Below are positions 1 through 64,000 of a stretch of DNA of 64,000 bases, piece after piece. The DNA is from Candidatus Woesearchaeota archaeon. GTDB lineage: Archaea > Nanobdellota > Nanobdellia > Woesearchaeales > JAFGLG01. Location: NCBI GenBank assembly GCA_016928155.1, contig JAFGLG010000017.1, positions 4,134 through 68,133 on the forward strand. Reading direction: 5' to 3'. How positions within the stretch are numbered: the stretch's first letter is position 1; every line of letters starts with the position of its first letter. Both the position numbers and the translations under genes were made by a program. The notes beneath the pieces are model-generated. The model worked only from the letters and a program-made list of their open reading frames with translations. It was not told where the DNA came from and searched no databases.

Positions 1-109
1 GCAGGTCAGGTCTGTGTTGAAAGAGGAGCTTATGAGTGAGAGTGTTGGATAGCTCTAGGATCTGTTTATTTGATTGTCTGTCGTCCAGATAGGAAGTTTC
101 TGCAGTGCT

Positions 110-385
110 TTATTTGTTTAGCAGGGCCCTTATCGCGTCTATATGGTCAGCGACTTCCTGTCCCTTCTTGGTGAGGGTGAGGAGCTTCAGACGTCCCTGC
201 TTGTCAAAATTGATGAGCTGGGCCTTCTCCATCTCCTGGAGCATCTTGACGACGTGAGAATAAGTGCAGTCTATCTGCTTTGCCAGTGAAGAGGCATAGA
301 TCTCATTCTTGGCATTCCTGAGGCCGACTAGCATCATTGCAGGCTTTTCGCGGAAAAAGACATTGAAAATCTCGCTGTTGTTCAT
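110..385 (-). CDS. small winged-helix (MarR/ArsR/TrmB-like) transcriptional regulator
   Basis: 91-aa ORF. The helix-turn-helix-like segment SSLAKQIDCTYSHVVKMLQEMEKAQLI is followed by a wing (GRLKLLTLTKKG). Upstream region is AT-rich. Confidence 0.45.
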   Translation of the reverse strand: MNNSEIFNVFFREKPAMMLVGLRNAKNEIYASSLAKQIDCTYSHVVKMLQEMEKAQLINFDKQGRLKLLTLTKKGQEVADHIDAIRALLNK

Positions 386-646
386 CTTTATACCCCCGAT
401 TGTGTGTTGCTTCTCGACCCCTTTTTTCCTGTTTTATGCTAAGACAAAACAAGGATAAAACCAGTATTTATATAGTTTATTATATATATTACTAAAGTAG
501 GGAAAAGAAGGATATTTTAAATATTTATATTTTTTAGTATATAATCCGGGAAATAATTTTCATACGTCTTTATGCTGCTGATCGTGTGTGGGTAAAGGGC
601 AAATCTTATAATAGGGGTGTCCTAATTGCAGATTTAGGGGGTTTTA

Positions 647-2545
647 ATGGCTGATGCATCAGTTGATAAGGGCAATGGGAGCATGAGGGATATCTTCTTT
701 CCATATGAGAAAGTTAGGGATATCCAGAACAGGATGATTGAGCTTGTTGAGCAATCCTTGAAATCAGGGAGCAACATTGTCGTGCATGCCCCTACAGGTC
801 TTGGCAAGACAGTGGCCACCCTTGGTCCTGCTCTCTCATACAGTCTGAAGCATAAGAAGACTGTCTTCTTTCTCACTTCAAGGCACACCCAGCACAGGAT
901 TGCGATAGATACGCTGAAAGAGATCAAGGAGAGGTTCGGAGAGGAATTCTTTGTCACAGATATCATCGGCAAGAAATGGATGTGTCTCCAGCCGGGCATC
1001 TCTCTTCTGAACTCCCATGAGTTCAGGGAGTACTGCAGGCATCTCAGGGAAGAGGGGACATGCGAATTCTATGAGAACACGAAGAAAGGCTCTAGACCGA
1101 CAAAAGAGGCTTCGCTTGCCATCTCTGAGATTGACAGCAGGGGACCTATGCATACTGATCAGCTGATAAGCCTGTGCCGGGACCATAAGCTCTGCCCTTA
1201 TGAGGTGGCTGCGCTGATCGCTGCAAGGTCGAGCGTGATAATCGCTGATTATTATTATGTCTTCAATCCGAAGATAAGGGAATCATTCTTCATCAGGTCT
1301 GGAAAGACCCTGCATGATTCCATAATCATCGTCGACGAGGGCCATAATCTTCCTGGGCGCATGAGGGCATTGATGAGCGAGAAGATATCCAATTTCAGCA
1401 TCAGGAAGGCCCTGTATGAGGCGAAGAAGATGCAGTATTCAGAGACGATCGACCTGCTGACATCTATCCAGAATGTGGTTAACGATCTCTCGTCTGATCT
1501 TAACCTAAGCAGGAGGGAGAAGATCATTGATAAGCAGGATTTCATAGACAGGATCGCTGCCATCAAGGATTATGATGAGATTGTTGCGGACCTCAGTTCT
1601 GTCGCTGAATCAGTCAGGGAGATGAACAAATCCTCTTCGATTGGTGCGATAGCGTCTTTCCTCGAGAAATGGCCTGGCCCTGATGATGGTTTTGTCAGGA
1701 TAATCTCATATCGTGAGCTGAGAAAAGAGCCGTTTGTCCAGCTCTCTTACCGCTGCCTTGACCCGAGCATGCTCACAAAAGAGGTGGTGGAGAATTCGCA
1801 TTCCTCTATCCTGATGTCAGGCACGCTTAACCCGACAGACATGTATGCCGATCTGCTGGGATTTCCTGAGAACACAGCGATAATCTCTTTCAGGTCACCG
1901 TTCCCTGAAGAGAACAAGCTCACCGTGATAGTCAATGAGACGACAACGAAGTTTGACAGGAGGAATGACAGGGAATTCAGGAGGATTGCGGAGATTGTGT
2001 CGGAGATCATCAGCCTGGTCCCGGGTAACATAGTGGTCTTTTTCCCGAGCTATTCTCTGAGGGATAGGATCTATTCTTTGATGGATATCAGCAAGACTGT
2101 CTTTCTCGAAAAGCCTGAGATGACAAAGGACGAGAAGTTCGGGATGCTCGACAATTTCAAGAGCTATAATGATTCCGGCGCTGTCCTGCTCGCTGTGTCA
2201 GGTGGGAATTTCTATGAAGGCATTGATCTCCCTGGTGATCTCCTCAAGGCTGTCGTTGTCGTTGGCCTGCCGCTCCAGCAGCCGGACCTTGAGATCAAGT
2301 CGCTGATCGATTATTATGATGCCAAGTTCGGCAAGGGCTGGGACTATGGTTATATCGCTCCAGCCTTCTCCAAATGCCTGCAGGCTGCTGGCAGGTGCAT
2401 CAGGTCTGAGACAGATCGCGGTCTCGTGATTTTTCTTGACGAGCGTTTTGCATGGAAGAACTATTACAGGCATTTCCCAGCTGACACCAAGATGACTGTG
2501 ACAAGGGATTACAGAAAGCTCATCTCTGATTTCTTCAGTGAATGA
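647..2545 (+). CDS. xpd: XPD/Rad3-family FeS DNA helicase (superfamily 2, DEAH)
   Basis: Walker A motif VVHAPTGLGKT and DEAH box DEGHNL are present. A four-Cys cluster (CLQ..CRHLREEGTCEF..CRDHKLCPYE) sits between them, as expected for the FeS domain. Length is 632 aa. Confidence 0.8.
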   Translation: MADASVDKGNGSMRDIFFPYEKVRDIQNRMIELVEQSLKSGSNIVVHAPTGLGKTVATLGPALSYSLKHKKTVFFLTSRHTQHRIAIDTLKEIKERFGEEFFVTDIIGKKWMCLQPGISLLNSHEFREYCRHLREEGTCEFYENTKKGSRPTKEASLAISEIDSRGPMHTDQLISLCRDHKLCPYEVAALIAARSSVIIADYYYVFNPKIRESFFIRSGKTLHDSIIIVDEGHNLPGRMRALMSEKISNFSIRKALYEAKKMQYSETIDLLTSIQNVVNDLSSDLNLSRREKIIDKQDFIDRIAAIKDYDEIVADLSSVAESVREMNKSSSIGAIASFLEKWPGPDDGFVRIISYRELRKEPFVQLSYRCLDPSMLTKEVVENSHSSILMSGTLNPTDMYADLLGFPENTAIISFRSPFPEENKLTVIVNETTTKFDRRNDREFRRIAEIVSEIISLVPGNIVVFFPSYSLRDRIYSLMDISKTVFLEKPEMTKDEKFGMLDNFKSYNDSGAVLLAVSGGNFYEGIDLPGDLLKAVVVVGLPLQQPDLEIKSLIDYYDAKFGKGWDYGYIAPAFSKCLQAAGRCIRSETDRGLVIFLDERFAWKNYYRHFPADTKMTVTRDYRKLISDFFSE

Positions 2546-2629
2546 AAGAATTTGCATTAACTTTGCATTTATGAACCTCTCTTTTCCAGCGCAATAATAT
2601 ATTTAATGGGAGCGTAATCCCCCCGGTTT

Positions 2630-3562
2630 ATGAAGGCCATTGTTCTTGCGGGGCAGGATGATTGCAGGCAGAGGGATGTTGAGATATATAATGCGATAAA
2701 CAGGAAGGATTTCCTCTGGAATACTTATAAGCCTCTGATCAATGTGGGTGATGGGGATTCTTATGTCCCTCTCATCGGCAGGGTTTTGGCTGCGCTTGAT
2801 CAGAGCACGAGTGTTGATCATATCATCGTCGCAGGCCTGCCTGGCCTTGAGAACATCATTGATGTTTGTCAATGCCGTACTCCGGTGACATTTGTGCCGG
2901 TCAGGAAAGGGAACAGTCCTGTGCATAATTTTTTTTCTGCTTATGGGCAGGCTGGTGCTTCAGGTCATGCTCTCGTGATGGCATGCGATCTCCCCCTGAT
3001 CCACGAGACTGGAAGGGAAGGCAGGACAGCTGTAGATAGGTTCGTTGACAGATGTATCAGCTATGGTCTGGAACATGATCTATACATGGGTATTGTCTGC
3101 CAGGACCAGGTTGGTCGTCTTGGACTGGACAGGAGATACTTTCGTCTGGTGCCTGATCATGATCCGGGCATCGGGAGGGATCAGGATTATTCCATTGGCA
3201 GGAGATATGGTTTCCGTGATGCGAGCATATTCTTGGCTGACGGATCATTGGATTCTCCATTGTTACGGAAAAATTTTGGGAAAGCAGCTTCTCTGAGGAC
3301 TTACCCCGGACCATGGTTTGCAGCGGCATATTTTTTTATGAGGAATGTGCTTGATATAACAAATCTGATTGTGAAGTATAAATTAGGTAGCCTGGGTGTT
3401 GATGAGCTTGAACACAGAGCTCCGAAGATATTTGGTGCAAGCCTCAAATTCATCGAGATAAGGGGTGGGGATGCAGCTGCATTTGCGCTGGATATAGATA
3501 TCAAAGATGATCTTCAGAAGCTTAGGGAGATTGCAGAATCTGTGCATTTAAAGCATGATTGA
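2630..3562 (+). CDS. hypothetical protein with a MobA-like NTP-transferase-fold N-terminus
   Basis: The N-terminus MKAIVLAG and the motif VMACDLPLI resemble MobA/CofC-type nucleotidyltransferases, but the Gly-rich loop is degenerate. Confidence 0.25.
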   Translation: MKAIVLAGQDDCRQRDVEIYNAINRKDFLWNTYKPLINVGDGDSYVPLIGRVLAALDQSTSVDHIIVAGLPGLENIIDVCQCRTPVTFVPVRKGNSPVHNFFSAYGQAGASGHALVMACDLPLIHETGREGRTAVDRFVDRCISYGLEHDLYMGIVCQDQVGRLGLDRRYFRLVPDHDPGIGRDQDYSIGRRYGFRDASIFLADGSLDSPLLRKNFGKAASLRTYPGPWFAAAYFFMRNVLDITNLIVKYKLGSLGVDELEHRAPKIFGASLKFIEIRGGDAAAFALDIDIKDDLQKLREIAESVHLKHD

Positions 3563-3711
3563 TTTTAGTTAGCAGATTGTCTGATTCTGTCTGATTTTTA
3601 TTATTTTCATACATGATTCATAAAAAAATATATTTTTTCTTATACATTTCCCCCTAACTAGTATACAGAATAGTAACATTTATATATCAGTCGTATTTTA
3701 TAGCTATTAAG

Positions 3712-4107
3712 ATGGTAATATTATTTGACCAATATCACTTGCCGAATGATATTTACGAAATCATTTTTGCGACCGAGCAGCAGGTCATAGTTGCAAAGCT
3801 GCTCATAAATGCCATGAAGGCAAATGACGGAGTGATGGGAAAGACAGAGATGTCGATGTTTGCCACCAAGCTGCATGAGGGCAACCTGCTGGAAGAGCCG
3901 GAAGGCCCCCTGAAATCAAAAGCGAAGAAGATCTCTTACAACAAGAGGCAGTTTTATGACAGGATACTCACTCCGATGAAATCAATGGGCCTTATCGATT
4001 ATGACATGTACAAGAAGGTCTACAAGGTTTCGACAAGATTCAACAAGGTGCTGATCAAGATTGGATTGATGTGGATTCAAGAGGTGAACAGAAAGTCACT
4101 GATATGA
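3712..4107 (+). CDS. hypothetical protein
   Basis: 131-aa ORF with coding-like composition and no recognisable motif. Confidence 0.3.
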   Translation: MVILFDQYHLPNDIYEIIFATEQQVIVAKLLINAMKANDGVMGKTEMSMFATKLHEGNLLEEPEGPLKSKAKKISYNKRQFYDRILTPMKSMGLIDYDMYKKVYKVSTRFNKVLIKIGLMWIQEVNRKSLI

Positions 4108-4290
4108 CACATGACACTCAGCAAGGCTCCCTATGCTGTGTTCTACTCAATCACTCCCCACCCCTAAAAACCCTTTATAGGGAGCCGCTTTCTTTTTTTT
4201 TCACTGTCCATGACGACAGTGATGACAGTGACTGATATCATCTCCACATCCCCAAAAATAATTTAAATCAACCTGTGCAATGCGGATAAT

Positions 4291-5343
4291 ATGGCTTCAG
4301 AACCCGTCCCCCAGTTGTATGATATCGCCTGTGAGCTTGACAGCAGGATACAAAGCTATGAAGTTTTCAGGAATGACCTCTTGGCAGCCCACCAGCAGAT
4401 GGTCGCGATGCAGGCAAAGGTCGAGCAGAGCCTGACTGATATCCTGAAATTCGGGCAGAGCACTGTCGGGATAGAGCCTCCGGCAAGGAGGGATATGATC
4501 AACAATGTCTTGTTTGCCGTCGACACACAGATGAGGACAGAGTATGCCATCCCTGCGCTTGAGATCCCGTCAGCAGAAGAATATATCGGCAGCAGGAAAA
4601 GATGTCTTGGCCTTACTGAAGAATATTCTGCGAGGTCTGAGTCTCTCAAGAGATCGGTCGAGAGGCTGGACAGGCAGAAGGAGAGGATGGTGATTTCACT
4701 CATGAAGGAAAGGGATATCTGCTGGAGGACTGGCTTGTATAATCCTCGTCTTGCAGAACCGCTGGTCGCACAGGAGATCAGGAATGTTTATGCCTGCCAA
4801 GATGGCGGGCGGCCCGCTCTGTCTTCGCTCATTTTCATTGACTTCGACAAGTTCGGCAGGTTCAACAAGCTGTATGGCAGCATCGCCACAAATGAGGTGC
4901 TGGCTCTGATTGGACACACCCTCCTTTCTAATCTCGGTCCTGATGACAAGGGTATCAGGTATGGCGGAGACGAATTATTGGTGCTCCTCCCTGGCAGGAG
5001 AGGGGACAGCGAATACTCTGAAGCCATGGAACAGGCTCTCGCTATCCAATCAGCGATATACAACCTGAATCTTGAAGACATCGATCCGGGCATGCATTTC
5101 GAGAAGCTCACTTTCAGTGCTGGCATTGTGCAGTTCAGGCCAAGGGATTCGCAAAGGGATTTTATGGCAGAGGCAAGAGAATGGATCTCAGAGGCGGATC
5201 AGATCTCCAGGCAGGCAAAAAAGGATGGGGGAAACTTGATTCTTGCCTGTGGTCGGGTAGAGGAACCCGAGAATCTGGAGCATGCGGTGCAGCATCATCC
5301 ATTGACCGGTCCTGCTGTCCTCCAAAACATTTTTATTAGGTGA
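4291..5343 (+). CDS. GGDEF-domain protein with an uncharacterised coiled-coil N-terminal domain (signature GGDEL)
   Basis: The C-terminal 180 aa align motif-by-motif with the diguanylate-cyclase palm. RTGLYNPR matches LTGLxNRR. FIDFDKFGRFNKLYG...NEVL matches DIDxFKxINDxxGHxxGDxVL. RYGGDELLVLLPG matches RYGGEEFxxxxP. ADQISRQAKKDGGN matches ADxALYxAKxxGRN. No RxxD I-site is present. Confidence 0.75.
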   Translation: MASEPVPQLYDIACELDSRIQSYEVFRNDLLAAHQQMVAMQAKVEQSLTDILKFGQSTVGIEPPARRDMINNVLFAVDTQMRTEYAIPALEIPSAEEYIGSRKRCLGLTEEYSARSESLKRSVERLDRQKERMVISLMKERDICWRTGLYNPRLAEPLVAQEIRNVYACQDGGRPALSSLIFIDFDKFGRFNKLYGSIATNEVLALIGHTLLSNLGPDDKGIRYGGDELLVLLPGRRGDSEYSEAMEQALAIQSAIYNLNLEDIDPGMHFEKLTFSAGIVQFRPRDSQRDFMAEAREWISEADQISRQAKKDGGNLILACGRVEEPENLEHAVQHHPLTGPAVLQNIFIR

Positions 5344-5359
5344 AGATTGTTTATTTCTG

Positions 5360-5941
5360 ATGAAAGATATTATAACAGAAGAGTTTGCCCTGAAGCTTCT
5401 TAAGAGATATTCAAAGTCTGGTACAAAAGGATCTTACAGGATTGTCTCATCTGATGCAAAGAGACTGAGCAAGCTTGCCGTCGCTTATGCGAAGAAAGCA
5501 GTCAAGAATGGTCATGATATTGACATTGGATTTGTGGCATCAGCTTCACTTCTGCATGATATTGGAAGATTTAGATATCCCCCATTTGCCAAGGACAATA
5601 TCAGGCATGGCATCGAAGGTGCAAGGATCCTCAAGAAAGAAGGGCTTTCAAGGAGATACCAGGATGTCTGCCTGAATCATATTGGTGCTGGTTTACGGAG
5701 GTCTGATATTATCAGGCAGAATCTCCCCCTCCCGAAGAAGGATTTCATGCCGAAGACCAAGGAGGAGATCATCATTTCCTATGCAGACTTGAGATTTCAT
5801 GAGGGTAGAGTTGTGGGTATTGTTAGGGAATCCAGGAGATATGAGTCATTCCAGAAAGGCCTCGGGAAGCGTGTTCTTCAGTTCCACAACCGTGTCATGA
5901 AGCTCATCGGAGCGGATAATAAGGTAAGGAATATAAGATAA
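5360..5941 (+). CDS. HD-superfamily metal-dependent phosphohydrolase (HDIG/YqeK-like)
   Basis: HD signature SLLHDIGRF, plus downstream His residues (HGIEGA, LNHIGAGL) and ISYADLRF. Length is 193 aa. The start is 17 nt downstream of the GGDEF gene. Confidence 0.65.
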   Translation: MKDIITEEFALKLLKRYSKSGTKGSYRIVSSDAKRLSKLAVAYAKKAVKNGHDIDIGFVASASLLHDIGRFRYPPFAKDNIRHGIEGARILKKEGLSRRYQDVCLNHIGAGLRRSDIIRQNLPLPKKDFMPKTKEEIIISYADLRFHEGRVVGIVRESRRYESFQKGLGKRVLQFHNRVMKLIGADNKVRNIR

Positions 5942-6076
5942 TAAGGTAAAAGATATAAACAAGTTCTGATTCTGATGCCCTGTCGATGATGAGGTTATCC
6001 CCGGCTGATCGCATGATGAATTCGAAACGCTCTGAGACAATATATTCAGGATCTGCTTGCTGAGCATCTGCACAAA

Positions 6077-6415
6077 ATGAGACTTATCAAGACAAAGGAT
6101 GGTTACAGGATCCCAAGCTCTTCCCAGAAGAACCAGTTCTATGAAGTTGATCCTAAGAAGAAGAGCTGTACTTGTGCCCAATATCTCTTCCGCGCAAGAA
6201 AAGTGGGAGGCACCTGCAAGCATATCGATGCAGTCCTTGAGCATCTCGGCAGTATGAAGAAGAATGAGAAAGAGGAACTTCTGGAAGTTGTAAAAAAACT
6301 GGGACCGATTGACTTTGTCAAGCTCGCGGAATCTTACAGCGAAGACCTCATCAATCAATTGATAGACAGCGGTGACCTGATTGAGGAAAAAGGCAGGATC
6401 AGGTTATTAAAATAG
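6077..6415 (+). CDS. SWIM zinc-finger protein
   Basis: CxCx(n)CxH pattern: SCTCAQYLFRARKVGGTCKHI. Confidence 0.5.
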   Translation: MRLIKTKDGYRIPSSSQKNQFYEVDPKKKSCTCAQYLFRARKVGGTCKHIDAVLEHLGSMKKNEKEELLEVVKKLGPIDFVKLAESYSEDLINQLIDSGDLIEEKGRIRLLK

Positions 6416-6455
6416 CACCATAACATATTTAAAGCTTCACCTGCTTCTCAAAATC

Positions 6456-8984
6456 ATGATCCCTGACAAGCAGATCAAGGCAGATTTCAGGAAAACAGCA
6501 TGGGATGACCCTGATAAGTACTATGCGACTTCAGTCCTGAAAGAAGAAGGCTTCATCAGGAAGATCTGCACAAAGTGCTCCAAGCCTTTCTGGGCAATAA
6601 AGGACAGCAAGGTATGCGGTGATCCGGCATGCTCTGGTGGATTCAGGTTCTTTGAGGGTTCTCCTGCCAAGAACAGGATGGATTATATCGAAGCTTGGCA
6701 GAGGTTTGCAGAGCTCTTCCGCAAATTTGGATACACACCGATTAAGCGTTATCCTGTTGTCGCCAGGTGGCGTGATGATACTGATTTCGTGCAGGCATCC
6801 ATCTATGACTTCCAGCCTTATGTGGTGAATGGGACAATAGATCCGCCAGCTAACCCGTTGGTAGTCCCGCAGTTCTGCTTGAGGTTCAATGATATTGATA
6901 ATGTCGGCATCACAGGCGCGCATTACACTGGCTTTGTGATGATCGGCCAGCATGCCTTCATGCCTCCCGAGAATTGGAATCAGGACCAGTATTTCCGCGA
7001 TATCCACACCTGGCTTAAGGAAGGATTAGGCCTCCCGAACGAGGAGATAATCTTCCATGAGGATGCTTGGGCAGGCGGCGGAAACTTCGGCCCTTGCATG
7101 GAATTTTTCTCGAGAGGTTTAGAGCTTGGCAATCAGGTCTATATGATGTACCAGCAGACTCCTGGAGGCAACAAGGAGCTGAATCTTAAGGTGCTGGATA
7201 TGGGTATGGGCCATGAGCGAAACGCTTGGTTCACCAAAGCAACAAGCACAAGCTATGAGACAACATTTCCCACAGTCACAAAATTCCTGCATAAGGAGAC
7301 TGGAATCAAGATTGATGATAGTATCATGAAGAAATTCCTGCCATATGCCTCTTACCTCAATGTTGATGAAGTGGAGAACATCGACAAGGCTTGGGATGAA
7401 GTTTCAAAAAAGACATGTATAAGCAAGAGCAGTCTGAAGCAGAGCATCATCCCTCTTTCTCAATTATACAGTGTTGCAGAGCATTCACGCTCGTTGTTAT
7501 TCGCAATCTCCGACGGAGCTCTTCCCAGCAATGTGGGTGGAGGATATAATCTCAGGGTCATATTGAGGCGTGCATTGCAGTTCATCGAAAAGAACCGCTG
7601 GAACATCAGGCTTCCTGAGCTTTGCAGGCTGCATGCCTCTTATCTCAGGCCAATATTTCCGGAACTCAGTGAGAACCTTGATGATGTCGAGCAGATCCTT
7701 GATGTCGAAGAGAAGAAATTCTATCAGACTCTTGAGAAATCAAGGAGGATTGTCAAGGGGATATTTGAGAGAGAGCAGGATATTGATACAAAGAAGCTGA
7801 TCGAGCTTTATGATAGTCATGGCATAACCCCTGACCTGATAAGCGATGAGGCTGAATCCCATGGTAAGGATATTGAGGTCCCTGATCGTTTTTATGCACT
7901 GGTTGCAGAACAGCATGAGCAGACATCCCAGGCTAAAGAGAAGGAGAAGGTCTATGATCTGCATGGTGTGCCGGATACAAAGGCATTATACTTTGATGAT
8001 TTCAAGATATGCGAGCTGACAAGCAGGGTCATCAAGGTCATCGACAATATTGTCATCCTGGATCAGACCATTTTCTATCCAACTTCTGGCGGCCAGGATC
8101 ATGATATCGGCACCATGGATGATATCAAGGTCATTGACGTAAAGAAGCAGGGCCCGCACATTTTGCATTTCCTCGAGAATCCTTCATTCAAGGAAGGCGA
8201 TAAGATTCATTCAAAGATTGATTTCTCCAGAAGATTGCAGCTCACCCAGCATCATTCTGCTACTCATCTGATAAATGGCGCTGCAAGGAAGATTCTTGGG
8301 AGCCATATCTGGCAGGCAGGTGCTGAGAAGCGTCTTGATAAGGCAAGACTTGACATAACGCATTATGAGCAGATATCAAAAGAGGATTTGCAGAAGATTG
8401 AGGAACTTGCTAATGAGATGATAGCGGCTAATAAGCCTGTCTACAAATCTTTCATGAAGAGGAACTTGGCTGAATCAAAGTATGGCTTCAGGCTTTATCA
8501 GGGTGGTGCTGTTCCTGGCAAGGAGATCCGTGTTGTTGATTATTCTAATTTTGACATTGAAGCATGCGGCGGCACCCATGTGGATCTCACTGGTGAGATT
8601 CAGCAGATAAAGATCCTGAGATCCACTAAGATCCAGGATGGCATTGTGAGGATTGAGTTCACTGCAGGTGATGCTGCTCTTGATACATTGAGCGAATCCA
8701 AGGCATTGGTCGAGCAGCTGACTGGAATCCTTGGTGTTGACGAGGATCTTCTGGCTTCACATGGCCAGGAGCTTTTTGAGAAGTGGAAGCGTGCCAAGAA
8801 GATAATCAAGAAAGGAAGTCCTGATCCTGAGTTCAATCCAGAGCTTGTCTCACAAGAGAAGATTGAAGGCGACCCTGTGCAGAATCTGAGCGGGATCTAC
8901 AAGACCCAGCCAGAGCATATTGTCAAGACTATCGAGCGCTTCAGGAAAGAATTGGCAGATATGGCTGATAAGCTGCCGAAATAA
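6456..8984 (+). CDS. alaS: alanyl-tRNA synthetase (archaeal type)
   Basis: 842 aa. Editing-domain zinc motifs HHSATHL and CGGTHV are present. The overall architecture fits archaeal AlaRS. Confidence 0.9.
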   Translation: MIPDKQIKADFRKTAWDDPDKYYATSVLKEEGFIRKICTKCSKPFWAIKDSKVCGDPACSGGFRFFEGSPAKNRMDYIEAWQRFAELFRKFGYTPIKRYPVVARWRDDTDFVQASIYDFQPYVVNGTIDPPANPLVVPQFCLRFNDIDNVGITGAHYTGFVMIGQHAFMPPENWNQDQYFRDIHTWLKEGLGLPNEEIIFHEDAWAGGGNFGPCMEFFSRGLELGNQVYMMYQQTPGGNKELNLKVLDMGMGHERNAWFTKATSTSYETTFPTVTKFLHKETGIKIDDSIMKKFLPYASYLNVDEVENIDKAWDEVSKKTCISKSSLKQSIIPLSQLYSVAEHSRSLLFAISDGALPSNVGGGYNLRVILRRALQFIEKNRWNIRLPELCRLHASYLRPIFPELSENLDDVEQILDVEEKKFYQTLEKSRRIVKGIFEREQDIDTKKLIELYDSHGITPDLISDEAESHGKDIEVPDRFYALVAEQHEQTSQAKEKEKVYDLHGVPDTKALYFDDFKICELTSRVIKVIDNIVILDQTIFYPTSGGQDHDIGTMDDIKVIDVKKQGPHILHFLENPSFKEGDKIHSKIDFSRRLQLTQHHSATHLINGAARKILGSHIWQAGAEKRLDKARLDITHYEQISKEDLQKIEELANEMIAANKPVYKSFMKRNLAESKYGFRLYQGGAVPGKEIRVVDYSNFDIEACGGTHVDLTGEIQQIKILRSTKIQDGIVRIEFTAGDAALDTLSESKALVEQLTGILGVDEDLLASHGQELFEKWKRAKKIIKKGSPDPEFNPELVSQEKIEGDPVQNLSGIYKTQPEHIVKTIERFRKELADMADKLPK

Positions 8985-9046
8985 TCCTATCCTGATTAGT
9001 GCCATTCTGCTGGTTGAGAGGATAAGGTTGGCGGATCGGGTATATG

Positions 9047-10267
9047 CTAGAATTGGCTGAGACGTTTCTGCGTCTTCAACTCCTTCAACAGCAGACTTTT
9101 CCTGAATATCCCATCCAGATCGATGCCAAATTTCTTCTGCGCAAATATCTTTGCATAATGCAGCATCAGGTCCTTGTCGCCGAATTCCAGCGGTTTTGCC
9201 TTCAGCGCCTTGCGCGTCGCTTCTCTCACCACCCAAACGCCGAGCGGCGCATAATACTCATCTGTTATGAACCTGAGGCATAGCACAGAGCTCTGGAACT
9301 TCTTGCATCTCATCAGGTCTGCAATACCCAAGCGTGCTGCATAATATCCGCCGACACAATTCTGCGCATAATCCTTCCTTCCCCCAAAGAATTCGTGGTC
9401 TGTTGAGTATTTCAGCTCTTTTTCCTTGCCTGACCCGGCATATATCTCGAACAGCTCATAGCTCCACACTCCCGGGATGAAAAGGATCAGATAATAATTT
9501 CCCAGATAGCCCCCGAAGTAAGCATAATTGCCGTCTTCTGAGAAGTTCTTGACCTCTTCGACCCTGAACTTGGACACCATGTCATCTGTTGCTGTTATGC
9601 TCCATCTTGTCGGCACAAGTTTTCTGTCAGCCCCCACCCCAAGTGTCCCCACAGAAAGCAGTTTGATTATCTGGTTCTCATCGATCTGCTTTTCGTAGAG
9701 TATCTTGACTCCCTCGACTGCTCTCAGGTCTGTCTCGCCGACAACCTTCTCGATTTTTGTATTTATCGAAGGGCTGCTTGTAATCTCTGCTCTTTCAATG
9801 TCGCCATAAGCCCCGACTGGCGGTGAGAATGGATCGAGGTTCATGCGGAAGAATGGCCTTTTCTTGAATTCTACCTCCACATCCACTGGCTTTGATGCCA
9901 TCGCCACTTCTTGTGCCATCTCTACTTGCTTGTCGAATCTCTTTGCTATTGTGAATCCGCGCGAGTTTATCACGCTGCTCCTGAAATCCATTATCTTCTC
10001 AATGCGGAAATCCGATTCAGACCAGAACTTGGGGGAATCATACTGCCATGCATCTTGTCTCTGTATCGGATTGAGTATCCCTACTGAAAGCCTTGGATAT
10101 TCCTGCAGTCCTACAAACACCCCTGGGCTGCTTGACTCCATCTCTTTCTTGTCTGAGAATTTCTCAATGAAGCTTTTTGTCCTGTATGCTGTCATCTGCC
10201 TGCTGCATCTCGGGCAATAGTCTGATCCTCTTGTTTCAGATTTGCATTTAAGGCAGAGTCTTGGCAT
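9047..10267 (-). CDS. Nre-family (COG1602-like) putative DNA-repair protein with N-terminal zinc ribbon and C-terminal PIP-like motif
   Basis: N-terminal CLKC..CPRC zinc ribbon. C-terminal QKRLSQF matches the QxxLxxF PCNA-interacting-peptide pattern. The family assignment is from memory only. Confidence 0.3.
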   Translation of the reverse strand: MPRLCLKCKSETRGSDYCPRCSRQMTAYRTKSFIEKFSDKKEMESSSPGVFVGLQEYPRLSVGILNPIQRQDAWQYDSPKFWSESDFRIEKIMDFRSSVINSRGFTIAKRFDKQVEMAQEVAMASKPVDVEVEFKKRPFFRMNLDPFSPPVGAYGDIERAEITSSPSINTKIEKVVGETDLRAVEGVKILYEKQIDENQIIKLLSVGTLGVGADRKLVPTRWSITATDDMVSKFRVEEVKNFSEDGNYAYFGGYLGNYYLILFIPGVWSYELFEIYAGSGKEKELKYSTDHEFFGGRKDYAQNCVGGYYAARLGIADLMRCKKFQSSVLCLRFITDEYYAPLGVWVVREATRKALKAKPLEFGDKDLMLHYAKIFAQKKFGIDLDGIFRKSLLLKELKTQKRLSQF

Positions 10268-10310
10268 CTTGCATTCATTTATCCCTGTTTTTTTAAAGAT
10301 ATATGAAGTG

Positions 10311-10440
10311 GATGATCATTATAAGAAAAGATGATCATTATAAGAAGATGTGATCGTTGCAAGAGGATATAATTATTGCCAGAAAAGACAATTATTATAA
10401 GGAAAGAATATCTGTATGAGAAGATGATCATTTTCAATGG
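10311..10440. repeat. about 7 degenerate tandem repeats of 17-21 nt (GATGATCATTATAAGAA-like) in a divergent intergenic region
   Basis: gatgatcattataagaaaa / gatgatcattataagaa / gatgtgatcgttgcaagag / gatataattattgccagaaaa / gacaattattataaggaaa / gaatatctgtatgagaa / gatgatcattttcaatgg. Confidence 0.6.
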
Positions 10441-10522
10441 ATTTTCAGAAGATTGATGTTTTTAGGCTGCAATAAGCTGATATTTCCGTCACATTTAAAA
10501 ATGCTCCACTTATCCCCCTTTT

Positions 10523-10699
10523 ATGCCTAAAAAATGCATCATTTGTCATGAGAAGGCTGATTTCTGCATCAAGGACTCAAGCGATTTCTACTGTGCAGAC
10601 TGTGCCAAAGAGTATTTTGCTGATACCAGTTTGCTTATAACTGTTGAGGAGCAGGCCAAGAGGCTCAAGGAGCTTATTGATGACCCGGATCAGCTTTAA
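10523..10699 (+). CDS. small zinc-ribbon protein (58 aa)
   Basis: Not in the ORF track because it is shorter than 60 aa. Translation is MPKKCIICHEKADFCIKDSSDFYCADCAKEYF..., with two CxxC pairs. Confidence 0.35.
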   Translation: MPKKCIICHEKADFCIKDSSDFYCADCAKEYFADTSLLITVEEQAKRLKELIDDPDQL

Positions 10700-10728
10700 A
10701 AGCAGGGGATTATTCTGTTGAGATCAAG

Positions 10729-11688
10729 ATGAGATATTCCAGACAGGTAGCATTGACGGAAATTGGCAGGGACGGCCAGAAGAAGCTCACTGGATCTTCT
10801 GTGGCTATTATTGGTGTAGGCGCTCTTGGATCCTGTTCAGCTGAACTTTTGGCAAGGGCGGGGATAGGCAGGCTCATCCTGGTTGATGACGAAAAAGTAG
10901 AGCTCTCTAATATCCAGAGGCAATGCCTTTTTGATGAGAAAGATATTGGCAAGCTCAAGGTTTCTGTTGCTGAGAAGAAGCTTGCACTGATCAATTCTGG
11001 TATTGAAGTGGAGTCCTATGATGCCCGGCTCAATGAGGGTAATCTGGACCTCCTTGATTGCGATTTGATTATTGATGCGACTGATAATATTGGATCAAGA
11101 CTCCTGATCAGCAGTTATGCATATGCTCATTCTATCCCATTCATCTTTGGCAGCGTTGTCCAGACAAGGGGCATGATGTTTGTCTCGCATGAAGGGCCTT
11201 GTTTGGGATGCATCATTGGGGATGCTGTTTCTGAGTCTGACTGCACATCGTCTGGCATCATCAACACCATACCGCCGATGATCGCCTCTTTGCAGGTCAC
11301 AGAAGCCATAAAGATGCTTACTGGTCATCCGGCTTCCAGGGATCTGATGATTTTGGATGTGTGGAAGGGGGAGCTCTCCAGGATCAAGGTGAAGAAAAGG
11401 CCGGGATGCCCTGTGTGCGGGGCGGATAAGTTCGGTTTTACTGTCGAGAGATGCAAGACAAAAGCAGCATATTCCGCAAGACCCCTGAAGTCGCAGAAGC
11501 TCGATCTTGACAGCATAAAGAAGCGCTTCAAGGTTGTGATGGAGACTCCGATGCTGCTCGTGATTGATGAGCATGGTGAGATAATAGTCCACAGGCATGG
11601 CGAGCTCATGTTCAAGGCATTGGATGATGTCAGGAAGATAAGGGATATATCTGAAAGGATTTACAGGGTGGGTGTTCATGGCGCTTAA
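10729..11688 (+). CDS. ThiF/MoeB/E1-like adenylyltransferase with C-terminal CxxC domain
   Basis: Nucleotide-binding loop IIGVGALGSCSAELLARAGIGRLILVDDEKVELSNIQRQ, plus CPVCG. Confidence 0.8.
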   Translation: MRYSRQVALTEIGRDGQKKLTGSSVAIIGVGALGSCSAELLARAGIGRLILVDDEKVELSNIQRQCLFDEKDIGKLKVSVAEKKLALINSGIEVESYDARLNEGNLDLLDCDLIIDATDNIGSRLLISSYAYAHSIPFIFGSVVQTRGMMFVSHEGPCLGCIIGDAVSESDCTSSGIINTIPPMIASLQVTEAIKMLTGHPASRDLMILDVWKGELSRIKVKKRPGCPVCGADKFGFTVERCKTKAAYSARPLKSQKLDLDSIKKRFKVVMETPMLLVIDEHGEIIVHRHGELMFKALDDVRKIRDISERIYRVGVHGA

Positions 11689-12751
11689 GGATAAGGAACT
11701 GGATAGTATCAGGGGGCATCTTGATGATTGCAGCAAGCCCCTTTTCTATTTTGATGACGATGTCGATGGCCTTTGCAGTTTCCTGCTGTTGTACAGGTAT
11801 AAGAGAGAGGGCAAGGGCATAATCCTGAAGGTCGCTCCTGAGGTAAAGAAGGAGATGGCCAGGAAAGCTGTTGAGTTCGGTGCTGACAAGGTCTTCATCC
11901 TCGACAAGCCCATGGTGAGCGATGAGTTCTTTGATGAGATAAAGGCTGATATTGTCTGGCTTGATCATCATGAGGTCCAGGATATCTCTCACTCGAATGT
12001 CCATTATTTCAATCCGAGGAAGCATGAGGACTCTGACAACAGGCCTACGACTTACTGGTGCTATAAGGTGGTTGACCCGAAGCTTGAGGATAAGAATAAT
12101 CTCTGGATCGCTGCTGTGGGGTGTGTGGGTGATTGGCATCTTCCTGATTTCTTCGACAGGTTCAGGGAAGTGTTTCCTGAACTGGTGGGCGAGGATGTGA
12201 AGAAGCCCGAGGATGCTTATTTTGCCTCTAGGCTGGGTGAGTTGATAAGGATACTCTCATACATCCTCAAGGGCCAGACAACTGAGGTCTTCAAGTGCAT
12301 TAAGATCCTCACAAGGATTGAGTCTCCGGTTGAGATACTTGATCAGGCAACCGACCGCGGCAGGTTCATATATAAGAAATATCTTAAGGAGAAGGAAGAG
12401 TATGATTCTATCATGCGCGAGATAGTGGAGAAGCACGGGCCCGGTGATAAGAAGAAGGGGATGATCGTGCATATCTACCACGCGAACAAGACCAGCTTCA
12501 CATCTGATCTTTCCAATGAGCTTCTTTACATGTTCCCTGAAAGGATCATCCTTGTCGGACGCGAGAAGAATGAGGAGATCAAGTTGAGCTTGAGATCGTC
12601 TAAGGAGCATGACTTGAGGGAAGCTTTGGAATCTGCCTTGACTGTTGCTGAGGGTTATGGTGGGGGCCACAGGAATGCCTGCGGCGCCAATGTGAAGAAG
12701 CGTGATTTCAGTCAGTTTGTTGAAAAGCTCAGGGGTGAGCTGGGCGTTTGA
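11672..12751 (+). CDS. DHH/DHHA1-family phosphoesterase (archaeal RecJ/NrnA-like)
   Basis: DHH motif LDHHEV. DHHA1 motif GGGHRNACGA. Overlaps the upstream gene by 17 nt. Confidence 0.7.
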   Translation: MFMALKDKELDSIRGHLDDCSKPLFYFDDDVDGLCSFLLLYRYKREGKGIILKVAPEVKKEMARKAVEFGADKVFILDKPMVSDEFFDEIKADIVWLDHHEVQDISHSNVHYFNPRKHEDSDNRPTTYWCYKVVDPKLEDKNNLWIAAVGCVGDWHLPDFFDRFREVFPELVGEDVKKPEDAYFASRLGELIRILSYILKGQTTEVFKCIKILTRIESPVEILDQATDRGRFIYKKYLKEKEEYDSIMREIVEKHGPGDKKKGMIVHIYHANKTSFTSDLSNELLYMFPERIILVGREKNEEIKLSLRSSKEHDLREALESALTVAEGYGGGHRNACGANVKKRDFSQFVEKLRGELGV

Positions 12752-12792
12752 ACCGCAATCTTTATTAATGCTTCATTTCTCCGGAACACGAT

Positions 12793-12891
12793 GCGCCGAT
12801 GGTCTAATGGCTATGACAGCGGCCTTCCAAGCAGGTGAAGTCAGCCGTTTATCCGGGTTCGAAACTCTATGCGAAAGTCCCGGTCGGCGCA
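12793..12891 (+). tRNA. tRNA-Gly(UCC)-like with two predicted introns (anticodon loop and T-loop)
   Basis: Acceptor stem GCGCCGA/TCGGCGC is perfect and the discriminator is A. Anticodon stem is GCGGC/GCCGT with loop CTTCCAA, interrupted by about 13 nt. T-stem is CCGGG/CCCGG with loop TTCGAAA, interrupted by 14 nt (CTCTATGCGAAAGT). Removing the insertions gives a 72-nt cloverleaf. Confidence 0.5.
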
Positions 12892-12946
12892 TTTGATTCT
12901 TTCCTTACCGAAAATTATTTAATGACATCTCGCATGTTTTGTTCTC

Positions 12947-13591
12947 ATGAGGAGACCGAGAATTGTTGTATTCACAGCCCATGATGATGATAATGTATTT
13001 GGTCTTGGCGGGACACTGATAAAATACATCGGGGAAGGCCATGATGTGACCTGTGTCATCTTCTCTTATGGGGAAAGCAGCAATATACTTCTGAAGAAGA
13101 ACATCACAAAAGGGATGAGGAAGAAGGAATGGCTTGAGGTCTCGAGATTCATCGGTGTCAGGAAGACTGTCTACTTCGGTCTTGAGGACATGAATGTCGA
13201 TAGGGAGATCAGGAATAAGCAGGTCCTTGAGGAGACAATCAAGGTTCTCAGGAAGACAAAGCCGGATAAGGTATTCACCCACTCAGCGAATGATGCCCAC
13301 CCCGACCACAAGGCTGTACATTCTCTGGTCCTTGAGGCTTATGATGGGCTCGGCCTGAAGTCAGACCTTTATACATTCGACGTCTGGACACCGTTCAGGA
13401 AGAGCAAGGACCTTCCTGAGATGTACGTTGATATCACCGGGCAGTTCAGGAAGAAGCTCAAGGCGATTTTCATGTTCAGGAGCCAGAGGAATACCATCTT
13501 CACTCTGATGACTTCGGTCTATTGGAAGGCGTTTTATTTCGGTCTCAAGAATCATTGCAGATGGGCTGAGAAGTTCTATAAGGAGAGATAG
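12947..13591 (+). CDS. PIG-L/LmbE-family N-acetylglucosaminyl deacetylase
   Basis: VFTAHDDDNVFGLGG and HPDH motifs. Confidence 0.75.
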   Translation: MRRPRIVVFTAHDDDNVFGLGGTLIKYIGEGHDVTCVIFSYGESSNILLKKNITKGMRKKEWLEVSRFIGVRKTVYFGLEDMNVDREIRNKQVLEETIKVLRKTKPDKVFTHSANDAHPDHKAVHSLVLEAYDGLGLKSDLYTFDVWTPFRKSKDLPEMYVDITGQFRKKLKAIFMFRSQRNTIFTLMTSVYWKAFYFGLKNHCRWAEKFYKER

Positions 13592-13592
13592 A

Positions 13593-14714
13593 ATGAGGAT
13601 ATTGGTTGCGACTGACAATTACTTGCCGAGGTGGGATGGGATATCGCGGTTCCTGCACGAGATTCTTCCGGGGCTCGCCAGGAATTTTGACATAAGCGTC
13701 ATCGGCCCCGGATTCCCGGGCAAGAGCATGGGCATCAGGGGAGTCTCTGCCGAGCTGCTCCCCACTTTCGGGTTTCATGTGGGTGATTACAGCCCTGCTA
13801 AGCCCAGCATGAGGAAGATAAGGGAGATGGTGGAAGATTGTGATGTGGTCTTCTCCCAGTCTCTCGGCCCGATAGGTTTTTTTGCTGTGAATTATGCCAA
13901 GAGGTATGGCAAGCCTCTTGTCTGCTATGTGCATTCCATTGAATGGGAGCTTTTTGAGAAATCCATCAAGCTGCACAGGTATGCCAAAAGCATTGTGAAG
14001 CATACAACAAAAAGCCTCGCCCGCAGCCTCTACAATAAGGCTGACCTTCTTCTTGTCCCTTCGAAAGAGATTGGCTCATTGCTCACTAAGGAAGGTATCA
14101 GGACAAAGAAACATGTCGTGCATCTGGGCATCAACACAGAAGAGTTCAGGCCGTCAGCAAAAAAGGCTGATGCTAAGAAGAAGCTTTCTTTTGGGGATGA
14201 TATTATCATAGGATTCACAGGGAGGCTTGGGAGGGAGAAGGATCTTCCTACCCTGTATGAGGCTTTTGATATAATCTCAAGGGTGCATGATGATGTCAGG
14301 CTTGTTATCGTCGGCACGGGCATTGAGGAGCTTGGGTCCCGCACGAACAAACGTGTCATTTTCACTGGGAATGTGGATAATGTGCAGGACTATCTCAGGG
14401 CTTTTGATATATTTGTCATGCCATCACTGACAGAGACCTCATCTCTTGCCACCATGGAGGCCATGGCCTGCGCCTTGCCTGTTGTATCGACAAAAGTCGG
14501 TTACATAAGGCATTATATCAGGGATGGGCAGAATGGTTTCTTCTTCGATTTTGGTGACGCCAATGGTCTTGCCAGAAGGCTTGACATGCTCATCGGGTCA
14601 GAATCATTGAGGAGAAGCATAGGTAAGAAGGCCCGCGAGACCATTGTCAGGAAATATCCTTGGTCAAAGACGATGAAGGAGCTGAATATGGTTTTTGATG
14701 GCTTCAGACCTTGA
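13593..14714 (+). CDS. glycosyltransferase family 4 (group 1 GT)
   Basis: FTGRLGREK..., the EX7E region MPSLTETSSLATMEAMACALPVV, and STKVG. Confidence 0.8.
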   Translation: MRILVATDNYLPRWDGISRFLHEILPGLARNFDISVIGPGFPGKSMGIRGVSAELLPTFGFHVGDYSPAKPSMRKIREMVEDCDVVFSQSLGPIGFFAVNYAKRYGKPLVCYVHSIEWELFEKSIKLHRYAKSIVKHTTKSLARSLYNKADLLLVPSKEIGSLLTKEGIRTKKHVVHLGINTEEFRPSAKKADAKKKLSFGDDIIIGFTGRLGREKDLPTLYEAFDIISRVHDDVRLVIVGTGIEELGSRTNKRVIFTGNVDNVQDYLRAFDIFVMPSLTETSSLATMEAMACALPVVSTKVGYIRHYIRDGQNGFFFDFGDANGLARRLDMLIGSESLRRSIGKKARETIVRKYPWSKTMKELNMVFDGFRP

Positions 14715-17700
14715 GGCTTACGACATTGCTCACTCCGTGTTCGTCCATGGAGACGCCGTAGAGTATCTCTCCTTCTGAGACAACGGAATCATTATGTGTT
14801 ATCATGAGGTATTGGGCCCTGTCAGAGTATTGTGCGACGAGCTTTGCCAGTTTCTCTGAATTCTTCTTGTCCAGCGCTGCATCCACTTCATCAAGCACAT
14901 AGAATGACGCCGGCTCATGTTCCTGTATGCAGAATATGAATGCCAGCGCTGTCATGGTCTTCTCGCCTCCTGAGAGGCTTCTTATGTCAAGGAATTTCTT
15001 TCCTGATAGCCTTACCTTTATCCTGACCCCTTCTGCGAGCGGCTCTTTCTCATTCTCAAGCTCAAGGTAAGCGTCTCCTTTTGTGGACAGCTGTGAGAAT
15101 ATGTTCTTGAAGTTCTCTGTTACCACATTGAATGTCTTGAGGAAAAGGTCTTTCTTCTTCGTGTCTATCTCGTTTATCATGAGCAACACGTCGGACCTCT
15201 CTGTCTCCAGCTTCTTCTTCTTCTCGTGCAGGTTCTTGTATTCATGCTCGACATTGTCGTATATCTCAAGTGCCTTGAGGTTGACTGAACCGAGGTTCTG
15301 CACCATGTTCTCGAACTGGCTTATCTCCCTCTTGAGGTCCTGTTCTGATTTCTGCTTGTCCAGGCTGACCCCTTCATAGTCCTTGAATTCGTTCTGGAGG
15401 TTGTCGAGGTCTGCCTTGACCCTGGCGTTCTCAAGGTTTATTGAGTTTATAAGGTGGTCCTCTTTCCTTTCCTGCTCGAAGAGCGCTGTCAGCTTGTCGT
15501 CAAGCTTCTTGATGTCTGTGTCTATCTTTGTCTTGTCTGTGAAAAGGCTTTTGAACTGCTCGTAGAACCTCTTCTCGATCTTCTCGCTCTCCTTGAGCTT
15601 TGTATCCAGCCCGGCCATCATGCCCTGGTTGTCTTTGATCTGGCCTTCGAAGTCCGCTTTCTCTTTCTTCTGGTCTGCCAGCAGCCTGTCTATCCTGGCA
15701 TTCTCTGGGTCCAGTATGTTCTTTGTCTGCGCATCGATGTTGCTTGTCTCTATCTGCAGCTTGCTTATCTGTTCGTTCAGCTCGCTCTTTTTCTGCTCGA
15801 ATGTGTTCAGCTCGGCCAGCAGCCTCGGGTTCCTCAGCTCGTTTATCTTGTCCCTGAGCTCCTGCTTCTTCATCTTCAGCTCGGCCAGCGACCGGTTGCC
15901 TTCCGATATCTTGCTCTGGACCATGTTCATCTGCTTGTCGACGCTGCCTGTCCTGTCGTTCAGCTCCTTCTTCTGTTTTTTCGAGACATCCATGTCACCT
16001 GAATCAAGGTGGAGTGTCTTCTCTATCTTTATTATGTCCGCCTCGAGGTTCACCTTGAGCTGCCTCAGCCTGTCGATCCTCTTCTCGTTCTCTTCTTTCC
16101 TGCTTTCGAGGGCTGACACCATCCTTTCCAGGTCCTCTAGGTCTTTCTCTCTCTTGGAGATGTCCTTGATGACCTCTTTCTCCTGGAAGCTGAAGCCCTG
16201 CCTCTTGGTCGACCTGTAACCGCCTTTCATGGCCCCGCTGAGCTCAGTGAGGTCCCCCCCGAGTGTCACCATCTTGGCTGTCCCTACACCTATCCTTCTT
16301 GCTGTCTGTATGTCATCGACGACCACTGTGCTTCCGAATACATATGAGAATATGCCCCTGAACTTCGGCTCATGGCTCACCAGGTCTATTGCCAGCCCGT
16401 GGACTCCGCTTGTGTCCTTAAGGGCTTTCGCTGCCTGGTCTGCCTGCTTGCCGTGCACCTTGTTGAGCGGGAGGAATGTGGCTACCCCGAGCTTGTTGTC
16501 CTTGAGATAGCTTATGCATCTTGCTGCGACTGCGTCGTTCTCCACGACAACCCCCTTTATCTTCTGCCCTGCCGCTATCTCTAGCGCAAGCGAGTATTTG
16601 GAGCTTACCTCTCCTAGCTCTGATACCGCACCATAGATGCCTTTTATGCTCTTCCTCTGCTCCAGGATCTTCCTTAGGGCGGTGTCCCCGAGGGATATCT
16701 CCTTTATGCTCATCTCTCGCGCCCTGAGCTTAGAGAGCTCCTCGTTGATCGTGAGTGTCTTTGACCTTGCTGTGCCTAATTGCGCTGACAGGCTTGAATC
16801 CTCGTTGAGCAGCTGGTTCAGCTCCAGGGTCGCTGACTTGAACTCCTTCTTCTTCTGTTTCAGGTCCTCTATCTGGGCCTTGTTCTCCTTCTCCAGCATC
16901 AGCACTTTTTCCATCTTCTCGTCTATTGCCTGGACCTGGAACTCTATCCTGTCCTTCTCCCTGAGAAGGTCCTGCTGCTGCTGCCTGAGGTCGCCCAGGC
17001 CTTTCTGCATATCATCCGCTTTCTTGTCGAGTCCTTCTATCTCCTTGTCTAGCTCTGCTGCATTCTGAAGGTCATGCTTTTTCCTGAAGTCATCTATCTT
17101 CCTGCTTATCAGCTCCCTCTCGTTCTCCCTGGACTTCAGCTGTTTGCCCAGCTCGCTTCTCTCGAATTCAAGGCTCTTTTTCTTCTCGATTATCTCGTCT
17201 TTCTGTTTCTGGAGCTGCTCTTCCCTCTGGTTTATCCGGTGAATCTCGTTCTTCAGGGCTTCTGTCTTGTTCTTCAGCGTCGCGATCTCCACCCTTATCT
17301 TCTCTGCCTGCTTGTGCATGTCCACCTGCTCTTTCTCGCCTTTCTGCTCTATCTCCTTGTTTATTGCATCTGTCTTTTCCTTGAGCTCTGCCATCCTGGT
17401 CTTCAGCTCGTGGATCTCCTTGGTGACCTTGTCTATCCTTTCCTGGTGTTTCTTGGCCCTCGAGTCGAACTCATCTTTCTCTGCCTGCTTCTTCTCTATC
17501 TGCCGCCATAGGAATGTGGCCTTGTTCGTCTTTATCTTGCTGTTGAGGTTCTGGTATTTTGCTGCCTGGTCCCTCTCTTTCTTGAGATTCTTGAGGTTGT
17601 TTTCTCTCTCTCCGAGTATTATCTCAGATTCCTTCAGCTTCTGCTCTACCTTATCCAGCTCCATGAGGGCTTTCTGCCTCTTCTCCTCATATTTTGAAAT

Positions 17701-18201
17701 GCCTGATATCTCCTCTATTAGCATCCTCCTGTCATTGGGGGACATCTCAACGAACTTGACTATGTCCCCCTGTAGGATTATGTTATACCCTTCCGGGTCA
17801 ATCCTGGCAAGCCCCAGGAGGTCTAGAATCTCTTGTCTTGTCCTCTTCTCTTCATTGATTTTATAGATGCTGACCCCGTTCGGCCTGACTATCCTTGTGA
17901 TCTTTATCTCCTTGTCTTCTGTCGGAAAGGTCTTGTCCATATTGTCGAAATATATCGATACCTCTGCGAATGCTGCGCTCTTCTTCGACTTCCCGCCGTT
18001 GTAGATGAGGTTTGCTGACTTCTCTGCTCTTAGCGCTTTTGAGCTTGACCTTCCGAGAACAAAGCAGATTGCATCGAGTATGTTCGATTTTCCGGAGCCG
18101 TTCGGGCCAAGCACGACATTGAATTTGTTTCCGAATATAAGTTCAGTCCTTTTGGCGAATGATTTGAATCCGTGTAAGACGAGTTTGTTTATCTTTGTCA
18201 A
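14704..18201 (-). CDS. smc: SMC chromosome segregation ATPase
   Basis: 1165 aa. N-terminal Walker A GPNGSGKSN. Long coiled coils with a hinge. C-terminal LSGGEK signature and Walker B VLDEVDAALD. Confidence 0.9.
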   Translation of the reverse strand: MTKINKLVLHGFKSFAKRTELIFGNKFNVVLGPNGSGKSNILDAICFVLGRSSSKALRAEKSANLIYNGGKSKKSAAFAEVSIYFDNMDKTFPTEDKEIKITRIVRPNGVSIYKINEEKRTRQEILDLLGLARIDPEGYNIILQGDIVKFVEMSPNDRRMLIEEISGISKYEEKRQKALMELDKVEQKLKESEIILGERENNLKNLKKERDQAAKYQNLNSKIKTNKATFLWRQIEKKQAEKDEFDSRAKKHQERIDKVTKEIHELKTRMAELKEKTDAINKEIEQKGEKEQVDMHKQAEKIRVEIATLKNKTEALKNEIHRINQREEQLQKQKDEIIEKKKSLEFERSELGKQLKSRENERELISRKIDDFRKKHDLQNAAELDKEIEGLDKKADDMQKGLGDLRQQQQDLLREKDRIEFQVQAIDEKMEKVLMLEKENKAQIEDLKQKKKEFKSATLELNQLLNEDSSLSAQLGTARSKTLTINEELSKLRAREMSIKEISLGDTALRKILEQRKSIKGIYGAVSELGEVSSKYSLALEIAAGQKIKGVVVENDAVAARCISYLKDNKLGVATFLPLNKVHGKQADQAAKALKDTSGVHGLAIDLVSHEPKFRGIFSYVFGSTVVVDDIQTARRIGVGTAKMVTLGGDLTELSGAMKGGYRSTKRQGFSFQEKEVIKDISKREKDLEDLERMVSALESRKEENEKRIDRLRQLKVNLEADIIKIEKTLHLDSGDMDVSKKQKKELNDRTGSVDKQMNMVQSKISEGNRSLAELKMKKQELRDKINELRNPRLLAELNTFEQKKSELNEQISKLQIETSNIDAQTKNILDPENARIDRLLADQKKEKADFEGQIKDNQGMMAGLDTKLKESEKIEKRFYEQFKSLFTDKTKIDTDIKKLDDKLTALFEQERKEDHLINSINLENARVKADLDNLQNEFKDYEGVSLDKQKSEQDLKREISQFENMVQNLGSVNLKALEIYDNVEHEYKNLHEKKKKLETERSDVLLMINEIDTKKKDLFLKTFNVVTENFKNIFSQLSTKGDAYLELENEKEPLAEGVRIKVRLSGKKFLDIRSLSGGEKTMTALAFIFCIQEHEPASFYVLDEVDAALDKKNSEKLAKLVAQYSDRAQYLMITHNDSVVSEGEILYGVSMDEHGVSNVVSLKV

Positions 18202-18462
18202 AGTTACCCCTTCTTTTTCAATATGGACAATTTTTTATATGGACACGTCTATCCTGAGCCTTGTTTTCTGGTTATAATATTTAAATCTTTCTCTCAGCCA
18301 GAATCCGTATAAATGCAGAATTCTTGGCATAAAAGGCGTATAAACCATTTTTACCAAAATTATCAGCAGGATATTTATCGGCTGAAAGACATATATTGCA
18401 GGCTGTGTATTTAAAAGAGTTGCTAAAACTATTTAAGGTTTGGGAGAGAGCTTGGCAGGATA

Positions 18463-20079
18463 ATGGGGAGATCTCAGCAGAAGCGTGGAACTAGGGTCAA
18501 GAATGCCAAAAAGCCTTCCAGACATGTTTTAAATGCTTCTAAAAGCGCTGATGGCCGGGGCATTGGGCTCAGGTATTGGATAGTTCTTGCTCTGATTTTC
18601 ATTGTCTGCTCATGCCTGAGGATATATCTTGCGTATCAGGCCCCGTATTATTCAGATGACCTTGCGTATTTCAGCATGCGTCAGGTTGAGTCGATCCAAG
18701 AGACAGGATTCCCCATATTCAATGATACGCTGAGTTTTCAGGGAAGGCTCGCGATATTCTCTCCGTTGTTCCATTATTTTCTTGCCTTTTTCGGTCTTTT
18801 CCTTCCGTCAGCCATTGTGTTCAAGGTCATTCCGAATCTCCTTGCTGCATCTGTTGTTGTCATCATCTTTCTCATCACCTATGAGATAACCAGGTCAGGC
18901 ATGTCAGCTTTAGCATCCTCTGCATTGAGTGCCTTCGTCCCTGTCTATATCAAGACAACGATCAATTCAGTCTCTGTCCTCAGTCTTGTTGTCCCGCTCA
19001 TATTCTATCTCATATACTGCTATATGCGGATCGAAGAGGATCTTTTCATGAACCAGTTCATCATCCTGATTTTCATCCTGCCTCTCATCCATTCCACCGC
19101 TTTCCTCTTCATCATAGGCCTTGTGTTCTATATCTTCCTGGCGAAGCTCCAGGGATTGAGGCTGCTCCGCAAAGAGATCGAGGTCATACTGTTCTCGCTT
19201 TTCCTGATAATATGGGTGGAGTTCCTTATCTTCAAAAAAGCCTTTTTGTTCCACGGCATCCATGTGATATGGCAGAATGTCCCTCCGCAGGTATTGGATC
19301 TCTATTTCCAGCAGATCTCTTTTTTTGAGATATTGGGGCTGATCGGGGGCATCTCTTTTGTGATTGGTGCTTACACGATCTACAGGTACCTCTTCACCCA
19401 GAAGAACAAGGATATCTATCTTGTCGGCGGCTTCACCCTTTCTGTCGCCATCCTCCTTTGGCTGAGGCTGATAAAGCTTGAGACAGGGCTTGTGTTTTTC
19501 GGGCTTGTCCTCACTATCCTTGTGGGCCTTTTCTTTGGTCATTTCGACAGTGCTGTCCGGAAGACCAGGTTCGCCGGGCTGAGGTATATCGGGCACTCTG
19601 TCCTGATCATCCTGATTCTGGCAACAACTGTCTTCCCTTCCTATGTGATTGCTCAGAGGGAGATCCTTGACTCGACTACAGAAGCCAAGATATCTGCCCT
19701 TGAGTGGGCAAGGGACAGCCTGCCTCAGGATGCCACTCTGGTATCAATGATGGATGACGGGCATAAGATAAACCACATTGCGAAGAGGAAGAATATCCTG
19801 GATTCGAATTTCCTGCTGATTGAGGACGCTAAGATCAGGTATGCCGACCTTACTGACCTTTTCACCACCATGTTCAAGACTGAGGCGATAATGATCTTCG
19901 GGAAGTATGACGCCGAGTTTATCATGATGAGCCCCAGAGCAGCTGGATTCTATGGCATTGAGGGTCTCAGATATGTTGATGAGGTGTGTTTTGAGGAAGT
20001 ATACGATGAGGAGGGCATAATCATCTATCAGAATAGATGCACATTGGAGCCCTTGGAGAAAAATGGCCAGAAAGAATGA
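18463..20079 (+). CDS. polytopic membrane protein, GT-C-like glycosyltransferase candidate with C-terminal soluble domain
   Basis: More than 10 predicted transmembrane helices followed by a roughly 130-aa soluble tail. No WWDYG motif, so not a canonical AglB. Confidence 0.3.
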   Translation: MGRSQQKRGTRVKNAKKPSRHVLNASKSADGRGIGLRYWIVLALIFIVCSCLRIYLAYQAPYYSDDLAYFSMRQVESIQETGFPIFNDTLSFQGRLAIFSPLFHYFLAFFGLFLPSAIVFKVIPNLLAASVVVIIFLITYEITRSGMSALASSALSAFVPVYIKTTINSVSVLSLVVPLIFYLIYCYMRIEEDLFMNQFIILIFILPLIHSTAFLFIIGLVFYIFLAKLQGLRLLRKEIEVILFSLFLIIWVEFLIFKKAFLFHGIHVIWQNVPPQVLDLYFQQISFFEILGLIGGISFVIGAYTIYRYLFTQKNKDIYLVGGFTLSVAILLWLRLIKLETGLVFFGLVLTILVGLFFGHFDSAVRKTRFAGLRYIGHSVLIILILATTVFPSYVIAQREILDSTTEAKISALEWARDSLPQDATLVSMMDDGHKINHIAKRKNILDSNFLLIEDAKIRYADLTDLFTTMFKTEAIMIFGKYDAEFIMMSPRAAGFYGIEGLRYVDEVCFEEVYDEEGIIIYQNRCTLEPLEKNGQKE

Positions 20080-21541
20080 TTTGCTTGGCAATCGGAAATT
20101 GGTTTTTGTGATCATATTGGTATTGTCATCCGTAGTGTTTTCGATGCCGCATCTGCTGAGGGCTTATAAGGACAATTCCGCCCTGGTCGGGCAGGAGCCT
20201 TACTATCATCTCAGGGCAGCTGAACAGATTCTCGGACAGTCATCTGTGGATGATCCATTTGTCGACGATATCTTCATCTCACCTTATGATTGCCTCGTAG
20301 CCTTCTTCCTCATGATCGGGCTTGAAGGTATCATCCTGAGCAGGCTGCTGCCTTTCATGATAGGCATGCTTTTCATGTTCTTTGTCTGTCTGAATCTCAG
20401 GAGGGCTGATTCTGACAATCTGAAGCTGGTCCTTTTTGCAGTATGCATCCTGCTCTCTCCCGGGCTGATTTTCATATTCTCATTCTCGAATGCTCTCTCC
20501 TTGGCCCTCTTATTGTCTGCAATCGGGCTGTATTGCTTCTCATCCCCTTCAAGGGCCGTCAATTATCTGTCTGTAATATGCATTTCTGTCCTGGCATTCT
20601 TCAACATCGCTTACGCTTCGATAATGCTCATGATATTCTTCGTCCATATGATCCGCCAGAGGAGGGGTCATCTTGTGTTCCTGCTCTCTCTTCTTGTTTC
20701 TCTCATGATATTCCATCTCTTCAGCATTCATGTATACCTCCAGTACAACCAGGTGAGCATGCTGTCCTCGGCATCTGTGCTCTCCCAGCTGGTGTCTGAT
20801 TTCGGGAGCTTCAAGGGTTTTGGCATATATAACCTGATACTTGCTGTCATAGGCCTCTTTGTTTCCTGGAAAGATAAGTTCAGATATATCTGGGCTTATG
20901 TCCTCCTTTTCTTCCTGATATTCTATTATCCGAGCACAGGCATGGATCTCCTCATACCCGCCGGCATCATCATTGCCATCTTCGCTGGCTTAGGACTCAA
21001 CAGCCTGGTGAGGCTTGATTGGCAGATATCCAAGATCAGGGATCTGACCATCATAATCGTCTTCTGCGGCCTCATCTTTTCATCTTTTTCCCTGGTGAAC
21101 AGGGTGAGCTCATTTTATCCTGATGATGATTATGTCGAGGCTTCATCTTTCCTTTCAGGCTCTGGTGTCGTCCTGAGCCATTTCTCTAATGCGCATATCA
21201 TAGGATATTATTCCGGTCTTCCTGTCCTGCCGGATCCGCTTATTGCATATGGCGGTTCAGATGCGGATGCCATATATCATGACATAGATACCATCTTCAG
21301 CTCCTCTGATCTTGACGATACTAAGAGGATGCTGTATAAGTATGATGTGAAGTATATCTTCATCGATTCCCGCATGGACCAGGGCCTGGTATGGGAGAAG
21401 GAGAATCAGGGCCTGCGGTTCTTGTTCAGGAATGATGAGACGTTCAGCAGGGTCTTTGCCAATGATGGCATTGAGATCTGGGAAGTGCTGGATGCAAGGC
21501 CTGAATGGGTCGGTTTTGAGTTGATTGATGATGAATCTTGA
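20063..21541 (+). CDS. polytopic membrane protein, paralog of the upstream GT-C-like protein
   Basis: Similar topology and a shared PYY-containing first loop. Overlaps the upstream gene by 17 nt. Confidence 0.3.
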   Translation: MARKNDLLGNRKLVFVIILVLSSVVFSMPHLLRAYKDNSALVGQEPYYHLRAAEQILGQSSVDDPFVDDIFISPYDCLVAFFLMIGLEGIILSRLLPFMIGMLFMFFVCLNLRRADSDNLKLVLFAVCILLSPGLIFIFSFSNALSLALLLSAIGLYCFSSPSRAVNYLSVICISVLAFFNIAYASIMLMIFFVHMIRQRRGHLVFLLSLLVSLMIFHLFSIHVYLQYNQVSMLSSASVLSQLVSDFGSFKGFGIYNLILAVIGLFVSWKDKFRYIWAYVLLFFLIFYYPSTGMDLLIPAGIIIAIFAGLGLNSLVRLDWQISKIRDLTIIIVFCGLIFSSFSLVNRVSSFYPDDDYVEASSFLSGSGVVLSHFSNAHIIGYYSGLPVLPDPLIAYGGSDADAIYHDIDTIFSSSDLDDTKRMLYKYDVKYIFIDSRMDQGLVWEKENQGLRFLFRNDETFSRVFANDGIEIWEVLDARPEWVGFELIDDES

Positions 21542-22772
21542 TTTCGGGACAGTGCTTGTGTATGTGATGTCATACTTTGGCCTGTTCACTGCCATCTTCT
21601 TCCTGATAACATTGTATGAGAACAGGGGGGGCCTGAAGAATCCTGTAAATGGCAGGTTTCCTGTCGTCACTATTGCTGTGCCTGCTTTCAATGAGCAGAG
21701 CACTCTCAGACGTACCATCGAGTCCCTTCTTGCTCTTGATTATCCGAGGAAGAAGCTTGACATCATAGTCATCAATGACGGCTCCACTGACAGCACGCTG
21801 GAGGTCGCAAATTTGTATAGGAAGCAGGGGGTCAGGGTTTTCTCTAAGATGAATGGAGGCAAGGGGACTGCGCTTAATCTGGCATTGAAGAAGGCAAGAG
21901 GTGAGCTCTTCGGGGCTCTGGACGCTGATTCCTGGGTTGAGCCCGGCGCATTGAAGAAGATCGTGGGATATTTCAATGATCCGAAGATAATGGCTGTCAC
22001 CCCGTCCATGAAGATAGGTGATCCCCAGTCTTTGCTGCAGAAGATACAGTCCATTGAGTATCTTTTCGGCATCTTCCTGAGGAAGATTTTCGCTTTCCTG
22101 AACAGCATCCATGTCACGCCCGGCCCTTTTTCTATCTTCAGGAAATCATTTTTTGATAGGTATGGCGGTTATTCGACCCACAATCTCACAGAGGACATTG
22201 AAGTGGCGCTCAGGATCCAGAGCCATGGCTATATCATCGAGAACTCTGCTGACGCATGCGTCTATACAAAGGGCCCGAAGAGGTTCAGGCCTCTCCTGAG
22301 GCAGAGGCTGAGATGGTATAAGGGCTTCCTTGATAATCTGATGGATTACAGGCAGCTTTTTGGTTTCAGGCATGGCAATCTTGGCATCTTCATCCTGCCT
22401 GGCTCCCTGATTTCTGTCGGCCTGGCTGTCATCCTTTTGGTCTATACCTTTGGGAAGCTCATCAGGGATTCTTTCACTACGCTGAGGAATTGGTATTATA
22501 TAGGATTTGATCTGAAGGAGATGCTCAAGCCAAATTTCGATCTCTTCTACTTTAATCTCAATGCTGTTGTCTATCTTGCAGTGTTCCTTCTCATCCTGGG
22601 TCTGTCAATGATTTATATAGCAAAGAGCATGTCGGATGAGAAGTCAAAGATCAAGTGGATTTATTTGTCTTATATAGTGTTTTATATGCCCCTCTTTGGT
22701 TTCTGGTGGCTTGTTTCCCTCATTTATAAGGCGACTGGCAGGAAGATAAAGTGGGGGCCAAAATATATTTAA
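21525..22772 (+). CDS. GT2 family processive glycosyltransferase (membrane-embedded synthase-like)
   Basis: VTIAVPAFNE, IVINDGSTDST, DAD, QRLRW (QxxRW), with flanking transmembrane helices. Confidence 0.75.
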   Translation: MMMNLDFGTVLVYVMSYFGLFTAIFFLITLYENRGGLKNPVNGRFPVVTIAVPAFNEQSTLRRTIESLLALDYPRKKLDIIVINDGSTDSTLEVANLYRKQGVRVFSKMNGGKGTALNLALKKARGELFGALDADSWVEPGALKKIVGYFNDPKIMAVTPSMKIGDPQSLLQKIQSIEYLFGIFLRKIFAFLNSIHVTPGPFSIFRKSFFDRYGGYSTHNLTEDIEVALRIQSHGYIIENSADACVYTKGPKRFRPLLRQRLRWYKGFLDNLMDYRQLFGFRHGNLGIFILPGSLISVGLAVILLVYTFGKLIRDSFTTLRNWYYIGFDLKEMLKPNFDLFYFNLNAVVYLAVFLLILGLSMIYIAKSMSDEKSKIKWIYLSYIVFYMPLFGFWWLVSLIYKATGRKIKWGPKYI

Positions 22773-22790
22773 AATAGGTGGGTTCCCCTC

Positions 22791-23498
22791 ATGGGCATGG
22801 ATAGGAAAAGGGTTCAGAAGACGAAGTATCTTGCTGTTTTTGCTACCACCACGCTCATATTTCTGATTGGCATCCTTGTGGGCAATTATTTCGCTGGACT
22901 CAAGCTGGAGACTGTGGATGACATTGAGAATCAGCTGAAGGTCGATACTTTGAGCACTGAGCTCCAGTTCGATCTCTTTGCTGAATTGGCTTGCGAGAAC
23001 ATCAACTCAACTCCTTTGATCAATGAGCTCCACGAGCTTGGCACTAAGCTGGATCATATGGAGAACATCCTTGGTAAGAAGAGCAGGGAAGTCCTGCATC
23101 TTAAGGATTATTATTCCGTGCTTGAGCTGCGTCAGTGGATGCTTGAGAAGCGGATAAATGAGAGATGCGGCAAGGACAGCATCCTGATCCTTTATTTCTA
23201 CTCGAATGATGAGGACATCTGTGATGATTGCGAAGAACAGGGCTTCATCTTGACTTATATAAGGAAGAATTTCTTCAATGTGAATGTGTACTCTTTTGAT
23301 GTCGACTCTGACAATGCTGCTGTCGATGCTGTCAAGACCATATACGGGGTCAATTCTGTTCCGACCATTATGATCAACAGCCAGAAGTTCGAGGGTTTCA
23401 CAGAGAAGGAAGTCATTGCTGGGACAATAGAGGCTCTGCGGAATCCTGATAACCAGACACAGGCTGTATCTGATTCATCATTCAGCAGGATCAGCTGA
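22791..23498 (+). CDS. membrane-anchored thioredoxin-fold protein with CDDC (CxxC) motif
   Basis: N-terminal transmembrane helix. ILYFYSNDEDICDDCEE followed by a cis-Pro-like SVPTIMIN. Confidence 0.4.
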   Translation: MGMDRKRVQKTKYLAVFATTTLIFLIGILVGNYFAGLKLETVDDIENQLKVDTLSTELQFDLFAELACENINSTPLINELHELGTKLDHMENILGKKSREVLHLKDYYSVLELRQWMLEKRINERCGKDSILILYFYSNDEDICDDCEEQGFILTYIRKNFFNVNVYSFDVDSDNAAVDAVKTIYGVNSVPTIMINSQKFEGFTEKEVIAGTIEALRNPDNQTQAVSDSSFSRIS

Positions 23499-24878
23499 TG
23501 AATAGACATAAGCGGACATGCCGCAGTCATTTGTGAAGCTCTTCTCCATCCTAATCAGTTCTGACTCATCAAGCACGCTCTTGTCAAATGGCACATTATC
23601 GTATGTCGAATAGACAATGTATTTCACATTGTATTTCTGGAGCAGCATCGTGATGTTCTCTGTCCACAGGCTTGCTGCATGCGCGTTGTTGTAATAGCCG
23701 AACCATGGCCATGAGTTTGAGAGCACCCATTCCTCAGTTCCCAGCTCTCCTATATGGTCTGATGCCTGCTCGATCGGCCCATTGGTCCTGCACCACCCTC
23801 TCTCCATGATAAGGTCTATTGTCGGTATGGCATAGGCCGCTGAAATGAAGACCAGTATTATGATCATCGCCCTGAATTGCTTTCTTTTTGCGCTCTGCAT
23901 CCATGATTCCATTTCATCTATTGCCTTGAAGGCGAAAAGCAGTATAAATGGCATGATTGCCAGAAGATACCTCTCCAGCTTCATGTTTACAAAGAAGATA
24001 TAGTACGAGAGTGAGATGATCAGGAATATGAAAGCTATCATGGATGTCTCTGTCTTTCTTTGCCTGTATCCATGCAGTCTGTTGACGAAGATGAATAGGC
24101 TGAGCAGGAAGAATATTGACAGCACATGGAAGTTCTTTGCGAAGTTCCAGAAGAAAATGCTGATCGGCTGCCACGTTGTGTATATATCAACAACACTGTA
24201 CTGTGCTGTGAAATCCCAGAGGGGATTCCCATAATTTAGGGAGTTGTATATCATCCATGGTATCAGGGATAGCGCTATCCCTGCAAAGTATGATAACAGC
24301 ATTCTTATTTTGTATTTTTCAAAGAATATCCTAAGGATTAGATATGCCGTGACTGAAGCGCCGAACAATGCAAGAGGGAACCTGAACAGGAATGCGATGC
24401 CTGCACAAGCTCCTGCTCCGAGAATCAGGTATATGCTTTGGCTTTTTCTTTCCTTGATCATGAGATAATAGCTGAGAAGCACGAACAGCATGCCGGCGAT
24501 ATCCCCATATACCCTGAAGCTCCAGGTCAATAGTATTGGCGTCAAGAATGATATCAATAGGAAATAGGTATGATTTTCTGGGTTTAGCTCTTCTTTGATT
24601 ATCAGATAGAACACATACAGCATTGCCAGTGTATAGGCTATCATGAGCAGTTTTGCTGCAGCTAGGCTCTCGCCTGTGATCATCCAGATGCCTGCTATTG
24701 TGTATTCGAGCAGCGGGAACCTGAAGTCCTCTGCAAAATTTGACACGCCTATCCTGGCTCTCGCATTGCCGAGATATACATTCTCATCCCAGATGAGTCC
24801 CGGGTATTGCTGCCAGAGCCATATGTAGAATATCACGGACAGGACAAATATCCCGGCTATCACTGCCTTTTTTTTCAT
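23478..24878 (-). CDS. GT-C family glycosyltransferase (PMT/ArnT-like, GT39/GT83)
   Basis: About 12 transmembrane helices. The first loop YPGLIWDENVYLGNARA carries the DE motif. C-terminal soluble domain. Confidence 0.5.
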   Translation of the reverse strand: MKKKAVIAGIFVLSVIFYIWLWQQYPGLIWDENVYLGNARARIGVSNFAEDFRFPLLEYTIAGIWMITGESLAAAKLLMIAYTLAMLYVFYLIIKEELNPENHTYFLLISFLTPILLTWSFRVYGDIAGMLFVLLSYYLMIKERKSQSIYLILGAGACAGIAFLFRFPLALFGASVTAYLILRIFFEKYKIRMLLSYFAGIALSLIPWMIYNSLNYGNPLWDFTAQYSVVDIYTTWQPISIFFWNFAKNFHVLSIFFLLSLFIFVNRLHGYRQRKTETSMIAFIFLIISLSYYIFFVNMKLERYLLAIMPFILLFAFKAIDEMESWMQSAKRKQFRAMIIILVFISAAYAIPTIDLIMERGWCRTNGPIEQASDHIGELGTEEWVLSNSWPWFGYYNNAHAASLWTENITMLLQKYNVKYIVYSTYDNVPFDKSVLDESELIRMEKSFTNDCGMSAYVYSSADPAE

Positions 24879-24905
24879 TTTGCTATTTCTTATTCGCTTT
24901 TTTTG

Positions 24906-25373
24906 CTATTTCTTCTTCACTTTGATGACGTCGCCGAGCGTGAATCCCTCTCCTGACTCAGATGCTTTTGCTGTTCCCCTGACTTCCTCGTGCTGGTCGA
25001 TGATCTTCACTCCCAGATATTTCTCGAACTTCCTGGCAAGTTCCATGCCTGGCTTGAAATGCCCTGACTCGACTTTATGTATCAGGCTTTCTCTCTCTGC
25101 CATCACCTTTGCCAGCTCTTCCTGCTTGAGTCCTCGTTTCTCTCTTCCCTTCTTGACTATCTCTGCATATTCTGGGATTATGTATTGGACGATTTCTTTG
25201 TTTGGAGCAGGAGTCGCCCTTTGTTTTGCGATGCTTGGGGGTAGTCTCTCAGCTCTTCTCGGCTGTTCTATCACCTTGCCATACCTTGCACAGGCATCGC
25301 ATACGCTTAGCATTGTCCCTTCTATCTCTGCCTTGACAAGTTCTGTATCATTCCCGCACATGTCGCATTGCAT
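24906..25373 (-). CDS. archaeal multiprotein-bridging-factor-1-like protein (zinc ribbon + XRE HTH)
   Basis: MQCDMCG...CDAC zinc ribbon. C-terminal helix-turn-helix GLKQEELAKVMAERESLIHKVESG. Confidence 0.65.
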   Translation of the reverse strand: MQCDMCGNDTELVKAEIEGTMLSVCDACARYGKVIEQPRRAERLPPSIAKQRATPAPNKEIVQYIIPEYAEIVKKGREKRGLKQEELAKVMAERESLIHKVESGHFKPGMELARKFEKYLGVKIIDQHEEVRGTAKASESGEGFTLGDVIKVKKK

Positions 25374-25499
25374 GATTTCACCCTTGTATGATTTTTGTGA
25401 TTCAGCTTAGAAATCTCCGGTTTTATCTTCAATCATCTCATCAATCCCCAGAATACCAGTATCAGCCACCTTTATAAATATTACCCCAATGATTTAGGT

Positions 25500-25913
25500 T
25501 TATGGCAAGTCCAGCTTATTTTCAATAGCTGCACTCAATGTCTTGATGTACAATAATGCCTGCACTTGGATGCCTTTCCAGTCTTTTTCATATATGGGAT
25601 TGCCGTAGTAATGGATGCCATTTCTCTTTGTCCTGAATCTTTCGAAGAAGCTCCAGTCAAGGTCAAGTTCTGGATGCTTGACACAGAGATATGCAAAGAG
25701 GCATTGGTGATTGATGGATCTGACTTTTTCAAATAGGAGATAAGTTGCTGCGAGGGTGCGCAATATATCATAGTAAAGCTTTAATCCTGTATTCCAGTTC
25801 TTGCTGAATATTGCCTGTTCAGCAACTTCTGTATCTCCTTTAGTGATTTCTATGTTTGTCATGATCTTGCCGAAGTCAACCTGTTCCAGATAGACTAAGT
25901 ACCTGTCTGACAT
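25500..25913 (-). CDS. HEPN-domain protein, partner of the adjacent nucleotidyltransferase
   Basis: Rx4-6H motif RTKRNGIHYYG. The start is placed at an internal Met so the gene begins 8 nt after the upstream stop. The track ORF extends to 25997. Confidence 0.45.
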   Translation of the reverse strand: MSDRYLVYLEQVDFGKIMTNIEITKGDTEVAEQAIFSKNWNTGLKLYYDILRTLAATYLLFEKVRSINHQCLFAYLCVKHPELDLDWSFFERFRTKRNGIHYYGNPIYEKDWKGIQVQALLYIKTLSAAIENKLDLP

Positions 25914-25920
25914 GCATCTT

Positions 25921-26487
25921 TTATGCACCTCTTCTTTGCTTCTGAAGTTCGACATATGCTGAGACCTCTTGAGGTATTGTACCTTTGACAACAACACCCC
26001 TCAGTACATTGTAGATCACACTACGTCTGAACTTTTTTAATTCTTCCTTGTTTTTTACGGAGAATATCTGGATTTCTCGACGGAGTTTCGATTCATATTG
26101 TTGGAGGTTGATTTCGCCATCTCCATAGATGAAGATATCAATATCACTTCCGAAATACCAATCGCTCCTGGCAAAACTTCCAAACAGGATTGCGCATTCC
26201 ACATCTGCAAGATCATCAAGGATTCCGCAACTGCACAACTGATTCATTGCATATATCCTCTTCCTCAGTTTGTAGTTTCCATCCTCATGATTGCTGACAT
26301 AGTAAGGCATCTTGCCTTTTTCTTTTGTGCGCGTGATGATCTTCTCTTCCTGGAATCTCTTGAGCCATTTTGCTAGTTTGCTTTCTGCAATCCTGATTTC
26401 CTTGTTCAGTTCGCAGAAATGCCAGTGCTTTGCTGGGTTTTCAAAGAATAATCTCAATACATCCTCTTCCTTGCTATGCCTTCCCAT
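25921..26487 (-). CDS. minimal nucleotidyltransferase (MNT) with N-terminal winged helix
   Basis: ILFGSFARSDWYFGSDIDIFIY matches the GSx(n)SDxD nucleotidyltransferase signature. Confidence 0.6.
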   Translation of the reverse strand: MGRHSKEEDVLRLFFENPAKHWHFCELNKEIRIAESKLAKWLKRFQEEKIITRTKEKGKMPYYVSNHEDGNYKLRKRIYAMNQLCSCGILDDLADVECAILFGSFARSDWYFGSDIDIFIYGDGEINLQQYESKLRREIQIFSVKNKEELKKFRRSVIYNVLRGVVVKGTIPQEVSAYVELQKQRRGA

Positions 26488-26600
26488 ATTACTACCCTTA
26501 AAGGGAAGTATTATTTAAATCTTACCAATAGTTTATATGATAATTTATATAAAAGAGAAGCGATTAGATGATGTATCACACTCAAAGGGGGTGCCATAAC

Positions 26601-26975
26601 ATGGCCAAAAAAGAGGTCGAGATAAAAGCAAAAGGTGATAATTCATTCGCATTCTTATCAATCGTTGCCATAATAGCAATAGTCGCATTAGTGGTTCTGG
26701 TGACAGGAGTAGGAAAGAGACAGGCAATGCCCACCTATGTCACAACAGGGGTTGAAGGTGGAGATTTGGTTGGGCAGCCGATTGCTGAAGTGGGAGAAGA
26801 ACAAGCACCAAATAGACCACTAACAAAAGTTGATCCGCATACTGATACTGGATGTGAAGTGGTTGATAACTGGTGGCCGATTCCTGATACATGTAAAGCA
26901 AGACAAGGGAGTAATTGTCAGACTTGTTATTTTGATTCAGGCGGGAACTGCAAATGTAAAGAATTCCCTGGTTAA
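26601..26975 (+). CDS. small Cys-rich membrane-anchored or secreted protein
   Basis: Transmembrane segment FAFLSIVAIIAIVALVVLV. C-terminal CEVVDNWW...CKARQGSNCQTCYFDSGGNCKCKE. The start is ambiguous between 26568 and 26601. Confidence 0.3.
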   Translation: MAKKEVEIKAKGDNSFAFLSIVAIIAIVALVVLVTGVGKRQAMPTYVTTGVEGGDLVGQPIAEVGEEQAPNRPLTKVDPHTDTGCEVVDNWWPIPDTCKARQGSNCQTCYFDSGGNCKCKEFPG

Positions 26976-27035
26976 ACTAGTATTTTCTCATTTTTACTTT
27001 GATTTTCATCTTTATGTATTATCATGATAGCCAGA

Positions 27036-27075
27036 ATCCCAGAATAAGCCAGATATCTTAGTGATCTCTTCATGG
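27036..27075. repeat. left direct repeat flanking the Bro-N cassette
   Basis: atcccagaataagccagatatcttagtgatctcttcatgg. Confidence 0.6.
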
Positions 27076-27181
27076 TGGGGGGTAGGTTGGCAGGTTTTTA
27101 AAGGTTGCTTTATCTTTTTTCCGGAAATCCACTGGTCATTTCGGAGTGAAATATATAAACCATTAAATTATTAGTAAGTTT

Positions 27182-28021
27182 ATGGATAAAGATAATGCTT
27201 TGGTTGTTTTCCAGGACAGGAGAATCCGTAGGATTTGGCATCAGGACCAGTGGTTTTTCTCAGTCATTGATGTCGTTCAGGCTTTGACTGACAGCTCTAA
27301 TCCAAGGAATTACTGGAGTATGCTTAAGAAAAGGGAATCTGAATATGAAATTGACTTGTCCACATTTTGTGTACAACTGAAGCTGCTCTCTGCAGATGGC
27401 AAGTATTATAAGACAGATTGCGCAAATGTAAAAGCGCTTTTTAGGATTATACAATCAATTCCCTCAAAAAAAGCTGAGCCTTTCAAGCTGTGGCTCGCAC
27501 AAGTGGGATATGAACGAATTCAGGAGATAGAGGATCCAGAGCTTGCTCAAGAGCGTATGAAAGAGCTTTATGAGCAGAAAGGTTACTCGAAGGCATGGAT
27601 AGAAAAACGCCTTAGGGGAATTGCTGTTAGGCAGGATCTGACTGATGAATGGAAAAAACGTGGAGTTGATAGCCAAATCGGTTTCTCAATATTGACAGCA
27701 GAGATATCCAAAGCAACTTTTGGCATGACCCCATCTGAATATAGACTATTCAAGAATTTGAAAAATGAGAACCTGAGGGATCACATGACCGACTTGGAAC
27801 TGATCCTCAATATGTTGGGAGAAGCATCGACAGCTGAACTAGAACGGGTTCATGATCCAAATACTTTTTCTGAGCATAAACAGGTTTCTAGAGATGGAGG
27901 AAAAGTTGCAGGAAAGGCAAGGCAAGAATTAGAGAACAAGACTAAGAAACAAGTTATTAGCGAGGAAAATTATCTTGACGAGCCTGAAAAAGTAAAAAGG
28001 AAGAAACTCCCGAAAGAGTAA
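27182..28021 (+). CDS. Bro-N/KilA-N domain protein with RhuM/antirepressor-like C-terminal region
   Basis: N-terminus VVFQDRRIRRIWHQDQWFFSVIDVVQAL is Bro-N-like. The downstream segment LTDEWKKRGV...NLRDHMTDLELILN is conserved. Confidence 0.5.
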   Translation: MDKDNALVVFQDRRIRRIWHQDQWFFSVIDVVQALTDSSNPRNYWSMLKKRESEYEIDLSTFCVQLKLLSADGKYYKTDCANVKALFRIIQSIPSKKAEPFKLWLAQVGYERIQEIEDPELAQERMKELYEQKGYSKAWIEKRLRGIAVRQDLTDEWKKRGVDSQIGFSILTAEISKATFGMTPSEYRLFKNLKNENLRDHMTDLELILNMLGEASTAELERVHDPNTFSEHKQVSRDGGKVAGKARQELENKTKKQVISEENYLDEPEKVKRKKLPKE

Positions 28022-28057
28022 GTTAAAATTTATTATATCCCTATCCCGGCTGCCAAT

Positions 28058-28097
28058 ATCCCAGAATAAGCCAGATATCTTAGCGATTTCTTCATGT
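28058..28097. repeat. right direct repeat flanking the Bro-N cassette
   Basis: atcccagaataagccagatatcttagcgatttcttcatgtt. Matches the left copy at about 36 of 40 positions. Confidence 0.6.
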
Positions 28098-28145
28098 TTT
28101 GTGGGATTATTATATCTTAATAAAGTTTTCAGAAAAAAAAAATGA

Positions 28146-28301
28146 AGCGCGGAGAGGGACTTTCGGCGCCTTGGCGTTGAAAGTAAGCCACGCCAGTGGC
28201 TGCACTCGAACCCCCGAATGATCGCTGTCTGTTTTATATCATCGCCGAAGCTCAATACAGCAATCTGCAGGCGATTGCCTTAGCCGCTTGGCTACCCGCG
28301 C
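28146..28301 (-). tRNA. tRNA-Cys(GCA) with three predicted introns (anticodon, variable region, T-loop)
   Basis: On the minus strand the acceptor stem is GCGCGGG/TCCGCGC with discriminator U73. D-loop residues A14, G18, G19 and A21 are present. Anticodon stem is ATCGC/GCGAT with loop CTGCAGA (G37), split by 18 nt. T-stem is GGGGG/CCCTC with loop TTCGAGT, split by 45 nt. A further 25 nt sit between the anticodon and T arms. Confidence 0.45.
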
Positions 28302-28394
28302 TTGATGCGGCTAATCCTGTGTGAATTCTTGACCTTTATAAATATTATCTACTGAATCGCCTGATTCTGCGCCCCTTTCACTCTATAACCATTG

Positions 28395-28470
28395 AAAATA
28401 CAAGAGGTCCTGGCCAGATTCGCACAGCGAATCTGGATAAACCAGGATATGATCCCTTGAATTTTCCAGC
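28395..28470. repeat. extended-hairpin repeat element, copy 1
   Basis: CCTGG(tttat)CCAGATTCGC-aca-GCGAATCTGG..CCAGG, followed by ATCCCTTGAATTTTC. Confidence 0.55.
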
Positions 28471-28524
28471 TAAGAACACTGCAAGGCAAAGGATTAAGAG
28501 AACAAGTACAGAACCAAAAAAAAA

Positions 28525-28662
28525 CGCGCCTAGAGGGACTTTCAGGGCACTGAAAGTTCGCAACTTCAGTTGCCGCATTTGAACCCTCGATCTACAGCTC
28601 TCTTTGCTTCTATATCCAAAGCATAGAAGGCTGTCGCCCTATCCAGGCTAGGCTATAGGCGC
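28525..28662 (-). tRNA. tRNA-Arg(UCU) with two predicted introns (anticodon, T-loop)
   Basis: On the minus strand the acceptor stem is GCGCCTA/TAGGCGC with discriminator G. Anticodon stem is ACAGC/GCTGT with loop CTTCTA(A), split by a 24-nt intron. That intron contains TATAGAAG, which can pair with the anticodon loop. T-stem is GAGGG/CCCTC with loop TTCAAAT, split by 39 nt ending in GAAAGT. Confidence 0.5.
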
Positions 28663-28727
28663 ATCTGTGATAATGATAAAATACACCATTTTTAAATGTT
28701 CTGCTAAACTTTATATAAGAAACCCTA

Positions 28728-30260
28728 TTGAAAGATTTTATGTCAAAAAAAGGTGTGCTTATTCTGTCAGTATTATTAGTGCTGATCATGATCCCTGTAT
28801 CATTAGGAGCCTATGAGAAAAAGGTTTATTCTGGTTCTGTGCTTTATCTTGAGGATTTGTGGATAAACTACACTGAAGGCCAGTTCAGGGTATCTTTGGG
28901 CTCCTCCAACAAGCTGACTGTCACTTTGCCTGATGGCTTCGGCATGATACTGATAAACAACACATGTGAGAAGAAGGATGATTTCACTGTCTGCTTCAAT
29001 AATCTCCGATATGATCATCATAATGCGACTCTTGATAAGGATATCAACAGGGCTTCTTTCAATATAAGTGAATCAAGGCCGAGCCCTGCATGGATCACGA
29101 TAAGACAATCGATCGACATCCCTGAGCTCAATATCGGCCAGTCTGCAAGGATTGAAGTCACTCTCGAGAACACAGGTGACCTGTCTGCCCAGAACACTTT
29201 ATACTCAGTCATTTTCCCTGATTTCTTCGACATCACACCATATGGGCCTTCAGTGAATCTTCAGGATGGTTCGTATCTTGTGAAGTGGCGGGGAGAGGTG
29301 AAGCCTGGTGAGAAGCGGTCTTTCAGTTACAGGATTGTGCCGAAATCAAACATCACATTGGAATCGAAAGCCCGCCTGAGCTATGATGACGGCGAGAAGA
29401 AGGCAGAGATGAATTCCCAGGTTATGAAGATAACAGTCCTGCCGCATCAGCTTGCCTTGGTGCTCTCCCCGCAGAACGGGTCTGTCGGATTGGGTGACTC
29501 CTTCATTTTCTCTGTCTGGATGAAGAATCTTGCTCAGAGATCCATTGATATAGACACCAGGATTGATGTCCCTGACTCTCTTAAGATCCTGGAAAAGGAC
29601 AAGAGGCTCCTCAACCTCGGCTGGAAAGGCAAGCTGGGCCCTCAGGAATCTGTGAACCTGACCTTGAATTTGTCGTCGACAAGGATAGGCAATTTTTCTG
29701 TCTTTGTAGGGACATCATATGTCTTGGACAGTATTGAGACTCATTTTGAGTCATCATCTGTCATCAGGCCGTATTGCGCCCCTCTTTTGTTGGAATATGA
29801 TATCACTGATAATATTGGCAGCATATCTATCCCAATTAGGATCAGGAATATCGGATCATGCGGATATAATAATGTGTCTTTGTCTGTCAGCTCGGATATT
29901 CCTGGTTTTTCAGGTTTCGAGAAGCATATCGGCACTCTTCCTGCCCGCATGCATGATTCCATAGATGATATCAGGATCATGACTCCCGAAGGTGATTTCT
30001 CTGCAGATATGGGATTGGGTATGCTTCTTGCCTATCAGACTTCATTCGGCCAGCAGTTCGAGATGTCAAAGGAGATAGATCTGGGTGTCGTGTCAGATTC
30101 TGGACAGGCACTTCATGAAGATCCGGAGGATGAGGGAGATTTCAGCTTCTTTGATTTCAGGTTCAATAAGGACTACTTGATGATAAGTGTTGTCACCTTT
30201 GTGATTGCGGCATTCATAATGCTGCATTTCTATTACAGGAAAGACCTGACTGAGCCCTAA
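28728..30260 (+). CDS. secreted cell-surface protein with C-terminal transmembrane anchor (S-layer/adhesin-like)
   Basis: N-terminal signal peptide MKDFMSKKGVLILSVLLVLIMIPVSLGA. C-terminal transmembrane helix VVTFVIAAFIMLHFYY followed by RKD. Confidence 0.4.
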   Translation: MKDFMSKKGVLILSVLLVLIMIPVSLGAYEKKVYSGSVLYLEDLWINYTEGQFRVSLGSSNKLTVTLPDGFGMILINNTCEKKDDFTVCFNNLRYDHHNATLDKDINRASFNISESRPSPAWITIRQSIDIPELNIGQSARIEVTLENTGDLSAQNTLYSVIFPDFFDITPYGPSVNLQDGSYLVKWRGEVKPGEKRSFSYRIVPKSNITLESKARLSYDDGEKKAEMNSQVMKITVLPHQLALVLSPQNGSVGLGDSFIFSVWMKNLAQRSIDIDTRIDVPDSLKILEKDKRLLNLGWKGKLGPQESVNLTLNLSSTRIGNFSVFVGTSYVLDSIETHFESSSVIRPYCAPLLLEYDITDNIGSISIPIRIRNIGSCGYNNVSLSVSSDIPGFSGFEKHIGTLPARMHDSIDDIRIMTPEGDFSADMGLGMLLAYQTSFGQQFEMSKEIDLGVVSDSGQALHEDPEDEGDFSFFDFRFNKDYLMISVVTFVIAAFIMLHFYYRKDLTEP

Positions 30261-31351
30261 GGCAGCCATGTCTTCGGATTCTCAAGCTTCGCCGGAAGGT
30301 ATTCTGTCATCACGGAATTCAGTCCGCGCGCAGCAAGAGCCTGCTGCTCTGCCCTGACTTTCAGCGTCGTGATATCCTTGAGCGCTTTCTGCCACTGCGG
30401 ATACTGCCTGACAAACGGGTCGTTCTTCATCCCGTCCTTTATCCTCTTGATGTCGACTTCCTTCAGAGGGTGCGTCGGAAGCTTGTAATCGACGATGTCC
30501 TGTGCTGTGATCCCGAAGAATTTGGCGTTCGGCACGCAGAAGTATTTGTTGATATGCGCCGCATTCCCTGAACCCACTTTCAGGGTCCTGTAGATGTTCA
30601 GCCAGCCGTAGGGGTCCCCGTCTGTGAAGGCATAGACTGGTAATTTCTTGTAGTCAGACAGTCTTCTTATGAATCTCCTGCATGCCCTTGTCGGCACTCC
30701 GCCGAGGCTTATCAGTATGCAGTTCGCTGTCTTCCAGTAGGAGTGCTTGACGAGCCTCTGGTACATACCTGCCGTCTCTATCGCAAGGATGAACTTGGCA
30801 TTCGTCTCGAAACCGAGGTGCTCGACTGAGCTGGGCACCGAATAGGCCCCTGTCCCCATCTTGCTGCAGTCTATCTTCACCTCATTCCCTGTGGAAGGGT
30901 CCTTGTCGACGACAACAAGCTTGCCTGCGACATCGCCTCCCTTCTCTTCCGGGATGAACCCTATCTGTTCCCTGTTGACCATCAGCATCGCTTCTATATC
31001 ATCCATGACAGCATCGGATTCTGGCTGCTCCCTGAACCTTGCGTCGCCCCAGTTCTTTGAGATGTAGTACGCTTCCCTTTTTGTCGCGATGTCATCTGTC
31101 TTTATGAGCTCTTTCGAGAATGACATCAGCCTCAGTGTCTGGGCGAATGTCTTGACAGTGCTCGCTGTGAGTGTCCTGTTCTTCATCTTCCCCAGGAGCT
31201 CAAAATATCCCACTTTCGGATCATAGGTGACATTGTTGAGCGCCCTCAGAGGCATGGCTATCTCAGGCTTCTCTTTCTTGATTATGCTTTTGTATATGCT
31301 GGTTGCTATGTCCTTTATCCCGTCCAGCACATTCTTACTCATCCATATCAC
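30257..31351 (-). CDS. top6A: DNA topoisomerase VI subunit A (Spo11-like)
   Basis: Toprim motif AFTDGDPYG. 364 aa. Overlaps top6B by 17 nt. Confidence 0.9.
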
Positions 31352-32951
31352 TCGTCACTATGGTTTCGTCCTTCATCTCTACACCCTGTTTCCTTGAGCT
31401 CTCCAGTATGTCTTTGAGGTTTGTGAGCACTCTCTGCTCCTGGGCGTCGTCCAGGCCGCACAGGTCCTTCAGCGCGGATCCGACATGGGGCAGGAATTTC
31501 TCTATATAGCTCCTTTTCTGGAGCTCGTCTCCGACCCTTCTTTTCTTGGCTACATATTTGTACAGCTGCCTGCCGCATTCCTGCAGCGCCAGCTTTATCT
31601 CCTTGCTGATTTCCGGGTAATGGGCGATCGCTTCTTTTGCCTCTGATGTGAAAGGCGCCCATACTGATACGAAATGTACCAGTATGACGACTGGGCCGAC
31701 CGGCAGCGAGTTCTGGCTCTGCTGCAGCCCGTATGACCTCCATGTGGTCTCGGTTATCGCATCTGTTATGGCGCAGGCTCCTTGCTGATACAGCAGCGGC
31801 ACCCGGTTGGCGAACCTGAGCACAGTTGCGCTCTTCTCTGCCTCAAGCTGCCCGCCATATGCTATCCCTGCTTCGATGACAAACGGATTGCCCCTGTATA
31901 CGCTCGGCGGTCTTGAGGTTGAGGCATAGAATTCTGCCTGGAATTCCTTCTTCATCCCTTTCAGAACAAGCTCGTGGCCGAGTGGGCTGATGCAGTCAGT
32001 GGGGGGCGCTATTATCTTGGTGTCATGGATCGCTTTTATCAGCCTTTCAGCCTGGTCCCTGCTCACGCTCTCCGGTTTCACATTTGTTAGGACTGATGCT
32101 TTTTGGCATATCTCTTTTGCAGTGCCCGGACCGACCCGGGAGAATTCTGTGACAAGGAACTGCTGCAGTGTTCTCGTCTCAGTGTTGTTCAGCATCTTTA
32201 TCAGGACGCCTAGCTCCACGCCGTGAGGGTGCGGTTTTATCTCCTTCGGCTCTGCCGGCAGTTCATCAGTGGCCCGCGGGAATATTATCTGCTCTGCCTT
32301 TGGATTGGTATAGACGAAGGTCGCATGGGGGTTTATGGTCGCTGTCTCCTTCAGGTATTCATCGACGCTCTGCGGCCCTTTCTGGTATGATGCCTCTAGG
32401 TCAAGCTCGAGCCTGGTGCCGTGGTCCTTGTTCCATTCAACTGATTCCTCTTTCTTGACGTCAGGATGGTTCTTCTGCGTGTCGATATGGAGTTCGCAGT
32501 AGTTTGCAGGCTCATTCGACCCTGTCTTTGAGGTGATCCTGATCGGCCTTCCTGTTGTGAGCTGGCCGTACAGCGCAGCTGCGCTGATTCCGATGCCCTG
32601 CTGACCTCTTGCCTGCTTGAGGGTGTGGAATTTGCTCCCATAGAGAAGCTTTGCGAATATCTTGGGTATCTGTTTCTTCACGATCCCGGGCCCGTTGTCC
32701 TCGACAATTATCCTGAAGCGGTCATTCCCCATGTCTATTATCTCCACTGATATTTCAGGGAGTATCTTCGCTTCCTCGCATGCGTCAAGTGAATTGTCGA
32801 CTGCTTCCTTCACTGCGGTCAGCAGTGCCTTCCTTTTGTTGTCGAAACCGAGAAGATGCCTGTTCTTCTCGAAGAATTCTGCGACCGATATCTCGCGTTG
32901 CTTTGTCGCCATCTGCTCGGCGATATTTGATTTGTCACCCTCTTTTGTCAT
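31335..32951 (-). CDS. top6B: DNA topoisomerase VI subunit B (GHKL ATPase)
   Basis: Bergerat-fold motifs EAVDNSLDA and IVEDNGPGI. 538 aa. Confidence 0.9.
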
Positions 32952-32987
32952 TTGCCTGGTCCCCTTCTGGGTTATTTATTAATTTTT

Positions 32988-33539
32988 CTATAGGTTCCTT
33001 TCTGCAAATTGTCTCATCTGCAATTCTTTGTATCTTTTCTCGAGCCATTTGTAGACATTCTTGTGCGGGCTTCCGTTCAGCAATGACTCGACTGCTCTCC
33101 TTGCGATTGTCGCTGACTCTGCCTCTCCGATTATTCCGATTGTCTTTCCGTACACAGAGACAGAGCATCCTGTCAGGGTCTCTATTGTCTTCCTTGTCTT
33201 GCCGCCTGTCCCTATCACTCTTCCTTTTATCCTTTCCATGTGGCTTTTCTTGTCCTTGACATAATCTGTGACCTCAAGGATCTCGAGGACATAATCCTGT
33301 TTTGTGAGTAGCAGTGCAATCTCGGGATTGAATCCGCGGCCGATCGCTTTGATGATCTCTCTCGCTGAATAAAGCCCTATTGCATCATTTCCTGTTATCG
33401 TCACATCCCCTTCCTTTGAATCTATATCCAGGTTGGAGCTGGTCGCTTCTTCGAGCTGTGCTTTTGTCTCTCCGTTCTTTCCTATCAGTACAGCTATCCT
33501 TTCTTTTGGTATTTTGAGATCATACGCGAATTCTGGCAT
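32988..33539 (-). CDS. tandem KH-domain RNA-binding protein (archaeal Dim2/Pno1-like)
   Basis: Two KH GxxG loops: LIGKNGETK and VIGTGGKTRK. Confidence 0.65.
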   Translation of the reverse strand: MPEFAYDLKIPKERIAVLIGKNGETKAQLEEATSSNLDIDSKEGDVTITGNDAIGLYSAREIIKAIGRGFNPEIALLLTKQDYVLEILEVTDYVKDKKSHMERIKGRVIGTGGKTRKTIETLTGCSVSVYGKTIGIIGEAESATIARRAVESLLNGSPHKNVYKWLEKRYKELQMRQFAERNL

Positions 33540-33590
33540 ATTAGGCCTTCTTGCCTGCTTCTTTTTTAACTTTTCTATACTAAGAACAAA

Positions 33591-33678
33591 CTTACACTTA
33601 CAATGTAAGTAATTCTTTACCTACAATGTAAGTATTAATACTCACAATGTAAGTATTATACCTACATTGTAAGTATAA
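33591..33678. repeat. four copies of the palindromic core ACAATGTAAGTA at 21-22 nt spacing in the promoter region
   Basis: cttacaATGTAAGTAattc / cctACAATGTAAGTAtta / ctcACAATGTAAGTAtta / cctACATTGTAAGTAtaa. The core TTACA(A/T)TGTAA is self-complementary. Confidence 0.7.
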
Positions 33679-34381
33679 AAAGATACCAAAAGAGACTCAA
33701 TGATAATAAGAATATCAACAATCCCAAAACAAATATTTACTAATTAGTAACAAAAATCGAAACATATAAATATAAGTTATGCCTATACAATGGTAACAGA
33801 TTTGGTTGTCAATCAAATCATCATGCTAACCACCTCTTTTTCCCTAGCAAAGCACTGCAAAGTGCTTTGCCAGGGTTTTTATGCTCATCAGCTCTTGCTT
33901 ATTTCTTCTTGATTCGATAGAACTGGAAAATGCGCTTTTTCAGAGCAAAACAAAATCTTTATATACTCATGAAATCATTGATTGGATATACCGAATTTGC
34001 ACAAATGGGTCCTTTTTTGAGCAGAAACCTTGTGTTTCGGCAGTGATATCAAGCCACTCTTGTGCAATACAGCCCGTCACGAGAGTACCCAACAGAGCAT
34101 ACGATGAGGGAGTGATTCGCTACCGCTTCCATTATCAAGCGATGAGTTTGGGAGTTAGTGCATCGGGCATCATATTCATTGTCATAAGATCACATATTGC
34201 AGAAGAACACTTTCATTTCATCATTAGGGGTTGGTTAGGGTATTAGTTCTGATGTAATTTGTGAGTAGGATGATTATTAAAATGAGAAAGGCTATTTCAC
34301 ATTCATTGGATCACTCAGTTTTGGCTGATTTGGATTATTTTGGGGAGTGAGTAGCTTTTTCTTTGATAGGAGGGAAATAAA

Positions 34382-35656
34382 ATGGGTAAGATAAGCCCGG
34401 TATCTGCAAAATATATAGTCCATACCACTATTGATATTGAGGGTGTTGTTGACAGGCCTGATGTCATTGGCGCGATTTTCGGCCAGACAGAGGGATTATT
34501 GGGATCTGATCTCGAGCTCAGGGAGCTCCAGAGGTCTGGAAGGATTGGCAGGATTGAGGTCGATGTCGAGACAAAGAACGGTAAGACAAAGGGCAATATA
34601 ATAATCCCTTCTTCGCTTGACAAGGCTGAGACATCCATCATTGCAGCTGCCTTGGAGATCATCCAGAGGATAGGTCCGTGCAATGCGAAGATCAAGGTCG
34701 AGAACATCGAGGATGTCAGGATTTCTAAGAGGAATTTTGTCATAGAGAGGGCCAAGGAACTGCTGAAAGGCCTGATGGACAATGTCCTGCCTGACTCGCA
34801 GGAGCTCACCGATGAGGTGGCCTATTCTGTGAGGATTATGGAGTGCCAGGAGTACGGGAGGGAGCGTCTTCCTGCAGGCCCCGCGATCGACGAGTCTGAC
34901 GAGGTCATTGTGGTCGAGGGCCGGGCTGATGTCCTTAACCTCCTGAAGCATGGCATCAAGAACTCTATCGCAATAAACGGCACCAACATACCTCAGACCA
35001 TAATGGAGCTCTCCAGGAAGAAGATCGTGACTGTCTTTGTCGACGGTGACAGGGGCGGTGATCTGATAATTAAGGAGATCCTTGAGGTCGGCGAGATAGA
35101 TTATGTTACAAAGGCCCCTGACGGCAAGGAAGTCGAGGAGATCACAAAGAAGGAGATCCACAAGGCTTTGAGGAGCAGGATGACTGCTGAGCAGGCCAAG
35201 CTTGAGATAGGCGCGAGGAAGGACCTTGATCAGGAGAGGTCCAGGAGGCCTACGATAAGCAATGGCAACAGGGATCAGAGGCGTGATTTCCAGCAGAAGA
35301 GGGATTTCAGGCCGCCTGAACAGAGGGACAGGCCGCAGCCGCCGGTGCAGAGGCCCAGGATCACTGATGAGGAGAAGGCCAAGTTCAAGGAGATGCTTGA
35401 GGGCCTTATCGGGACAAGGGGTGCTTTTGTGCTAGACGACAAGCTGAACATCCTAGGCAAGGTCCCCATTACAGAGCTCCAGTCCACACTGAAGAGCCTG
35501 AACAGGGGAATCTATGCTGTTGTCATGGACGGCAACATCGACAAGAACCTGCTCCAGATGGCAGAGAGATCGCAGGTGAAGTTCCTTGTCGCCATGGACG
35601 CAAAGGTCAAGCCGACCGGCCCGCACATCACTATCGTGACAGGCGCGAACCTTTGA
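34382..35656 (+). CDS. dnaG: archaeal DnaG-like primase (TOPRIM)
   Basis: N-terminus MGKISPVSAKYIVHTTIDIEGVVDRPDVIGAIFGQTEGLLG. TOPRIM motifs VVVEGRADVLNL and VFVDGDRGGD. Confidence 0.85.
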   Translation: MGKISPVSAKYIVHTTIDIEGVVDRPDVIGAIFGQTEGLLGSDLELRELQRSGRIGRIEVDVETKNGKTKGNIIIPSSLDKAETSIIAAALEIIQRIGPCNAKIKVENIEDVRISKRNFVIERAKELLKGLMDNVLPDSQELTDEVAYSVRIMECQEYGRERLPAGPAIDESDEVIVVEGRADVLNLLKHGIKNSIAINGTNIPQTIMELSRKKIVTVFVDGDRGGDLIIKEILEVGEIDYVTKAPDGKEVEEITKKEIHKALRSRMTAEQAKLEIGARKDLDQERSRRPTISNGNRDQRRDFQQKRDFRPPEQRDRPQPPVQRPRITDEEKAKFKEMLEGLIGTRGAFVLDDKLNILGKVPITELQSTLKSLNRGIYAVVMDGNIDKNLLQMAERSQVKFLVAMDAKVKPTGPHITIVTGANL

Positions 35657-35698
35657 TGTCATGATCTGTGATTCAAAAAAAATTTAAGTAGGGACCTC

Positions 35699-36118
35699 TT
35701 GGGGATACTCATGATTAGTTCAAAAGAGCTGTCTGGGTGGGCACTGGATTATGTCAGGAGCAGGGATGCCCATTTCAGGAGGATTCAGGATATCGCCCGG
35801 CGGGGTGATGATTTTTTTGTTAAGTTCTCTGATAGGGAAGTGCTCTATCTTATTGAGCCTGACATGAAGGCTGATTCCTTGGATAAGGATAAGAACTATG
35901 TTCTTGTGACCCTGAATACAAAGAAGAATTTTGATGCGCTGATAAGGGTTTGGCCGGATCTGAAGGCCATCAGGGGCCTTGCTGTGTGGTTTGTGAATCC
36001 GAATTCAGCGAATGAGACCAAGTGGATGATCAATCCTTATATCCATTCCAAGATATGTGATGATGAATCTCTGAAGACCGGCCTCAAGGCCATGTTCGAC
36101 ACTGTTGATGTAATCTGA
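35699..36118 (+). CDS. hypothetical protein
   Basis: 139-aa ORF with no recognised motif. Confidence 0.3.
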   Translation: MGILMISSKELSGWALDYVRSRDAHFRRIQDIARRGDDFFVKFSDREVLYLIEPDMKADSLDKDKNYVLVTLNTKKNFDALIRVWPDLKAIRGLAVWFVNPNSANETKWMINPYIHSKICDDESLKTGLKAMFDTVDVI

Positions 36119-36187
36119 TTTTTTCTTATGAAGATATTTTGTAGTTCGCATCATCCTCTGCCTTGTGATATTTCTAGAGAGAAAATT

Positions 36188-36260
36188 CAAGTGGCCACGA
36201 CCAGATTCGCAGAGCGAATCTGGATAAATCCTGATTTTATCCCTTGGATTTTCAGATGGG
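36188..36260. repeat. extended-hairpin repeat element, copy 2
   Basis: ccacgaCCAGATTCGC-aga-GCGAATCTGGataaatcctgattttATCCCTTGgATTTTCaga. Confidence 0.55.
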
Positions 36261-36342
36261 TCAAGGGATTAGGGCAAAGGATCAAGAGGGTTAGTGCAAA
36301 AATATCTTGGCTAACAGTACAAAAAGATTAGAAAAAGAAACT

Positions 36343-36615
36343 TTATTCCTTCTCTTCTTCCGGATTATAGGAAGGCACAGCTGATTTGCTTATCACCATG
36401 ATGTCACCTATGGCCTTGACCAGCTGGTGCGGGATGATGACTCCTTTCGCGCTTCCCAGGACCCGGTTAAGGAAACTTGATTTTGTGGACTTGACTCTCC
36501 AGCCGAACACCTTGTTTTTTGTGAGGATTGCCTCTTCGACATCGCCGAAATAATCGCCATTGTCTGTGAAGACTTTCATCTCATAGGATTCGCTGATTTT
36601 CTTCATCTTGATCAT
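36343..36615 (-). CDS. small PRC-barrel-like protein
   Basis: 90 aa. The pattern KVFTDNGDYFGDVEEAIL...KVFGWRV looks PRC-barrel-like, but this is weak. Confidence 0.3.
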   Translation of the reverse strand: MIKMKKISESYEMKVFTDNGDYFGDVEEAILTKNKVFGWRVKSTKSSFLNRVLGSAKGVIIPHQLVKAIGDIMVISKSAVPSYNPEEEKE

Positions 36616-36739
36616 TTTTCCCCTCCTTTAGTGTAACTTGGATAAAAAAGTGATACCAAGACCAATGCCAGATGCCTATATAAAGTTTTCGTCATAATCT
36701 ATAAAAAGGCAAGGCTTCCCCAACAGGAAGTATTTAAAA

Positions 36740-37462
36740 ATGGATAATCTGCTGATTGTCGGGACTTCTCACATTGCAAGCCAGAGTGTGAAGGAGGTGA
36801 ATGAGGCTTTTGAGGGTTTCAGGCCTGATATCATCGCTGTTGAGCTTGATCCCCATCGCCTCTATGCCCTGACCCATAAGCAGAAGGGCTTCTCTTTCAG
36901 GGATGCCATGAGTGTGGGTTTCACCGGTTTTCTCTTCAGCCTGATCGGAGGCTTCATCCAGAAGAGGCTCGGCAGGATTGTCGGCATGGATCCTGGCTCT
37001 GAGATGCTTGAGGCAGTGAGGATTGCAAAGGCTAAGAAAGTGAGGTTTGCGCTGATTGACCAGGACATCCAGATAACCTTGGCCCGTTTCTCGAAATCCC
37101 TGACATGGAGAGAGAAATTTAGGATTGTGGGTGATATTTTCTCTGGAATATTCTTCAGGAAGAGGCAGATGAGCAAGTATGGGCTGGATTCCATTGACCT
37201 TGATAAGGTGCCTGAGCAGGAGCTCATCAGGAAGATGATAAGCATCATCAGGAAGCGTTATCCTAACATATATAAGGTGCTTATCCATGAGCGCAACAGG
37301 TACATGGCTGATCGCTTGTCATATATTCTGGAGCATGAGCCTGACAGGAGGGTCCTTGCTGTTGTTGGTGCAGGCCATAAGGATGGCATGGAGAAGATGC
37401 TTTCTAAAGGGGCTGCCCCTGCTTCTCCTGACTACTCTTTCTCGTATGAATTCAAAAGCTGA
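36740..37462 (+). CDS. TraB/PrgY/GumN-family protein
   Basis: LLIVGTSHIASQSVKEVNEAFEGFRPDIIAVELD matches the GTAHVSxxSxxEV...PDxVAVELD family signature. Confidence 0.65.
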   Translation: MDNLLIVGTSHIASQSVKEVNEAFEGFRPDIIAVELDPHRLYALTHKQKGFSFRDAMSVGFTGFLFSLIGGFIQKRLGRIVGMDPGSEMLEAVRIAKAKKVRFALIDQDIQITLARFSKSLTWREKFRIVGDIFSGIFFRKRQMSKYGLDSIDLDKVPEQELIRKMISIIRKRYPNIYKVLIHERNRYMADRLSYILEHEPDRRVLAVVGAGHKDGMEKMLSKGAAPASPDYSFSYEFKS

Positions 37463-37520
37463 TGCACAAAGCGAAGAACAGGGAAAAATTTTTAATATAC
37501 AGGCCGTTTAAAAAGCTGTA

Positions 37521-38255
37521 ATGTCAGATCTATGGTATAATATCAAGAGGTACGGCCTTTTCAGCGCTGAAGAGACCAAGTACTTGGTGATATCTATCCT
37601 TGTACTGGGACTGGTTGTGGGCTATGATGATGGCAGGCCTGTGTTCAATGCTGCTCTTTGGAGCTTTAATCTGCTGAATTCAGTGCTGATCGTTGCTCTG
37701 ACTATCTTGGTCAACCAGATTGGCCACCGTATCGCTGCCCTTTCCATAGGCCTGAGAGCTGAGTTCAAGATATGGTATGCCGGCATCATCTTTGCGCTCA
37801 TCATTGCAGTGGTGACGAGAGGCAAGTTCTGGTTCCTCCTTGTGCCAGGGGGCATAATTGTCCATCATATGATGGGCCACAGGATGACTTATTTCAGATA
37901 TGGCCTGAATTATTGGGCTATTGCGATGGTTGCGACAGGCGGGATTCTGGCCAATGTGATGCTCGCCCTTTTCCTTAAGATAATCATGGCGACGCCTTTG
38001 GCAAATCCTTTGGTCGAGAAGGCCCTTCTCGTGAATATAGTCTATGCTTTTGTGAATATGCTCCCTATCCCTCCGCTTGATGGCTCGCATCTTTTCTTCT
38101 CGTCAAGGGCAACATACTCTTGGGTCTTTGGTTTTGTCCTTGGCCTTTGCCTCCTGCTCTATTTCACGAATTTCTGGCTGAGCCTGCTCGGCGCTGTGGT
38201 CATAGGGACTATTGTCTGGATAATGTTCCTTTACTTCATCGAGGTGCCTGGATGA
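37521..38255 (+). CDS. site-2-protease (M50)-like membrane protein with degenerate HExxH (NQIGH)
   Basis: The M50 hallmark LPIPPLDGSHL is present. The transmembrane helix motif reads LVNQIGHRIAAL where VLHELGHALAA is expected, so His and Glu are replaced by Asn and Gln. Confidence 0.45.
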   Translation: MSDLWYNIKRYGLFSAEETKYLVISILVLGLVVGYDDGRPVFNAALWSFNLLNSVLIVALTILVNQIGHRIAALSIGLRAEFKIWYAGIIFALIIAVVTRGKFWFLLVPGGIIVHHMMGHRMTYFRYGLNYWAIAMVATGGILANVMLALFLKIIMATPLANPLVEKALLVNIVYAFVNMLPIPPLDGSHLFFSSRATYSWVFGFVLGLCLLLYFTNFWLSLLGAVVIGTIVWIMFLYFIEVPG

Positions 38256-38602
38256 GGATGCTGAGAGGCAGGAGAGGCCTGGAGTATTACATGGACTGGG
38301 CTGAGATCTTTTTCTTCATCCTGCTGGTGATTGGCTTTGTGCTCTCCCTGTCCACAGGGAGCGCTTTTGTCAGCTATGTCATCATCATCCTGACAGGGCT
38401 TTTGTCAGGGCGCATCCTGCATGACAGGAAGCATAAGGGCAAATTCCCTTATTATCTCATAATAATAGGTTTCCTGCTCGGTTATCTGATTGGGAATTTC
38501 TATGCCAACACCAAGGTGCTGATGTTCTTATTCATTGTCGTCAACATATTCAGCTACTGGCTTCATGAGAAAGGCTATATGGAGAAGGGTCTTTTTTCCT
38601 AG
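38253..38602 (+). CDS. small membrane protein
   Basis: Three predicted transmembrane helices. The start is taken at an internal ATG to avoid overlap with the upstream gene. The track ORF begins at 38120. Confidence 0.3.
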
Positions 38603-39159
38603 CTTCCTATCGGCAGGCTGTATCTCCATATATTGTATGCAAAGTTGAGTTTGCTGAAGAGGTCGAATTTCTCTCTTTCATCCATTGTGACAAATTCTGC
38701 TGACGTGCCGGCTGTCTGGAGCTGCTGGTCCATCATCCTGTACCTGATGACCTTTTCAGCTGTCTTGTAGCTCATTGAGTCAGCGTCTGTCTTCATCTGC
38801 TCAGGTATGAGATCATATGCTTCTTCTTTCCTGGCGCCGGATGGAGTGCTTTCAGTGTATGCCTGGTATGGCATTGCCTCCTGCTTCTGGTGTCTCGCGA
38901 TATAATTGAAGAATTCCTTCATCTTGTCAGATATGCGTGAATATGGGGCTGGATGAGATCTGGTATCTTTCACAGGCCCGGGCATGCTCTCTTCTTTTGC
39001 CTTCACAACAACCTGTCTTATCTCATCCTCTATTGTCTTCTGGCTTGCGCTTTGGAGTGCCTTCTGCACAAGCATCTCAAGATAATCCTTGTCCCCTTTT
39101 TTCATATCCCACCTTTGATGTCTTGATTTTGTTGTGGGGAGATTTAAAAATTTAATCAT
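38599..39159 (-). CDS. hypothetical charged protein
   Basis: 186-aa ORF, coding-like, no recognised motif. Confidence 0.3.
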   Translation of the reverse strand: MIKFLNLPTTKSRHQRWDMKKGDKDYLEMLVQKALQSASQKTIEDEIRQVVVKAKEESMPGPVKDTRSHPAPYSRISDKMKEFFNYIARHQKQEAMPYQAYTESTPSGARKEEAYDLIPEQMKTDADSMSYKTAEKVIRYRMMDQQLQTAGTSAEFVTMDEREKFDLFSKLNFAYNIWRYSLPIGS

Positions 39160-39268
39160 CCGGTGGCTCCTGTTTTATCACAGCAACAGCTTAAATAGAT
39201 TTAAATAAACACTCCTCACTGGACACCCCTCAATAACCTATTTAAATGCAGGATGATGCTTCTGCAGG

Positions 39269-41473
39269 ATGATAAAGAACTTCGAGCCAAGGCTCTATCA
39301 GCAGACTGTTGTATCAACTTGCGTAGATTACAATACCCTGGTCATCCTACCCACAGGCATGGGCAAGACTAACATCTTCCTGATGCTTGCTGCCCATAGA
39401 TTAAGGAACTACCCTAATTCAAAGATCCTTCTTCTCGGACCGACAAGGCCTCTGATTGACCAGTATCTTGATGTCTTCAGGACCAATTTTGATATTGCAG
39501 AGGATCAGATGGCTATCTTCACTGGTATGATAAGCCCTGAGAAGCGTCAGAAGCTCTGGCAGTCATCAAAGATAATCTTCTCGACTCCCCAGGGCCTGGA
39601 GAATGACCTGATTTCAGGGAAGATCTCTTTGGAGGATGTCTCCTTGATAGGCTTTGATGAGTCCCATCGCGCTGTCGGAGATTATTCTTATGTCTTCATT
39701 GCAAAGAATTATTACAATAAGGCGAAGTATCCGAGGATCCTCGGCCTGACTGCTTCTCCCGGCCATGATCTTGAGAAGATCTCTGAGGTCTGCAGGAATC
39801 TTTTCATCGAGGAGATTGAGATCAGGACTGAGGATGATCCCGATGTCAAGCCTTATATCCAGGATGTCGCCATCTCATGGGTGAAGGTCGAGCTCCCGGA
39901 TGATTTCAGGCTTATCCAGAAGAATCTGAAGCACTGCTTTGATTCAAAGCTCCAGACAATAAAGGATAATGGTTACATAAAGGGATTGAAAAGCACTTTG
40001 ATGGGCAAGAAGGAGCTTCTTTCCATTATGGGCTCTTTGCATAAGGACATCGCGGGCGGCAATAAGGACTTTGATCTCATGCGTGCTGTCTCTCTTCTTG
40101 CTGAGGCAATGAAAGTGCAGCATGCTCTTGAGCTTCTTGAGAGCCAGGGCATCACCCCTCTTTTCCAGTACATGGAGAAGCTGAATAATGATGCGAGGAC
40201 ATCTAATGTCAAGGCAGTGCAGAATCTTGTGAGGGATCTCAATTTCAGGACTGCTTATTATCGTGCGAGGGAGCTTTTTGAAAAAGGTGTGGAGCATCCC
40301 AAGCTTGAGAGGCTCAGGGAGATGGTCAAGAGCGAACTGTCAAAAGGCCAGGATGTGAAGATCATTGTCTTCAACCAGTTCAGGGACAGCGCCTTGAAGA
40401 TTGTCAGTGAGCTCAAGAAGATAGATGGGGTGAATCCTGTGCTTTTTGTCGGCCAGATGAAGAAGAAGGATACAGGGATGAGCCAGAAAGAGCAGCAGGA
40501 GGTTTTGGAGAAGTTCAGGGACAATGGCTTCAATGTCCTTGTCGCGACTTCTGTTGCTGAGGAAGGCCTTGACATCCCTGCTGTTGACACTGTCATTTTT
40601 TACGAGCCAGTCCCCTCTGTCATCAGGACGATCCAGAGGAAGGGCAGGACTGGAAGGCAGGAGAAGGGCAAGGTCTTTGTCCTTATGACAAAAGGCACAA
40701 GGGATGAAGGTTATAGATGGAGCGCTCATCATAAGGAGAACAAGATGTACCGCACTTTGCATGAGCTCAAGACCAGCATGAAGCTCAAGAAGCCCAGGAA
40801 AGAGGCTCCTTTGGATGGATTCTTGTCTGAAACCCCCCTGTATGTTTATGCTGACCTGCGTGAGAAGGGCTCTGGCATCATGAAAGATCTGATTGGCAAG
40901 GGTTTCTCTATCCAGCTCAAGAATCTTGAGGTCGGTGATTATGTCTTGTCTTCAAGATGCGCTGTCGAGATCAAGACTGTGCCTGATTTTGTTGACTCCA
41001 TTATTGATGGCCGTCTTCTGTCCCAGCTCAAGGAGCTTAAGAAGAATTTTGAGAGGCCTCTTGTCCTGCTTGTCGGCCAGGAGGATATCTATTCCCAGAG
41101 GAAGATACACCCTAATGCTATCAGGGGCATGTTTTCTACTATCGCTTTGTCTTATGGCATCCCCATAATGCAGGCAAAGGATTCTCAGGAAGCAGCTTCT
41201 CTGCTTGCTATCATGGCAAAGCGCGAGCAGGAGCAGACATCCAAGGATTTCAATCCTCATGGCTCTAGGAAGCCCATGTCTCAGAAGGAATTGCAGGAAT
41301 ATATTGTATCATCCTTGCCTGGCGTCGGCTCAGGTCTCGCTAAACCTTTGCTTGAGCATTTTGGAAGCGTGAAGAAGGTCATGGATGCATCAGAGGAGAG
41401 ACTGCAGAAAGTCGATAAGATCGGTCCGAATAAGGCTAAGGAGATAAGAAGTATCCTTGATGAGGATTATTGA
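39269..41473 (+). CDS. hef: Hef helicase-nuclease (SF2 DEAH helicase + XPF-type nuclease + HhH2)
   Basis: Walker A PTGMGKT. DESH box. Helicase motif VI QRKGRTGR. Nuclease motif GDYVLS...VEIKT. C-terminal HhH LPGVGSGLAKPLLEHFGS. Confidence 0.85.
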   Translation: MIKNFEPRLYQQTVVSTCVDYNTLVILPTGMGKTNIFLMLAAHRLRNYPNSKILLLGPTRPLIDQYLDVFRTNFDIAEDQMAIFTGMISPEKRQKLWQSSKIIFSTPQGLENDLISGKISLEDVSLIGFDESHRAVGDYSYVFIAKNYYNKAKYPRILGLTASPGHDLEKISEVCRNLFIEEIEIRTEDDPDVKPYIQDVAISWVKVELPDDFRLIQKNLKHCFDSKLQTIKDNGYIKGLKSTLMGKKELLSIMGSLHKDIAGGNKDFDLMRAVSLLAEAMKVQHALELLESQGITPLFQYMEKLNNDARTSNVKAVQNLVRDLNFRTAYYRARELFEKGVEHPKLERLREMVKSELSKGQDVKIIVFNQFRDSALKIVSELKKIDGVNPVLFVGQMKKKDTGMSQKEQQEVLEKFRDNGFNVLVATSVAEEGLDIPAVDTVIFYEPVPSVIRTIQRKGRTGRQEKGKVFVLMTKGTRDEGYRWSAHHKENKMYRTLHELKTSMKLKKPRKEAPLDGFLSETPLYVYADLREKGSGIMKDLIGKGFSIQLKNLEVGDYVLSSRCAVEIKTVPDFVDSIIDGRLLSQLKELKKNFERPLVLLVGQEDIYSQRKIHPNAIRGMFSTIALSYGIPIMQAKDSQEAASLLAIMAKREQEQTSKDFNPHGSRKPMSQKELQEYIVSSLPGVGSGLAKPLLEHFGSVKKVMDASEERLQKVDKIGPNKAKEIRSILDEDY
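41432..41471. repeat. 40-bp direct repeat copy A (the last 13 codons of hef)
   Basis: aaggctaaggagataagaagtatccttgatgaggattatt. Identical to 42654..42693. Confidence 0.9.
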
Positions 41474-41475
41474 GA

Positions 41476-41976
41476 TTACTCTTCCATGATTACCTTGGTC
41501 TTGTCCAGGATTTTTTTTGCTGTATTGAGCAGGTCTGCATATTCTCCGTTTTCCAGTGTTGTTTTTGTGTTGTATTGATACTTTTCCCTCAGGCTGATTG
41601 CTGTTGTTTCATGTGCATTGATGAGTGCCACTTTTTGTATATCCTCCTTATTTAGGTTTATTTTCTTGTCATCGATCAATGACTCGATCAGGGAGAATGT
41701 GCATTCCTGGTTCCTGCTTTCGAATCCCTCTTTTAAGAGTATTGACAAGAAACAATGGTATATTGTGTAGAAAAGGCTGATTGAGCACCAGTCTGTGAAT
41801 CCTCCTTTGTTTAGGTATAATGTGGCTTTCAGGTTGTGTTCTGCCTTGGTCATGTGTTCTTTGGCTCTCGTCAGGCTTGGCTCTGTCCTGACAATGCCCC
41901 TGTGTTTGTGCCCTTTCTCAAGCTCTTTCTGCGCTTTGTTGAGGCACCATCTTAGTTTATTCTTTGCGTGACTCAT
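41476..41976 (-). CDS. HEPN-like all-helical protein, partner of the adjacent nucleotidyltransferase
   Basis: Helical HEPN-like pattern (AEHNLKATLYLNKGGF..FYTIYHCFLSILLKEGFES). No clear Rx4-6H motif. Confidence 0.35.
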   Translation of the reverse strand: MSHAKNKLRWCLNKAQKELEKGHKHRGIVRTEPSLTRAKEHMTKAEHNLKATLYLNKGGFTDWCSISLFYTIYHCFLSILLKEGFESRNQECTFSLIESLIDDKKINLNKEDIQKVALINAHETTAISLREKYQYNTKTTLENGEYADLLNTAKKILDKTKVIMEE

Positions 41977-42547
41977 GGTAAACCCTGATGAATTGGTCCT
42001 CGCCAGTCACAAGGATGCCCTTGATGGCATCTAATATTGGCTTGTGTTCCTTTTTAACATTTTCCTGGATTTCTCCGGAAGTTTGGTACAAAGGATGGAT
42101 TTTTTTCGGGTTTACCTTATTTATCTCATTGACTTCTTTTTGCAGCCTCCTGAATCTCCTCTTGTCAGTTATCAGGAGCGCATCGATATCATTCGGGTCT
42201 GGTTTCCTGAGCACTGATCCGAACAGGATGATGATGTCGGCATTTCTTATTTTTCTGAGCTCTGTTATCCATCTCCTTATCCTCGGAGGTGCGTGCAGCG
42301 CCTCTCTTGACAGCATCAGGGAAACATATCTTTTGGCATATTCTGCATTGCTTATCCTGTAGATTGTCGCCTGCCCTATCTTGCTTGATTTCAGGACACC
42401 CTCTTTTTCCAGTCTTTTCAGTATCTTCAGTGCTCCCATTGGTGTTATATTGGCTTTCTTGGATATGCTGTTCGCATTGTAATGCCTCTCCGGGCTCTTG
42501 GCTATTGTCAGTACAATCTCCATCTCTGCTGCTGTTATGTCTCTCAT
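41957..42547 (-). CDS. minimal nucleotidyltransferase with N-terminal winged helix
   Basis: IIILFGSVLRKPDPNDIDALLI matches the GSx(n)DxD signature. The start is at Met37 of the track ORF, with a TATA-like tttatatatataa about 20 nt upstream on the minus strand. Confidence 0.55.
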   Translation of the reverse strand: MRDITAAEMEIVLTIAKSPERHYNANSISKKANITPMGALKILKRLEKEGVLKSSKIGQATIYRISNAEYAKRYVSLMLSREALHAPPRIRRWITELRKIRNADIIILFGSVLRKPDPNDIDALLITDKRRFRRLQKEVNEINKVNPKKIHPLYQTSGEIQENVKKEHKPILDAIKGILVTGEDQFIRVYHESRKE

Positions 42548-42653
42548 ATAAACATCAAGTTTATATATATAAACTGATAGTTTATAAAGCTTCTGTTTAG
42601 GACAGCTGGGCCATATGGGGATTCCCCAGAAAACCGTGGGTATCAGCCCTAAC

Positions 42654-42693
42654 AAGGCTAAGGAGATAAGAAGTATCCTTGATGAGGATTATT
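42654..42693. repeat. 40-bp direct repeat copy B
   Basis: Identical 40-mer. It still encodes KAKEIRSILDEDY followed by a stop. It abuts the stop codon of the large LysM protein gene. Confidence 0.9.
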
Positions 42694-45448
42694 AGGCTGT
42701 ACCGCCATTTCCTGGCGGGTATGGGTACGAATCAACATACTCAGGTGGTGGCGGGGGGGTTGGAGGCCTCAATTGAAGGAATGAATAAGGATATCCTGTG
42801 AGCACTCTATTCCTATAATATTCTTGATACCAATCCCTCATGTTTTGCATGATCTGGTTAGATTGTTCAGATGAGACACCATATACATAGAAACCTCTTG
42901 ATACAGGAGTTGTTACCCCATATTTTTCCTCTAGCTTGTCATGCACAAATTGGTTTGCATCTGCTGAGCAGAAATCGCAATCTCCGATTGAGAAATGAGT
43001 GTTTAGTCTTTGTTCTGCATTTCTTATTGATTTGTCTCCCACTAGTCCTTTATTGGTTATTGTAGGTTCATCATATGAGAACATTGGCCCCATTGCATCA
43101 TCAAGTCTTTGCTCGAAATCATCGCCGAAATCATATTGTGATTGCCACTGTGACTCCCATAATGATTGATCCCATATTAATTCAGGTGCAAAAGGGTCAG
43201 CTCGCTGCTGTCTCATTTCTGCAAAATATTCATCAATTGAATCAGAAACATCTCTCAGTCTTAGTGGCTCATCTACTATCGTGGTCTCAAATCCTAATTG
43301 AAGATTTTCTGCTAATGCATCAGACCTGAAGAGTGAAGATGGTGATCTGTCTCCAATGGCGCAGAATAGGCTGGATGACCCGCAGTCCTGGAATGGCTCA
43401 AAATCTGCGAGGAACTCCTCTGAGTGATGTGCATCAGTCACAAATGTAGGCTCTGTGTCAAGTAGGTCTAGGTTCCCGATGTCGAATGTTGTGGTATGCC
43501 TTATTTCCTCTCTTTGTCTTTCATTGATGGCTTGCATTTGCGAGGTTGAGATCGTGCTCATCTGAATCCTCCCCCCCGCACCAGCCGAGTACTGTCTAAC
43601 TTCTGTTGCTGTCCCGGGGTTTATAAATATCTGCTCTCCTGCAAAGATAAGGTCTCCTCCTCTATCGCTTCTCTCCTGGATATTAGGATTCATTCTGACA
43701 AGGTCCTGCCATGTCACTGTTTGTCCTGTTTGCATGCTTAGATCTTGTGCAATGTGTGATAATGTGTCCCCTGATTTGACATCGTAAGTCCCGACTGCCA
43801 CATCAAATGATCTTGATGGCCTGTGTGAAACAGCTGGGGCTTCAGGATCAGGTTGAGGTGGTGTGTTTGTTGCCACCTGTTGAGGAGTTTCTACTGGCCC
43901 TAGTTGTATCACGGGCCCGTATGGTTCTGTATAGGCTAAGAACTGTTCACTGGCGCTGTATCCTCCAAAACCCATTAGACCCGCCAGTGTCGGATCTACA
44001 CCTGAACCAATCAACATACTGCCCAGAGGATCATTGAAATCAAATACTTGTTGGCCTTCTGCTATCTGAATTGAATATACCCCATCTCCCATATTGCCTG
44101 TTATGGGCTGTATTGAAATTATGGGCCCATCATTTCTAGGTACAGTATTGAGATAGACTTGAGTACCATCACTTAATCCTGTTGGGGATGATCCGAAAGT
44201 CAATGTTATCGGATCAGATGAATGGCTTTGTGTGAGTATTGTTTGAGGTTGCTGGACTCCTAACTGTTGTATCCTGAGATCTGTTCCTTCTTCTGCCCTT
44301 ACAAGCCCTTGTCCATCAACCCAGGTGTATGATGCCTGTCCGGTTGCATGCACCCCCGCCAGCATTCCGTGTGTTCTAGGGAATGTGAGATCTGCTGCCC
44401 CATTCATATCCGTATATGTTTTCCCAGTGGTTGCATCTAAAATCAGGACAGGTTGCTGCGTTGTCTCCATCCTTATCTCAACACTATTCTCATCGACAAC
44501 TCTCACAGGTCCTAAGAGTCTTGTTGTATCTCCTAGGGTTATGACTTGTATTGACTCTGAATCATCTGCCAGAAGCAAATGGCTGTTGCTTGAAGTCCTG
44601 ATATCTGAGTCATCACCTATTGAATATACTTGAAGATTATAATCATTGTCATTCTCTTTTACATAAGTCGCTCTTGGTGTGATGCCCCTATCATTTGGGA
44701 GTCTTATCTCATGATCATCTATTGTGTATCTTCCTTCAGTGCCAACTGCACCACCATAATATAACTCAACTCCAAGATTACCTTGATCATCTCCTGATCT
44801 GATATAAGTCTGCTGCATTGGTCCGACGATTGTGATTGTCTCAGAACTGTCAGAGGAGCTTACTACAACTGTGTTCCCTGTTGCATCTGTGGTAAATGTT
44901 GTCTCTGTATCAGCTTGAAGGATAAGATCATTGCTCATCTTTACTTGATTATGCTGTGCATCATATCCTTCAACAGTTGATCCGGGTCCGCCCCCTTTCA
45001 CAGTGATGGGATTCTGTTGGTTTTGTGCGTTTCCACCTGTTATTGTAAATCCGCCACCATCACCACTAACAGCCTCAACTGATGATGCCTGTCCTATAGC
45101 AGATAATGGGAGAGGAGTCCCACCAGCTGTGTTTGTCAATGTTGTTCCTGATATTGATATTCCTGGACCGCTCTTTATCTGTGTGCTACCATAGGTTGCA
45201 TCTGAATTAAGGATAACTGTGTAGCTTCCTGTGTTCATATTAGAAAGGTCTACGCTTCCTCTAGTTATTGTTATTGTATTGCCTGATTTTATTGCCTGTA
45301 CCCCTTGAGAACTGATTCCGGTAAAATCTTGAAGTTGGTCATCAGAAAGTGTCTCCTCTTCATCATCTCCTGTCCCTTCTTCTGTTGGCTGAGCAGCAAC
45401 ATTTATGACAATCAAGAGCAATACTAGAAGGACAATGATTTTCTTCAT
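42692..45448 (-). CDS. large secreted protein with LysM domain and Pro-rich C-terminus
   Basis: Signal peptide MKKIIVLLVLLLIVINVAAQ. LysM motif YDVKSGDTLSHIAQDL...WQDLVRMNP. C-terminal PPTPPPPPEY. Start overlaps the upstream gene stop (ATGA). Confidence 0.55.
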   Translation of the reverse strand: MKKIIVLLVLLLIVINVAAQPTEEGTGDDEEETLSDDQLQDFTGISSQGVQAIKSGNTITITRGSVDLSNMNTGSYTVILNSDATYGSTQIKSGPGISISGTTLTNTAGGTPLPLSAIGQASSVEAVSGDGGGFTITGGNAQNQQNPITVKGGGPGSTVEGYDAQHNQVKMSNDLILQADTETTFTTDATGNTVVVSSSDSSETITIVGPMQQTYIRSGDDQGNLGVELYYGGAVGTEGRYTIDDHEIRLPNDRGITPRATYVKENDNDYNLQVYSIGDDSDIRTSSNSHLLLADDSESIQVITLGDTTRLLGPVRVVDENSVEIRMETTQQPVLILDATTGKTYTDMNGAADLTFPRTHGMLAGVHATGQASYTWVDGQGLVRAEEGTDLRIQQLGVQQPQTILTQSHSSDPITLTFGSSPTGLSDGTQVYLNTVPRNDGPIISIQPITGNMGDGVYSIQIAEGQQVFDFNDPLGSMLIGSGVDPTLAGLMGFGGYSASEQFLAYTEPYGPVIQLGPVETPQQVATNTPPQPDPEAPAVSHRPSRSFDVAVGTYDVKSGDTLSHIAQDLSMQTGQTVTWQDLVRMNPNIQERSDRGGDLIFAGEQIFINPGTATEVRQYSAGAGGRIQMSTISTSQMQAINERQREEIRHTTTFDIGNLDLLDTEPTFVTDAHHSEEFLADFEPFQDCGSSSLFCAIGDRSPSSLFRSDALAENLQLGFETTIVDEPLRLRDVSDSIDEYFAEMRQQRADPFAPELIWDQSLWESQWQSQYDFGDDFEQRLDDAMGPMFSYDEPTITNKGLVGDKSIRNAEQRLNTHFSIGDCDFCSADANQFVHDKLEEKYGVTTPVSRGFYVYGVSSEQSNQIMQNMRDWYQEYYRNRVLTGYPYSFLQLRPPTPPPPPEYVDSYPYPPGNGGTA

Positions 45449-46470
45449 GGTTTCACCGTGAATGTGATGACTTTCCAGCCTGTCATGTTCTTTTCATCTG
45501 TGGCGCTGATGTTTGTCTCGAATGAACCTATCTCACTTGGTGTGAAGCTTATTATCCCTGTGTATTTTGCAATAGGCACTTTCGGATTGCTTGATTTGAA
45601 TATCATATAATCATCTTCTGGGTCATATGCCTCGACCTTGTGATAGAATGATTCATTCACTTCAGCTTCTAGGTCAGCAACTTGCACTATTGGGGCATGA
45701 TTCTCAATGTCATATGATGCTGCAAATAGGAAGACATAGGGAACTTCATTTATGCTCACTGTCTCAGGATCTTGGATTATATAGACAACTGAATCTTCAT
45801 AGGAGATTGTATCTATCTGTAGGTTCAGGTCTGATGATACTTCAAGCAGTGTGCTTGTTGGTATTAGTCTGGGATATTTCACTATTGAGTCAGTTATTCT
45901 CTCAGAGGCTTTAAGGATAGTCATCATTCTTGATGGCCTCGAATATTGGAATTCTGTGAAAGTCTTAACTTTTTCACCTTGCTTCACTTCAAAGGGGAAT
46001 TCCACTTTGAATACGACTGTCTCATCGCTGAATTTAACATCAGTTGCATATCTCAAATTGTCGAATTGGTATCCTTGGAACCTATATGTCTTGAAGTCAT
46101 TGAGACAATACTGGAGAGCTTCATCGACATAGTCTTCTAATTCTATCTCTAAGCTGTTCTCTGTGTGCACTGATTTTGCACCTTTGTAATAGAAATATGG
46201 CACTGGTGAATATATTGTTTCCAAATGAAGTGGGGGTATATGGTGGTATCCTCCTTTGAGCCCAAGATGAAAATATCCTATCTCTGCAACATCATCGACG
46301 CATTTCTGCGTGGACATCCTTATCTGCTCGAAGTCGGTTATACTCGCCTGTTCTACTGCCATCTCCATTTCTCCCTTGTTTCTTAGGGATGACATGTAGA
46401 TTATGAGGCTTATGATCATTATGAGCACTATGCCGAGAACTATGAATACTGTGACCTGCCCTCTTTTCAT
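45445..46470 (-). CDS. pilin-like protein with class III (type IV prepilin-like) signal peptide
   Basis: MKRG|QVTVFIVLGIVLIMIISLIIY has a basic N-terminus, a G/Q cleavage-like site and a hydrophobic stretch. 341 aa. Confidence 0.4.
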   Translation of the reverse strand: MKRGQVTVFIVLGIVLIMIISLIIYMSSLRNKGEMEMAVEQASITDFEQIRMSTQKCVDDVAEIGYFHLGLKGGYHHIPPLHLETIYSPVPYFYYKGAKSVHTENSLEIELEDYVDEALQYCLNDFKTYRFQGYQFDNLRYATDVKFSDETVVFKVEFPFEVKQGEKVKTFTEFQYSRPSRMMTILKASERITDSIVKYPRLIPTSTLLEVSSDLNLQIDTISYEDSVVYIIQDPETVSINEVPYVFLFAASYDIENHAPIVQVADLEAEVNESFYHKVEAYDPEDDYMIFKSSNPKVPIAKYTGIISFTPSEIGSFETNISATDEKNMTGWKVITFTVKP

Positions 46471-46543
46471 CAGATATGCTAATCAGAAATGTATTTATAA
46501 ATTTTATGTAATATCATATATTAATAGCCATCATCCTGCCCTG
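46441..46543. repeat. promoter plus 5'-coding block duplicated at 51661..51753
   Basis: About 100 nt are near-identical, including tcatcagatatgctaatcagaaatgtatttataaattttatgtaatatcatatattaatagccatcat and the first 10 codons. Confidence 0.8.
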
Positions 46544-46794
46544 CTTGTTCCGGTTTCTTCTGCCAGATAAGTGATTGTCGGCTTGATTGCAGTTTCTTTC
46601 AGGAGTATCCTCAGATTTTTGCTGTTGTCATCATCTGATGCCCGTATTCTTGCTATTTCCAAATCATTAACAACTATTAACATATAGTTAACAGCATTAT
46701 TTAAAGGTTTTGGTTGCCTTGACATGATGCCGCAGGATGCCATGCGGCAGGCTTCAGAAGATAGATAAGATAGGGTCAATAAAAGCCAAAGAGA

Positions 46795-47907
46795 TCAGAA
46801 AGATCCCTGACTGAGGTTATTAGACATGATCTGATTCACTTGAGAGATTTTTAATAGCAGGTTGCTCATGGTTTCTTGGTACTCATATGATGCTGTTTGT
46901 TCTCCCGGCTTATTCTTTAGATGGTTAAATGCATATGAAAGGTTACTGAGCATCTCATGGCAGAACATCATCTGCTGATCCCTGTCTCCCCACTCTTTAA
47001 TATAATTTATTGGGTGCGAGAGGACCCCTATTGCATGGTTGGGATTTTGGCTAATATTCTGAAGTGCTTTGTCTGATTCTTCTTGGTAGATCTGCAGTCC
47101 TTCTTTTATGTCAATATCTCTTACTGGAGAGCTTGTTCTTGACAGGTTCTTGTTCATGGATAAGGATTTTCTGTAGTATTGTGGCGCGATTGATATGAGA
47201 TTATTGTTTTGATATGCTCTTTGGAGCAGTGTGTATGGTTTTTCCGGATTTCTGAAATGCCCTGTCTCGCATAGGTGGCTGATCTCGTCAGTTATCTGGT
47301 CCATCATCTCTTGTTCTGTGTGATTCATTGTGTATGTTGCGAACCTGTCCAGGAAATTTGCTGTACGGTCTGCGCCAAGCGAATCTACAAAGAGCTTTGT
47401 CAGCTCAGCCATGTCTATCCGGTTCTTGTGCAGGCCTTCCATTAGTATTTCACTGGATTCATATCCCCTGCCGGTTGCATAGACCTCAGTGAAGTCAAAC
47501 GCATTTTTTTGTTTTGCCAGCTCAAGGTAGTGCTGTACTGCCTCTCTCCACTCTCCTTTTTCGAACATGTCTTGCATAGAGTAGCTGAATTCTTCTTTGT
47601 CCTGTTCTGTCATCTCGCCAAATTCATTGAAGTGGTATATCATGGCATCCAGGCCATGATTTTGATTGGTTTTTTTGGGGATTGGTTGCGCTGGCTGTCT
47701 CTCTTCTGTCGGTTCTGTTTTTTCTGGAGGTTCTTCATGATGATCCAACAGAGAATAAGAGATTGCCAGTGTTATAAGGGATGCCACTGCGATAGGTATG
47801 CTTAATCTTGTCCTGCCTGCTTGTTTTTCAATCTTAAGGATGTTCTCCAGCTCAGGCTGGCCTGCATATCTTTCTTTGAGATCCTTGAAATACTCACTTT
47901 TATCCAT
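46795..47907 (-). CDS. hypothetical single-pass membrane protein
   Basis: 370 aa with one transmembrane helix (IPIAVASLITLAISYSLL) and no recognised domain. Confidence 0.3.
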   Translation of the reverse strand: MDKSEYFKDLKERYAGQPELENILKIEKQAGRTRLSIPIAVASLITLAISYSLLDHHEEPPEKTEPTEERQPAQPIPKKTNQNHGLDAMIYHFNEFGEMTEQDKEEFSYSMQDMFEKGEWREAVQHYLELAKQKNAFDFTEVYATGRGYESSEILMEGLHKNRIDMAELTKLFVDSLGADRTANFLDRFATYTMNHTEQEMMDQITDEISHLCETGHFRNPEKPYTLLQRAYQNNNLISIAPQYYRKSLSMNKNLSRTSSPVRDIDIKEGLQIYQEESDKALQNISQNPNHAIGVLSHPINYIKEWGDRDQQMMFCHEMLSNLSYAFNHLKNKPGEQTASYEYQETMSNLLLKISQVNQIMSNNLSQGSF

Positions 47908-48064
47908 GTATTATCCTGAATTGTTTCAATATAAAAATTTTATTGTTTTTATCACTATATAATGACAAAATAAACTATTTACAATATAGAAAATAATTAC
48001 TTGTGATGCATGACCAGATGGTATGGACAAGGATTTCCATGATAGGATTAAGATGTTCCGATAC

Positions 48065-50662
48065 TCAGACTAGTGATTGACTTGGATTTCTAATTAGATA
48101 TTGTTGCAACCAGTAGTCTTTCATTTTTGTTTTTATCAATTCCTTCGCTTCATTTTGTTTACTCGGATCAAGCTGCCATATGTTGATTGTTCTCTGCTGG
48201 TTATTGACAGAAGTTAATGCTGTTGTTCCAAGTTCAGTTCCGACCTTCTTGGCCACTGCTTGCCAGCATGCATCATCACACCATGACTCTCCTGACACCG
48301 GAATGTCTGAGTATGTTCTTTTCCACTCAGTCCCTTCTCTATGATACCATCTTGTTGGAGCCCCCTGTCCTCGCTCAAATTCTCCAAACCTCAGATCATC
48401 TCTGTGTTCATATTCATCTGCTTTTTCAGTCAAATCTGAACGTAATACAGCCGGACCTTCAAGAGTTGTAGTATCTGAATTAGATGCTGGTTGCACATCA
48501 GACGCAAAGGGTGGCAAATCACTTAATAAAGGATTTTGCAGATATTGCCGTCCAGAAATAGGGTCGAATAGTGTGGGTTGGTAGAACGGTTTGTTGCTGA
48601 ATAAATTTCTTGCATCAAATCTTACTCCATCATCCACTTGTTCATCCGCTTGTTTAGTAGCCTCATGAATTTTATTTGCAGCTTCATCTGTTGCTCCAGA
48701 TAGATCCTTTGTTGTTATGGTCTTTAGTTTATGGTCTTGTCCTACTACTCCTTGCTTTTGTTTGCCCCAAAAAGATTCTGCAATCTTTATTTCCTCACCG
48801 ATGAATATCAGGTTTTTTCCGCTAAGTGTACTGTCACTTGCAAGCTCTATGCATCTTCCTTCAATATGCGGGTTCATCTCCATCAAATCCTGGACAGTAC
48901 GTCCATAAAGGTCAGCGATCTTCTGCAATGTATCTCCCTTTTTTACCTCAACATACCCCCTTTCAAAGGCATCGTCAGTATCATCACCAGTCTGCTGTGG
49001 AACTACCGCTTCAATATGATCCGAACCCACAAGGGCATTGGATGTTTGTTGTGCCTGAGGTTGAAGGATAAGTGGTACTGTTGTATCTTGGTTGTGGGCT
49101 GTGTCATCCAAAATTTTGACAGATGGTGCATTTTTCTCAGTAACTATTACAACTTTTGGAGTTTCAACCGTGGTTGTAGAATCGCCTTGATTTGTTGGAT
49201 TAGCCACAGGTATTTCTCGTGTAACAGATGAATCTGATATTGGATTCTTTAATTCTGAAACTTTGCCTATATCATTTTGGGTATGTATACACTTACCATA
49301 ATTGATATTATATGTAACACTATAATCAAAAAAAATTTGGGGCCCTTGTATACTAAATTTGGATTGTGGGGTTTGTGTTTCATCATAATTAATAAAAATA
49401 TCAGATTCGATATTTGGAGAATCACCAACTTTTATCCGTAGAGGCCTACGGTTATCATCACCTGCAAGTAAATCACTTCTTGACAAAGTGATCAAGTTAT
49501 AAGGGACACCATTTTCAACATAATTGACCATACTAGTATCACTAACAGAGGGGAATATTATTTGTTCAACTTTATTATCCTGAAATGAGAGCTCATGTTC
49601 GGAATAAACGTTATAATGACCATCTTTATAGGGAAAATTGGATCTTTGACCACTTATACTATTAGGTTTCCCATCATGAAAAGCTAATCTTGCCATTCCA
49701 AGTGTGATAATGCCTGTATCACCATACTCGCACTTAACATTTAAATTTGGATCATCACTTCCTACAGAAATACGATTAATAGCAACATAATCGTCGTGAA
49801 GGTTGATCCTAAAAGGGCCCACAAATTCCTCGCTCTGGGTTGTAGGTAGGGGCCAAGATGTATCTGAAGTTGTATCTTTGGAAATGGCAATATCAAAGTC
49901 TTTATAATGTAAAATACCTGATTTTATAGATGAAACATAATAACTATTTTCTTTTCTACTAAATCTTACAGCTTCCCCGCTATGGACAGTATAAGTCAAA
50001 TCTCCCAATGTAATAACTCTACCTGAGCTTTCCAAATTCTTCAAACTAGAAATAATTACAGATTTAGAGGGGTCTACACTTATGGTGCTGCCGACAAGAT
50101 CGCCTGAAACTTTGACACCATCAATACTTAATTCTTCATTATTATATTCCACTGAAACCTCCTTCACACCAGAATAAGAAAAAAGAACATCTTTATCATT
50201 ATAGGTAATTTTTTCTGATCCACCAGTATTCGAAAATTGGACATTTGAGATAACTAAGATGCTATTTTTATTAGTTATGCGAAACTTATTATTTCCAATA
50301 GCTGAGACTGACTCTGCTTTCACTTTATTCAGATCAAGCGTGTTCTTCCCGTTTGTCACAACCCCATTTTGGACTGTGACTGAGCTCGCTCCATCAAGTT
50401 TCAGGGGCATCCCATTGTATTTTGCATTTGTTTTCAGTACTACTTGATTGTTTCCGAAACTACTGAGTTCTGGTTCCCCGCCAGTCACTGTAAAGACATT
50501 ATCAGCAAATGTTCCGCTTAATCCTTTGCATACATCAGATGAAGCCCTGGTTTCACATTCTGTTTGAAAAACCTGCTCCTCGTCTGTTTCCTCAACAGGT
50601 GGATCTTGAGCAACCACTCCAGCTACCAAGAGCAAAAGGACCAGCAGTATTATCTTCTTCAT
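48065..50662 (-). CDS. large secreted LysM-domain protein, paralog of 42692..45448
   Basis: Signal peptide MKKIILLVLLLLVAGVVAQ. LysM motif YVEVKKGDTLQKIADLYGRTVQDLMEMNP. Confidence 0.55.
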   Translation of the reverse strand: MKKIILLVLLLLVAGVVAQDPPVEETDEEQVFQTECETRASSDVCKGLSGTFADNVFTVTGGEPELSSFGNNQVVLKTNAKYNGMPLKLDGASSVTVQNGVVTNGKNTLDLNKVKAESVSAIGNNKFRITNKNSILVISNVQFSNTGGSEKITYNDKDVLFSYSGVKEVSVEYNNEELSIDGVKVSGDLVGSTISVDPSKSVIISSLKNLESSGRVITLGDLTYTVHSGEAVRFSRKENSYYVSSIKSGILHYKDFDIAISKDTTSDTSWPLPTTQSEEFVGPFRINLHDDYVAINRISVGSDDPNLNVKCEYGDTGIITLGMARLAFHDGKPNSISGQRSNFPYKDGHYNVYSEHELSFQDNKVEQIIFPSVSDTSMVNYVENGVPYNLITLSRSDLLAGDDNRRPLRIKVGDSPNIESDIFINYDETQTPQSKFSIQGPQIFFDYSVTYNINYGKCIHTQNDIGKVSELKNPISDSSVTREIPVANPTNQGDSTTTVETPKVVIVTEKNAPSVKILDDTAHNQDTTVPLILQPQAQQTSNALVGSDHIEAVVPQQTGDDTDDAFERGYVEVKKGDTLQKIADLYGRTVQDLMEMNPHIEGRCIELASDSTLSGKNLIFIGEEIKIAESFWGKQKQGVVGQDHKLKTITTKDLSGATDEAANKIHEATKQADEQVDDGVRFDARNLFSNKPFYQPTLFDPISGRQYLQNPLLSDLPPFASDVQPASNSDTTTLEGPAVLRSDLTEKADEYEHRDDLRFGEFERGQGAPTRWYHREGTEWKRTYSDIPVSGESWCDDACWQAVAKKVGTELGTTALTSVNNQQRTINIWQLDPSKQNEAKELIKTKMKDYWLQQYLIRNPSQSLV

Positions 50663-51684
50663 CTTGTCACCGTGAATTTTATCATTTTCCAGTTTGTTGC
50701 ATTGAGTTCATCAACAACTGACAGGTTCACATCATACACACCTGTGACAGTTGGCGTGAAATTGATGAATCCTGAGTATCTTCCCACTGGCAGTGCTGGA
50801 TTGTCTGAAAAGAACTCGAAAGAGTCATAGTCTGCGTCAAAGCTTTCTATCTCATAGTAGAACGTCTCATTCACCTTTGCTTCCATGTCCTCGATGGGTA
50901 ATGTGGGCGGGTTGTTCATTGGGCTTGTCTTTGTCGAAAACAGGAACATGTAAGGCACCCCTCCGTCACTCAGTAGGCTCTTGTCCTGCACTACATATGT
51001 CACGATTGTCCCGTATGACAGCGTGTCTATCTGGAGGTCATGCTTTGCAGACATTTCTAATATTGTAGAGGTGGGGGTGTATCTTGGATCCTTTATGACC
51101 TCAAGGACTATTTCCTTCGCTGCATCTATTATGTTTAGCATCCTGGCTTGTTGAACATATTCGAATTCCTCATAGCTCTTCACAGCATCCCCTTTCTTTA
51201 TTTCAAGAGGATATCTTATCTTGAATATGATGTTCTTAATCCCGACTTCAACATCGGCTGTGACATTTGGCTCATTGAATGAGTATCCCATCATCTTGTA
51301 GTTCCTGAAGCCCTGCAGGCAATAAGGGAATGCCTCTTCGATTGCCTCTGATAGTTCGCGCTCAAGGTCTGTCTTATTCACCAGTCCGACATATCCCTCA
51401 AAATAGAAATAGGGTATATCTGAATATATTGATTTGAAATGCAGCGGGGGCAGGGTATAATATCCTCCTTTAAGCCCCATAGAGAAGAATTGCGTCTCAG
51501 CAACATCCTCGACGCATTTCTGTGTGAGCATCCTTATCTGCTCGAAGTCTGTCACCCTTGCCTGCTCCACTGTCATCTCAATCTCTCCCTTGTGTCTCAG
51601 GGCTGTCATGTAGATGACCAGGCTCACTATCATCAGGATTACTATGCCGAGAACTATGAATACTGTGACCTGGCCTCTTTTCAT
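50659..51684 (-). CDS. pilin-like protein with class III signal peptide, paralog of 45445..46470
   Basis: MKRG|QVTVFIVLGIVILMIVSLVIY. 341 aa, collinear with its paralog along the whole length. Confidence 0.4.
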   Translation of the reverse strand: MKRGQVTVFIVLGIVILMIVSLVIYMTALRHKGEIEMTVEQARVTDFEQIRMLTQKCVEDVAETQFFSMGLKGGYYTLPPLHFKSIYSDIPYFYFEGYVGLVNKTDLERELSEAIEEAFPYCLQGFRNYKMMGYSFNEPNVTADVEVGIKNIIFKIRYPLEIKKGDAVKSYEEFEYVQQARMLNIIDAAKEIVLEVIKDPRYTPTSTILEMSAKHDLQIDTLSYGTIVTYVVQDKSLLSDGGVPYMFLFSTKTSPMNNPPTLPIEDMEAKVNETFYYEIESFDADYDSFEFFSDNPALPVGRYSGFINFTPTVTGVYDVNLSVVDELNATNWKMIKFTVTR

Positions 51685-51753
51685 CAGATATGCTAATCAG
51701 AAATGTATTTATAAATTTTATGTAATATCATATATTAATAGCCATCATTTTGC
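51661..51753. repeat. second copy of the duplicated promoter/5' block
   Basis: See 46441..46543. Confidence 0.8.
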
Positions 51754-51834
51754 CCAGCAGACTCCATATGACATATATTTCGTTATATTTAAATATAGGT
51801 TTACTGATGAAAACCTCAAACAGGGGGTGTTGAA

Positions 51835-52383
51835 ATGTCAACTTTATGGATTGTGCTTATCATTGCTGCAGTGATCATCCTTTATGTGATCTATGTCTTC
51901 AACAGCATGATAACTCTGAAGAACCGTGTCCAGAATTCTTGGGGCCAGATCGATGTGCAATTGAAGAGAAGATATGACCTGATCCCGAACTTGGTCGAGA
52001 CTGTCAAGGGCTATGCCAAGCATGAGAAAGAGACTCTTGACATGGTCACAAAGGCCAGGGCAGGATTGATGAAAGGTGGCATGCAGGAAAGAGCAAAGGC
52101 CTCTGACATGATAACTAATGCCTTGAAGTCCTTGTTCGCTGTCGCTGAGTCTTATCCTGACCTGAAGGCCAATCAGAACTTCCTGATGCTTCAGGAGGAA
52201 TTAGCAGGCACTGAGTCCAAGATCGCTTATGCCAGGCAGTTCTATAATGATATGGTGATGAAGTTCAACACAAAGCTTGAGAAGTTCCCTACGAACATGG
52301 TCGGCAAGATGCTCAACTTCGCATCCAAGGAATATTTCAAGACAGAGGGTGTTGAGCGGGAAGCTGTCAAGGTCAAGTTTTGA
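51835..52383 (+). CDS. LemA-family protein
   Basis: N-terminal transmembrane helix plus RYDLIPNLVETVKGYAKHEKETL. Confidence 0.7.
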   Translation: MSTLWIVLIIAAVIILYVIYVFNSMITLKNRVQNSWGQIDVQLKRRYDLIPNLVETVKGYAKHEKETLDMVTKARAGLMKGGMQERAKASDMITNALKSLFAVAESYPDLKANQNFLMLQEELAGTESKIAYARQFYNDMVMKFNTKLEKFPTNMVGKMLNFASKEYFKTEGVEREAVKVKF

Positions 52384-52396
52384 TTAAGGAATCAAG

Positions 52397-53284
52397 ATGT
52401 ATGAGGCAATTTCAGCCAACAAGAGGAACTCAGTCATCCTGATAATCCTCTTCATTCTTTTTATTTCTGCTCTTGGTTATTTCTTCGGGATATATATCGG
52501 CGATATATACATCGGCGTCTTCATCGCTGCCTTCATCTCCATAATCTATGCAGTGATAATGTATTTCACAGGCGACAGGATGATCCTTACCCTGTCAAGG
52601 GCAAAGCCTGTGACAAAGCAGGAATATCCTCATCTCTTCCACACAGTGGAAGGTCTTGCAATTGCTGCAGGCATCCCGACCCCCAAGCTCTACATCATCG
52701 ATGATACTGCAATCAATGCCTTTGCGACTGGCCGGAGCCCTGAGCATGCTGCCATTACAGTCACAAAAGGATGCATAGACAAGCTCAACAGGACTGAGCT
52801 TGAAGGGGTCATTGCTCATGAGATGTCCCATATCAAGAATTATGATATCAGGATCATGATGCTTACTGTCATCATGGTCGGCATTGCCTTGCTCCTCTCA
52901 GATTTCATCCTGCGCTCTTTCCTGTGGGGCGGTGGCAGGAAACGCGAGTCCGGAGGTTCTGCTGGTGCTATCCTTATCGTGCTTGGCCTTGTGCTTGCAC
53001 TCCTCACACCATTGATTGCTGAGCTCATGAAGCTTGCCATATCAAGAAAGAGAGAATATTTGGCAGATGCTGACGGCGCTTTATTGACAAGATACCCGCC
53101 AGGCCTGGCCGATGCCCTGAAGAAGATCAGGGATGACAATGAGCCATTGGTGGAAGCTGCAAATAAGGCGACAGCCCATCTTTTCATCGAGAATCCTCTG
53201 AAGAAAAAGAAAGGTAAAGTGAAATCTTTGTTCTCCACTCATCCTGACATCAATGACAGGATAAAGAGATTGGAAGCGATGTAA
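52397..53284 (+). CDS. htpX: M48-family zinc metalloprotease (HtpX-like)
   Basis: HExxH motif HEMSHIKNYD. REYLADADGA (EYxAD) is also present. Transmembrane helices are predicted. Confidence 0.75.
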   Translation: MYEAISANKRNSVILIILFILFISALGYFFGIYIGDIYIGVFIAAFISIIYAVIMYFTGDRMILTLSRAKPVTKQEYPHLFHTVEGLAIAAGIPTPKLYIIDDTAINAFATGRSPEHAAITVTKGCIDKLNRTELEGVIAHEMSHIKNYDIRIMMLTVIMVGIALLLSDFILRSFLWGGGRKRESGGSAGAILIVLGLVLALLTPLIAELMKLAISRKREYLADADGALLTRYPPGLADALKKIRDDNEPLVEAANKATAHLFIENPLKKKKGKVKSLFSTHPDINDRIKRLEAM

Positions 53285-53285
53285 G

Positions 53286-53420
53286 TTATTCAATTACCTC
53301 TGTGACTACTCCAGCCCCTACTGTCCTGCCACCTTCTCTTATTGCGAATTGACCCACTGCATTGCCCTGCTCGTCTACCAGAATCACTTCTTCAGTCTCC
53401 TCGGCAAATGTTCCACTATA
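53286..53420 (-). pseudogene. relic of a bacterial-type EF-Tu C-terminal domain (no start codon)
   Basis: The minus-strand frame reads ...[41 protein letters not shown] followed by a stop. [15 protein letters not shown] is the hallmark EF-Tu C-terminus. The frame has a stop upstream and no in-frame Met. Confidence 0.4.
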
Positions 53421-53480
53421 GTGAGGCAGACTATTGCAACTATAGCGATGATTGACACGAAGGTTATGAAAAGATTATCA

Positions 53481-53966
53481 TTAATTTTGAACACCCGATT
53501 TATAATCAAATTTAGTTTCGATATTAGTAATTGGCTTCTTTGCCGTCAACCCAGCCAGATTCTCTTCCTCAACACCAGCTTCTCTGGGATATGTAAGCTC
53601 TAGCTTGTCCACGATTATGTATATCCCGATGCTGTCCGGAAGGTTGTCTGAAAGATGCTGGTGCGCAACAACCATCAGCTCTGGAGAGACTGCTGCATGA
53701 TAGAATGTGACTTTTATCTTGCCATTGCTAACTGATGAGACGACTGATGGATTGCTGACTCCTGCTTTGCTTAGCGCAGCCAGTCCTGTCTCTTTCATCA
53801 TCTGCTCTGTTTCATAGAGGCCGCCTGCAGTTGCCTGCCCTGATAGGTCTGCACCGATGATTGGCGCCCTGACTTTCTGGACAATCATGACAAGTGCCAC
53901 AATGCTTACTATGACAAGTATTGCTAGCATTGCTCCTTTTTGGGAAGTATCATTCTTTTTTTCCAT
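53481..53966 (-). CDS. hypothetical membrane-anchored protein
   Basis: N-terminal transmembrane helix AMLAILVIVSIVALVMIV. 161 aa. Confidence 0.3.
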   Translation of the reverse strand: MEKKNDTSQKGAMLAILVIVSIVALVMIVQKVRAPIIGADLSGQATAGGLYETEQMMKETGLAALSKAGVSNPSVVSSVSNGKIKVTFYHAAVSPELMVVAHQHLSDNLPDSIGIYIIVDKLELTYPREAGVEEENLAGLTAKKPITNIETKFDYKSGVQN

Positions 53967-54438
53967 ATGACCACCTTTTTATGAACATCTGTCGCTTTAT
54001 GTTTTAAATGTTTTACTATGGACAATTTATTTATTTTCTATATAAACAATAATTAACAAATATATATAAATTATCACTATTAAGTGACAAAAATAAGAAA
54101 GGTTTATATACTCAGACATCTTAAGATAGGATACGAAAAGCAACAGAAAAGGAGGTCAGAAAATGCTACAGAACCTGAGAAATTCCTGCACGAGCAGAAG
54201 AAGAAAGAGATGAACAAGGATGTCTTCATCAAGAGCACTGTTCTGACCAGTCAAGGCATTAATCTTGAGCAGTCAAGAGCCCACTGAAAATGAAGAAAGA
54301 CAAGAATCCAGAGATGAAGCTGACAGTGATCATATCCTCATCTTACACTCCAAGATATGAAAAGATCTCAAAAGAGTATATACATGATTATATTATATAA
54401 CCATAACAATTTAATATTTACTCTGTTCTCAAGAATAC

Positions 54439-55440
54439 ATGAAGTATATAAGATGGTTCAGGGATCTGGGAAAAAGCGACATCCCGACAGTTGGCGGAAA
54501 AGGCGCTAACCTCGGTGAGATGTTCAATGTTGGCCTGCCGATACCTGATGGTTTCTGCGTGACAGCCCAGGCTTATGAAGAATTCATCCAGAAGAACAAT
54601 CTCGCTCCTGAGATGACATCGATTCTCAGTTCCTTGGATGTCGAGGATACTGAGAAGCTTCAGCAGGCTTCGGCTAAGATAGAGAAGCTCATTCTCTCAA
54701 AGCAAATTCCGGATGATATGAAAGATGATATCATCAGGTCTTACAGAAACCTTGGAGGATTTGTCGCTGTAAGAAGCAGCGCAACTGCAGAAGACCTGCC
54801 GACTGCTTCTTTTGCAGGCCAGCAGGCCACTTTCCTAAATATAAAGGGCAATGAAGAAGTCATCAAAGCTGTCAGGGAGTGCTGGGCATCTCTGTTCACT
54901 GCAAGAGCGATTTATTATAGGGACAAGAACAATTTTGACCACATGAAAGTCCTTATCTCAGTCGTCATCCAGAAGATGGTCAACTCAGACAAGGCTGGCG
55001 TGATGTTCTCAGTCAATCCGGTCACTAATGATGACAGAGAGATCATCATCGAAGGCAGCTATGGATTGGGTGAGGCTGTTGTCTCTGGCTCTGTCAATCC
55101 TGACTCTTATATTATTAACAAGTCCAGCGGCAAGGTCACGAGCGAGAACATAGCATCTAAGACTTGGGGTTATTTCAAGGATCAGAATGGAGCAACAATA
55201 AAGAAAGATATCCCTGAATTTGATCAAGAAAAAAGGCTATTGTCAGATTCTGAGCTCAAGCAGCTGCTCGATTATGCCCTTCTTGTCGAGAAGCATTATG
55301 ATTTCCCGCAGGACATGGAGTGGGCCATCGAAGGTGATAAGGTATTCCTCACCCAGGCAAGGCCTGTCACGACCTTCAAGCCCAAGAAAGACCAGCCGAA
55401 GATAGACAACCCGCAGAAGAAGCCAAGGCTGGATCTGTAG
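54439..55440 (+). CDS. stand-alone PEP-utilising-enzyme N-terminal (PPDK_N/PEP synthase ATP-grasp) domain protein
   Basis: VGGKGANLGEM...GLPIPDGFCVTAQAY. Only 333 aa, with no phospho-His or PEP-binding domains. Confidence 0.65.
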   Translation: MKYIRWFRDLGKSDIPTVGGKGANLGEMFNVGLPIPDGFCVTAQAYEEFIQKNNLAPEMTSILSSLDVEDTEKLQQASAKIEKLILSKQIPDDMKDDIIRSYRNLGGFVAVRSSATAEDLPTASFAGQQATFLNIKGNEEVIKAVRECWASLFTARAIYYRDKNNFDHMKVLISVVIQKMVNSDKAGVMFSVNPVTNDDREIIIEGSYGLGEAVVSGSVNPDSYIINKSSGKVTSENIASKTWGYFKDQNGATIKKDIPEFDQEKRLLSDSELKQLLDYALLVEKHYDFPQDMEWAIEGDKVFLTQARPVTTFKPKKDQPKIDNPQKKPRLDL

Positions 55441-55491
55441 TCAGATTTCTTTTGAGAAACATTTAAATAACTTAAGCAGTAATTTATTACT

Positions 55492-55887
55492 ATGAATAAT
55501 CCTGATTTGCAGGAAGTTATTAGGAATAGTCCGGTGGTTATACACCCTGGACGTTATGCTTATTTACAGGGTAAAGAAACCACTATCAAAGAACATTTCT
55601 TAATCTGTAAAGATGATGATGAAATCACCATAGTGACAGAAGAGGCTAACATTGGTGGAACTGACTATGTTAAGGATGTAAAATGGTTCAAACTTTTTGA
55701 ATTCAAAGTATCAATCCCCTTTCTAGCACCTGGATTTCTTGCAAAAATATCTTCTGCAGTTGCAGAAAATAATATCAATATATTGTTCGTATCAACTTTC
55801 TCTAAAGATTATGCCCTCTTTAAAGAGGAGGATTATAAAAACGCCATGACAATACTGCAAAAGGTTGGATTTTCATTCATTGAATAG
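55492..55887 (+). CDS. small ACT-like domain protein
   Basis: Weak ACT-like pattern (ISSAVAENNINILFVSTF). 131 aa. Confidence 0.25.
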   Translation: MNNPDLQEVIRNSPVVIHPGRYAYLQGKETTIKEHFLICKDDDEITIVTEEANIGGTDYVKDVKWFKLFEFKVSIPFLAPGFLAKISSAVAENNINILFVSTFSKDYALFKEEDYKNAMTILQKVGFSFIE

Positions 55888-55891
55888 GTAT

Positions 55892-57115
55892 TCACTTCAG
55901 CATATGATCGGCTTCTTCCTTGTCCAGGTCAAAATAATCAGCAAATGATGTTAAGAATTCTTTGTCTTTTCTCTTTGACCTCATCATGCTGCGGACAAAT
56001 GGATATATCTCCTGCAGCGCATCCTTTGTGCCTGTATGGCACTTTTCGCCGATCTTGCCTGATATGGCTTTCTTCTTGAGGTTCTTCTGTTTTGCTATCC
56101 ATAACTTGAGTATCCTCTGTGTCGGCCCGTAGCTGACTTGGTCTTTGTATTTCTCTTGCTTGCTCACAGCAACTCCTGAACTCAGGAATGAATTGATATA
56201 CACAAGGAACCTCCAGTGCTGCCATCTTCTTATCCTCCCCCTGAAAACATCTGCCTGGCTGACGAAATCATATGCTGCTGCGAGGTCATCAGCCCTGGTG
56301 TATTCTTTTGGCAGGTTCTCATCGACCCAGAAGAATATCTTGTCCAGATCCTCATCAAGATTGTCAAATGCGTGGTTTGTCACTTTGAGGTCCTTGCTCT
56401 TGAACACTTTTACAAGTGCATTGTTGATCGTCTCTACCTTCTCTCTCTGCGAGAGCGTGTCAACCTCATCCATGCCTATCTTTCCATGCATCTGGTACAA
56501 TGTCTGCAGGTCATTTATTGCTGCCCTTGCATCCCCGCCAGCACGTCGCGCCAATGATTTAAGTGCATGGTCATCATAAGCTACTTTCTCTTCTTTCGCT
56601 ATCCTCTCGAGTATCAGGGATATCTCTTTATACCCCAGGTCAGCGAACTCGACAAGCATGCATTTCTTCCTGAGTGTGCTGAATTTCTGGTCCCAGATGT
56701 TGTTCGCAGACAATATCATCGGGAATTTTGTCTCGGCTATCAGGTCAGTTATAGCACTCAGCCCGCCCCTGTCCTCCCTGCCTGCAACGCCGTCGACTTC
56801 ATCCACGAATATTATCTTCCCTGAGCTGAACAGGCTCATCTGCTTTACAGCATTGCCCAGCACGCTCTCTATCTGGTCTTTGTTCCTGAAGTCTGATGCA
56901 TTGACCTCTATTAACTCAAGATCCATCTCAGATGCAAGTGCATATACCGAGCTCGTCTTCCCGCATCCTGTCGGTCCGTGGATGAGGACTGCCTTCTTCT
57001 GTTTCCTGTGGATCTTCACGAATTCCCCGAGTGTCTTGATGGCTCCCTCTTGCCCGATGACATCCTTGGGCTTCCTTGGTTCATATTTCTTGATCCATGG
57101 TGTTGTGCTTTTCAT
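55892..57115 (-). CDS. rfcL: replication factor C large subunit
   Basis: PWIKKYEP...VIGQE. Walker A LIHGPTGCGKTS. VNASDFRN. The DRGG motif is typical of RfcL. PMILSAN is also present. Confidence 0.8.
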   Translation of the reverse strand: MKSTTPWIKKYEPRKPKDVIGQEGAIKTLGEFVKIHRKQKKAVLIHGPTGCGKTSSVYALASEMDLELIEVNASDFRNKDQIESVLGNAVKQMSLFSSGKIIFVDEVDGVAGREDRGGLSAITDLIAETKFPMILSANNIWDQKFSTLRKKCMLVEFADLGYKEISLILERIAKEEKVAYDDHALKSLARRAGGDARAAINDLQTLYQMHGKIGMDEVDTLSQREKVETINNALVKVFKSKDLKVTNHAFDNLDEDLDKIFFWVDENLPKEYTRADDLAAAYDFVSQADVFRGRIRRWQHWRFLVYINSFLSSGVAVSKQEKYKDQVSYGPTQRILKLWIAKQKNLKKKAISGKIGEKCHTGTKDALQEIYPFVRSMMRSKRKDKEFLTSFADYFDLDKEEADHMLK

Positions 57116-57211
57116 TGCTTAATCCATTTCCAGCTTGGTTTATTAATTTGACGCGAATATGGCCAGTGCATTCAAAAGATTTAAAAAAGCCCCATATTTC
57201 ACAATTCATTC

Positions 57212-59605
57212 ATGGCAACAGCCAAGATCACTGAAAAACGCTGGGATAAGTCATTTGAGAAGCCTGTTTATGCCAGGTGGAAGGCTGATAAGCTGTTTGC
57301 CTTCAATAAGGATGCAATAAAGCCATTCTATAGCATTGACACCCCTCCGCCTTATGTGAACACTCCGATCCATATCGGGCATGCTGTCACTTATGTGCTG
57401 ATGGATATGTTTGCCAGGTATCGCAGGATGACTGGCCACGAAGTGCTTTTCCCGCTTGGTCTGGACCGCAATGGACTGCCGATTGAGATGGCAGCAGAAC
57501 GCAGGTTCGGCAAGAAGCTCAGTGAGGTTTCAAGGGCAGAGTTTGTGAAGATGTGCAATCAGGTCCTGGAGGAGTCCTCTGCTGAATCGACTGATTCTTT
57601 CCTGAAGCTGGGCATCTCTTTCAATTCCTGGGAGCTTGGCAGTGGCATAGGCGATATGTATTACACTGACTCTGATGAGTACAGGACCCTGACTCAGGAG
57701 ACTTTCATCGATCTCTGGAACAAGGGCCTGATCTATGAGGATGAGCGTACCAATAATTACTGCCCAGGCTGCCAGACAACTATCGCTGACTCTGAGATTG
57801 ATTATATGGACATCCCTTCTCTGTTCAATGATGTCATCTTCAAGATTGAGGAGACAGGTGAAGAGATCATCATCGGCACCACAAGGCCCGAGCTCATCTG
57901 CAGCTGTGCGATGGTCGTCTTCCATCCTGATGATGCGAGGTATCACCATCTTGAAGGCAAGCACGCGATCACCCCGGTTTTCAATAAGAAAGTCCCTATC
58001 AGGGCACATCCGAGCGCAAGCATGGAGAAGGGCACGGGATTGGTCATGATGTGCTCTTTCGGTGATTATACTGACATAAGGTTCTTCAGGGATATGAACC
58101 TCGAACCTATCATATCGATAAATATCGACGGCAAGATGAATGAGAACGCCGGCCAGTACAATGGCCTTGCTGTCAGGGAGGCCAGGGAGAAGATTATTGA
58201 GGATCTCAGGTCCGCAGGCTTGCTTGTGAAGCAGAAGGAGATAACGCACCGCACGCCTGTTTGCGAGAGGAGCAAGGATGAGATAGAGTTCATCAGCATG
58301 AAGGAATACTATCTCAAGCAGCTTGATTTCCTCGATGACATGAAGAGGGTGAGCAATGGGCTGAATTTCTTTGCGCCTAAGTCAAAGCAGATCCTTGATG
58401 CCTGGATTGATTCTGTCAAGATTGACTGGCCCATCTCAAGGAGGAGGGTTTATGCGACTGAGATCCCGCTCTGGTACTGCAAGTCCTGCAATGCGAAGAT
58501 GGTTCCTGAGAAAGGCAGGTATTACAGGCCATGGAAAGACAAGGCGCCTTTTGGCAGGTGCAGGTGCGGTTCATCTGAATTTGTTCCTGAGATGAGGGTC
58601 TTTGACACCTGGTTTGACTCGTCGATAACCCCCTTGTATATCCTCGGTTATGGCCGTGATCCCGAGTTCTTCCAGAGAGCCAAGCCTTGCACATTGAGGC
58701 CCCAGGGCAAAGAGATAATCAGGACCTGGCTGTACTATACCCTGCTCAAGTGCTATCACCTTACTGGTGAAAAGATATTCAGGGATGCGTGGATAAATTA
58801 TCATATAGTGGATGAGAAGGGCACAAAGATGTCCAAGTCATTGGGCAATGTCATCGACCCGCATGATATCCTGGAGAAATTCGGGGCAGAGCCCTTCAGG
58901 CTTTGGTGCGCTGTCGAGGGGAATCTTGATAACTCTGACCTGCGCTGCTCTTATGAGAGGATCGATGGTGCTGGCAAGACCCTTACCAAGCTCTGGAATG
59001 TCACTAGGTTCATATCCATGTTCGAATATGACAAGACTTCAGAATACAAGCTTACAGAGCTCGACAAGTGGATCATTTCAGAGGTCAATGAGCTCATCGA
59101 TCTCTGCAGGAAGAGCTATGAGGTATATGATTTCCATAATCCGGGTATCCAGCTGAAGCATTTCATCTGGGATACTCTTGCAAGCCATTATCTCGAGATG
59201 GCAAAGAAGCGCGCATATAATGATGGAGGTATCTTCTCGAAAGAGGAGCAGAACGGAGCATTGTACACTCTTGACTATTGCACAAAAACACTGCTTAGGC
59301 TCCTCTCGCCGATCACGCCTTTCATCACTGAGAAGCTTTATTCCAGCTTGTTCGAAGGCGAGATCCACCATATGCCTTTCCCTGAGGTGGAGCATGATGT
59401 CTCATCCCAGGTCACAAATCAGGATATCATCGATATAAACAGCGCTGTGTGGAAGGCAAAGGAGGAGCACAGCATCTCCTTGAAGAACCCCATAAAGATG
59501 GTCACTTTGACAGAAAAATACAGGCCTGTCGAGAAAGAGCTTATCATCACCCATAACATAGAGAAGGTGGAGTATGGTGATGAGATTAAGGTCATCGCAG
59601 AATAA
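57212..59605 (+). CDS. valS: class I aminoacyl-tRNA synthetase, most likely valyl-tRNA synthetase
   Basis: HIGH motif PIHIGHAV. KMSKSLGNVIDP. A zinc knuckle is present. 797 aa. ValRS rather than LeuRS or IleRS is judged from motif context only. Confidence 0.55.
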   Translation: MATAKITEKRWDKSFEKPVYARWKADKLFAFNKDAIKPFYSIDTPPPYVNTPIHIGHAVTYVLMDMFARYRRMTGHEVLFPLGLDRNGLPIEMAAERRFGKKLSEVSRAEFVKMCNQVLEESSAESTDSFLKLGISFNSWELGSGIGDMYYTDSDEYRTLTQETFIDLWNKGLIYEDERTNNYCPGCQTTIADSEIDYMDIPSLFNDVIFKIEETGEEIIIGTTRPELICSCAMVVFHPDDARYHHLEGKHAITPVFNKKVPIRAHPSASMEKGTGLVMMCSFGDYTDIRFFRDMNLEPIISINIDGKMNENAGQYNGLAVREAREKIIEDLRSAGLLVKQKEITHRTPVCERSKDEIEFISMKEYYLKQLDFLDDMKRVSNGLNFFAPKSKQILDAWIDSVKIDWPISRRRVYATEIPLWYCKSCNAKMVPEKGRYYRPWKDKAPFGRCRCGSSEFVPEMRVFDTWFDSSITPLYILGYGRDPEFFQRAKPCTLRPQGKEIIRTWLYYTLLKCYHLTGEKIFRDAWINYHIVDEKGTKMSKSLGNVIDPHDILEKFGAEPFRLWCAVEGNLDNSDLRCSYERIDGAGKTLTKLWNVTRFISMFEYDKTSEYKLTELDKWIISEVNELIDLCRKSYEVYDFHNPGIQLKHFIWDTLASHYLEMAKKRAYNDGGIFSKEEQNGALYTLDYCTKTLLRLLSPITPFITEKLYSSLFEGEIHHMPFPEVEHDVSSQVTNQDIIDINSAVWKAKEEHSISLKNPIKMVTLTEKYRPVEKELIITHNIEKVEYGDEIKVIAE

Positions 59606-59675
59606 TAATAATAATAATCCGCCTTTATTTTTATTTCCTTTTCGCTCTCTTCTTTGCCAAGTTCTCTTGAAGGAA

Positions 59676-59750
59676 AAATTTCAAAGAATATATCAGGGTT
59701 TATCCAGATCCGCAGCGCGGATCTGGTTGTAATCCTTTGAAATTTTTATG
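59676..59750. repeat. extended-hairpin repeat element, copy 3 (inverted orientation)
   Basis: aaatttcaaag..cagggtttatCCAGATCCGC-agc-GCGGATCTGGttgtaatcctttgaaattt. The outer 11-nt inverted repeat is perfect. Confidence 0.55.
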
Positions 59751-59794
59751 TGAGTCAAGCAAGGCAGAGGATGCTCAGAATAAGATATGCATGA

Positions 59795-60256
59795 TTATTG
59801 TCTTTTAAGTCTGTCAAGCGCCTCGAATGCCTTGAATCCGATGTTCCTGACATCAACTGGCACTGAAGGATCGTTCAATTCTTCTTTTGTGAACCATCTG
59901 AAATCATTGACTTCATCATCCTTCTTCTTGATTTCATTCTTGAGAGCTCTGCACAGATAGAATGAACAGCTGTGAGCATGGTCCCCCACACTGTGGACAT
60001 TGCAGTAGAATGGCAGTGCAAGCTGTGATATTATGTTGCCAGCAGGATCGACATCATTCCTGTTGAGGATCTCTATATCAAGATTGACTTCCTCTTTGAA
60101 CTCACGTATGAGGGTGTCATCAGGCGTTTCATCCTTGTCTATATGGCCTCCTGGAGGCAGCCACATGTCAAGTTTCTTGTGGTGTATGAGAAGCAGTTTA
60201 TTGTCATGTATCAGATGGCCGCAGACAACTAGATCCAGCCTCAGGCCCTTTTCCAT
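59795..60256 (-). CDS. NUDIX hydrolase
   Basis: Nudix box GGHIDKDETPDDTLIREFKEEVNL. Confidence 0.8.
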   Translation of the reverse strand: MEKGLRLDLVVCGHLIHDNKLLLIHHKKLDMWLPPGGHIDKDETPDDTLIREFKEEVNLDIEILNRNDVDPAGNIISQLALPFYCNVHSVGDHAHSCSFYLCRALKNEIKKKDDEVNDFRWFTKEELNDPSVPVDVRNIGFKAFEALDRLKRQ

Positions 60257-61638
60257 CTGAACCCGTCCTTGGAATCCTCGACTATATAGCCTTTCTCCTT
60301 GATCATGTCTCTTATCCTGTCTGCCTCTGCCCAGTCCTTTGCTGCTCGCGCAGCTTTTCTTTTTTCTATCATCTCAGCAAGATCCGGGGGCATCTCTTCA
60401 TCTTCGAAGGTCATCACGCCGAGCACCTTGTCTGTCTGCTGCATGAATTTAATGACCGAAGCCGCATCTTCATGTGATATCCTCTTTTCCTGGATGGAGA
60501 TGTTGATCTTCCTGACAAATTCGAACAATACAGCGAGTCCCTCTGATATGTTGAGGTCATCATCCATCTTCTCATTGAATCCTGTTCGTGCAGCTTCGAT
60601 ATCTTTGCTGATCTCAGGATTTTCTTCCCCTTCTTTCACATCTTTCAGGTTCCTTATGAATTCATTCAGCCTGTTGACTGTGCTCTTGGCTGCTTCGATG
60701 CCGTCCAGCGTGAAGTTGAGCTGCACCCTGTAATGTGTCGACAGGAGCAGGTACCTTATCGCCATCGCAGGATATCCTTTTTGGAGAAGATCCCGCAGCG
60801 TATAGAAATTGCCGAGTGATTTTGACATCTTCTTGCCGTCGACAAGTATCCATTCGTTGTGCACCCAGTAGTTGACGAATTTCTCTCCGGAATATGCCTC
60901 TGCCTGTGCGATCTCGTTCTCGTGATGCGGGAACACGAGGTCTATTCCGCCGCAATGGATATCGAAGTGGTTGCCCAGATACTTTGTAGACATCACGCTG
61001 CACTCTATGTGCCATCCAGGCCGTCCCTTACCCAGTTCCGTCTCCCAGTACACATCCCCATCAGATGGATCATATGATTTCCAGAGCGCAAAATCGCGCG
61101 CGCTTTCCTTTGTGTATTCGTCCTGTTTCACTCTGGCTCCTGCTTGCAGCTCATCCGCTCTTATTTTTGAGAGCTTCCCATAGTCTGGGAATTTGGCCAC
61201 AGAATAGTATATTGATCCGTCCTCTCCTTTGTACGCGACCCCGTCCGCCATCAGTTTCTTGACAGCATTCACCATCTCAGGTATGTGCTCTGTGGCTTTC
61301 GGGAATGCATGGGCCCTTTCGATATTAAGCATATCGATATCCTCGAAGAACGCCCTGGAATATCTTTCGGTGAACTCTTTGAGAGAGACTCCCTCTTTCT
61401 GTGAGTCCCTGATTGTCTTGTCGTCGACATCTGTGAGGTTCATGATATGCCTGACATCATGGCCGGAATGCTCCAGATATCTGCGCAGGAGGTCAGAGCA
61501 CACATATGCCCTGAAATTGCCTATGTGCGCGAAATTATAGACTGTGGGCCCGCATGTATACATGCCGACCTTGCCCTGGACAATGGGTTTGAACATGTCC
61601 TTCTCGCGTGTCAGTGTGTTGAATATTTTGAATGCCAT
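60241..61638 (-). CDS. cysS: cysteinyl-tRNA synthetase
   Basis: CGPTVYNFAHIGNFR (HIGH motif). KMSKSLGN. 465 aa. Confidence 0.9.
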   Translation of the reverse strand: MAFKIFNTLTREKDMFKPIVQGKVGMYTCGPTVYNFAHIGNFRAYVCSDLLRRYLEHSGHDVRHIMNLTDVDDKTIRDSQKEGVSLKEFTERYSRAFFEDIDMLNIERAHAFPKATEHIPEMVNAVKKLMADGVAYKGEDGSIYYSVAKFPDYGKLSKIRADELQAGARVKQDEYTKESARDFALWKSYDPSDGDVYWETELGKGRPGWHIECSVMSTKYLGNHFDIHCGGIDLVFPHHENEIAQAEAYSGEKFVNYWVHNEWILVDGKKMSKSLGNFYTLRDLLQKGYPAMAIRYLLLSTHYRVQLNFTLDGIEAAKSTVNRLNEFIRNLKDVKEGEENPEISKDIEAARTGFNEKMDDDLNISEGLAVLFEFVRKINISIQEKRISHEDAASVIKFMQQTDKVLGVMTFEDEEMPPDLAEMIEKRKAARAAKDWAEADRIRDMIKEKGYIVEDSKDGFRWKRA

Positions 61639-62036
61639 AGCAAGGGTATAATTTGCTGATTTAAAAATCTGATGTCATGGTACGATGCATTCATGACCGA
61701 TACTTGTCATCCGGGGCTTGAGCCGATTAGCCCTGATCAGGAGAGTTGTTCTGGCAGAACAAGCGCATTTCGGCAACCCAGGCTATTAAGGCAAAACTAT
61801 CATCTGGCTTAAAAATTATCATTTGGCTTATGGTGCTTTGATCCATGGTAGACTATCAGGGCATCCGGGATATGGCTGGATTGCCAGATAAGAGAGTAAA
61901 TATTTCTGTATGCTCAGGATTTTGTCAGTGCTCTTGATTTGACAGTGAAGTGACTAAGTGATTTAAGAGTATATTTATATCTTAAGAGTAATAACATTAC
62001 GAAATCTATATATATTCCTTGAAATCCCCTGTTTAG

Positions 62037-63896
62037 ATGAACCCGGAAAAAAGCAGATATATCTCAATAGCAGTTCAGAACCCATCATTGATCCATTTAC
62101 CCATATCTGAAAGGGGTGATTCGGTTACTGAGATTGGCCTGCAATTTGTTAATCCTTCAGAAAAGCAGGTTTCGATATTCGCGGACTTAGAAGACACAGG
62201 TTTAGTGATAGATTGCGAAGATTTTCAAATAGATGACACTGAGAAGTATACTGCTGCAGTCAATGAGGTGGTAACTTTCCGCGGTGATCCTATCATCCAG
62301 GATATGAGAATCAGTATGGCTGGTGATGGGTATGAATATGTTATCGGGGGGTATTTGAGGACCCAGCGTTTATTCAGACAGAAAGACATTGAAAGATTAC
62401 CCATCGGGTTTCCGTTGCATGGTGTTGATTTGGGGGATTTCATTTTAAGTTTGGATCATCATAAAGAAAAGGATGGATTAATTGAATTGGGGCATATTTT
62501 TGGGGATAGGGATAATTTGTTTGGCTTGAGTATTGGGATAAATGCTGACTTAGAAGGTAATCTTCAGAGGGAGATAACTGAAAAAGTCAGGCAAGAGGCC
62601 AAAGGATTCCTTGGAAGGAAAAAGATTGCTGAAACGACCCAAAAAAAATCCAGGATGGCTAGATTGCCGGATGATATGCCCGCAAAAGAAGTTATTATTA
62701 TTGACAATCTTGTTAGGATTTGTCAAACACTGGAAAGGGGTGTTAACTCTGTGTTCACATATTTGGGAGAGCCGATTAAATCAATCGGCGAGGTGCAGGT
62801 TGCTTATATGTTTTCTCGGACCGATGATGTTATTTTTCATTATGATAAAGGTCTAAAAGGCGTGGCAAAATCATATGACATCAGGGATTATCAGGGAACA
62901 AAGCTGTATTGTTATCACCCTGATCCTGGCACAGGCCATTTCAAGATTGGCAGCTTCACAGATGTGCAGCAGAAGGCAGGATCAGGCACATCAATTGAGG
63001 ATAAGCCGAAATCAGCGCAGATACTGAAGCCGCATTATGTTCAGAAAAAGCCAGATACGAGAAAAGCCGAAGATTCAGGTATTGTCACATTGGACGATGT
63101 TGTCGGGGCTGTTGAAGCAAAAAAAGAGTTGATGAGGGCATGCAATCATTTTAAGAATCCTGAAAGATATAGAGAATTTGGTATAACACCAAAAGCAGGT
63201 GTTTTGCTTCATGGCCCTTCTGGGACTGGAAAGACTTTGTTGGCCAGAGCAATGGCTAATGATGCAGAAGCGAAATTCTTGTTATGCGAATCTTATGATA
63301 TATTGAGCAAATTTTCAGGAGAGTCTGAAAATAATCTGGGGAATCTGCTGAGAGAAGCGGCAAAATATGACCGGTGCATACTGATAATCGATGAATTTGA
63401 TGCTCTGGGAAGGAAAAGGGAAATGAGTGACTCAAGTTCTCATGGGACAGAGGCAAGAATCGTGAATATTCTGTTGGGTTTCTTGGATGGATTTAAAAAG
63501 CAGGATAATGTATATATGATTGGTACTACCAATCGTCTTGATGTTATTGATGGAGCGATAATCCAGAGATTAGATACAATTTATGTGCCATTGCCTGACT
63601 TGGAAGCAAGGGCAGAGCTGGTCAGAAGAAGAACAGAAAGATACAGGAGTGATTTCCGGCCTGGCCTGTTTGGTGAAATTGATTACAATGCGATTGCGAA
63701 GGCGAGTGAAGGTTTGTCTGGCAGAGATCTGGTTGGTGAAAAGAGGAGTGTCTTCTCGTCTCTGCTTTACAAAGCAGAAGAGCTGTCTGTGAATCAGGGG
63801 AAAGGTTATATTCTGACAACCAAAGATTGGTTGGATGAGATAGAAAGGTCAAAACCTAAGCCGAGCGGTCCAAGAATTGGCTTTAAAAAATACTAG
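62037..63896 (+). CDS. AAA+ ATPase with an uncharacterised 360-aa N-terminal domain
   Basis: C-terminal AAA module GVLLHGPSGTGKTLLARA, Walker B ILIIDEFDAL, and second-region-of-homology TTNRLDVID. The N-terminal half has no recognised motif. Confidence 0.65.
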   Translation: MNPEKSRYISIAVQNPSLIHLPISERGDSVTEIGLQFVNPSEKQVSIFADLEDTGLVIDCEDFQIDDTEKYTAAVNEVVTFRGDPIIQDMRISMAGDGYEYVIGGYLRTQRLFRQKDIERLPIGFPLHGVDLGDFILSLDHHKEKDGLIELGHIFGDRDNLFGLSIGINADLEGNLQREITEKVRQEAKGFLGRKKIAETTQKKSRMARLPDDMPAKEVIIIDNLVRICQTLERGVNSVFTYLGEPIKSIGEVQVAYMFSRTDDVIFHYDKGLKGVAKSYDIRDYQGTKLYCYHPDPGTGHFKIGSFTDVQQKAGSGTSIEDKPKSAQILKPHYVQKKPDTRKAEDSGIVTLDDVVGAVEAKKELMRACNHFKNPERYREFGITPKAGVLLHGPSGTGKTLLARAMANDAEAKFLLCESYDILSKFSGESENNLGNLLREAAKYDRCILIIDEFDALGRKREMSDSSSHGTEARIVNILLGFLDGFKKQDNVYMIGTTNRLDVIDGAIIQRLDTIYVPLPDLEARAELVRRRTERYRSDFRPGLFGEIDYNAIAKASEGLSGRDLVGEKRSVFSSLLYKAEELSVNQGKGYILTTKDWLDEIERSKPKPSGPRIGFKKY

Positions 63897-64000
63897 GCCT
63901 TTGCTAGATTTTTGATTGTTTTCTTCTAATTTCTTGATGAATTCAGGGCTTCCTGATAGCATTGCTGCTGCCACTAAAAAAGATTCAATTAAAGAATATA

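Follow-up and report, generated by a model that had tools for sequence, protein, structure and literature searches.

Organization of the locus

The window analyzed here is a 64-kb (64,000-nucleotide) stretch of a contig from a tiny, symbiont-type Candidatus Woesearchaeota archaeon in which three consecutive ORFs on the forward strand encode a GGDEF domain protein, an HD domain protein, and a small SWIM zinc-finger protein (Table 1). A spacer of 16 nt (positions 5344-5359) separates the stop codon of the GGDEF gene from the start of the HD gene, so the downstream adjacency described in an earlier note on this DNA is correct, although its distance of 17 nt is not. A gap of 135 nt without overlap follows between the HD and SWIM genes. 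The surroundings of the trio are housekeeping genes of archaeal type, among them those for an XPD helicase, an archaeal AlaRS, Nre, topoisomerase VI, and SMC. An Rfam scan of the window at gathering thresholds returned no matches.

Table 1. Features of the GGDEF locus, with positions numbered from the first nucleotide of the window
Feature	Position	Strand	Evidence
o131, conserved 131-aa DPANN protein, left flank of the insertion	3712..4107	+	Related stretches, gene order
Hairpin (GGCTCCCTAT ... ATAGGGAGCC), C-rich loop, then T-run	4125..4201	+	Inverted repeat I23, stem covariation
A-rich/TATA-like element AAAAATAATTTAAATC, putative promoter	4254..4269	+	TTTAAA at -29..-24 from the GGDEF ATG
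GGDEF protein gene (350 aa)	4291..5343	+	ORF
N-terminal region of the GGDEF protein (residues 1-145)	4291..4725	+	All-helical in the AlphaFold model
GGDEF domain (residues 146-320)	4726..5250	+	PF00990; PDB alignments to DgcR, WspR, and PleD; AlphaFold; Foldseek
Asn replacing the guanine-binding Asp (PleD D344)	4891-4893	+	Alignment, residue statistics
GGDEL motif	4963-4977	+	Within the GGDEF domain
C-terminal tail of the GGDEF protein	5251..5343	+	Predicted disordered from residue 323; pLDDT <50 for 323-350
TATA-like element CATTTTTATTA, candidate HD promoter	5328-5338	+	22-32 nt before the HD start, overlaps the last GGDEF codons
HD domain (HDIG) protein (193 aa), archaeal TIGR00295-like	5360..5941	+	Pfam HD, NCBIfam, homologs, model
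Small SWIM zinc-finger protein (112 aa; CxC..CxH), conserved C-terminal domain	6077..6415	+	Pfam SWIM, orthologs

Several noncoding elements accompany these genes. The hairpin downstream of o131 is present in 43 of 82 sequences, a count that includes the window and a copy of it; the o131 unit closes with this hairpin, which also serves as the left-hand border of the segment (about 4202-5359) that we describe below as inserted. About 13 other window genes, including those for AlaRS, Nre, and a Hef-like helicase, are preceded at 28-33 nt by elements similar to the A-rich sequence in front of the GGDEF gene, and by this analogy we infer a putative archaeal promoter that would give rise to a leaderless or short-leader mRNA. 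The same analogy with the elements of other window genes suggests that the TATA-like sequence at the end of the GGDEF gene may act as a promoter for the HD gene.

The GGDEF gene resides in an archaeal contig

GGDEF genes are nearly absent from archaea, and published surveys have cautioned that archaeal matches may represent contamination (PMC5847659, PMC10086821). The GC content of this gene is also somewhat elevated (0.514 versus a window mean of 0.455 with an sd of 0.036, or +1.6 sd), as could be expected if a bacterial gene had been misjoined into an archaeal contig during assembly or binning. Such an artefact is nevertheless very improbable. The GGDEF ORF is only 1.05 kb in length and is flanked on both sides, at distances below 200 nt, by genes that are 37-72% identical to their Woesearchaeota orthologs and that retain the conserved order, and no bacterial protein exceeds about 38% identity to its product. 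A 143.6-kb NCBI MAG contig and a 13.4-kb Logan contig show the o131/GGDEF/HD junctions in identical form. Synonymous codon usage is indistinguishable from that of the window genes (z = 0.01), with no signature of recent transfer, and this host-like usage together with the archaeal-type TATA-like element at -29 argues against contamination. The gene thus sits in a genuine Woesearchaeota contig, which bears out the archaeal location assumed in the earlier note. The identical protein, encoded on the 143.6-kb contig, is named "diguanylate cyclase [Candidatus Woesearchaeota archaeon]" by NCBI.

Mobile and defense contexts were considered as well. A mobile-element scar at this site was rejected: the flanks carry no convincing repeats, direct or inverted, and the vicinity of the GGDEF gene contains neither an integrase nor a transposase. 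PADLOC was run on five proteins and returned no match for the GGDEF, HD, and SWIM proteins or for an NTP-transferase-like ORF; its sole match was a weak one of o131 to Cas2_II (E = 8.6e-4). A PHROGs scan matched solely GGDEF-containing families of unknown function, and on these outcomes a defense-system or phage reading was set aside.

The 350-residue protein contains a true GGDEF domain

Both profile and fold identify the catalytic portion of the 350-residue protein as a true GGDEF palm domain and not a member of another palm family. The Pfam GGDEF model (PF00990) matches residues 147-315 with an E-value of 4.7e-20 and 72.4 bits, far above its cut-off of 23.8, and NCBIfam TIGR00254 matches at 1.7e-18 and 66.9 bits (cut-off 37.4). 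The Cas10 palm profile reaches only 18.6 bits, under its cut-off of 27, so the profile searches do not lead to a non-cyclase palm family, an outcome that the earlier note had named as fatal to its assignment. All of the motifs quoted in that note for a complete GGDEF palm are present, namely RTGLYNPR at residue 146, FIDFDKF at 182, ATNEVL at 199, RYGGDEL at 223-229, and QAKKDGGN at 308. The AlphaFold model of the domain has a pLDDT of about 85-92 and superimposes on the isolated GGDEF domains of DosC, 3ign, Dcsbis, and SadC with TM scores of 0.82-0.84 and rmsd values of 2.2-2.7 Å. All 50 of the top 50 Foldseek matches are diguanylate cyclases.

The N-terminal region is modeled as three helices (residues 7-57, 63-85, and 95-147; pLDDT 50-80), the last of which forms a stalk that leads into the catalytic domain, and the top fold match of the model is SiaD (7e6g), a stalk-plus-GGDEF cyclase. 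A search of 5.8 billion proteins with the N-terminal 143 residues alone returned nothing at E ≤ 10, in agreement with the description of this region as uncharacterized, and neither the window nor the related loci have a paralog of it. For the full-length protein, an exhaustive phmmer search of 1.84 billion representatives recovered only the protein itself at ≤1e-30, and a word-indexed search of the 5.8 billion proteins recovered the protein itself followed by bacterial GGDEF domains at E ≥ 1.6e-6. The protein is accordingly a singleton, with one cluster member in one genome, and this isolation counts against the explanation that we favor below.

The window protein has much in common with bacterial cyclases that place the catalytic domain on a stalk or coiled coil. 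SiaD (7e6g), DgcB (6ttr), WspR (3bre/3i5c), and DgcR (6zxm) have the same C-terminal GGDEF fold (Foldseek E about 1e-11) preceded by a long lead-in helix, and such cyclases share with it the GG[DE]E core, the metal-binding Asp, N335, R366, and K442 (PleD numbering). It differs from them in its archaeal host, its orphan N terminus, the lack of an RxxD motif, an Asn at position 344, a Gly at R446, and an NPR turn, and it has neither a SiaC-like partner nor a receiver domain. The NCBIfam model for SiaD matches at 2.6e-13, which is far under its equivalog cut-off. We regard the window protein as a new, divergent member of the known GGDEF family in an unusual host.

The active site retains its catalytic residues but departs from the canonical cyclases

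To place the active site in context, residues were compared with those of neighboring GGDEF domains, using PleD numbering (n = 257 for most positions, 112 at the NRR turn, and 67 aligned at R446). The catalytic set of D327, D329, N335, R366, GGDE, and K442 is kept. D184 aligns with the metal-binding D327, N192 corresponds to Asn335, which recognizes guanine together with Asp344, and both acidic residues of the GG[D/E]EF signature are present; a loss of the metal-binding Asp residues, which the earlier note had offered as a disproof, was looked for in the alignment and is not seen. The GGDEL signature and the lack of an I-site stand as originally described, with the I-site position five residues before GGDEF reading GPDD, in which Gly replaces the Arg of RxxD.

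Other positions are unusual. The guanine-binding Asp344 is replaced by Asn201, a residue found at this position in nine of the 257 neighbors (239 have Asp, four His, and two Ser), and R446 is replaced by Gly, as it is in six of the 67 domains aligned there (53 have Arg and six Lys). These two substitutions at the guanine-binding Asp and the phosphate-binding Arg are the most relevant deviations, and neither appears in the earlier note. K332, which binds the triphosphate together with K442 and R446, is replaced by Gly, and a Lys follows four positions further on; K332G and the accompanying D336K, which give an FGxxNK sequence, occur in 50 and 25 of the 257 domains, respectively, including many bacterial relatives with an intact GG[DE]EF. 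Substrate-contacting residues are altered further (H340S and G343T), as is a conserved turn (D144C, L146R, and R152P). The Pro that converts the NRR turn to NPR is found in none of the 112 neighbors, so this turn is as unusual as had been suggested, whereas any influence of it on which nucleotide is made is purely conjectural. The Phe-to-Leu change in the GGDEF motif, to which an altered product had also been tentatively ascribed, occurs in 31 of the 257 neighboring domains and probably does not determine the product. Given the Asn at the base-reading position, the Gly at the triphosphate-binding Arg, and the NPR turn, activity and product are uncertain, and neither the substrate, nor the product, nor even activity itself can be assumed to resemble that of a canonical diguanylate cyclase.

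An altered base-reading residue is also a feature of the Hypr GGDEF enzymes GacA and Bd0367, which make 3',3'-cGAMP and deviate at the same position (PleD D344 is GacA Ser348). Hypr proteins are recognized by a Ser or Thr at position 344/348 together with GGDEF, whereas the window protein has Asn at this position along with its GGDE- motif, and it is not close to GacA, whose structure (6d9m) is an ordinary match. The likeness is read at the base-reading position and the GGDE- motif: the "Goldilocks" model holds that short or altered base-reading residues need a GGDE- rather than a GGEE- motif (PMC6456294), and the window protein has the combination that this model demands.

Because the domain is so divergent (72 bits; Asn344 in 9/257, Gly446 in 6/67, and Pro in 0/112), it may be catalytically dead, a point that weighs against the explanation that we prefer. 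In that case, the domain would act in nucleotide binding or in protein interaction, or it would be what remains of a transferred gene in decay. The low Pfam score for the family and the D344N, R446G, H340S, and G343T substitutions together with the three turn changes are in line with such a loss, as is the status of the protein as a singleton with no ortholog among 5.8 billion proteins or 1.84 billion representatives. The acidic metal ligands are, however, all intact, as are the GGDE core, N335, R366, and K442, and several bacterial proteins combine Asn at position 344 with an intact GG[DE]E[FIL]. As a rule, GGDEF domains that have degenerated into receptors bind c-di-GMP by way of an RxxD I-site, and this motif is missing here. 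The 350-codon ORF is also uninterrupted, with host-like codons and a promoter-like element. Overall, we consider an inactive domain unlikely, albeit an alternative with some weight. None of the approximately 50 long ORFs in the 64-kb window was found to encode a PilZ, EAL, HD-GYP, or MshEN domain; this lack of further c-di-GMP machinery fits an inactive domain and counts against the reading that we favor.

The GGDEF gene is a single-gene insertion in a conserved archaeal block

The genes around the GGDEF gene form a block that is conserved without it. The order wHTH-XPD-o131-HD-SWIM was found in eight related genomes, none of which has a GGDEF gene at this site. HD comes almost directly after o131 in these relatives, at 89-117 nt in the seven of eight with a measurable spacer, and the start of SWIM overlaps the stop of HD in five of the eight. 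No GGDEF gene is present in any of 84 other loci, 83 of which derive from DPANN-type archaeal assemblies. The left flank is itself widespread, with at least 579 stretches related to o131 among the genome contigs (the best 80 at 64-72% identity), and the gene that precedes HD in locus L003 shares 62% identity with o131. From the o131-HD-SWIM order in the eight relatives and the absence of GGDEF from all 84 loci, we conclude that the GGDEF gene is a lineage-specific insertion of a single gene between o131 and the HD-SWIM pair.

The relationship of HD and SWIM differs from that of either gene to GGDEF. In nine related loci, the gene that immediately follows HD is an ortholog of SWIM; eight of these loci were examined in detail (L038, L039, L049, L053, L057, L062, L064, and L082). 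The CxCx(14)CxH ligands of the window protein are kept in all eight orthologs, and the Pfam SWIM model (PF04434) scores 19.1 bits, just below its cut-off of 19.6. Compared with that family, the protein stands alone and carries an extra conserved C-terminal domain, and in relatives its gene is always coupled to that for HD. Judged from gene order, HD and SWIM are a long-standing pair that would be translationally coupled in relatives, and because the pair is conserved without GGDEF in the eight relatives, both genes are older than the GGDEF gene at this locus.

The HD protein is a relative of an archaeal family

The HD protein matches Pfam HD (PF01966; 2.4e-7) as its sole Pfam domain and NCBIfam HDIG at 2e-7. 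Its score against NCBIfam TIGR00295 (5e-22, 78.4 bits) is below the equivalog cut-off of 172, yet homologs detected at E-values of 1e-20 to 1e-9 carry the TIGR00295 name in NCBI; we therefore class it, on these profile scores, as a relative of that family rather than a certified member. Its own relatives fall in the DPANN, Altiarchaeota, and Methanosarcinales, with most of its 82 homologs in DPANN and Methanosarcinales. A literature search on this family found nothing. The invariant residues of the family are H66, D67, R70, H83, H107, E135, E136, and D143, and the ligand pattern (H..HD..H..H..D) is of the binuclear type. The first metal-ligand His, at position 32, is conserved in 45 of 46 copies and is Asp in the window copy alone.

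The model of the HD protein is confident (pLDDT 94), and direct sequence searches of the PDB with this protein or with the NTP-transferase-like protein gave no matches. The best solved match by both family profile and fold is PgpH, a c-di-AMP phosphodiesterase (profile E = 1.1e-8; Foldseek E = 1.6e-4), although the similarity is remote (identity 17%, TM 0.45-0.52, rmsd 7-9 Å) and the HD protein lacks the 7TM sensor of PgpH as well as, in the window copy, the first His. Structures of HD-GYP proteins match weakly (E = 1.5e-3 for the profile search, 1e-2 for the fold comparison); an HD-GYP identity was rejected because there is neither a GYP motif in the sequence nor a match to the HD_5 profile (PF13487). 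The earlier description of the protein as YqeK/HDIG-like is correct for HDIG but not for YqeK. No YqeK model is among its NCBIfam matches, and the YqeK structure 8jja aligns with the family profile at only 1.7e-3 over about 50 residues, and on this basis a YqeK-type Ap4A hydrolase was likewise rejected.

The three genes had been described as a contiguous and possibly second-messenger module. In such a module, the GGDEF protein would synthesize a cyclic dinucleotide, the HD protein would hydrolyze it, and the SWIM protein would act as effector or regulator, a link that would have to be secondary and to postdate the insertion. The GGDEF and HD genes lie on the same strand 16 nt apart, an arrangement that makes co-transcription or a secondary functional link possible and counts against the accidental adjacency that we favor. 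Among solved structures, those closest to the HD family belong to cyclic-dinucleotide phosphodiesterases, and the family keeps its binuclear-type ligand set. The conservation of the trio is nonetheless not observed, with GGDEF in 0 of 84 loci, o131-HD-SWIM alone in the eight relatives, and HD by itself in many more. HD homologs from other DPANN genomes (four homologs in five loci) have no GGDEF neighbor, and the surroundings of the nearest bacterial GGDEF genes contain neither HD nor SWIM. The looseness of the PgpH superposition, the lack of GYP, HD_5, and YqeK signatures, and the loss of the first ligand His in this copy alone among 46 also speak against a module. HD and SWIM, which overlap in relatives, are 135 nt apart here, and each gene is preceded by its own TATA-like element. 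We judge a module of this kind improbable.

The GGDEF gene appears to be of bacterial origin

The nearest GGDEF domains are bacterial and share 30-38% identity with the window protein. All neighbors that were named or checked for context are bacterial, from Burkholderiaceae, Acidimicrobiales, Acidobacteriota, Roseospirillum, and Telmatospirillum, and the contexts of the nearest of them include sigma-70 or Liv-transporter genes. As the named nearest domains are all bacterial and the gene is absent from the 84 other loci, it looks acquired rather than ancestral, a reading drawn from distribution and not from a tree and in accord with the horizontal acquisition raised in the earlier note. The donor lineage was not found among the 1.84 billion representatives, in which the closest relative is about 38% identical, and this too counts against our preferred explanation.

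Archaeal GGDEF genes have been noted before as rare and isolated occurrences, namely Methanocella arvoryzae CAJ37382 and a REC-GGDEF protein of Ca. Micrarchaeum (PMC5847659), which we liken to the window gene by their published description. A second Woesearchaeota protein, P0189 (RMD58605.1, from a MAG), is more similar in its features. It likewise has a long helical N terminus, an Asn at position 344, an FGxFN sequence, and a TATA-like element at about -28, although its N terminus is unrelated to that of the window protein. A DPANN-specific GGDEF clade, suggested by the Asn of P0189, was rejected because its domain is nearer to bacterial cyclases, scoring 84 bits with an Acidobacteriota cyclase and 57 bits with the window protein (rank 76 of 260). 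The two Woesearchaeota acquisitions therefore look independent.

Discussion

The explanation that we favor, and consider reasonably probable, is that this archaeon encodes a GGDEF protein of bacterial origin whose gene was inserted alone, whose adjacency to HD and SWIM is accidental, and which possibly synthesizes a cyclic dinucleotide. A Woesearchaeota lineage would have taken the catalytic domain from bacteria, long enough ago for the gene to have attained host-like codons and an archaeal TATA-type promoter, and the gene would have been inserted by itself between o131 and the HD-SWIM pair. The protein is predicted to be cytoplasmic, and its helical stalk probably dimerizes it. Two GGDEF domains, joined by their N-terminal helices, could then form a cyclic dinucleotide from two purine NTPs, and because the RxxD I-site is missing, the enzyme would not be subject to product feedback.

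A bolder proposal concerns the product and the insertion site. Because Asn can read adenine as well as guanine, a mixed or adenine-containing dinucleotide is conceivable as a product alongside c-di-GMP; the adjacent PgpH-like HD protein would then be an archaeal cyclic-dinucleotide phosphodiesterase, and the site of insertion would have been selected. We hold this to be a long shot.

According to reviews, c-di-GMP has never been detected in archaea (PMC10249747, PMC5847659, PMC10086821), and none of the enzymes by which archaea break down c-di-AMP is known (PMC10249747). A GGDEF gene in a syntenic archaeal block provides a clean counter-example, at the genomic level, to the view of such genes as contamination. 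The syntenic block, the host codons, and the archaeal-type promoter element make this locus well suited to a test of whether GGDEF-derived nucleotides are produced by any archaeon. As an older and independently conserved pair, the HD hydrolase and the SWIM protein are removed from the supposed GGDEF system. The Asn at the base-reading position, common to a second and apparently independently acquired Woesearchaeota GGDEF protein, offers a small lead on product specificity. Should the bolder proposal hold, the Asn-type cyclase would represent the first GGDEF-based second messenger in Archaea, and the TIGR00295-like HD protein would be the missing archaeal cyclic-dinucleotide phosphodiesterase.

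Three genes among archaeal housekeeping genes

The earlier note had read a GGDEF gene, an HD hydrolase gene and a SWIM zinc-finger gene as a contiguous second-messenger module, and we recovered all three open reading frames on the forward strand exactly where it had placed them. The first encodes a genuine GGDEF protein rather than a member of another palm family: residues 147–315 match Pfam GGDEF (E=4.7e-20), the protein matches NCBIfam TIGR00254 (1.7e-18), and the Cas10 palm model falls below its cut-off among the Pfam/NCBIfam profiles. The third scores 19.1 bits against Pfam SWIM, for which the cut-off is 19.6; its zinc ligands are retained, and its C-terminal domain is conserved in all full-length orthologues. 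The neighboring genes are archaeal housekeeping genes, namely those for the XPD helicase, AlaRS, Nre, ThiF, a DHH/DHHA1 protein, SMC, topoisomerase VI A and B, a DnaG-like Toprim protein, a Hef-like helicase-nuclease and more tRNA synthetases. The NCBI entry for the identical GGDEF protein reads 'diguanylate cyclase [Candidatus Woesearchaeota archaeon]' and lies on a 143.6-kb contig, and the gene order is the same in the Logan assembly of SRR13394437.

Table. Features of the window (window coordinates)
Feature	Position	Strand	Description or match
310-aa NTP-transferase-like ORF	2630-3562		between XPD and o131
o131, 131-aa ORF	3712-4107		left flank of GGDEF gene
RNA-like hairpin	4125-4201		directly 3' of o131
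Inserted segment with GGDEF gene	roughly 4202-5359		between o131 and HD
GGDEF protein, 350 aa	4291-5343	+	Pfam GGDEF, NCBIfam TIGR00254
HD/HDIG protein, 193 aa	5360-5941	+	Pfam, NCBIfam
HD residue 32	5453-5455		Asp for first ligand His
22-nt tandem duplication	5915-5958		
SWIM-finger protein, 112 aa	6077-6415	+	CxC..CxH ligands
DHH/DHHA1 protein, 357 aa	11678-12751		nanoRNase/pApA-phosphodiesterase type
GT2 glycosyltransferase	21528-22772		cellulose/chitin/PNAG-synthase type, without PilZ domain
161-codon ORF	24925-25410		no Pfam match
Two apparent nucleotidyltransferase pairs and Bro-N protein	25500-26487, 41476-42547, 27182-28021		
918-aa protein	42692-45448	-	LysM sole recognized domain
865-aa protein	48065-50662	-	LysM sole recognized domain

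The GGDEF gene is an insertion in a conserved block

With o131 as a handle, we fetched 80 related loci from Woesearchaeota/Nanoarchaeota-type genomes (the best 80, at 64–72% identity, of at least 579 matching stretches in genome contigs) and searched the window's proteins across 88 loci in total. The block wHTH(-)/XPD/o131/HD/SWIM recurs in eight loci (L038, L039, L049, L053, L057, L062, L064 and L082), with an o131–HD spacer of 89–117 nt in the seven where it is measurable. In five of the eight, HD and SWIM share 4 nt, the stop of the one overlapping the start of the other, an arrangement typical of translational coupling, whereas a gap of 135 nt separates the two genes in the window. The window's HD protein is about 11–15 aa longer than its orthologues, and a 22-nt tandem duplication (GATAATAAGGTAAGGAATATAA / GATAATAAGGTAAAAGATATAA) straddles its stop codon.

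We found no GGDEF gene, and hence no trio, in any of the 84 loci besides the window's own copy. With eight relatives carrying o131–HD–SWIM without GGDEF, the proposed conserved three-gene module finds no support. GGDEF is likewise missing from the neighborhoods of four more HD homologues, taken from DPANN metagenomes and MAGs; one of these (L003) again reads XPD ... o131–HD, with an o131 62% identical to that of the window. Because HD and SWIM are retained in relatives lacking GGDEF, they are an old pair conserved independently of it, and because the relatives' block runs from o131 to HD and SWIM without GGDEF, the GGDEF gene is a lineage-specific insertion between o131 and HD. A second lineage-specific insertion interrupts the same block: the 310-aa NTP-transferase-like ORF, for which none of the 84 other loci has a counterpart. 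Its similarity to MobA-like NTP transferases is weak (E=9e-6, under the cut-off), and a PDB sequence search gave no relative. We found neither flanking repeats nor recombinase genes to account for either insertion. The TATA-like element of the HD gene falls within the last codons of the GGDEF ORF, so co-transcription of the two is not required; judging from the sequence, read-through from GGDEF into HD across the 16-nt spacer is possible.

Neither Pfam nor NCBIfam recognizes the flanking o131, although it is among the best-conserved genes of Woesearchaeota/Nanoarchaeota. Some genomes carry two copies, the XPD helicase usually precedes it, and it matches the PHROG 'transcriptional regulator' weakly (E=0.005). 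The conserved hairpin that follows it occurs in 43 of 82 sequences, counting the window itself and its copy L001; the loci include L003, L007, L009, L010, L014-L016, L018, L020, L023-L028, L035, L038-L040 and others. Its G+C-rich stem of 9–10 bp (GGCTCCC/GGGAGCC, GGCCCCC/GGGGGCC, GGGCTTCTC/GAGGAGCCC) encloses a conserved C-rich loop (TTCT...AACCACCCCC) and is followed by a T-run. Among these sequences, which were pre-selected for a 7-nt inverted repeat, 91% of stem cells are paired, and both sides have changed in 63 cells versus 17 ± 4.8 in shuffles. The hairpin has no match in Rfam and may serve as a conserved terminator or as an element of the 3' UTR. Its loop complements the GGGG(A) ribosome-binding sites that precede HD in relatives.

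Authenticity and origin of the GGDEF gene

Surveys have warned that archaeal GGDEF hits may be contamination (PMC5847659, PMC10086821). Several observations argue that this gene is genuinely archaeal-encoded and make contamination very improbable. Conserved Woesearchaeota genes lie less than 200 nt away on either side, synonymous codon usage cannot be told apart from that of the 51 remaining long window ORFs (z=0.01), and the closest bacterial proteins among 1.84 billion representatives are at most ≈38% identical. The GC content of the gene is just 1.6 sd above the window mean. In addition, an A-rich/TTTAAA element is located 24–29 nt upstream of the GGDEF ATG; since the same element occurs at equal distance before ≈13 housekeeping genes of the window, its position points to probable archaeal promoters of the leaderless or short-leader type.

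The GGDEF protein is a singleton. A search of 5.8 billion proteins returned the protein itself and then bacterial GGDEF domains at E>=1.6e-6, and an exhaustive search of the 1.84 billion representatives gave 19,115 matches at E<=0.001, with the protein alone at <=1e-30 and all other matches starting from about residues 70–120. The N-terminal 143 residues have no match at E<=10. The nearest domains with a name or readable context are bacterial (Burkholderiaceae, Acidimicrobiales, Acidobacteriota, Roseospirillum and Telmatospirillum), and further near domains were read as bacterial from the ECF sigma factors or Liv transporters encoded on their contigs. The one exception is P0189 (RMD58605.1), a 505-aa protein of another Woesearchaeota MAG (locus L086, 6480-7997; GCA_003694525.1, RFLK01000007.1) with a long helical N-terminus and the motif RWGGEEI. 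P0189 shares with the window's protein the Asn that replaces the guanine-reading residue and a TATA-like upstream element, which for P0189 lies at about −28. It was ruled out as a sister, however, because its domain scores 84 bits against an Acidobacteriota cyclase and 57 bits against the window's (rank 76 of 260); by this measure, the two look like independent acquisitions. These comparisons are best read as a GGDEF domain of bacterial origin having been transferred long ago. The domain would have been ameliorated since, and the orphan helical N-terminus would have been fused to it or grown by it.

Structure and active site of the GGDEF protein

The AlphaFold model of the GGDEF protein (mean pLDDT 72; about 85–92 in the GGDEF part) has three N-terminal helices, modeled with low confidence, the last of which (95–147) leads straight into a canonical GGDEF domain; residues 323–350 are disordered. 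All Foldseek matches are diguanylate cyclases, with the stalk-plus-GGDEF protein SiaD at the top and TM scores of 0.82–0.84 to isolated domains. Alignment to solved cyclases revealed a mixture of kept and replaced active-site residues.

Table. Active-site positions (PleD numbering); frequencies come from 257 domains of the 159 best matches, a set biased towards query-like sequences
Position	Window's protein	Neighboring domains
D327, D329, N335, R366, GGDE core, K442	kept	conserved
K332	Gly, with D336 to Lys ('FGxxNK')	G 50/257; K at 336 25/257, motifs intact in those proteins
F372	Leu	31/257
D344 (guanine-reading)	Asn	N 9/257
R446 (triphosphate contact)	Gly	6/67 with aligned residue
NRR turn, first Arg	Pro	0/112

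The inhibitory I-site is missing, as the earlier note had observed: the RxxD position reads GPDD. By profile and by fold, the protein belongs to the GGDEF family, and it departs from canonical diguanylate cyclases at Asp344. The phosphate site gives a mixed picture, with K442 retained but R446 and K332 each replaced by Gly. In Hypr GGDEFs, Ser at position 344 leads to cGAMP production, and a changed residue at this position requires the motif to be GGDE- instead of GGEE- (PMC6456294). The window's protein shares the GGDE- motif but has Asn instead of Ser, and is not a Hypr GGDEF. The N-terminal stalk would dimerize the enzyme, which would work without product inhibition, and the dimer may still condense two purine NTPs, with an uncertain substrate preference. 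Whether the protein is active at all appears an even question from its residues, and c-di-GMP seems a rather unlikely product.

The HD protein

The HD-domain assignment stands on HD/HDIG profiles, but the likeness to YqeK proposed with it does not. The protein groups with archaeal TIGR00295-like proteins (5e-22, below the equivalog cut-off), and neither its sequence nor Pfam/NCBIfam searches revealed a GYP motif or an HD_5 or YqeK signature. Its homologues (n=82) come from DPANN, Altiarchaeota and Methanosarcinales. In the family, H66, D67, R70, H83, H107, E135, E136 and D143 are invariant. Of 46 members, 45 retain the first ligand His, the sole exception being the Asp of the window's copy, in which the adjoining invariant Val is also replaced, by Leu. 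These substitutions suggest that metal chemistry may be changed, or activity lowered, in the copy beside the GGDEF insertion.

The nearest solved relative of the HD protein (model pLDDT 94) is the HD domain of PgpH, a c-di-AMP phosphodiesterase (profile E=1.1e-8; fold E=1.6e-4, TM 0.45–0.52), followed by an HD-GYP enzyme. Because the proteins degrading c-di-AMP in archaea are unknown according to a 2023 review (PMC10249747), this similarity is a weak lead on the TIGR00295-like family in general, and no evidence for a link to GGDEF.

Other features of the window

The window also encodes a GT2 glycosyltransferase and a DHH/DHHA1 protein, classes linked to cyclic-dinucleotide signaling in bacteria. 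One of the apparent nucleotidyltransferase pairs combines Polbeta/NTP_transf_2 with a small partner ORF without a Pfam match; the other combines DUF6932/Polbeta with a HEPN protein and would fit a toxin–antitoxin or defense role. Bro-N domains are common in viruses and mobile elements. The 918-aa and 865-aa LysM proteins (GC3 of 0.33 and 0.28 versus a mean of 0.54) may be foreign or surface proteins. The 161-codon ORF, whose codon usage deviates strongly (z=-4.2), is unlikely to be a genuine gene.

Significance

Archaeal GGDEFs have already been noted in Methanocella arvoryzae and Ca. Micrarchaeum (PMC5847659), and the window's protein already carries an annotation at NCBI. That a DPANN archaeon runs a working messenger made by an Asn-type GGDEF enzyme, with the PgpH-like HD protein next door acting as the phosphodiesterase, would be a long shot. 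The new element is a modest one: an archaeal GGDEF that is well authenticated, whose insertion site is mapped, and which has an orphan N-terminus and an unusual active site.

Follow-up and report, generated by a model that had tools for sequence, protein, structure and literature searches.

A probable tRNA-Gly(UCC) gene of a Woesearchaeota archaeon with two short introns of the bulge-helix-bulge type, at positions 37/38 and 59/60

We analyzed a 64-kb window (the whole stretch of DNA under study) and found, at positions 12793-12891 on the plus strand, what is very probably a genuine tRNA-Gly(UCC) gene of an uncultivated member of Woesearchaeota (DPANN), functional, located on the chromosome and interrupted by two short protein-spliced bulge-helix-bulge (BHB) introns. 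Both the splicing of these introns and their exact cut sites are predicted from the sequence. A tRNA-Gly-like gene with one intron in the anticodon loop and another in the T-loop had been proposed by an earlier sequence-only reading, and this proposal is supported by the canonical form of the spliced tRNAs and by a splicing motif that is conserved with compensatory changes. The gene and its parts are as follows.

12761..12768, plus strand: TATA-like box TTTATTAA, its center lying some 28 nt upstream of the first tRNA nucleotide; putative archaeal promoter, assigned from its spacing only (read from the sequence)
12793..12891, plus strand: tRNA-Gly(UCC) gene, 99 nt, three exons and two introns, no CCA encoded (from the sequence, from ARAGORN after splicing in silico and from a sub-threshold Rfam tRNA-clan match)
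12793..12829, plus strand: exon 1, tRNA positions 1-37 (acceptor 5' strand, D arm, anticodon stem 5' strand and CTTCCA with the anticodon TCC)
12830..12842, plus strand: predicted intron 1, 13 nt, AGCAGGTGAAGTC, at the canonical position 37/38
12843..12863, plus strand: exon 2, positions 38-59 (A38, anticodon stem 3' strand, variable loop TTAT, T stem 5' strand CCGGG and T-loop TTCGAA)
12864..12877, plus strand: predicted intron 2, 14 nt, ACTCTATGCGAAAG, at 59/60, a non-canonical site within the T-loop
12878..12891, plus strand: exon 3 (T60, T stem 3' strand CCCGG, acceptor 3' strand TCGGCGC and discriminator A73)

The gene reads GCGCCGA TG GTCT AATGGCTA TGAC A GCGGC CTTCCA, intron 1, A GCCGT TTAT CCGGG TTCGAA, intron 2, T CCCGG TCGGCGC A. 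Parsed by hand, it has an acceptor stem (GCGCCGA/TCGGCGC), a D arm (GTCT-AATGGCTA-TGAC), an anticodon stem (GCGGC/GCCGT) with a loop of CTTCCA, 13 inserted nucleotides and A, and a T stem (CCGGG/CCCGG) with a loop of TTCGAA, 14 inserted nucleotides and T. The predicted exon junctions join CTTCCA to AGCCG(T) at 37/38 and GGTTCGAA (also written GGGTTCGAA) to TCCCGG at 59/60. The earlier claim that the cloverleaf closes only when a 13-nt and a 14-nt insertion are removed was borne out: once both were gone, ARAGORN reported a 72-nt tRNA-Gly(tcc). With the anticodon-loop insertion alone removed, ARAGORN gave nothing; with the T-loop insertion alone removed, it still reported tRNA-Gly(tcc), misreading the leftover anticodon-loop insertion as a long variable arm. 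It is thus the T-loop insertion that hides this gene from ARAGORN.

In the unedited window, no tRNA gene was found by ARAGORN over the full 64 kb, either in default mode or with the -i option, and a lowered score threshold yielded noise only; the ARAGORN check suggested along with the sequence-only reading thus succeeded on the spliced gene and returned 0 genes on the DNA as it stands. Rfam found no tRNA in the whole window at the gathering threshold or at E <= 10. On a 181-nt slice, it gave only a sub-threshold tRNA-clan match at 12793-12890 (tRNA-Sec model, 21.3 bits versus a cutoff of 47 bits), which carries a 16-nt T-loop insertion and misreads intron 1 as a variable arm. We deleted, in turn, every segment of 8-150 nt obeying an hBH rule (outer helix, bulge and central helix) and ran ARAGORN on each product. 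This deletion scan detected exactly three genes in the 64-kb window, for tRNA-Gly, tRNA-Arg and tRNA-Cys, and none in 10 dinucleotide-preserving shuffles, which excludes chance for the three loci.

In the archaeal bulge-helix-bulge motif, each strand consists of an outer helix, a 4-nt strand of the central helix and a 3-nt bulge that is cut after its second base. Descriptions published elsewhere agree with this cut rule (PMC3239211 and PMC4090602). In intron 1 (37/38), C32-T33-T34-C35 pairs with an intron GAAG (4/4 Watson-Crick), the outer helix being the anticodon stem (five pairs, one of them G.U); the 5' bulge is C36, A37 and the first A of the intron, with the predicted cut after A37, and the 3' bulge is T, C and A38, with the predicted cut before A38. 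In intron 2 (59/60), T54-T55-C56-G57 pairs with an intron CGAA (4/4 Watson-Crick) and the T stem serves as the outer helix (5 Watson-Crick bp); here the 5' bulge is A58, A59 and an intron A, and the 3' bulge is A, G and T60, the predicted cuts falling after A59 and before T60. Both outer helices stack directly on the central helices, the threshold for an outer helix being at least 2 bp, and an unconstrained minimum-free-energy fold of the whole Gly precursor (RNAfold) shows both motifs. Neither intron has an inner helix h', each having a loop of 6-7 nt in its place; they fall outside the strict hBHBh' definition and belong to the relaxed hBH, or bulge-helix-loop (BHL), class.

The same geometry accounts for an ending on which the sequence-only reading had remarked. 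According to that reading, the T-loop insertion ends in GAAAGT immediately before the 3' half of the T stem. GAAAGT does lie at 12873-12878 and abuts CCCGG at 12879-12883, but the end of the intron had been set one base too far in the 3' direction: from the bulge-helix-bulge geometry, intron 2 would be 12864-12877 and the final T would be tRNA nucleotide 60, that is, a 59/60 rather than a 60/61 site. The recurrent GAAAGT is no separate signal: its GAA is complementary to T54-T55-C56, the AG that follows belongs to the intron side of the 3' bulge, and the last T is nucleotide 60 of the exon. The same ending had been ascribed to the other two tRNA genes of the window, correctly so: the insertion in tRNA-Arg(TCT) ends CTGAAAGT and that in tRNA-Cys(GCA) ends CCGAAAGT. 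These two genes are described below.

28525..28662, minus strand: tRNA-Arg(UCU) gene, 138 nt, with two predicted introns, 24 nt at 37/38 (28623-28600) and 39 nt at 59/60 (28577-28539)
28696-28689, minus strand: TATA-like box TTTAAAAA of tRNA-Arg; a T-run also lies 3' of the Arg gene
28146..28301, minus strand: tRNA-Cys(GCA) gene, 156 nt, U73, with two predicted introns, 38 nt at 37/38 (28264-28227) and 45 nt at 59/60 (28204-28160)

After splicing in silico, ARAGORN calls them Arg(tct) (75 nt) and Cys(gca) (73 nt), and the identity features of the spliced products are right, with A73 for Gly and U73 for Cys. Rfam sees tRNA-Arg only as a misaligned partial match, and tRNA-Cys gave no match at all with Rfam. 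In addition, the window encodes CysRS, which calls for a tRNA-Cys. In the T-loop, the Arg central helix is TTCA/TGAA and the insertion ends TGAAAG before the exon T, and the Cys central helix is TTCG/CGAA and the insertion ends CGAAAG before the exon T (4/4 Watson-Crick in both). Base 57 is G, A and G in Gly, Arg and Cys, respectively, and the intron partner matches it as C, T and C. In the anticodon loop, the central helices of Arg and Cys each comprise 3 bp plus a C35.A mismatch, and the Arg intron has a 5-bp inner helix h'. Altogether, each of the six junctions of the window combines an outer helix of 5 bp with a 4-bp central helix, exactly in register, and with 3-nt bulges, four of the six central helices being perfect and the remaining two (the Arg and Cys anticodon-loop introns) consisting of 3 bp and a C.A mismatch. 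The bulge-helix-bulge folding put forward earlier as a check was thus found at both Gly introns and at all four introns of Arg and Cys.

A fourth gene, for tRNA-Gln(CUG), lies outside the window, 3.4 kb upstream of its start (record L002, 602-752), and has three predicted introns, one of 22 nt in the D-loop (HBh' type), one of 29 nt at 37/38 and one of 27 nt at 59/60. The last of these ends CGAATG before the exon T, which means that the two bulge bases are not invariant. Accordingly, each of the four tRNA genes seen in this genome is interrupted at 59/60, in every case together with a 37/38 intron. TTC is near-universal in T-loops, and this explains why one kind of intron can fit site 59/60 of any tRNA and is present in all four genes found. 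A TATA-like box precedes each gene by about 28-38 nt and a T-run follows it, that of Gly being weak (TTT GATTCTTT) and that of Cys lying likewise 3' of its gene; CCA is encoded in none of them.

Several program calls and candidate features were examined and rejected for these loci. ARAGORN parsed tRNA-Cys with an 18-nt intron and a long variable arm, a reading set aside in favor of the 38-nt intron, which gives a normal 5-nt variable loop and bulge-helix-bulge geometry. Three of its labels, tRNA-Asn(att) for L008, tRNA-Stop for L004 and tRNA-Gln(ttg) for L002, were inspected by eye: 'tRNA-Gln(ttg)' was replaced by the three-intron tRNA-Gln(CTG), and the L004 hit was discarded as spurious, being AT-rich and overlapping the start of a DHH gene. 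An integrated element at tRNA-Cys, where a Bro-N gene abuts the 3' end and the flank is low in G+C, was rejected since no direct repeat of the tRNA 3' end was found. The intron of Haloferax tRNA-Trp, which contains a C/D-box guide RNA, provides an analogue for a further candidate, a guide RNA within the 38-nt anticodon-loop intron of tRNA-Cys; it was rejected as well because no proper C and D boxes were seen by eye.

To extend the comparison, GTDB species genomes were scanned with the pattern CCGGGTTCRA-N(9-39)-CCCGGYCGGCGCA, in which the content of the insertion is unconstrained, yielding 106 stretches. As the survey was ascertained on T-loop insertions, its counts are no measure of intron frequency. 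About 60 of these 106 stretches have a matching acceptor 5' strand, and the remainder are chance matches in G+C-rich bacterial sequence. The matching records come from Woesearchaeota/Nanoarchaeota, Aenigmatarchaeota, Asgard lineages, Hadarchaeota, Bathyarchaeota and others, and most of the archaeal stretches become tRNA-Gly (UCC, CCC or GCC) once the T-loop insertion is removed. Among 58 non-redundant tRNA-Gly-like genes, the helix between positions 54-57 and the intron is fully paired (4/4) in 41 and paired at 3/4 or better in 55, while registers shifted by 1-3 nt gave 4/4 pairing in only 2 of 348 gene-by-register tests. Position 57 and its partner form A-T in 27 of the 58 genes, G-C in 21 and non-pairs in eight. 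Nucleotide 60 is T in 55/58 genes, and the two intron bulge bases vary (AA, AG, AT, TG and others). The 59/60 motif is therefore conserved, with covariation, in about 58 other archaeal tRNA-Gly genes from DPANN, Asgard and other archaea.

Short introns like those of the window occur in Nanoarchaeia/Woesearchaeota records, namely ACAAAAATTGCGAAAG (L042) and AAGCTGCGAAAA (L068). Relatives were also reached through a DHH protein search and contig look-ups, and no close relative by synteny was found in GTDB genomes with the neighboring DHH protein. In GCA_028279655.1 (L010), the tRNA-Gly(UCC) adjoining SMC has only a 24-nt intron in the D-loop. A Rifle-type Woesearchaeota contig (L008, the same as L070) has introns of 35 nt in the D-loop, 13 nt at 37/38 (TTATTTAGAGGTC) and 31 nt at 59/60; it had been labeled 'tRNA-Asn(att)' by ARAGORN, a label rejected by eye in favor of a three-intron tRNA-Gly(TCC). 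The D-loop, 37/38 and 59/60 sites are present or absent in all combinations among tRNA-Gly genes, and 59/60 introns were found in the tRNA-Gly of both Atabeyarchaeia chromosomes as well as in many Hod- and Heimdallarchaeota records.

These data also bear on the exact position of the T-loop cut. The same two-intron gene could be cut at 60/61, with CTCTATGCGAAAGT as the intron and TTCGAAA instead of TTCGAAT as the mature T-loop; both registers give a 7-nt T-loop and a valid cloverleaf, and the mature Arg and Cys sequences are identical in either. We consider this improbable, given that the rule assigns two bulge bases to the intron side and one to the exon side, so that the T stem together with TTCG/CGAA points to 59/60; that the base preceding the 3' strand of the T stem is T in 55/58 genes, as expected of a conserved exon nucleotide 60; and that the precedent in ARMAN-2 also lies at 59/60 (PMC3239211).

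A decaying tRNA pseudogene or tRNA-derived remnant with random insertions would fit the failure of both ARAGORN and Rfam to make a call, and the genome is known solely from a metagenome assembly. Such decay is less probable still than the alternative cut. All stems are intact, and both insertions complement the adjacent loop in exact register; a perfect 4-bp match at a fixed register has a chance of 1/256 per site, yet four of the six sites here have one, including all three T-loops. The layout is conserved in many genomes and shows covariation, there are promoter-like and terminator-like signals, and the same argument would turn all four tRNA genes seen into pseudogenes. It is hardly credible, moreover, that the insertions are kept in the mature RNA as an odd tRNA or tRNA-like RNA with enlarged anticodon and T-loops: a T-loop of 21 nt would destroy the elbow between the T-loop and D-loop, a 20-nt anticodon loop with the anticodon paired to GAAG could not decode, and the conserved bulge-helix-bulge geometry would be left without a rationale. 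Equally far-fetched are self-splicing group I/group II introns or the halves of a trans-spliced split tRNA: archaea and the anticodon loops of bacterial tRNAs do harbor group I introns (PMC6125680), but the size of the insertions, 13-45 nt and thus far under any ribozyme intron (whose core takes hundreds of nucleotides), excludes self-splicing, no Rfam intron family was found in the window at E <= 10, and the exons of all three genes are collinear and contiguous on one strand within 99-156 nt.

The host of this tRNA-Gly gene is an archaeon, to judge from the sequence of its surroundings. The flanking DHH protein is 100% identical to MBN1386682.1 (Candidatus Woesearchaeota archaeon), which is encoded on a contig of 143.6 kb, its next homologues reaching only about 52%. 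Genes typical of archaeal chromosomes lie in the window, namely those for topoisomerase VI A and B, Hef, XPD, Nre, SMC, AlaRS, CysRS and a class I synthetase, along with a C/D-box sRNA-like element. An independent Logan assembly of run SRR13394437, from the matching DNA sample, is 100% identical over all overlaps. The genome is mesophilic-looking, with about 45% G+C.

Based on these features, we propose the following pathway, inferred from the known archaeal system. The Gly gene would be transcribed from its own TATA-type promoter. In the pre-tRNA, the 3' part of each intron would pair with the four loop nucleotides directly following the exon stem (GAAG with 32-35, CGAA with T54-T55-C56-G57), creating a 5-bp outer helix, a 4-bp central helix and two 3-nt bulges. 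EndA would then cut after the second base of each bulge, that is, after 37 and 59 and before 38 and 60, and an RtcB-type ligase would join the three exons. Finally, the tRNA ends would be trimmed and CCA would be added, as none is encoded. A Pfam comparison of the 54 open reading frames of the window revealed neither an EndA nor an RtcB domain. A strict alpha4 or alpha'2 EndA is inefficient on motifs without an inner helix. The absence of this helix from the Gly introns implies that the organism would need an EndA of broad specificity. Enzymes of this kind have been described: ARMAN-2 pre-tRNA-Cys, with its 13-nt hBH intron at 59/60, undergoes cleavage in vitro, both by the ARMAN-2 epsilon2 enzyme and by crenarchaeal (alpha-beta)2 enzymes (PMC3239211, PMC5829648, PMC12397907). 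In DPANN, alpha4 EndA with an L3 insertion, one of them from Woesearchaeota, accompanies increased tRNA gene disruption (PMC5829648).

Further examination of the neighboring Arg and Cys genes revealed that their T-loop introns align at about 30/39 positions, with a score of 40 versus 8.9 +/- 4.7 for shuffled sequences (z = 6.6; none of 500 shuffles reached the score). The two introns are thus clearly homologous. Within each lies a copy, ACTTTCA, that is complementary to the 3' end of that intron, and the two tRNA bodies are otherwise unrelated, save for similar T stems. Such likeness of introns in otherwise unrelated tRNAs indicates intron spread or local gene conversion, of the sort described for Thermoproteales (PMC4090602). 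A metagenome-wide search with the pattern of this intron family (GTTCRANTGCNGCNACTG...ACTTTCA) gave only four matches, all of them chance matches in coding sequence and none in a tRNA.

Site 59/60 is a listed non-canonical site for tRNA introns (PMC4090602), and this class is documented in PMC3239211 as well. The closest known case is pre-tRNA-Cys(GCA) of ARMAN-2, Candidatus Micrarchaeum acidiphilum (Fujishima et al. 2011, PMC3239211), which like the Gly gene belongs to DPANN and has a 59/60 intron (13 versus 14 nt) with a relaxed motif that uses the T stem as outer helix and lacks an inner one; the tRNA-Cys(GCA) of the window is also interrupted at 59/60. Unlike in ARMAN-2, a member of Micrarchaeota, the host here is a woesearchaeon, and the 59/60 intron always accompanies a 37/38 intron, in all four genes seen. 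The ARMAN-2 enzyme is a three-unit epsilon2, and cleavage in vitro was shown for ARMAN-2 only, whereas splicing of the Gly precursor is predicted from the sequence. In the account given in PMC4090602 (Marck and Grosjean 2003), the canonical 37/38 BHB intron resembles Gly intron 1 in its anticodon-stem outer helix, its pairing with 32-35 and its 3-nt bulges, and differs in that the 13-nt Gly intron lacks h', making it hBH rather than hBHBh'.

Thermoproteales, as summarized in PMC4090602 (Sugahara 2008, Fujishima 2010), likewise have several BHB introns per gene, both canonical and non-canonical and including 59/60, and similar introns in unrelated tRNAs of one genome, as in Arg and Cys here. 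They differ in being TACK hyperthermophiles with an (alpha-beta)2 EndA and far more scattered sites; in the window, by contrast, two intron sites are used, to which tRNA-Gln adds the D-loop site. In the Asgard Atabeyarchaeia and Freyarchaeia, 92-95% of tRNA genes have introns and over half have several (PMC11291895); as in this genome, interruption affects most or all tRNA genes and frequently falls at non-canonical sites, but these lineages belong to another superphylum and their intron sequences are unrelated to those of the window. Ectopic T-arm introns are also found in Cyanidioschyzon merolae and in nucleomorphs, where D, anticodon and T arm insertions occur in one gene and removal depends on BHB motifs (PMC3728597, PMC9602550, PMC4090602); those genes are eukaryotic nuclear or nucleomorph genes processed by a heterotetrameric TSEN-type enzyme, and no evolutionary link is implied.

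Hence, the layout of a multi-intron tRNA gene with a 59/60 hBH intron is already known in archaea, and the Gly gene is a further well-formed example. Its value is mainly practical: all three tRNA genes of a 64-kb DPANN stretch are invisible to ARAGORN and to the Rfam tRNA model. With genes hidden in this way, tRNA counts used for MAG quality, as well as claims of 'missing' or 'split' tRNAs in Nanoarchaeota/Woesearchaeota (examples are found in PMC5829648 and bioRxiv 10.64898/2026.05.13.725050), can be artefacts of T-loop introns. Such introns can be spotted by TTCR, two bases, an intron ending in YGAA plus two bases, and T60 followed by the T stem. Use of site 59/60 is widespread in the tRNA-Gly genes of DPANN, Asgard, Hadarchaeota and Bathyarchaeota records, and with the homologous Arg and Cys introns, intron spread of the Thermoproteales type gains a DPANN case. 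A more speculative idea, which we hold to be rather doubtful, is that every tRNA gene of this deep-branching Woesearchaeota lineage carries a 59/60 intron, fitting a BHB intron family that spreads between tRNAs through the conserved T54-Psi55-C56-R57. If true, this would mean either an intron that moves or duplicates and finds its landing site universally, or a device shared across the lineage to conceal the integration site in the tRNA T-arm from mobile elements.

The T-loop introns of tRNA-Arg (window 28577-28539, minus strand) and tRNA-Cys (window 28204-28160, minus strand) are homologous. Both contain the motif ACTTTCA(G), which complements the 3' end of the same intron, (C)TGAAAGT; this alternative pairing would compete with the central helix of the bulge-helix-bulge motif. 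Within the tRNA-Arg intron, the repeat ACTGAAGT / CTGAAAGT hints at an origin by local duplication. The 223-nt spacer between the two tRNA genes contains the following element, for which an Rfam search returned zero matches:

28436-28414, minus strand: perfect 9-bp hairpin (CCAGATTCG ... CGAATCTGG)

In addition, a 14-nt exact match, GCTCAATACAGCAA, was found between positions 28250-28263, in the anticodon-loop intron of tRNA-Cys, and positions 41517-41530 on the opposite strand, within an open reading frame for a HEPN-domain protein; it is probably a chance match.

In the flank of tRNA-Cys (window 24000-28000), the G+C content is lowered to 0.416. Two open reading frames were noted here, the first of which adjoins the 3' end of the tRNA gene and the second of which lies within the low-G+C segment:

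27182-28021, plus strand: Bro-N domain open reading frame
25921-26487: Pol-beta nucleotidyltransferase open reading frame

This flank may be the remnant of a mobile element; a search for an att-like repeat of the tRNA-Cys 3' end found none. Low G+C (about 0.40) was also observed around two paralogous gene pairs on the minus strand (window 42692-46470 and 48065-51684), each consisting of a LysM-containing protein (918 and 865 aa, respectively) followed by a 341-aa protein, and the two 341-aa proteins share 166 of 339 residues. Near the window start of this DPANN archaeon the following features were recorded, the last of them in an intergenic gap:

4291-5343, plus strand: GGDEF (diguanylate cyclase) domain protein
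5360-5941: HD-domain open reading frame, next after the GGDEF gene
5982-6038, plus strand: C/D-box sRNA-like element (GATGATGA ... CTGA ... TGATGA ... CTGA)

The sRNA-like element scored below the gathering score with both snoPyro_CD (33.3 bits) and sR14 (30.7 bits) of Rfam. Genes for fibrillarin and Nop56/58 lie shortly past the window end (3919-5544 of that flanking record, L003).

Another tRNA gene of this genome with a 59/60 intron lies upstream of the window, 3.4 kb from its start:

602-752 of flanking record L002, plus strand: tRNA-Gln(CUG), three introns

These introns are located in the D-loop (22 nt, HBh' type, inner helix TGGAA/TTCCA), at 37/38 (29 nt) and at 59/60 (27 nt, 3' end CGAATG|T).

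Among other archaea, a conserved 29-nt 59/60 intron (TGAAA..CTC..GAG..CTGAAAN|T) is common to tRNA-Gly(CCC) of the Asgard groups Hod-, Heimdall- and Hermodarchaeota (loci L020, L030, L038, L040, L046, L057, L065, L091, L093 and others), and both Atabeyarchaeia chromosomes have T-loop introns of 33-34 nt in a tRNA-Gly-like gene. Moreover, tRNA-Gly T-loop introns in records titled 'uncultured Methanosarcinales archaeon' (L076, L090, L048), which are third-party-annotation MAGs in GenBank, are identical to those in Woesearchaeota/Nanoarchaeota records (L068, L079, L082). The taxonomic labels of the former look unreliable.

Follow-up and report, generated by a model that had tools for sequence, protein, structure and literature searches.

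In a 64,000-nt stretch of a Woesearchaeota contig (the window), a gene with a Bro-N domain was found between two copies of a 45-nt direct repeat, beside two intron-containing tRNA genes. The repeat is best read as the insertion scar of the Bro-N gene, at a probability of roughly 45%; acquisition of the gene at this locus is plausible but unproven, and would be a fairly ordinary case. An earlier note on this DNA had described repeats of about 40 bp, 1022 bp apart, around a single gene, and this description held: the two copies are 91% identical (41/45), their starts are spaced by 1022 nt, they form a unique pair in the window, and one long ORF lies between them (Table 1).

Table 1. Features of the Bro-N locus (window coordinates)
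Feature	Position	Strand	Description
Overlapping pair, low-GC stretch	25500..26487	-	nucleotidyltransferase and 151-165-aa partner
Nucleotidyltransferase	25921-26487	-	Pfam Polbeta, PADLOC PDC-M05A
124-aa ORFan, left neighbour of repeat 1	26601..26975	+	hydrophobic N-terminal segment, Cys-rich C-terminus
Small ORF A	26972..27073	-	33 codons; unconserved; putative coding
Direct repeat copy 1	27030..27074		45 nt; minus strand: 1 nt plus codons 1-15 of the 33-codon ORF, minus the last base of codon 15
Spacer, repeat 1 to promoter motif	27075..27129		55 nt; without counterpart in other loci
Conserved promoter region of cassette	27130..27159	+	CACTGGTCA 27130-27138, GAGTGA 27144-27149, TATA-like ATATATAAA 27151-27159
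Bro-N gene, 279 aa	27182..28021	+	helical, weakly DinD-like C-terminal half; PDC-S13 and phrog_15286 member
Small ORF B	28033..28095	-	20 codons, then double stop; first 15 residues common with ORF A
Direct repeat copy 2	28052..28096		41/45 vs copy 1; minus strand: 1 nt plus codons 1-15 of the 20-codon ORF, minus the last base of codon 15
tRNA-Cys(GCA), two introns	28146..28301	-	38-nt intron at 37/38, ~45-nt intron in T-loop; ARAGORN on spliced sequence, 73 nt
tRNA-Arg(TCT), two introns	28525..28662	-	same two intron positions; ARAGORN on spliced sequence, 75 nt

The 39-nt core of the repeat (27036-27074 and 28058-28096) gave 2 matches in the window, with 0.00 expected in shuffled sequences, and blastn and tblastn searches of the 64 kb, part of a 143.6-kb contig, detected no further copy. 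No third copy was present among 170 fetched loci, and codon-degenerate patterns of the repeat gave 0 matches in the GTDB species genomes and JGI metagenomes, neither of which includes the source genome. As far as these data reach, a widespread genome repeat, which the earlier note had named as the finding that would overturn its view, was rejected. An origin of the repeat unrelated to the arrival of the gene, as an accidental or neutral local duplication, a gene-conversion patch or an assembly artefact, is extremely improbable. Short dispersed repeats flank approximately 3% of unrelated neighbouring ORFs; however, a 91% match over 45 nt was never reached in shuffles, and two assemblies agree, as both copies and the gene are also present in an independent Logan assembly of SRR13394437 (L001). 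The longest exact run common to both copies, 26 nt, is too short for a k-mer assembler to create a false duplication. In addition, the two repeats mark the ends of a single gene that is horizontally mobile and distinct in composition.

On the minus strand, each copy encodes the start of a short peptide, as the earlier note had observed: MKRSLRYLAYSGILAIMIIHKDENQSKNEKILV from ORF A (27073-26972) and MKKSLRYLAYSGILAAGIGI, followed by two stops, from ORF B (28095-28033). The first 15 residues are common to both ORFs. The "gene" whose 5′ end was proposed to have been duplicated is an unconserved 33-codon ORF, with no homologue in the GTDB species genomes, the JGI metagenomes or the related loci. 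Alternatively, two small leaderless paralogues may be present, which encode hydrophobic peptides of 20-33 residues under their own promoters; the repeats would be their conserved 5′ ends, kept by selection on the peptide, and the Bro-N gene would simply lie in the interval. This alternative, although rather unlikely, would account for similarity that starts, in either copy, at the base just ahead of the ATG and tapers off past codon 15, and for the synonymous character of 4 of the 5 substitutions that separate the copies, seen in the one open frame alone (P 0.02, based on these five substitutions). If the repeat is a scar, a staggered cut one base before the start codon would be a coincidence, and so high a share of synonymous differences would not be expected with one copy a dead stub. 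Unrelated TATA-like boxes approximately 25 nt upstream of each ATG also fit two separate genes; one of them, TTTAAAAA, was read from the sequence of the spacer on the minus strand, some 26 nt upstream of the start codon of the 33-codon ORF. Such strings, however, are frequent in AT-rich spacers. At one homologous locus (L110), the gene does lie between two complete paralogous small genes (92 and 113 aa), the repeats being the whole tandem paralogues. Against paralogous genes in the window, no third copy of the peptide was found in the 64 kb or in 1.1 Mb of related loci, the codon-degenerate scans of both collections were equally empty, and copy B has just 20 codons.

The encoded protein matched Pfam Bro-N (PF02498) at residues 15-107 with 41.8 bits, above the cut-off of 25.6, confirming the domain first assigned to it. 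The match to the PADLOC profile PDC-S13 was full-length (E 3.2e-122, 405 bits; residues 1-274 aligned with positions 1-276 of the 286 in the profile). Two further assignments, KilA-N and a RhuM-like C-terminus, were not confirmed: KilA-N was absent from the Pfam matches, and Virulence_RhuM gave no match at E<=10 on residues 107-279 and none at E<=0.01 with the whole protein. DinD (NCBIfam PRK11525) gave a weak collinear match at residues 123-252 (E 2.6e-4), and several homologues are labelled DinD by JGI; with 20.4 bits against an equivalog cut-off of 242, the protein is not a DinD orthologue. In the AlphaFold model, pLDDT was about 80-86 for the N-terminal 110 residues and 42-70 for the C-terminal half (pTM 0.40). 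The best Foldseek match for the C-terminal fold, Deinococcus DdrC (E 7e-3, TM 0.33-0.40), was rejected as too weak, the model being poor in that region. The protein would bind DNA through Bro-N, would probably be self-regulated, and is a candidate for a possible anti-phage role.

The homologue loci number more than 8000. Homologues 57-80% identical were found across Archaea and Bacteria in unrelated contexts, their hosts including Woese-, Micr-, Nano- and Pacearchaeota, methanogens, Bacteroidales, Lentisphaerae, Legionella, Geobacter and CPR. The domain had been called typical of viruses and mobile elements. Viral and plasmid homologues were rare, consisting of 3 weak loci in IMG/VR, 4 of 50,697 phage records and 24 of 72,556 plasmid records, and a viral or plasmid vehicle was rejected on this ground. 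Immediate neighbours across the loci included Cas1, type I and type III restriction genes, and integrases (4/150); some of the related loci have the gene behind an RM methylase, or amid restriction and CRISPR genes, in the manner of the embedded PADLOC candidates, and such embedding was seen at L004/L008, L046/L073 and L088. A CACTGGNCA motif followed by a TATA box precedes 20 of 163 homologues, where 0.5 would be expected, and is conserved in the archaeal copies; in the window it starts 52 nt before the ATG. This module is a concrete, testable candidate regulatory site for an uncharacterised defence candidate. Sequence comparison thus supports the view that the Bro-N gene acts as a self-contained, horizontally moving single-gene module.

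GC content was 38-41% over positions 25250-28250 and 44-53% in the flanks, with the Bro-N gene inside the low-GC stretch. The partner of the nucleotidyltransferase in this stretch had no family match, and the pair was rejected as an orthologue of a pair at locus L013, the match being at superfamily level only. No homologue of the 124-aa ORFan was found among 5.8 billion proteins. In the favoured reading, the Bro-N gene was inserted into this small, defence-flavoured stretch of a Woesearchaeota chromosome.

ARAGORN and Rfam missed tRNA-Cys on the raw sequence; the tRNA genes were called by ARAGORN after removal of two introns from each, upon which both showed a canonical cloverleaf and anticodon. 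Two introns per gene make the description "intron-rich" correct. A T-run (28136-28145) follows the tRNA-Cys gene. The position of tRNA-Cys downstream of repeat 2 was likewise confirmed, at a distance of 49 nt, and adjacency to tRNA genes recurs: 4 further loci, representing 3 lineages, have a tRNA within 150 nt of the homologous gene, where 0.24-0.48 would be expected. The "classic integration neighbourhood" is only circumstantial, since repeat and tRNA do not overlap and the ORFs scanned around 14.7-39.2 kb showed no integrase, transposase or recombinase domain.

These observations bear on another alternative, in which the repeats are attL/attR-like sites of a site-specific recombinase encoded elsewhere and the Bro-N gene is a miniature non-autonomous cassette, integron- or island-like, in a tRNA-adjacent hotspot. 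We consider it improbable. The recurrent tRNA adjacency and the integrases among immediate neighbours are in its favour, as is locus L013. There, the last bases of tRNA-Leu together with its trailer (TCTCCGCACTTATTT) are found again behind the Bro-N gene and once more behind the gene that follows, so that single genes form an array with repeats between them; these repeated intergenic modules hold the tRNA 3′ end. Two adjacent repeat-bounded units were also seen at L009, and in the window a weak third repeat-like match (25447-25491; 28/45, p ~0.025) lies at the left edge of the low-GC stretch. However, besides the missing overlap and integrase, the tRNA-Cys 3′ end has no second copy apart from the related tRNA-Arg, and repeat sequence and length vary between loci. 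The window repeat has no dyad symmetry or stable fold, being no better than shuffles on either strand (z +1.85 to -0.39), and so is not attC-like.

Locus-specific direct repeats flanked 8 of 139 homologues (5.8%) and 13 of 394 neighbouring ORFs (3.3%; Fisher p 0.21). An early enrichment over mismatched loci, whose null scores reached 15 at most, and over shifted windows was mostly gone in this gene-aligned control; the idea that flanking repeats are specific to the Bro-N family was therefore dropped. The repeats (L038, L085, L009, L077/L086, L088, L110, L139 and L169) were 21-212 nt long with 79-98% identity, and often consisted of the end of a neighbouring gene. At L088, for example, the RM methylase gene upstream supplies the repeat with its 3′ end, and the downstream copy is an orphan fragment. 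L077 and L086 come from a single genome; they agree at 94% over the unit with its two repeats and at 80-82% in the flanks, and the repeat variants of one locus differ from those of the other. The recurrence of such locus-specific repeats in the family speaks for an insertion scar. A common repeat family was found at L139 and L164, and the repeat at L038 is a terminator. The two closest homologues (L002, L004) lie in unrelated contexts and have no flanking repeats. The mixed origins of the repeats, paralogues at L110, modules at L013, a family at L139/L164 and a terminator at L038, argue against a scar.

In the favoured reading, with the repeat in the window as an insertion scar, the events may have been as follows. 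A single-gene module of about 1 kb, with its own promoter carrying the CACTGGNCA motif and the PDC-S13/DinD-like Bro-N ORF, would have been gained horizontally and inserted between the ORFan gene and tRNA-Cys. The insertion would have duplicated 45 bp of the target, from -1 to +44 of the small leaderless ORF on the other strand. Beside the tRNA, one copy would have kept the original promoter and now be a 20-codon stub, and the other would still be joined to the 33-codon body. The cassette contains no recombinase, and no terminal inverted repeats were found, either in the inserted segment (best end-to-end inverted match 6 nt, p 0.31) or in seven other repeat-flanked loci; we therefore infer that the joining was by host or in-trans recombination, whether illegitimate, homology-facilitated, or Campbell-type additive integration of a donor fragment. 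The uninterrupted site, which the earlier note had proposed to look for in related genomes, was not found, nor was an excision product or a close relative: the nearest relatives by TopoVI-A, at 81% identity, have just KH-TopoVIB-TopoVIA in common with the window, synteny being lost right after. In the literature, no paper was found that ties Bro-N/DinD to target duplications, or whose text mentions PDC-S13 by name.

A broader proposal, which we regard as very improbable, is that the PDC-S13/DinD-like Bro-N genes form a cross-domain single-gene mobile cassette that brings along a promoter and CACTGGNCA; its preferred sites of capture would be tRNA 3′ flanks and gene ends, with variable long target duplications (15-350 bp). 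The process could be promoted by the Bro-N protein, or by an unrecognised recombinase that builds arrays of single genes between repeats in DPANN genomes (L009, L013 and possibly window positions 25447-28096). As an insertion scar, the locus would be a compact example of a tiny DPANN genome taking up a candidate anti-virus gene, near-unchanged between Archaea and Bacteria, beside tRNA genes and without an element-encoded recombinase. The recurrence of long locus-specific flanking duplications suggests the question of how single defence genes are embedded without destroying their neighbours. Current ideas stand, and the locus adds to them an archaeal instance and some anatomy.

The gene resembles the PADLOC single-gene candidate PDC-S13 in its full-length profile match and in related loci embedded near RM or CRISPR genes. 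It differs in its position, since its neighbours in the window are the ORFan, the nucleotidyltransferase pair and the tRNAs, placing it outside any RM, BREX or DISARM system. PDC candidates are predictions without a phage assay, based on embedding in RM, BREX or DISARM systems, with non-embedded homologues also counted (Payne et al., bioRxiv 10.1101/2024.01.29.577857). With E. coli DinD, the protein has in common the Bro-N N-terminus and a helical C-terminal half, and it is set apart by its score far below the equivalog cut-off. DinD is known for SOS regulation and inhibition of RecA filaments, functions that are not transferable to the window protein. The Bro-N domain is shared with the BRO/Bro-N antirepressors of viruses and prophages, whereas the PDC-S13 subfamily is overwhelmingly chromosomal and its member here has neither KilA-N nor RhuM.

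Different from insertion sequences, transposons and MITEs, the only ORF of the segment is the Bro-N gene, transposase and terminal inverted repeats are lacking, and the flanking repeats of 21-212 nt across loci are unlike a fixed-length target-site duplication. Integron cassettes bounded by attC are similar in having single promoter-proximal ORFs between similar repeats, as in the arrays of L009 and L013 and the repeat family of L139/L164; the window repeat, however, is 45 nt long, unstructured and present twice only, the gene has its own promoter, and no IntI-like gene was seen. Islands and archaeal integrative elements adjacent to tRNA genes carry tyrosine-recombinase att repeats of about 40-60 bp. 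The window likewise has direct repeats of att length around foreign-looking DNA beside a tRNA, but here the repeat is 49 nt outside the tRNA with none of it within, an integrase is lacking and one gene is enclosed. Campbell-type or homology-facilitated insertion-duplication yields variable-length, locus-specific duplications of neighbouring host sequence, whose copies may differ from the start. It is a generic process, unlike a defined element family, and the 21-212-nt repeats at 79-98% identity, including the orphan methylase 3′ end at L088, resemble its products.

The stretch of about 25250–28250 had a GC content of 38–41%, compared with 44–53% on either side, and carried, besides the Bro-N gene, an ORFan of 124 aa and a nucleotidyltransferase gene that overlaps a small partner (see the table). 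The nucleotidyltransferase and its partner look like an MNT/HEPN-type pair; a comparable, non-orthologous pair was observed 1.5 kb from the Bro-N gene of a woesearchaeotal homologue locus, L013. No homologue of the ORFan was found among 5.8 billion proteins besides its own record. To the right, two tRNA genes were followed by a gene for a 510-aa membrane protein and then by conserved TopoVI-A, TopoVI-B and KH genes. Standard ARAGORN and Rfam runs failed on both tRNA genes, and removal of two introns from each gave clean tRNAs, bearing out the description of intron-rich tRNA genes beside the cassette in the earlier note. The two genes resembled each other in their 3′ parts, which take in the end of the second intron (28130–28169 versus 28509–28548, 78%). 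Neither an integrase nor a transposase was detected near the Bro-N gene.

Features of the Bro-N locus and the adjoining tRNA genes
Feature	Position	Strand	Description
Nucleotidyltransferase pair	25500–26487	−	Polbeta, PDC-M05A-like (PADLOC phage defence candidate profile; E 3e-16); partner of 151–165 aa without family match
124-aa ORFan	26601–26975		Hydrophobic N-terminal segment, Cys-rich C-terminus
Small ORF A	27073–26972	−	33 codons, starting inside repeat copy 1
Direct repeat, copy 1	27030–27074		45 nt, imperfect
CACTGGNCA motif	27130–27138
TATA-like box	27151–27159
Bro-N gene	27182–28021	+	279 aa; sole long ORF between the repeats
Small ORF B	28095–28033	−	20 codons, then two stops; starting inside repeat copy 2
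Direct repeat, copy 2	28052–28096		Identical to copy 1 at 41/45 positions; start-to-start distance 1022 nt
tRNA-Cys(GCA)	28301–28146	−	37/38 intron and T-loop intron
tRNA-Arg(TCT)	28662–28525	−	37/38 intron and T-loop intron

The imperfect direct repeats reported around a single gene were recovered with the match and spacing shown in the table. With up to 3 mismatches allowed, their 39-nt core occurred exactly twice in the 64 kb and was absent from 100 shuffles, and permissive blastn and tblastn searches of the window detected no further copy. Both copies and the Bro-N gene were also present in L001, a contig of a separate Logan assembly of run SRR13394437. Since the core is unique against shuffles and a separate assembly holds both copies, the repeat is real and an artefact is unlikely; an origin of the pattern by chance, by neutral local duplication or as an artefact is considered very unlikely. 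No folding of the repeat, no terminal inverted repeats in the inserted segment and no sequence common to repeat and tRNA were found. A weak third copy at 25447–25491 (28/45 matches) is borderline against chance (p about 0.025). It lies on the left margin of the low-GC stretch and overlaps a 16-nt exact repeat, ACCTTTATAAATATTA, at 25468–25483, which recurs at 28332–28347 as the TATA region 5′ of tRNA-Cys.

On the minus strand, each repeat copy consists of one base followed by codons 1–15 of a small ORF, less the last base of codon 15. Similarity ended sharply one base 5′ of the ATG and decayed gradually over a few codons at the other side. Within the repeat, ORFs A and B differed in 5 codons, 4 of them synonymously (P 0.02), and no other reading frame of the repeat was open or showed synonymous bias. 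As read from the sequence, a TATA-like string lies about 25 nt 5′ of each ATG, the two strings being unrelated. The repeat boundary at the start codon and the synonymous pattern of differences are what would be expected if the repeats were the conserved starts of two genuine small genes; this is the main rival explanation, which is judged rather unlikely, as the small ORFs are without any homologue and ORF B is just 20 codons long.

Flanking repeats were sought at homologue loci by comparing the 500 nt upstream with the 500 nt downstream of the gene in the 147 loci with sufficient flank. Scores of at least 25 were obtained in 12 (the window, L038, L085, L009, L071, L051, L077, L086, L088, L110, L139 and L142), versus no more than 15 in mismatched-locus nulls; L169 had a 21-nt exact flanking repeat. 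These repeats were locus-specific, 21–212 nt long and 79–98% identical, and were frequently the end of a neighbour: a terminator hairpin in L038, the final 23 codons of an RM methylase in L088 (the downstream copy being an orphan), a T9SS C-terminal fragment in L077 and L086, and helicase motifs in L051 and L142. In L077 and L086, which belong to one genome, the unit with both repeats was 94% identical and the flanks 80–82%, each locus having its own repeat variants. Certain flanking repeats turned out to be entire genes in duplicate: in L110, the Bro-N gene lies between two paralogous genes for small secreted proteins (92 and 113 aa; 312–590 and 1499–1840), which were about 90% identical over 212 nt. 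In a gene-aligned control, repeats were found at 13 of 394 neighbouring ORFs versus 8 of 139 Bro-N genes (p 0.21), which tempers the enrichment around the Bro-N gene.

Arrays of repeat-bounded units were also observed. In L013 (3851–5587), the Bro-N gene starts 64 nt after tRNA-Leu(CAA); an intergenic module with the tRNA 3′ end and trailer, TCTCCGCACTTATTT, is repeated after the Bro-N gene and then, as part of a 76-nt repeat, behind the next gene (171 aa), forming an array of single-gene units. L009 (Micrarchaeota, 2237–6312) has two adjoining units. In one, a 422-aa gene is enclosed by an 84-nt repeat; in the other, the Bro-N gene is enclosed by a 43–66-nt repeat in three copies, the third of which is formed by the 3′ end of a minus-strand gene (182 aa). 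A common repeat family of about 100–140 nt (AAAATCAGRGAC..TTTTTCTRAGT...) bounds single genes, including Bro-N, in the metagenomic loci L139 (1880–3045) and L164 (about 5500–6700) and may represent an integron-like or other cassette array. In L078, a 113-nt near-perfect direct repeat that encodes a Hint/intein-like segment (…EIEGTHNFIANDI) surrounds about 1 kb at approximately +1500 from the Bro-N gene. The only hints of a site-specific recombinase acting in trans, or of an integron-like platform, are the arrays of L009 and L013 and the weak third copy in the window, and this reading is held to be improbable. Repeats also occur at neighbouring ORFs and have mixed origins; therefore, repeat-flanked single genes recur in these variable regions and are neither a signature of the Bro-N gene alone nor the product of a single mechanism.

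Alignment of upstream regions revealed CACTGGNCA and, 11–13 nt after it, a TATA box, usually 52–73 nt before the ATG. The motif preceded archaeal Bro-N genes of this family, at 20 of the 163 loci against an expectation of 0.5, including L011, L012, L013, L014, L018, L021, L027, L088, L090, L153 and L161, with tandem duplication in L018, L153 and L161; outside these upstream regions, it occurred at chance frequency over 2.2 Mb of sequence from the loci, counting both strands. In several loci it starts no more than a few bases from the stop codon of the upstream gene; the mobile archaeal unit therefore consists essentially of motif, TATA box and ORF. The motif is a candidate operator, to which the Bro-N protein itself may bind.

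In the homologue loci, 1.04 Mb in all, ARAGORN detected only 8 tRNAs, of which 4 (L013/L095, L083 and L090) were within 150 nt of the Bro-N ORF, with 0.24–0.48 expected. The window is a fifth case of a tRNA beside the gene, supporting tRNA flanks as preferred landing sites; the repeat in the window is not tRNA-derived. Codon-degenerate scans of the GTDB species genomes and the JGI metagenomes gave no match to the repeat elsewhere. An uninterrupted site, the decisive check proposed in the earlier note, was not found for want of suitable relatives, synteny with the nearest TopoVI-A relatives being lost directly after TopoVI-A and the ORFan having no homologue.

The most economical reading, with a probability of about 0.45, is that a Bro-N module inserted at this locus and duplicated 45 bp of target. 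The variable repeat lengths and the lack of inverted termini and of a recombinase exclude a transposase of the IS type as well as a classical integrase element. They fit joining by the host through illegitimate, homology-facilitated or Campbell-type additive integration, where one repeat copy can come from the donor; a donor origin would account as well for the synonymous differences and for the 55 unmatched nt from copy 1 to the conserved promoter. The observation in the earlier note was largely correct apart from its RhuM, KilA-N and viral labels, and its insertion interpretation is plausible and unproven. New details of the locus and its family are the promoter motif, which is conserved, and the flanking duplications, which recur and are heterogeneous.

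The source genome is a Candidatus Woesearchaeota MAG. More than 8000 homologues were found, the best being 67–80% identical, as conserved as TopoVI-A of this genome against its nearest relatives (81%). Over 500 loci were confirmed in each of the GTDB and JGI collections; the best 80 of each (57–79% identical) came from archaea (Woese-, Micr-, Nano- and Pacearchaeota, Methanoperedens, Methanocorpusculum and Altiarchaeales) and bacteria (Bacteroidales, Lentisphaerae, Verrucomicrobia, Legionella, Geobacter and CPR bacteria). Gene context varied between genomes. Among 150 immediate neighbours, the top recognisable families were Cas1 (7), type III restriction ResIII (4), phage integrase (4), N6 methylase and type I specificity subunits. 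In Bacteroidales and human-gut loci (L076, L082, L137–L158 and L163), the gene lies about 1.5–2.6 kb from CRISPR arrays with 47-nt repeats. The domain had been called typical of viruses and mobile elements; homologues were rare in IMG/VR (3 weak loci), GenBank phages (4 of 50,697 records) and plasmids (24 of 72,556 records). With such varied hosts and contexts, defence neighbours, and rarity in viruses and plasmids, the Bro-N gene is therefore promiscuous, mostly chromosomal and defence-associated, and not typically viral.

The Bro-N domain (residues 15–107) scored over the Pfam gathering score. The proposed RhuM-like C-terminus gave no RhuM match even at E ≤ 10, and KilA-N was likewise not matched. 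No sequence relative was found in the PDB. AlphaFold modelled the Bro-N part well (pLDDT about 80–86) and the helical C-terminal half poorly (pTM 0.40); the best structural match, Deinococcus DdrC, was dropped as too weak to use. The C-terminal half matched the E. coli DinD equivalog weakly, at 20.4 bits against a cut-off of 242. Full-length matches were obtained to phrog_15286 (PHROGs, E 3e-103) and to PDC-S13 (PADLOC, E 3e-122); PADLOC systems of the PDC-S13 type are candidate defence systems (Payne et al., bioRxiv 10.1101/2024.01.29.577857). The Bro-N gene is a new archaeal member of this known candidate-defence family, situated in a small tRNA-adjacent variable region.
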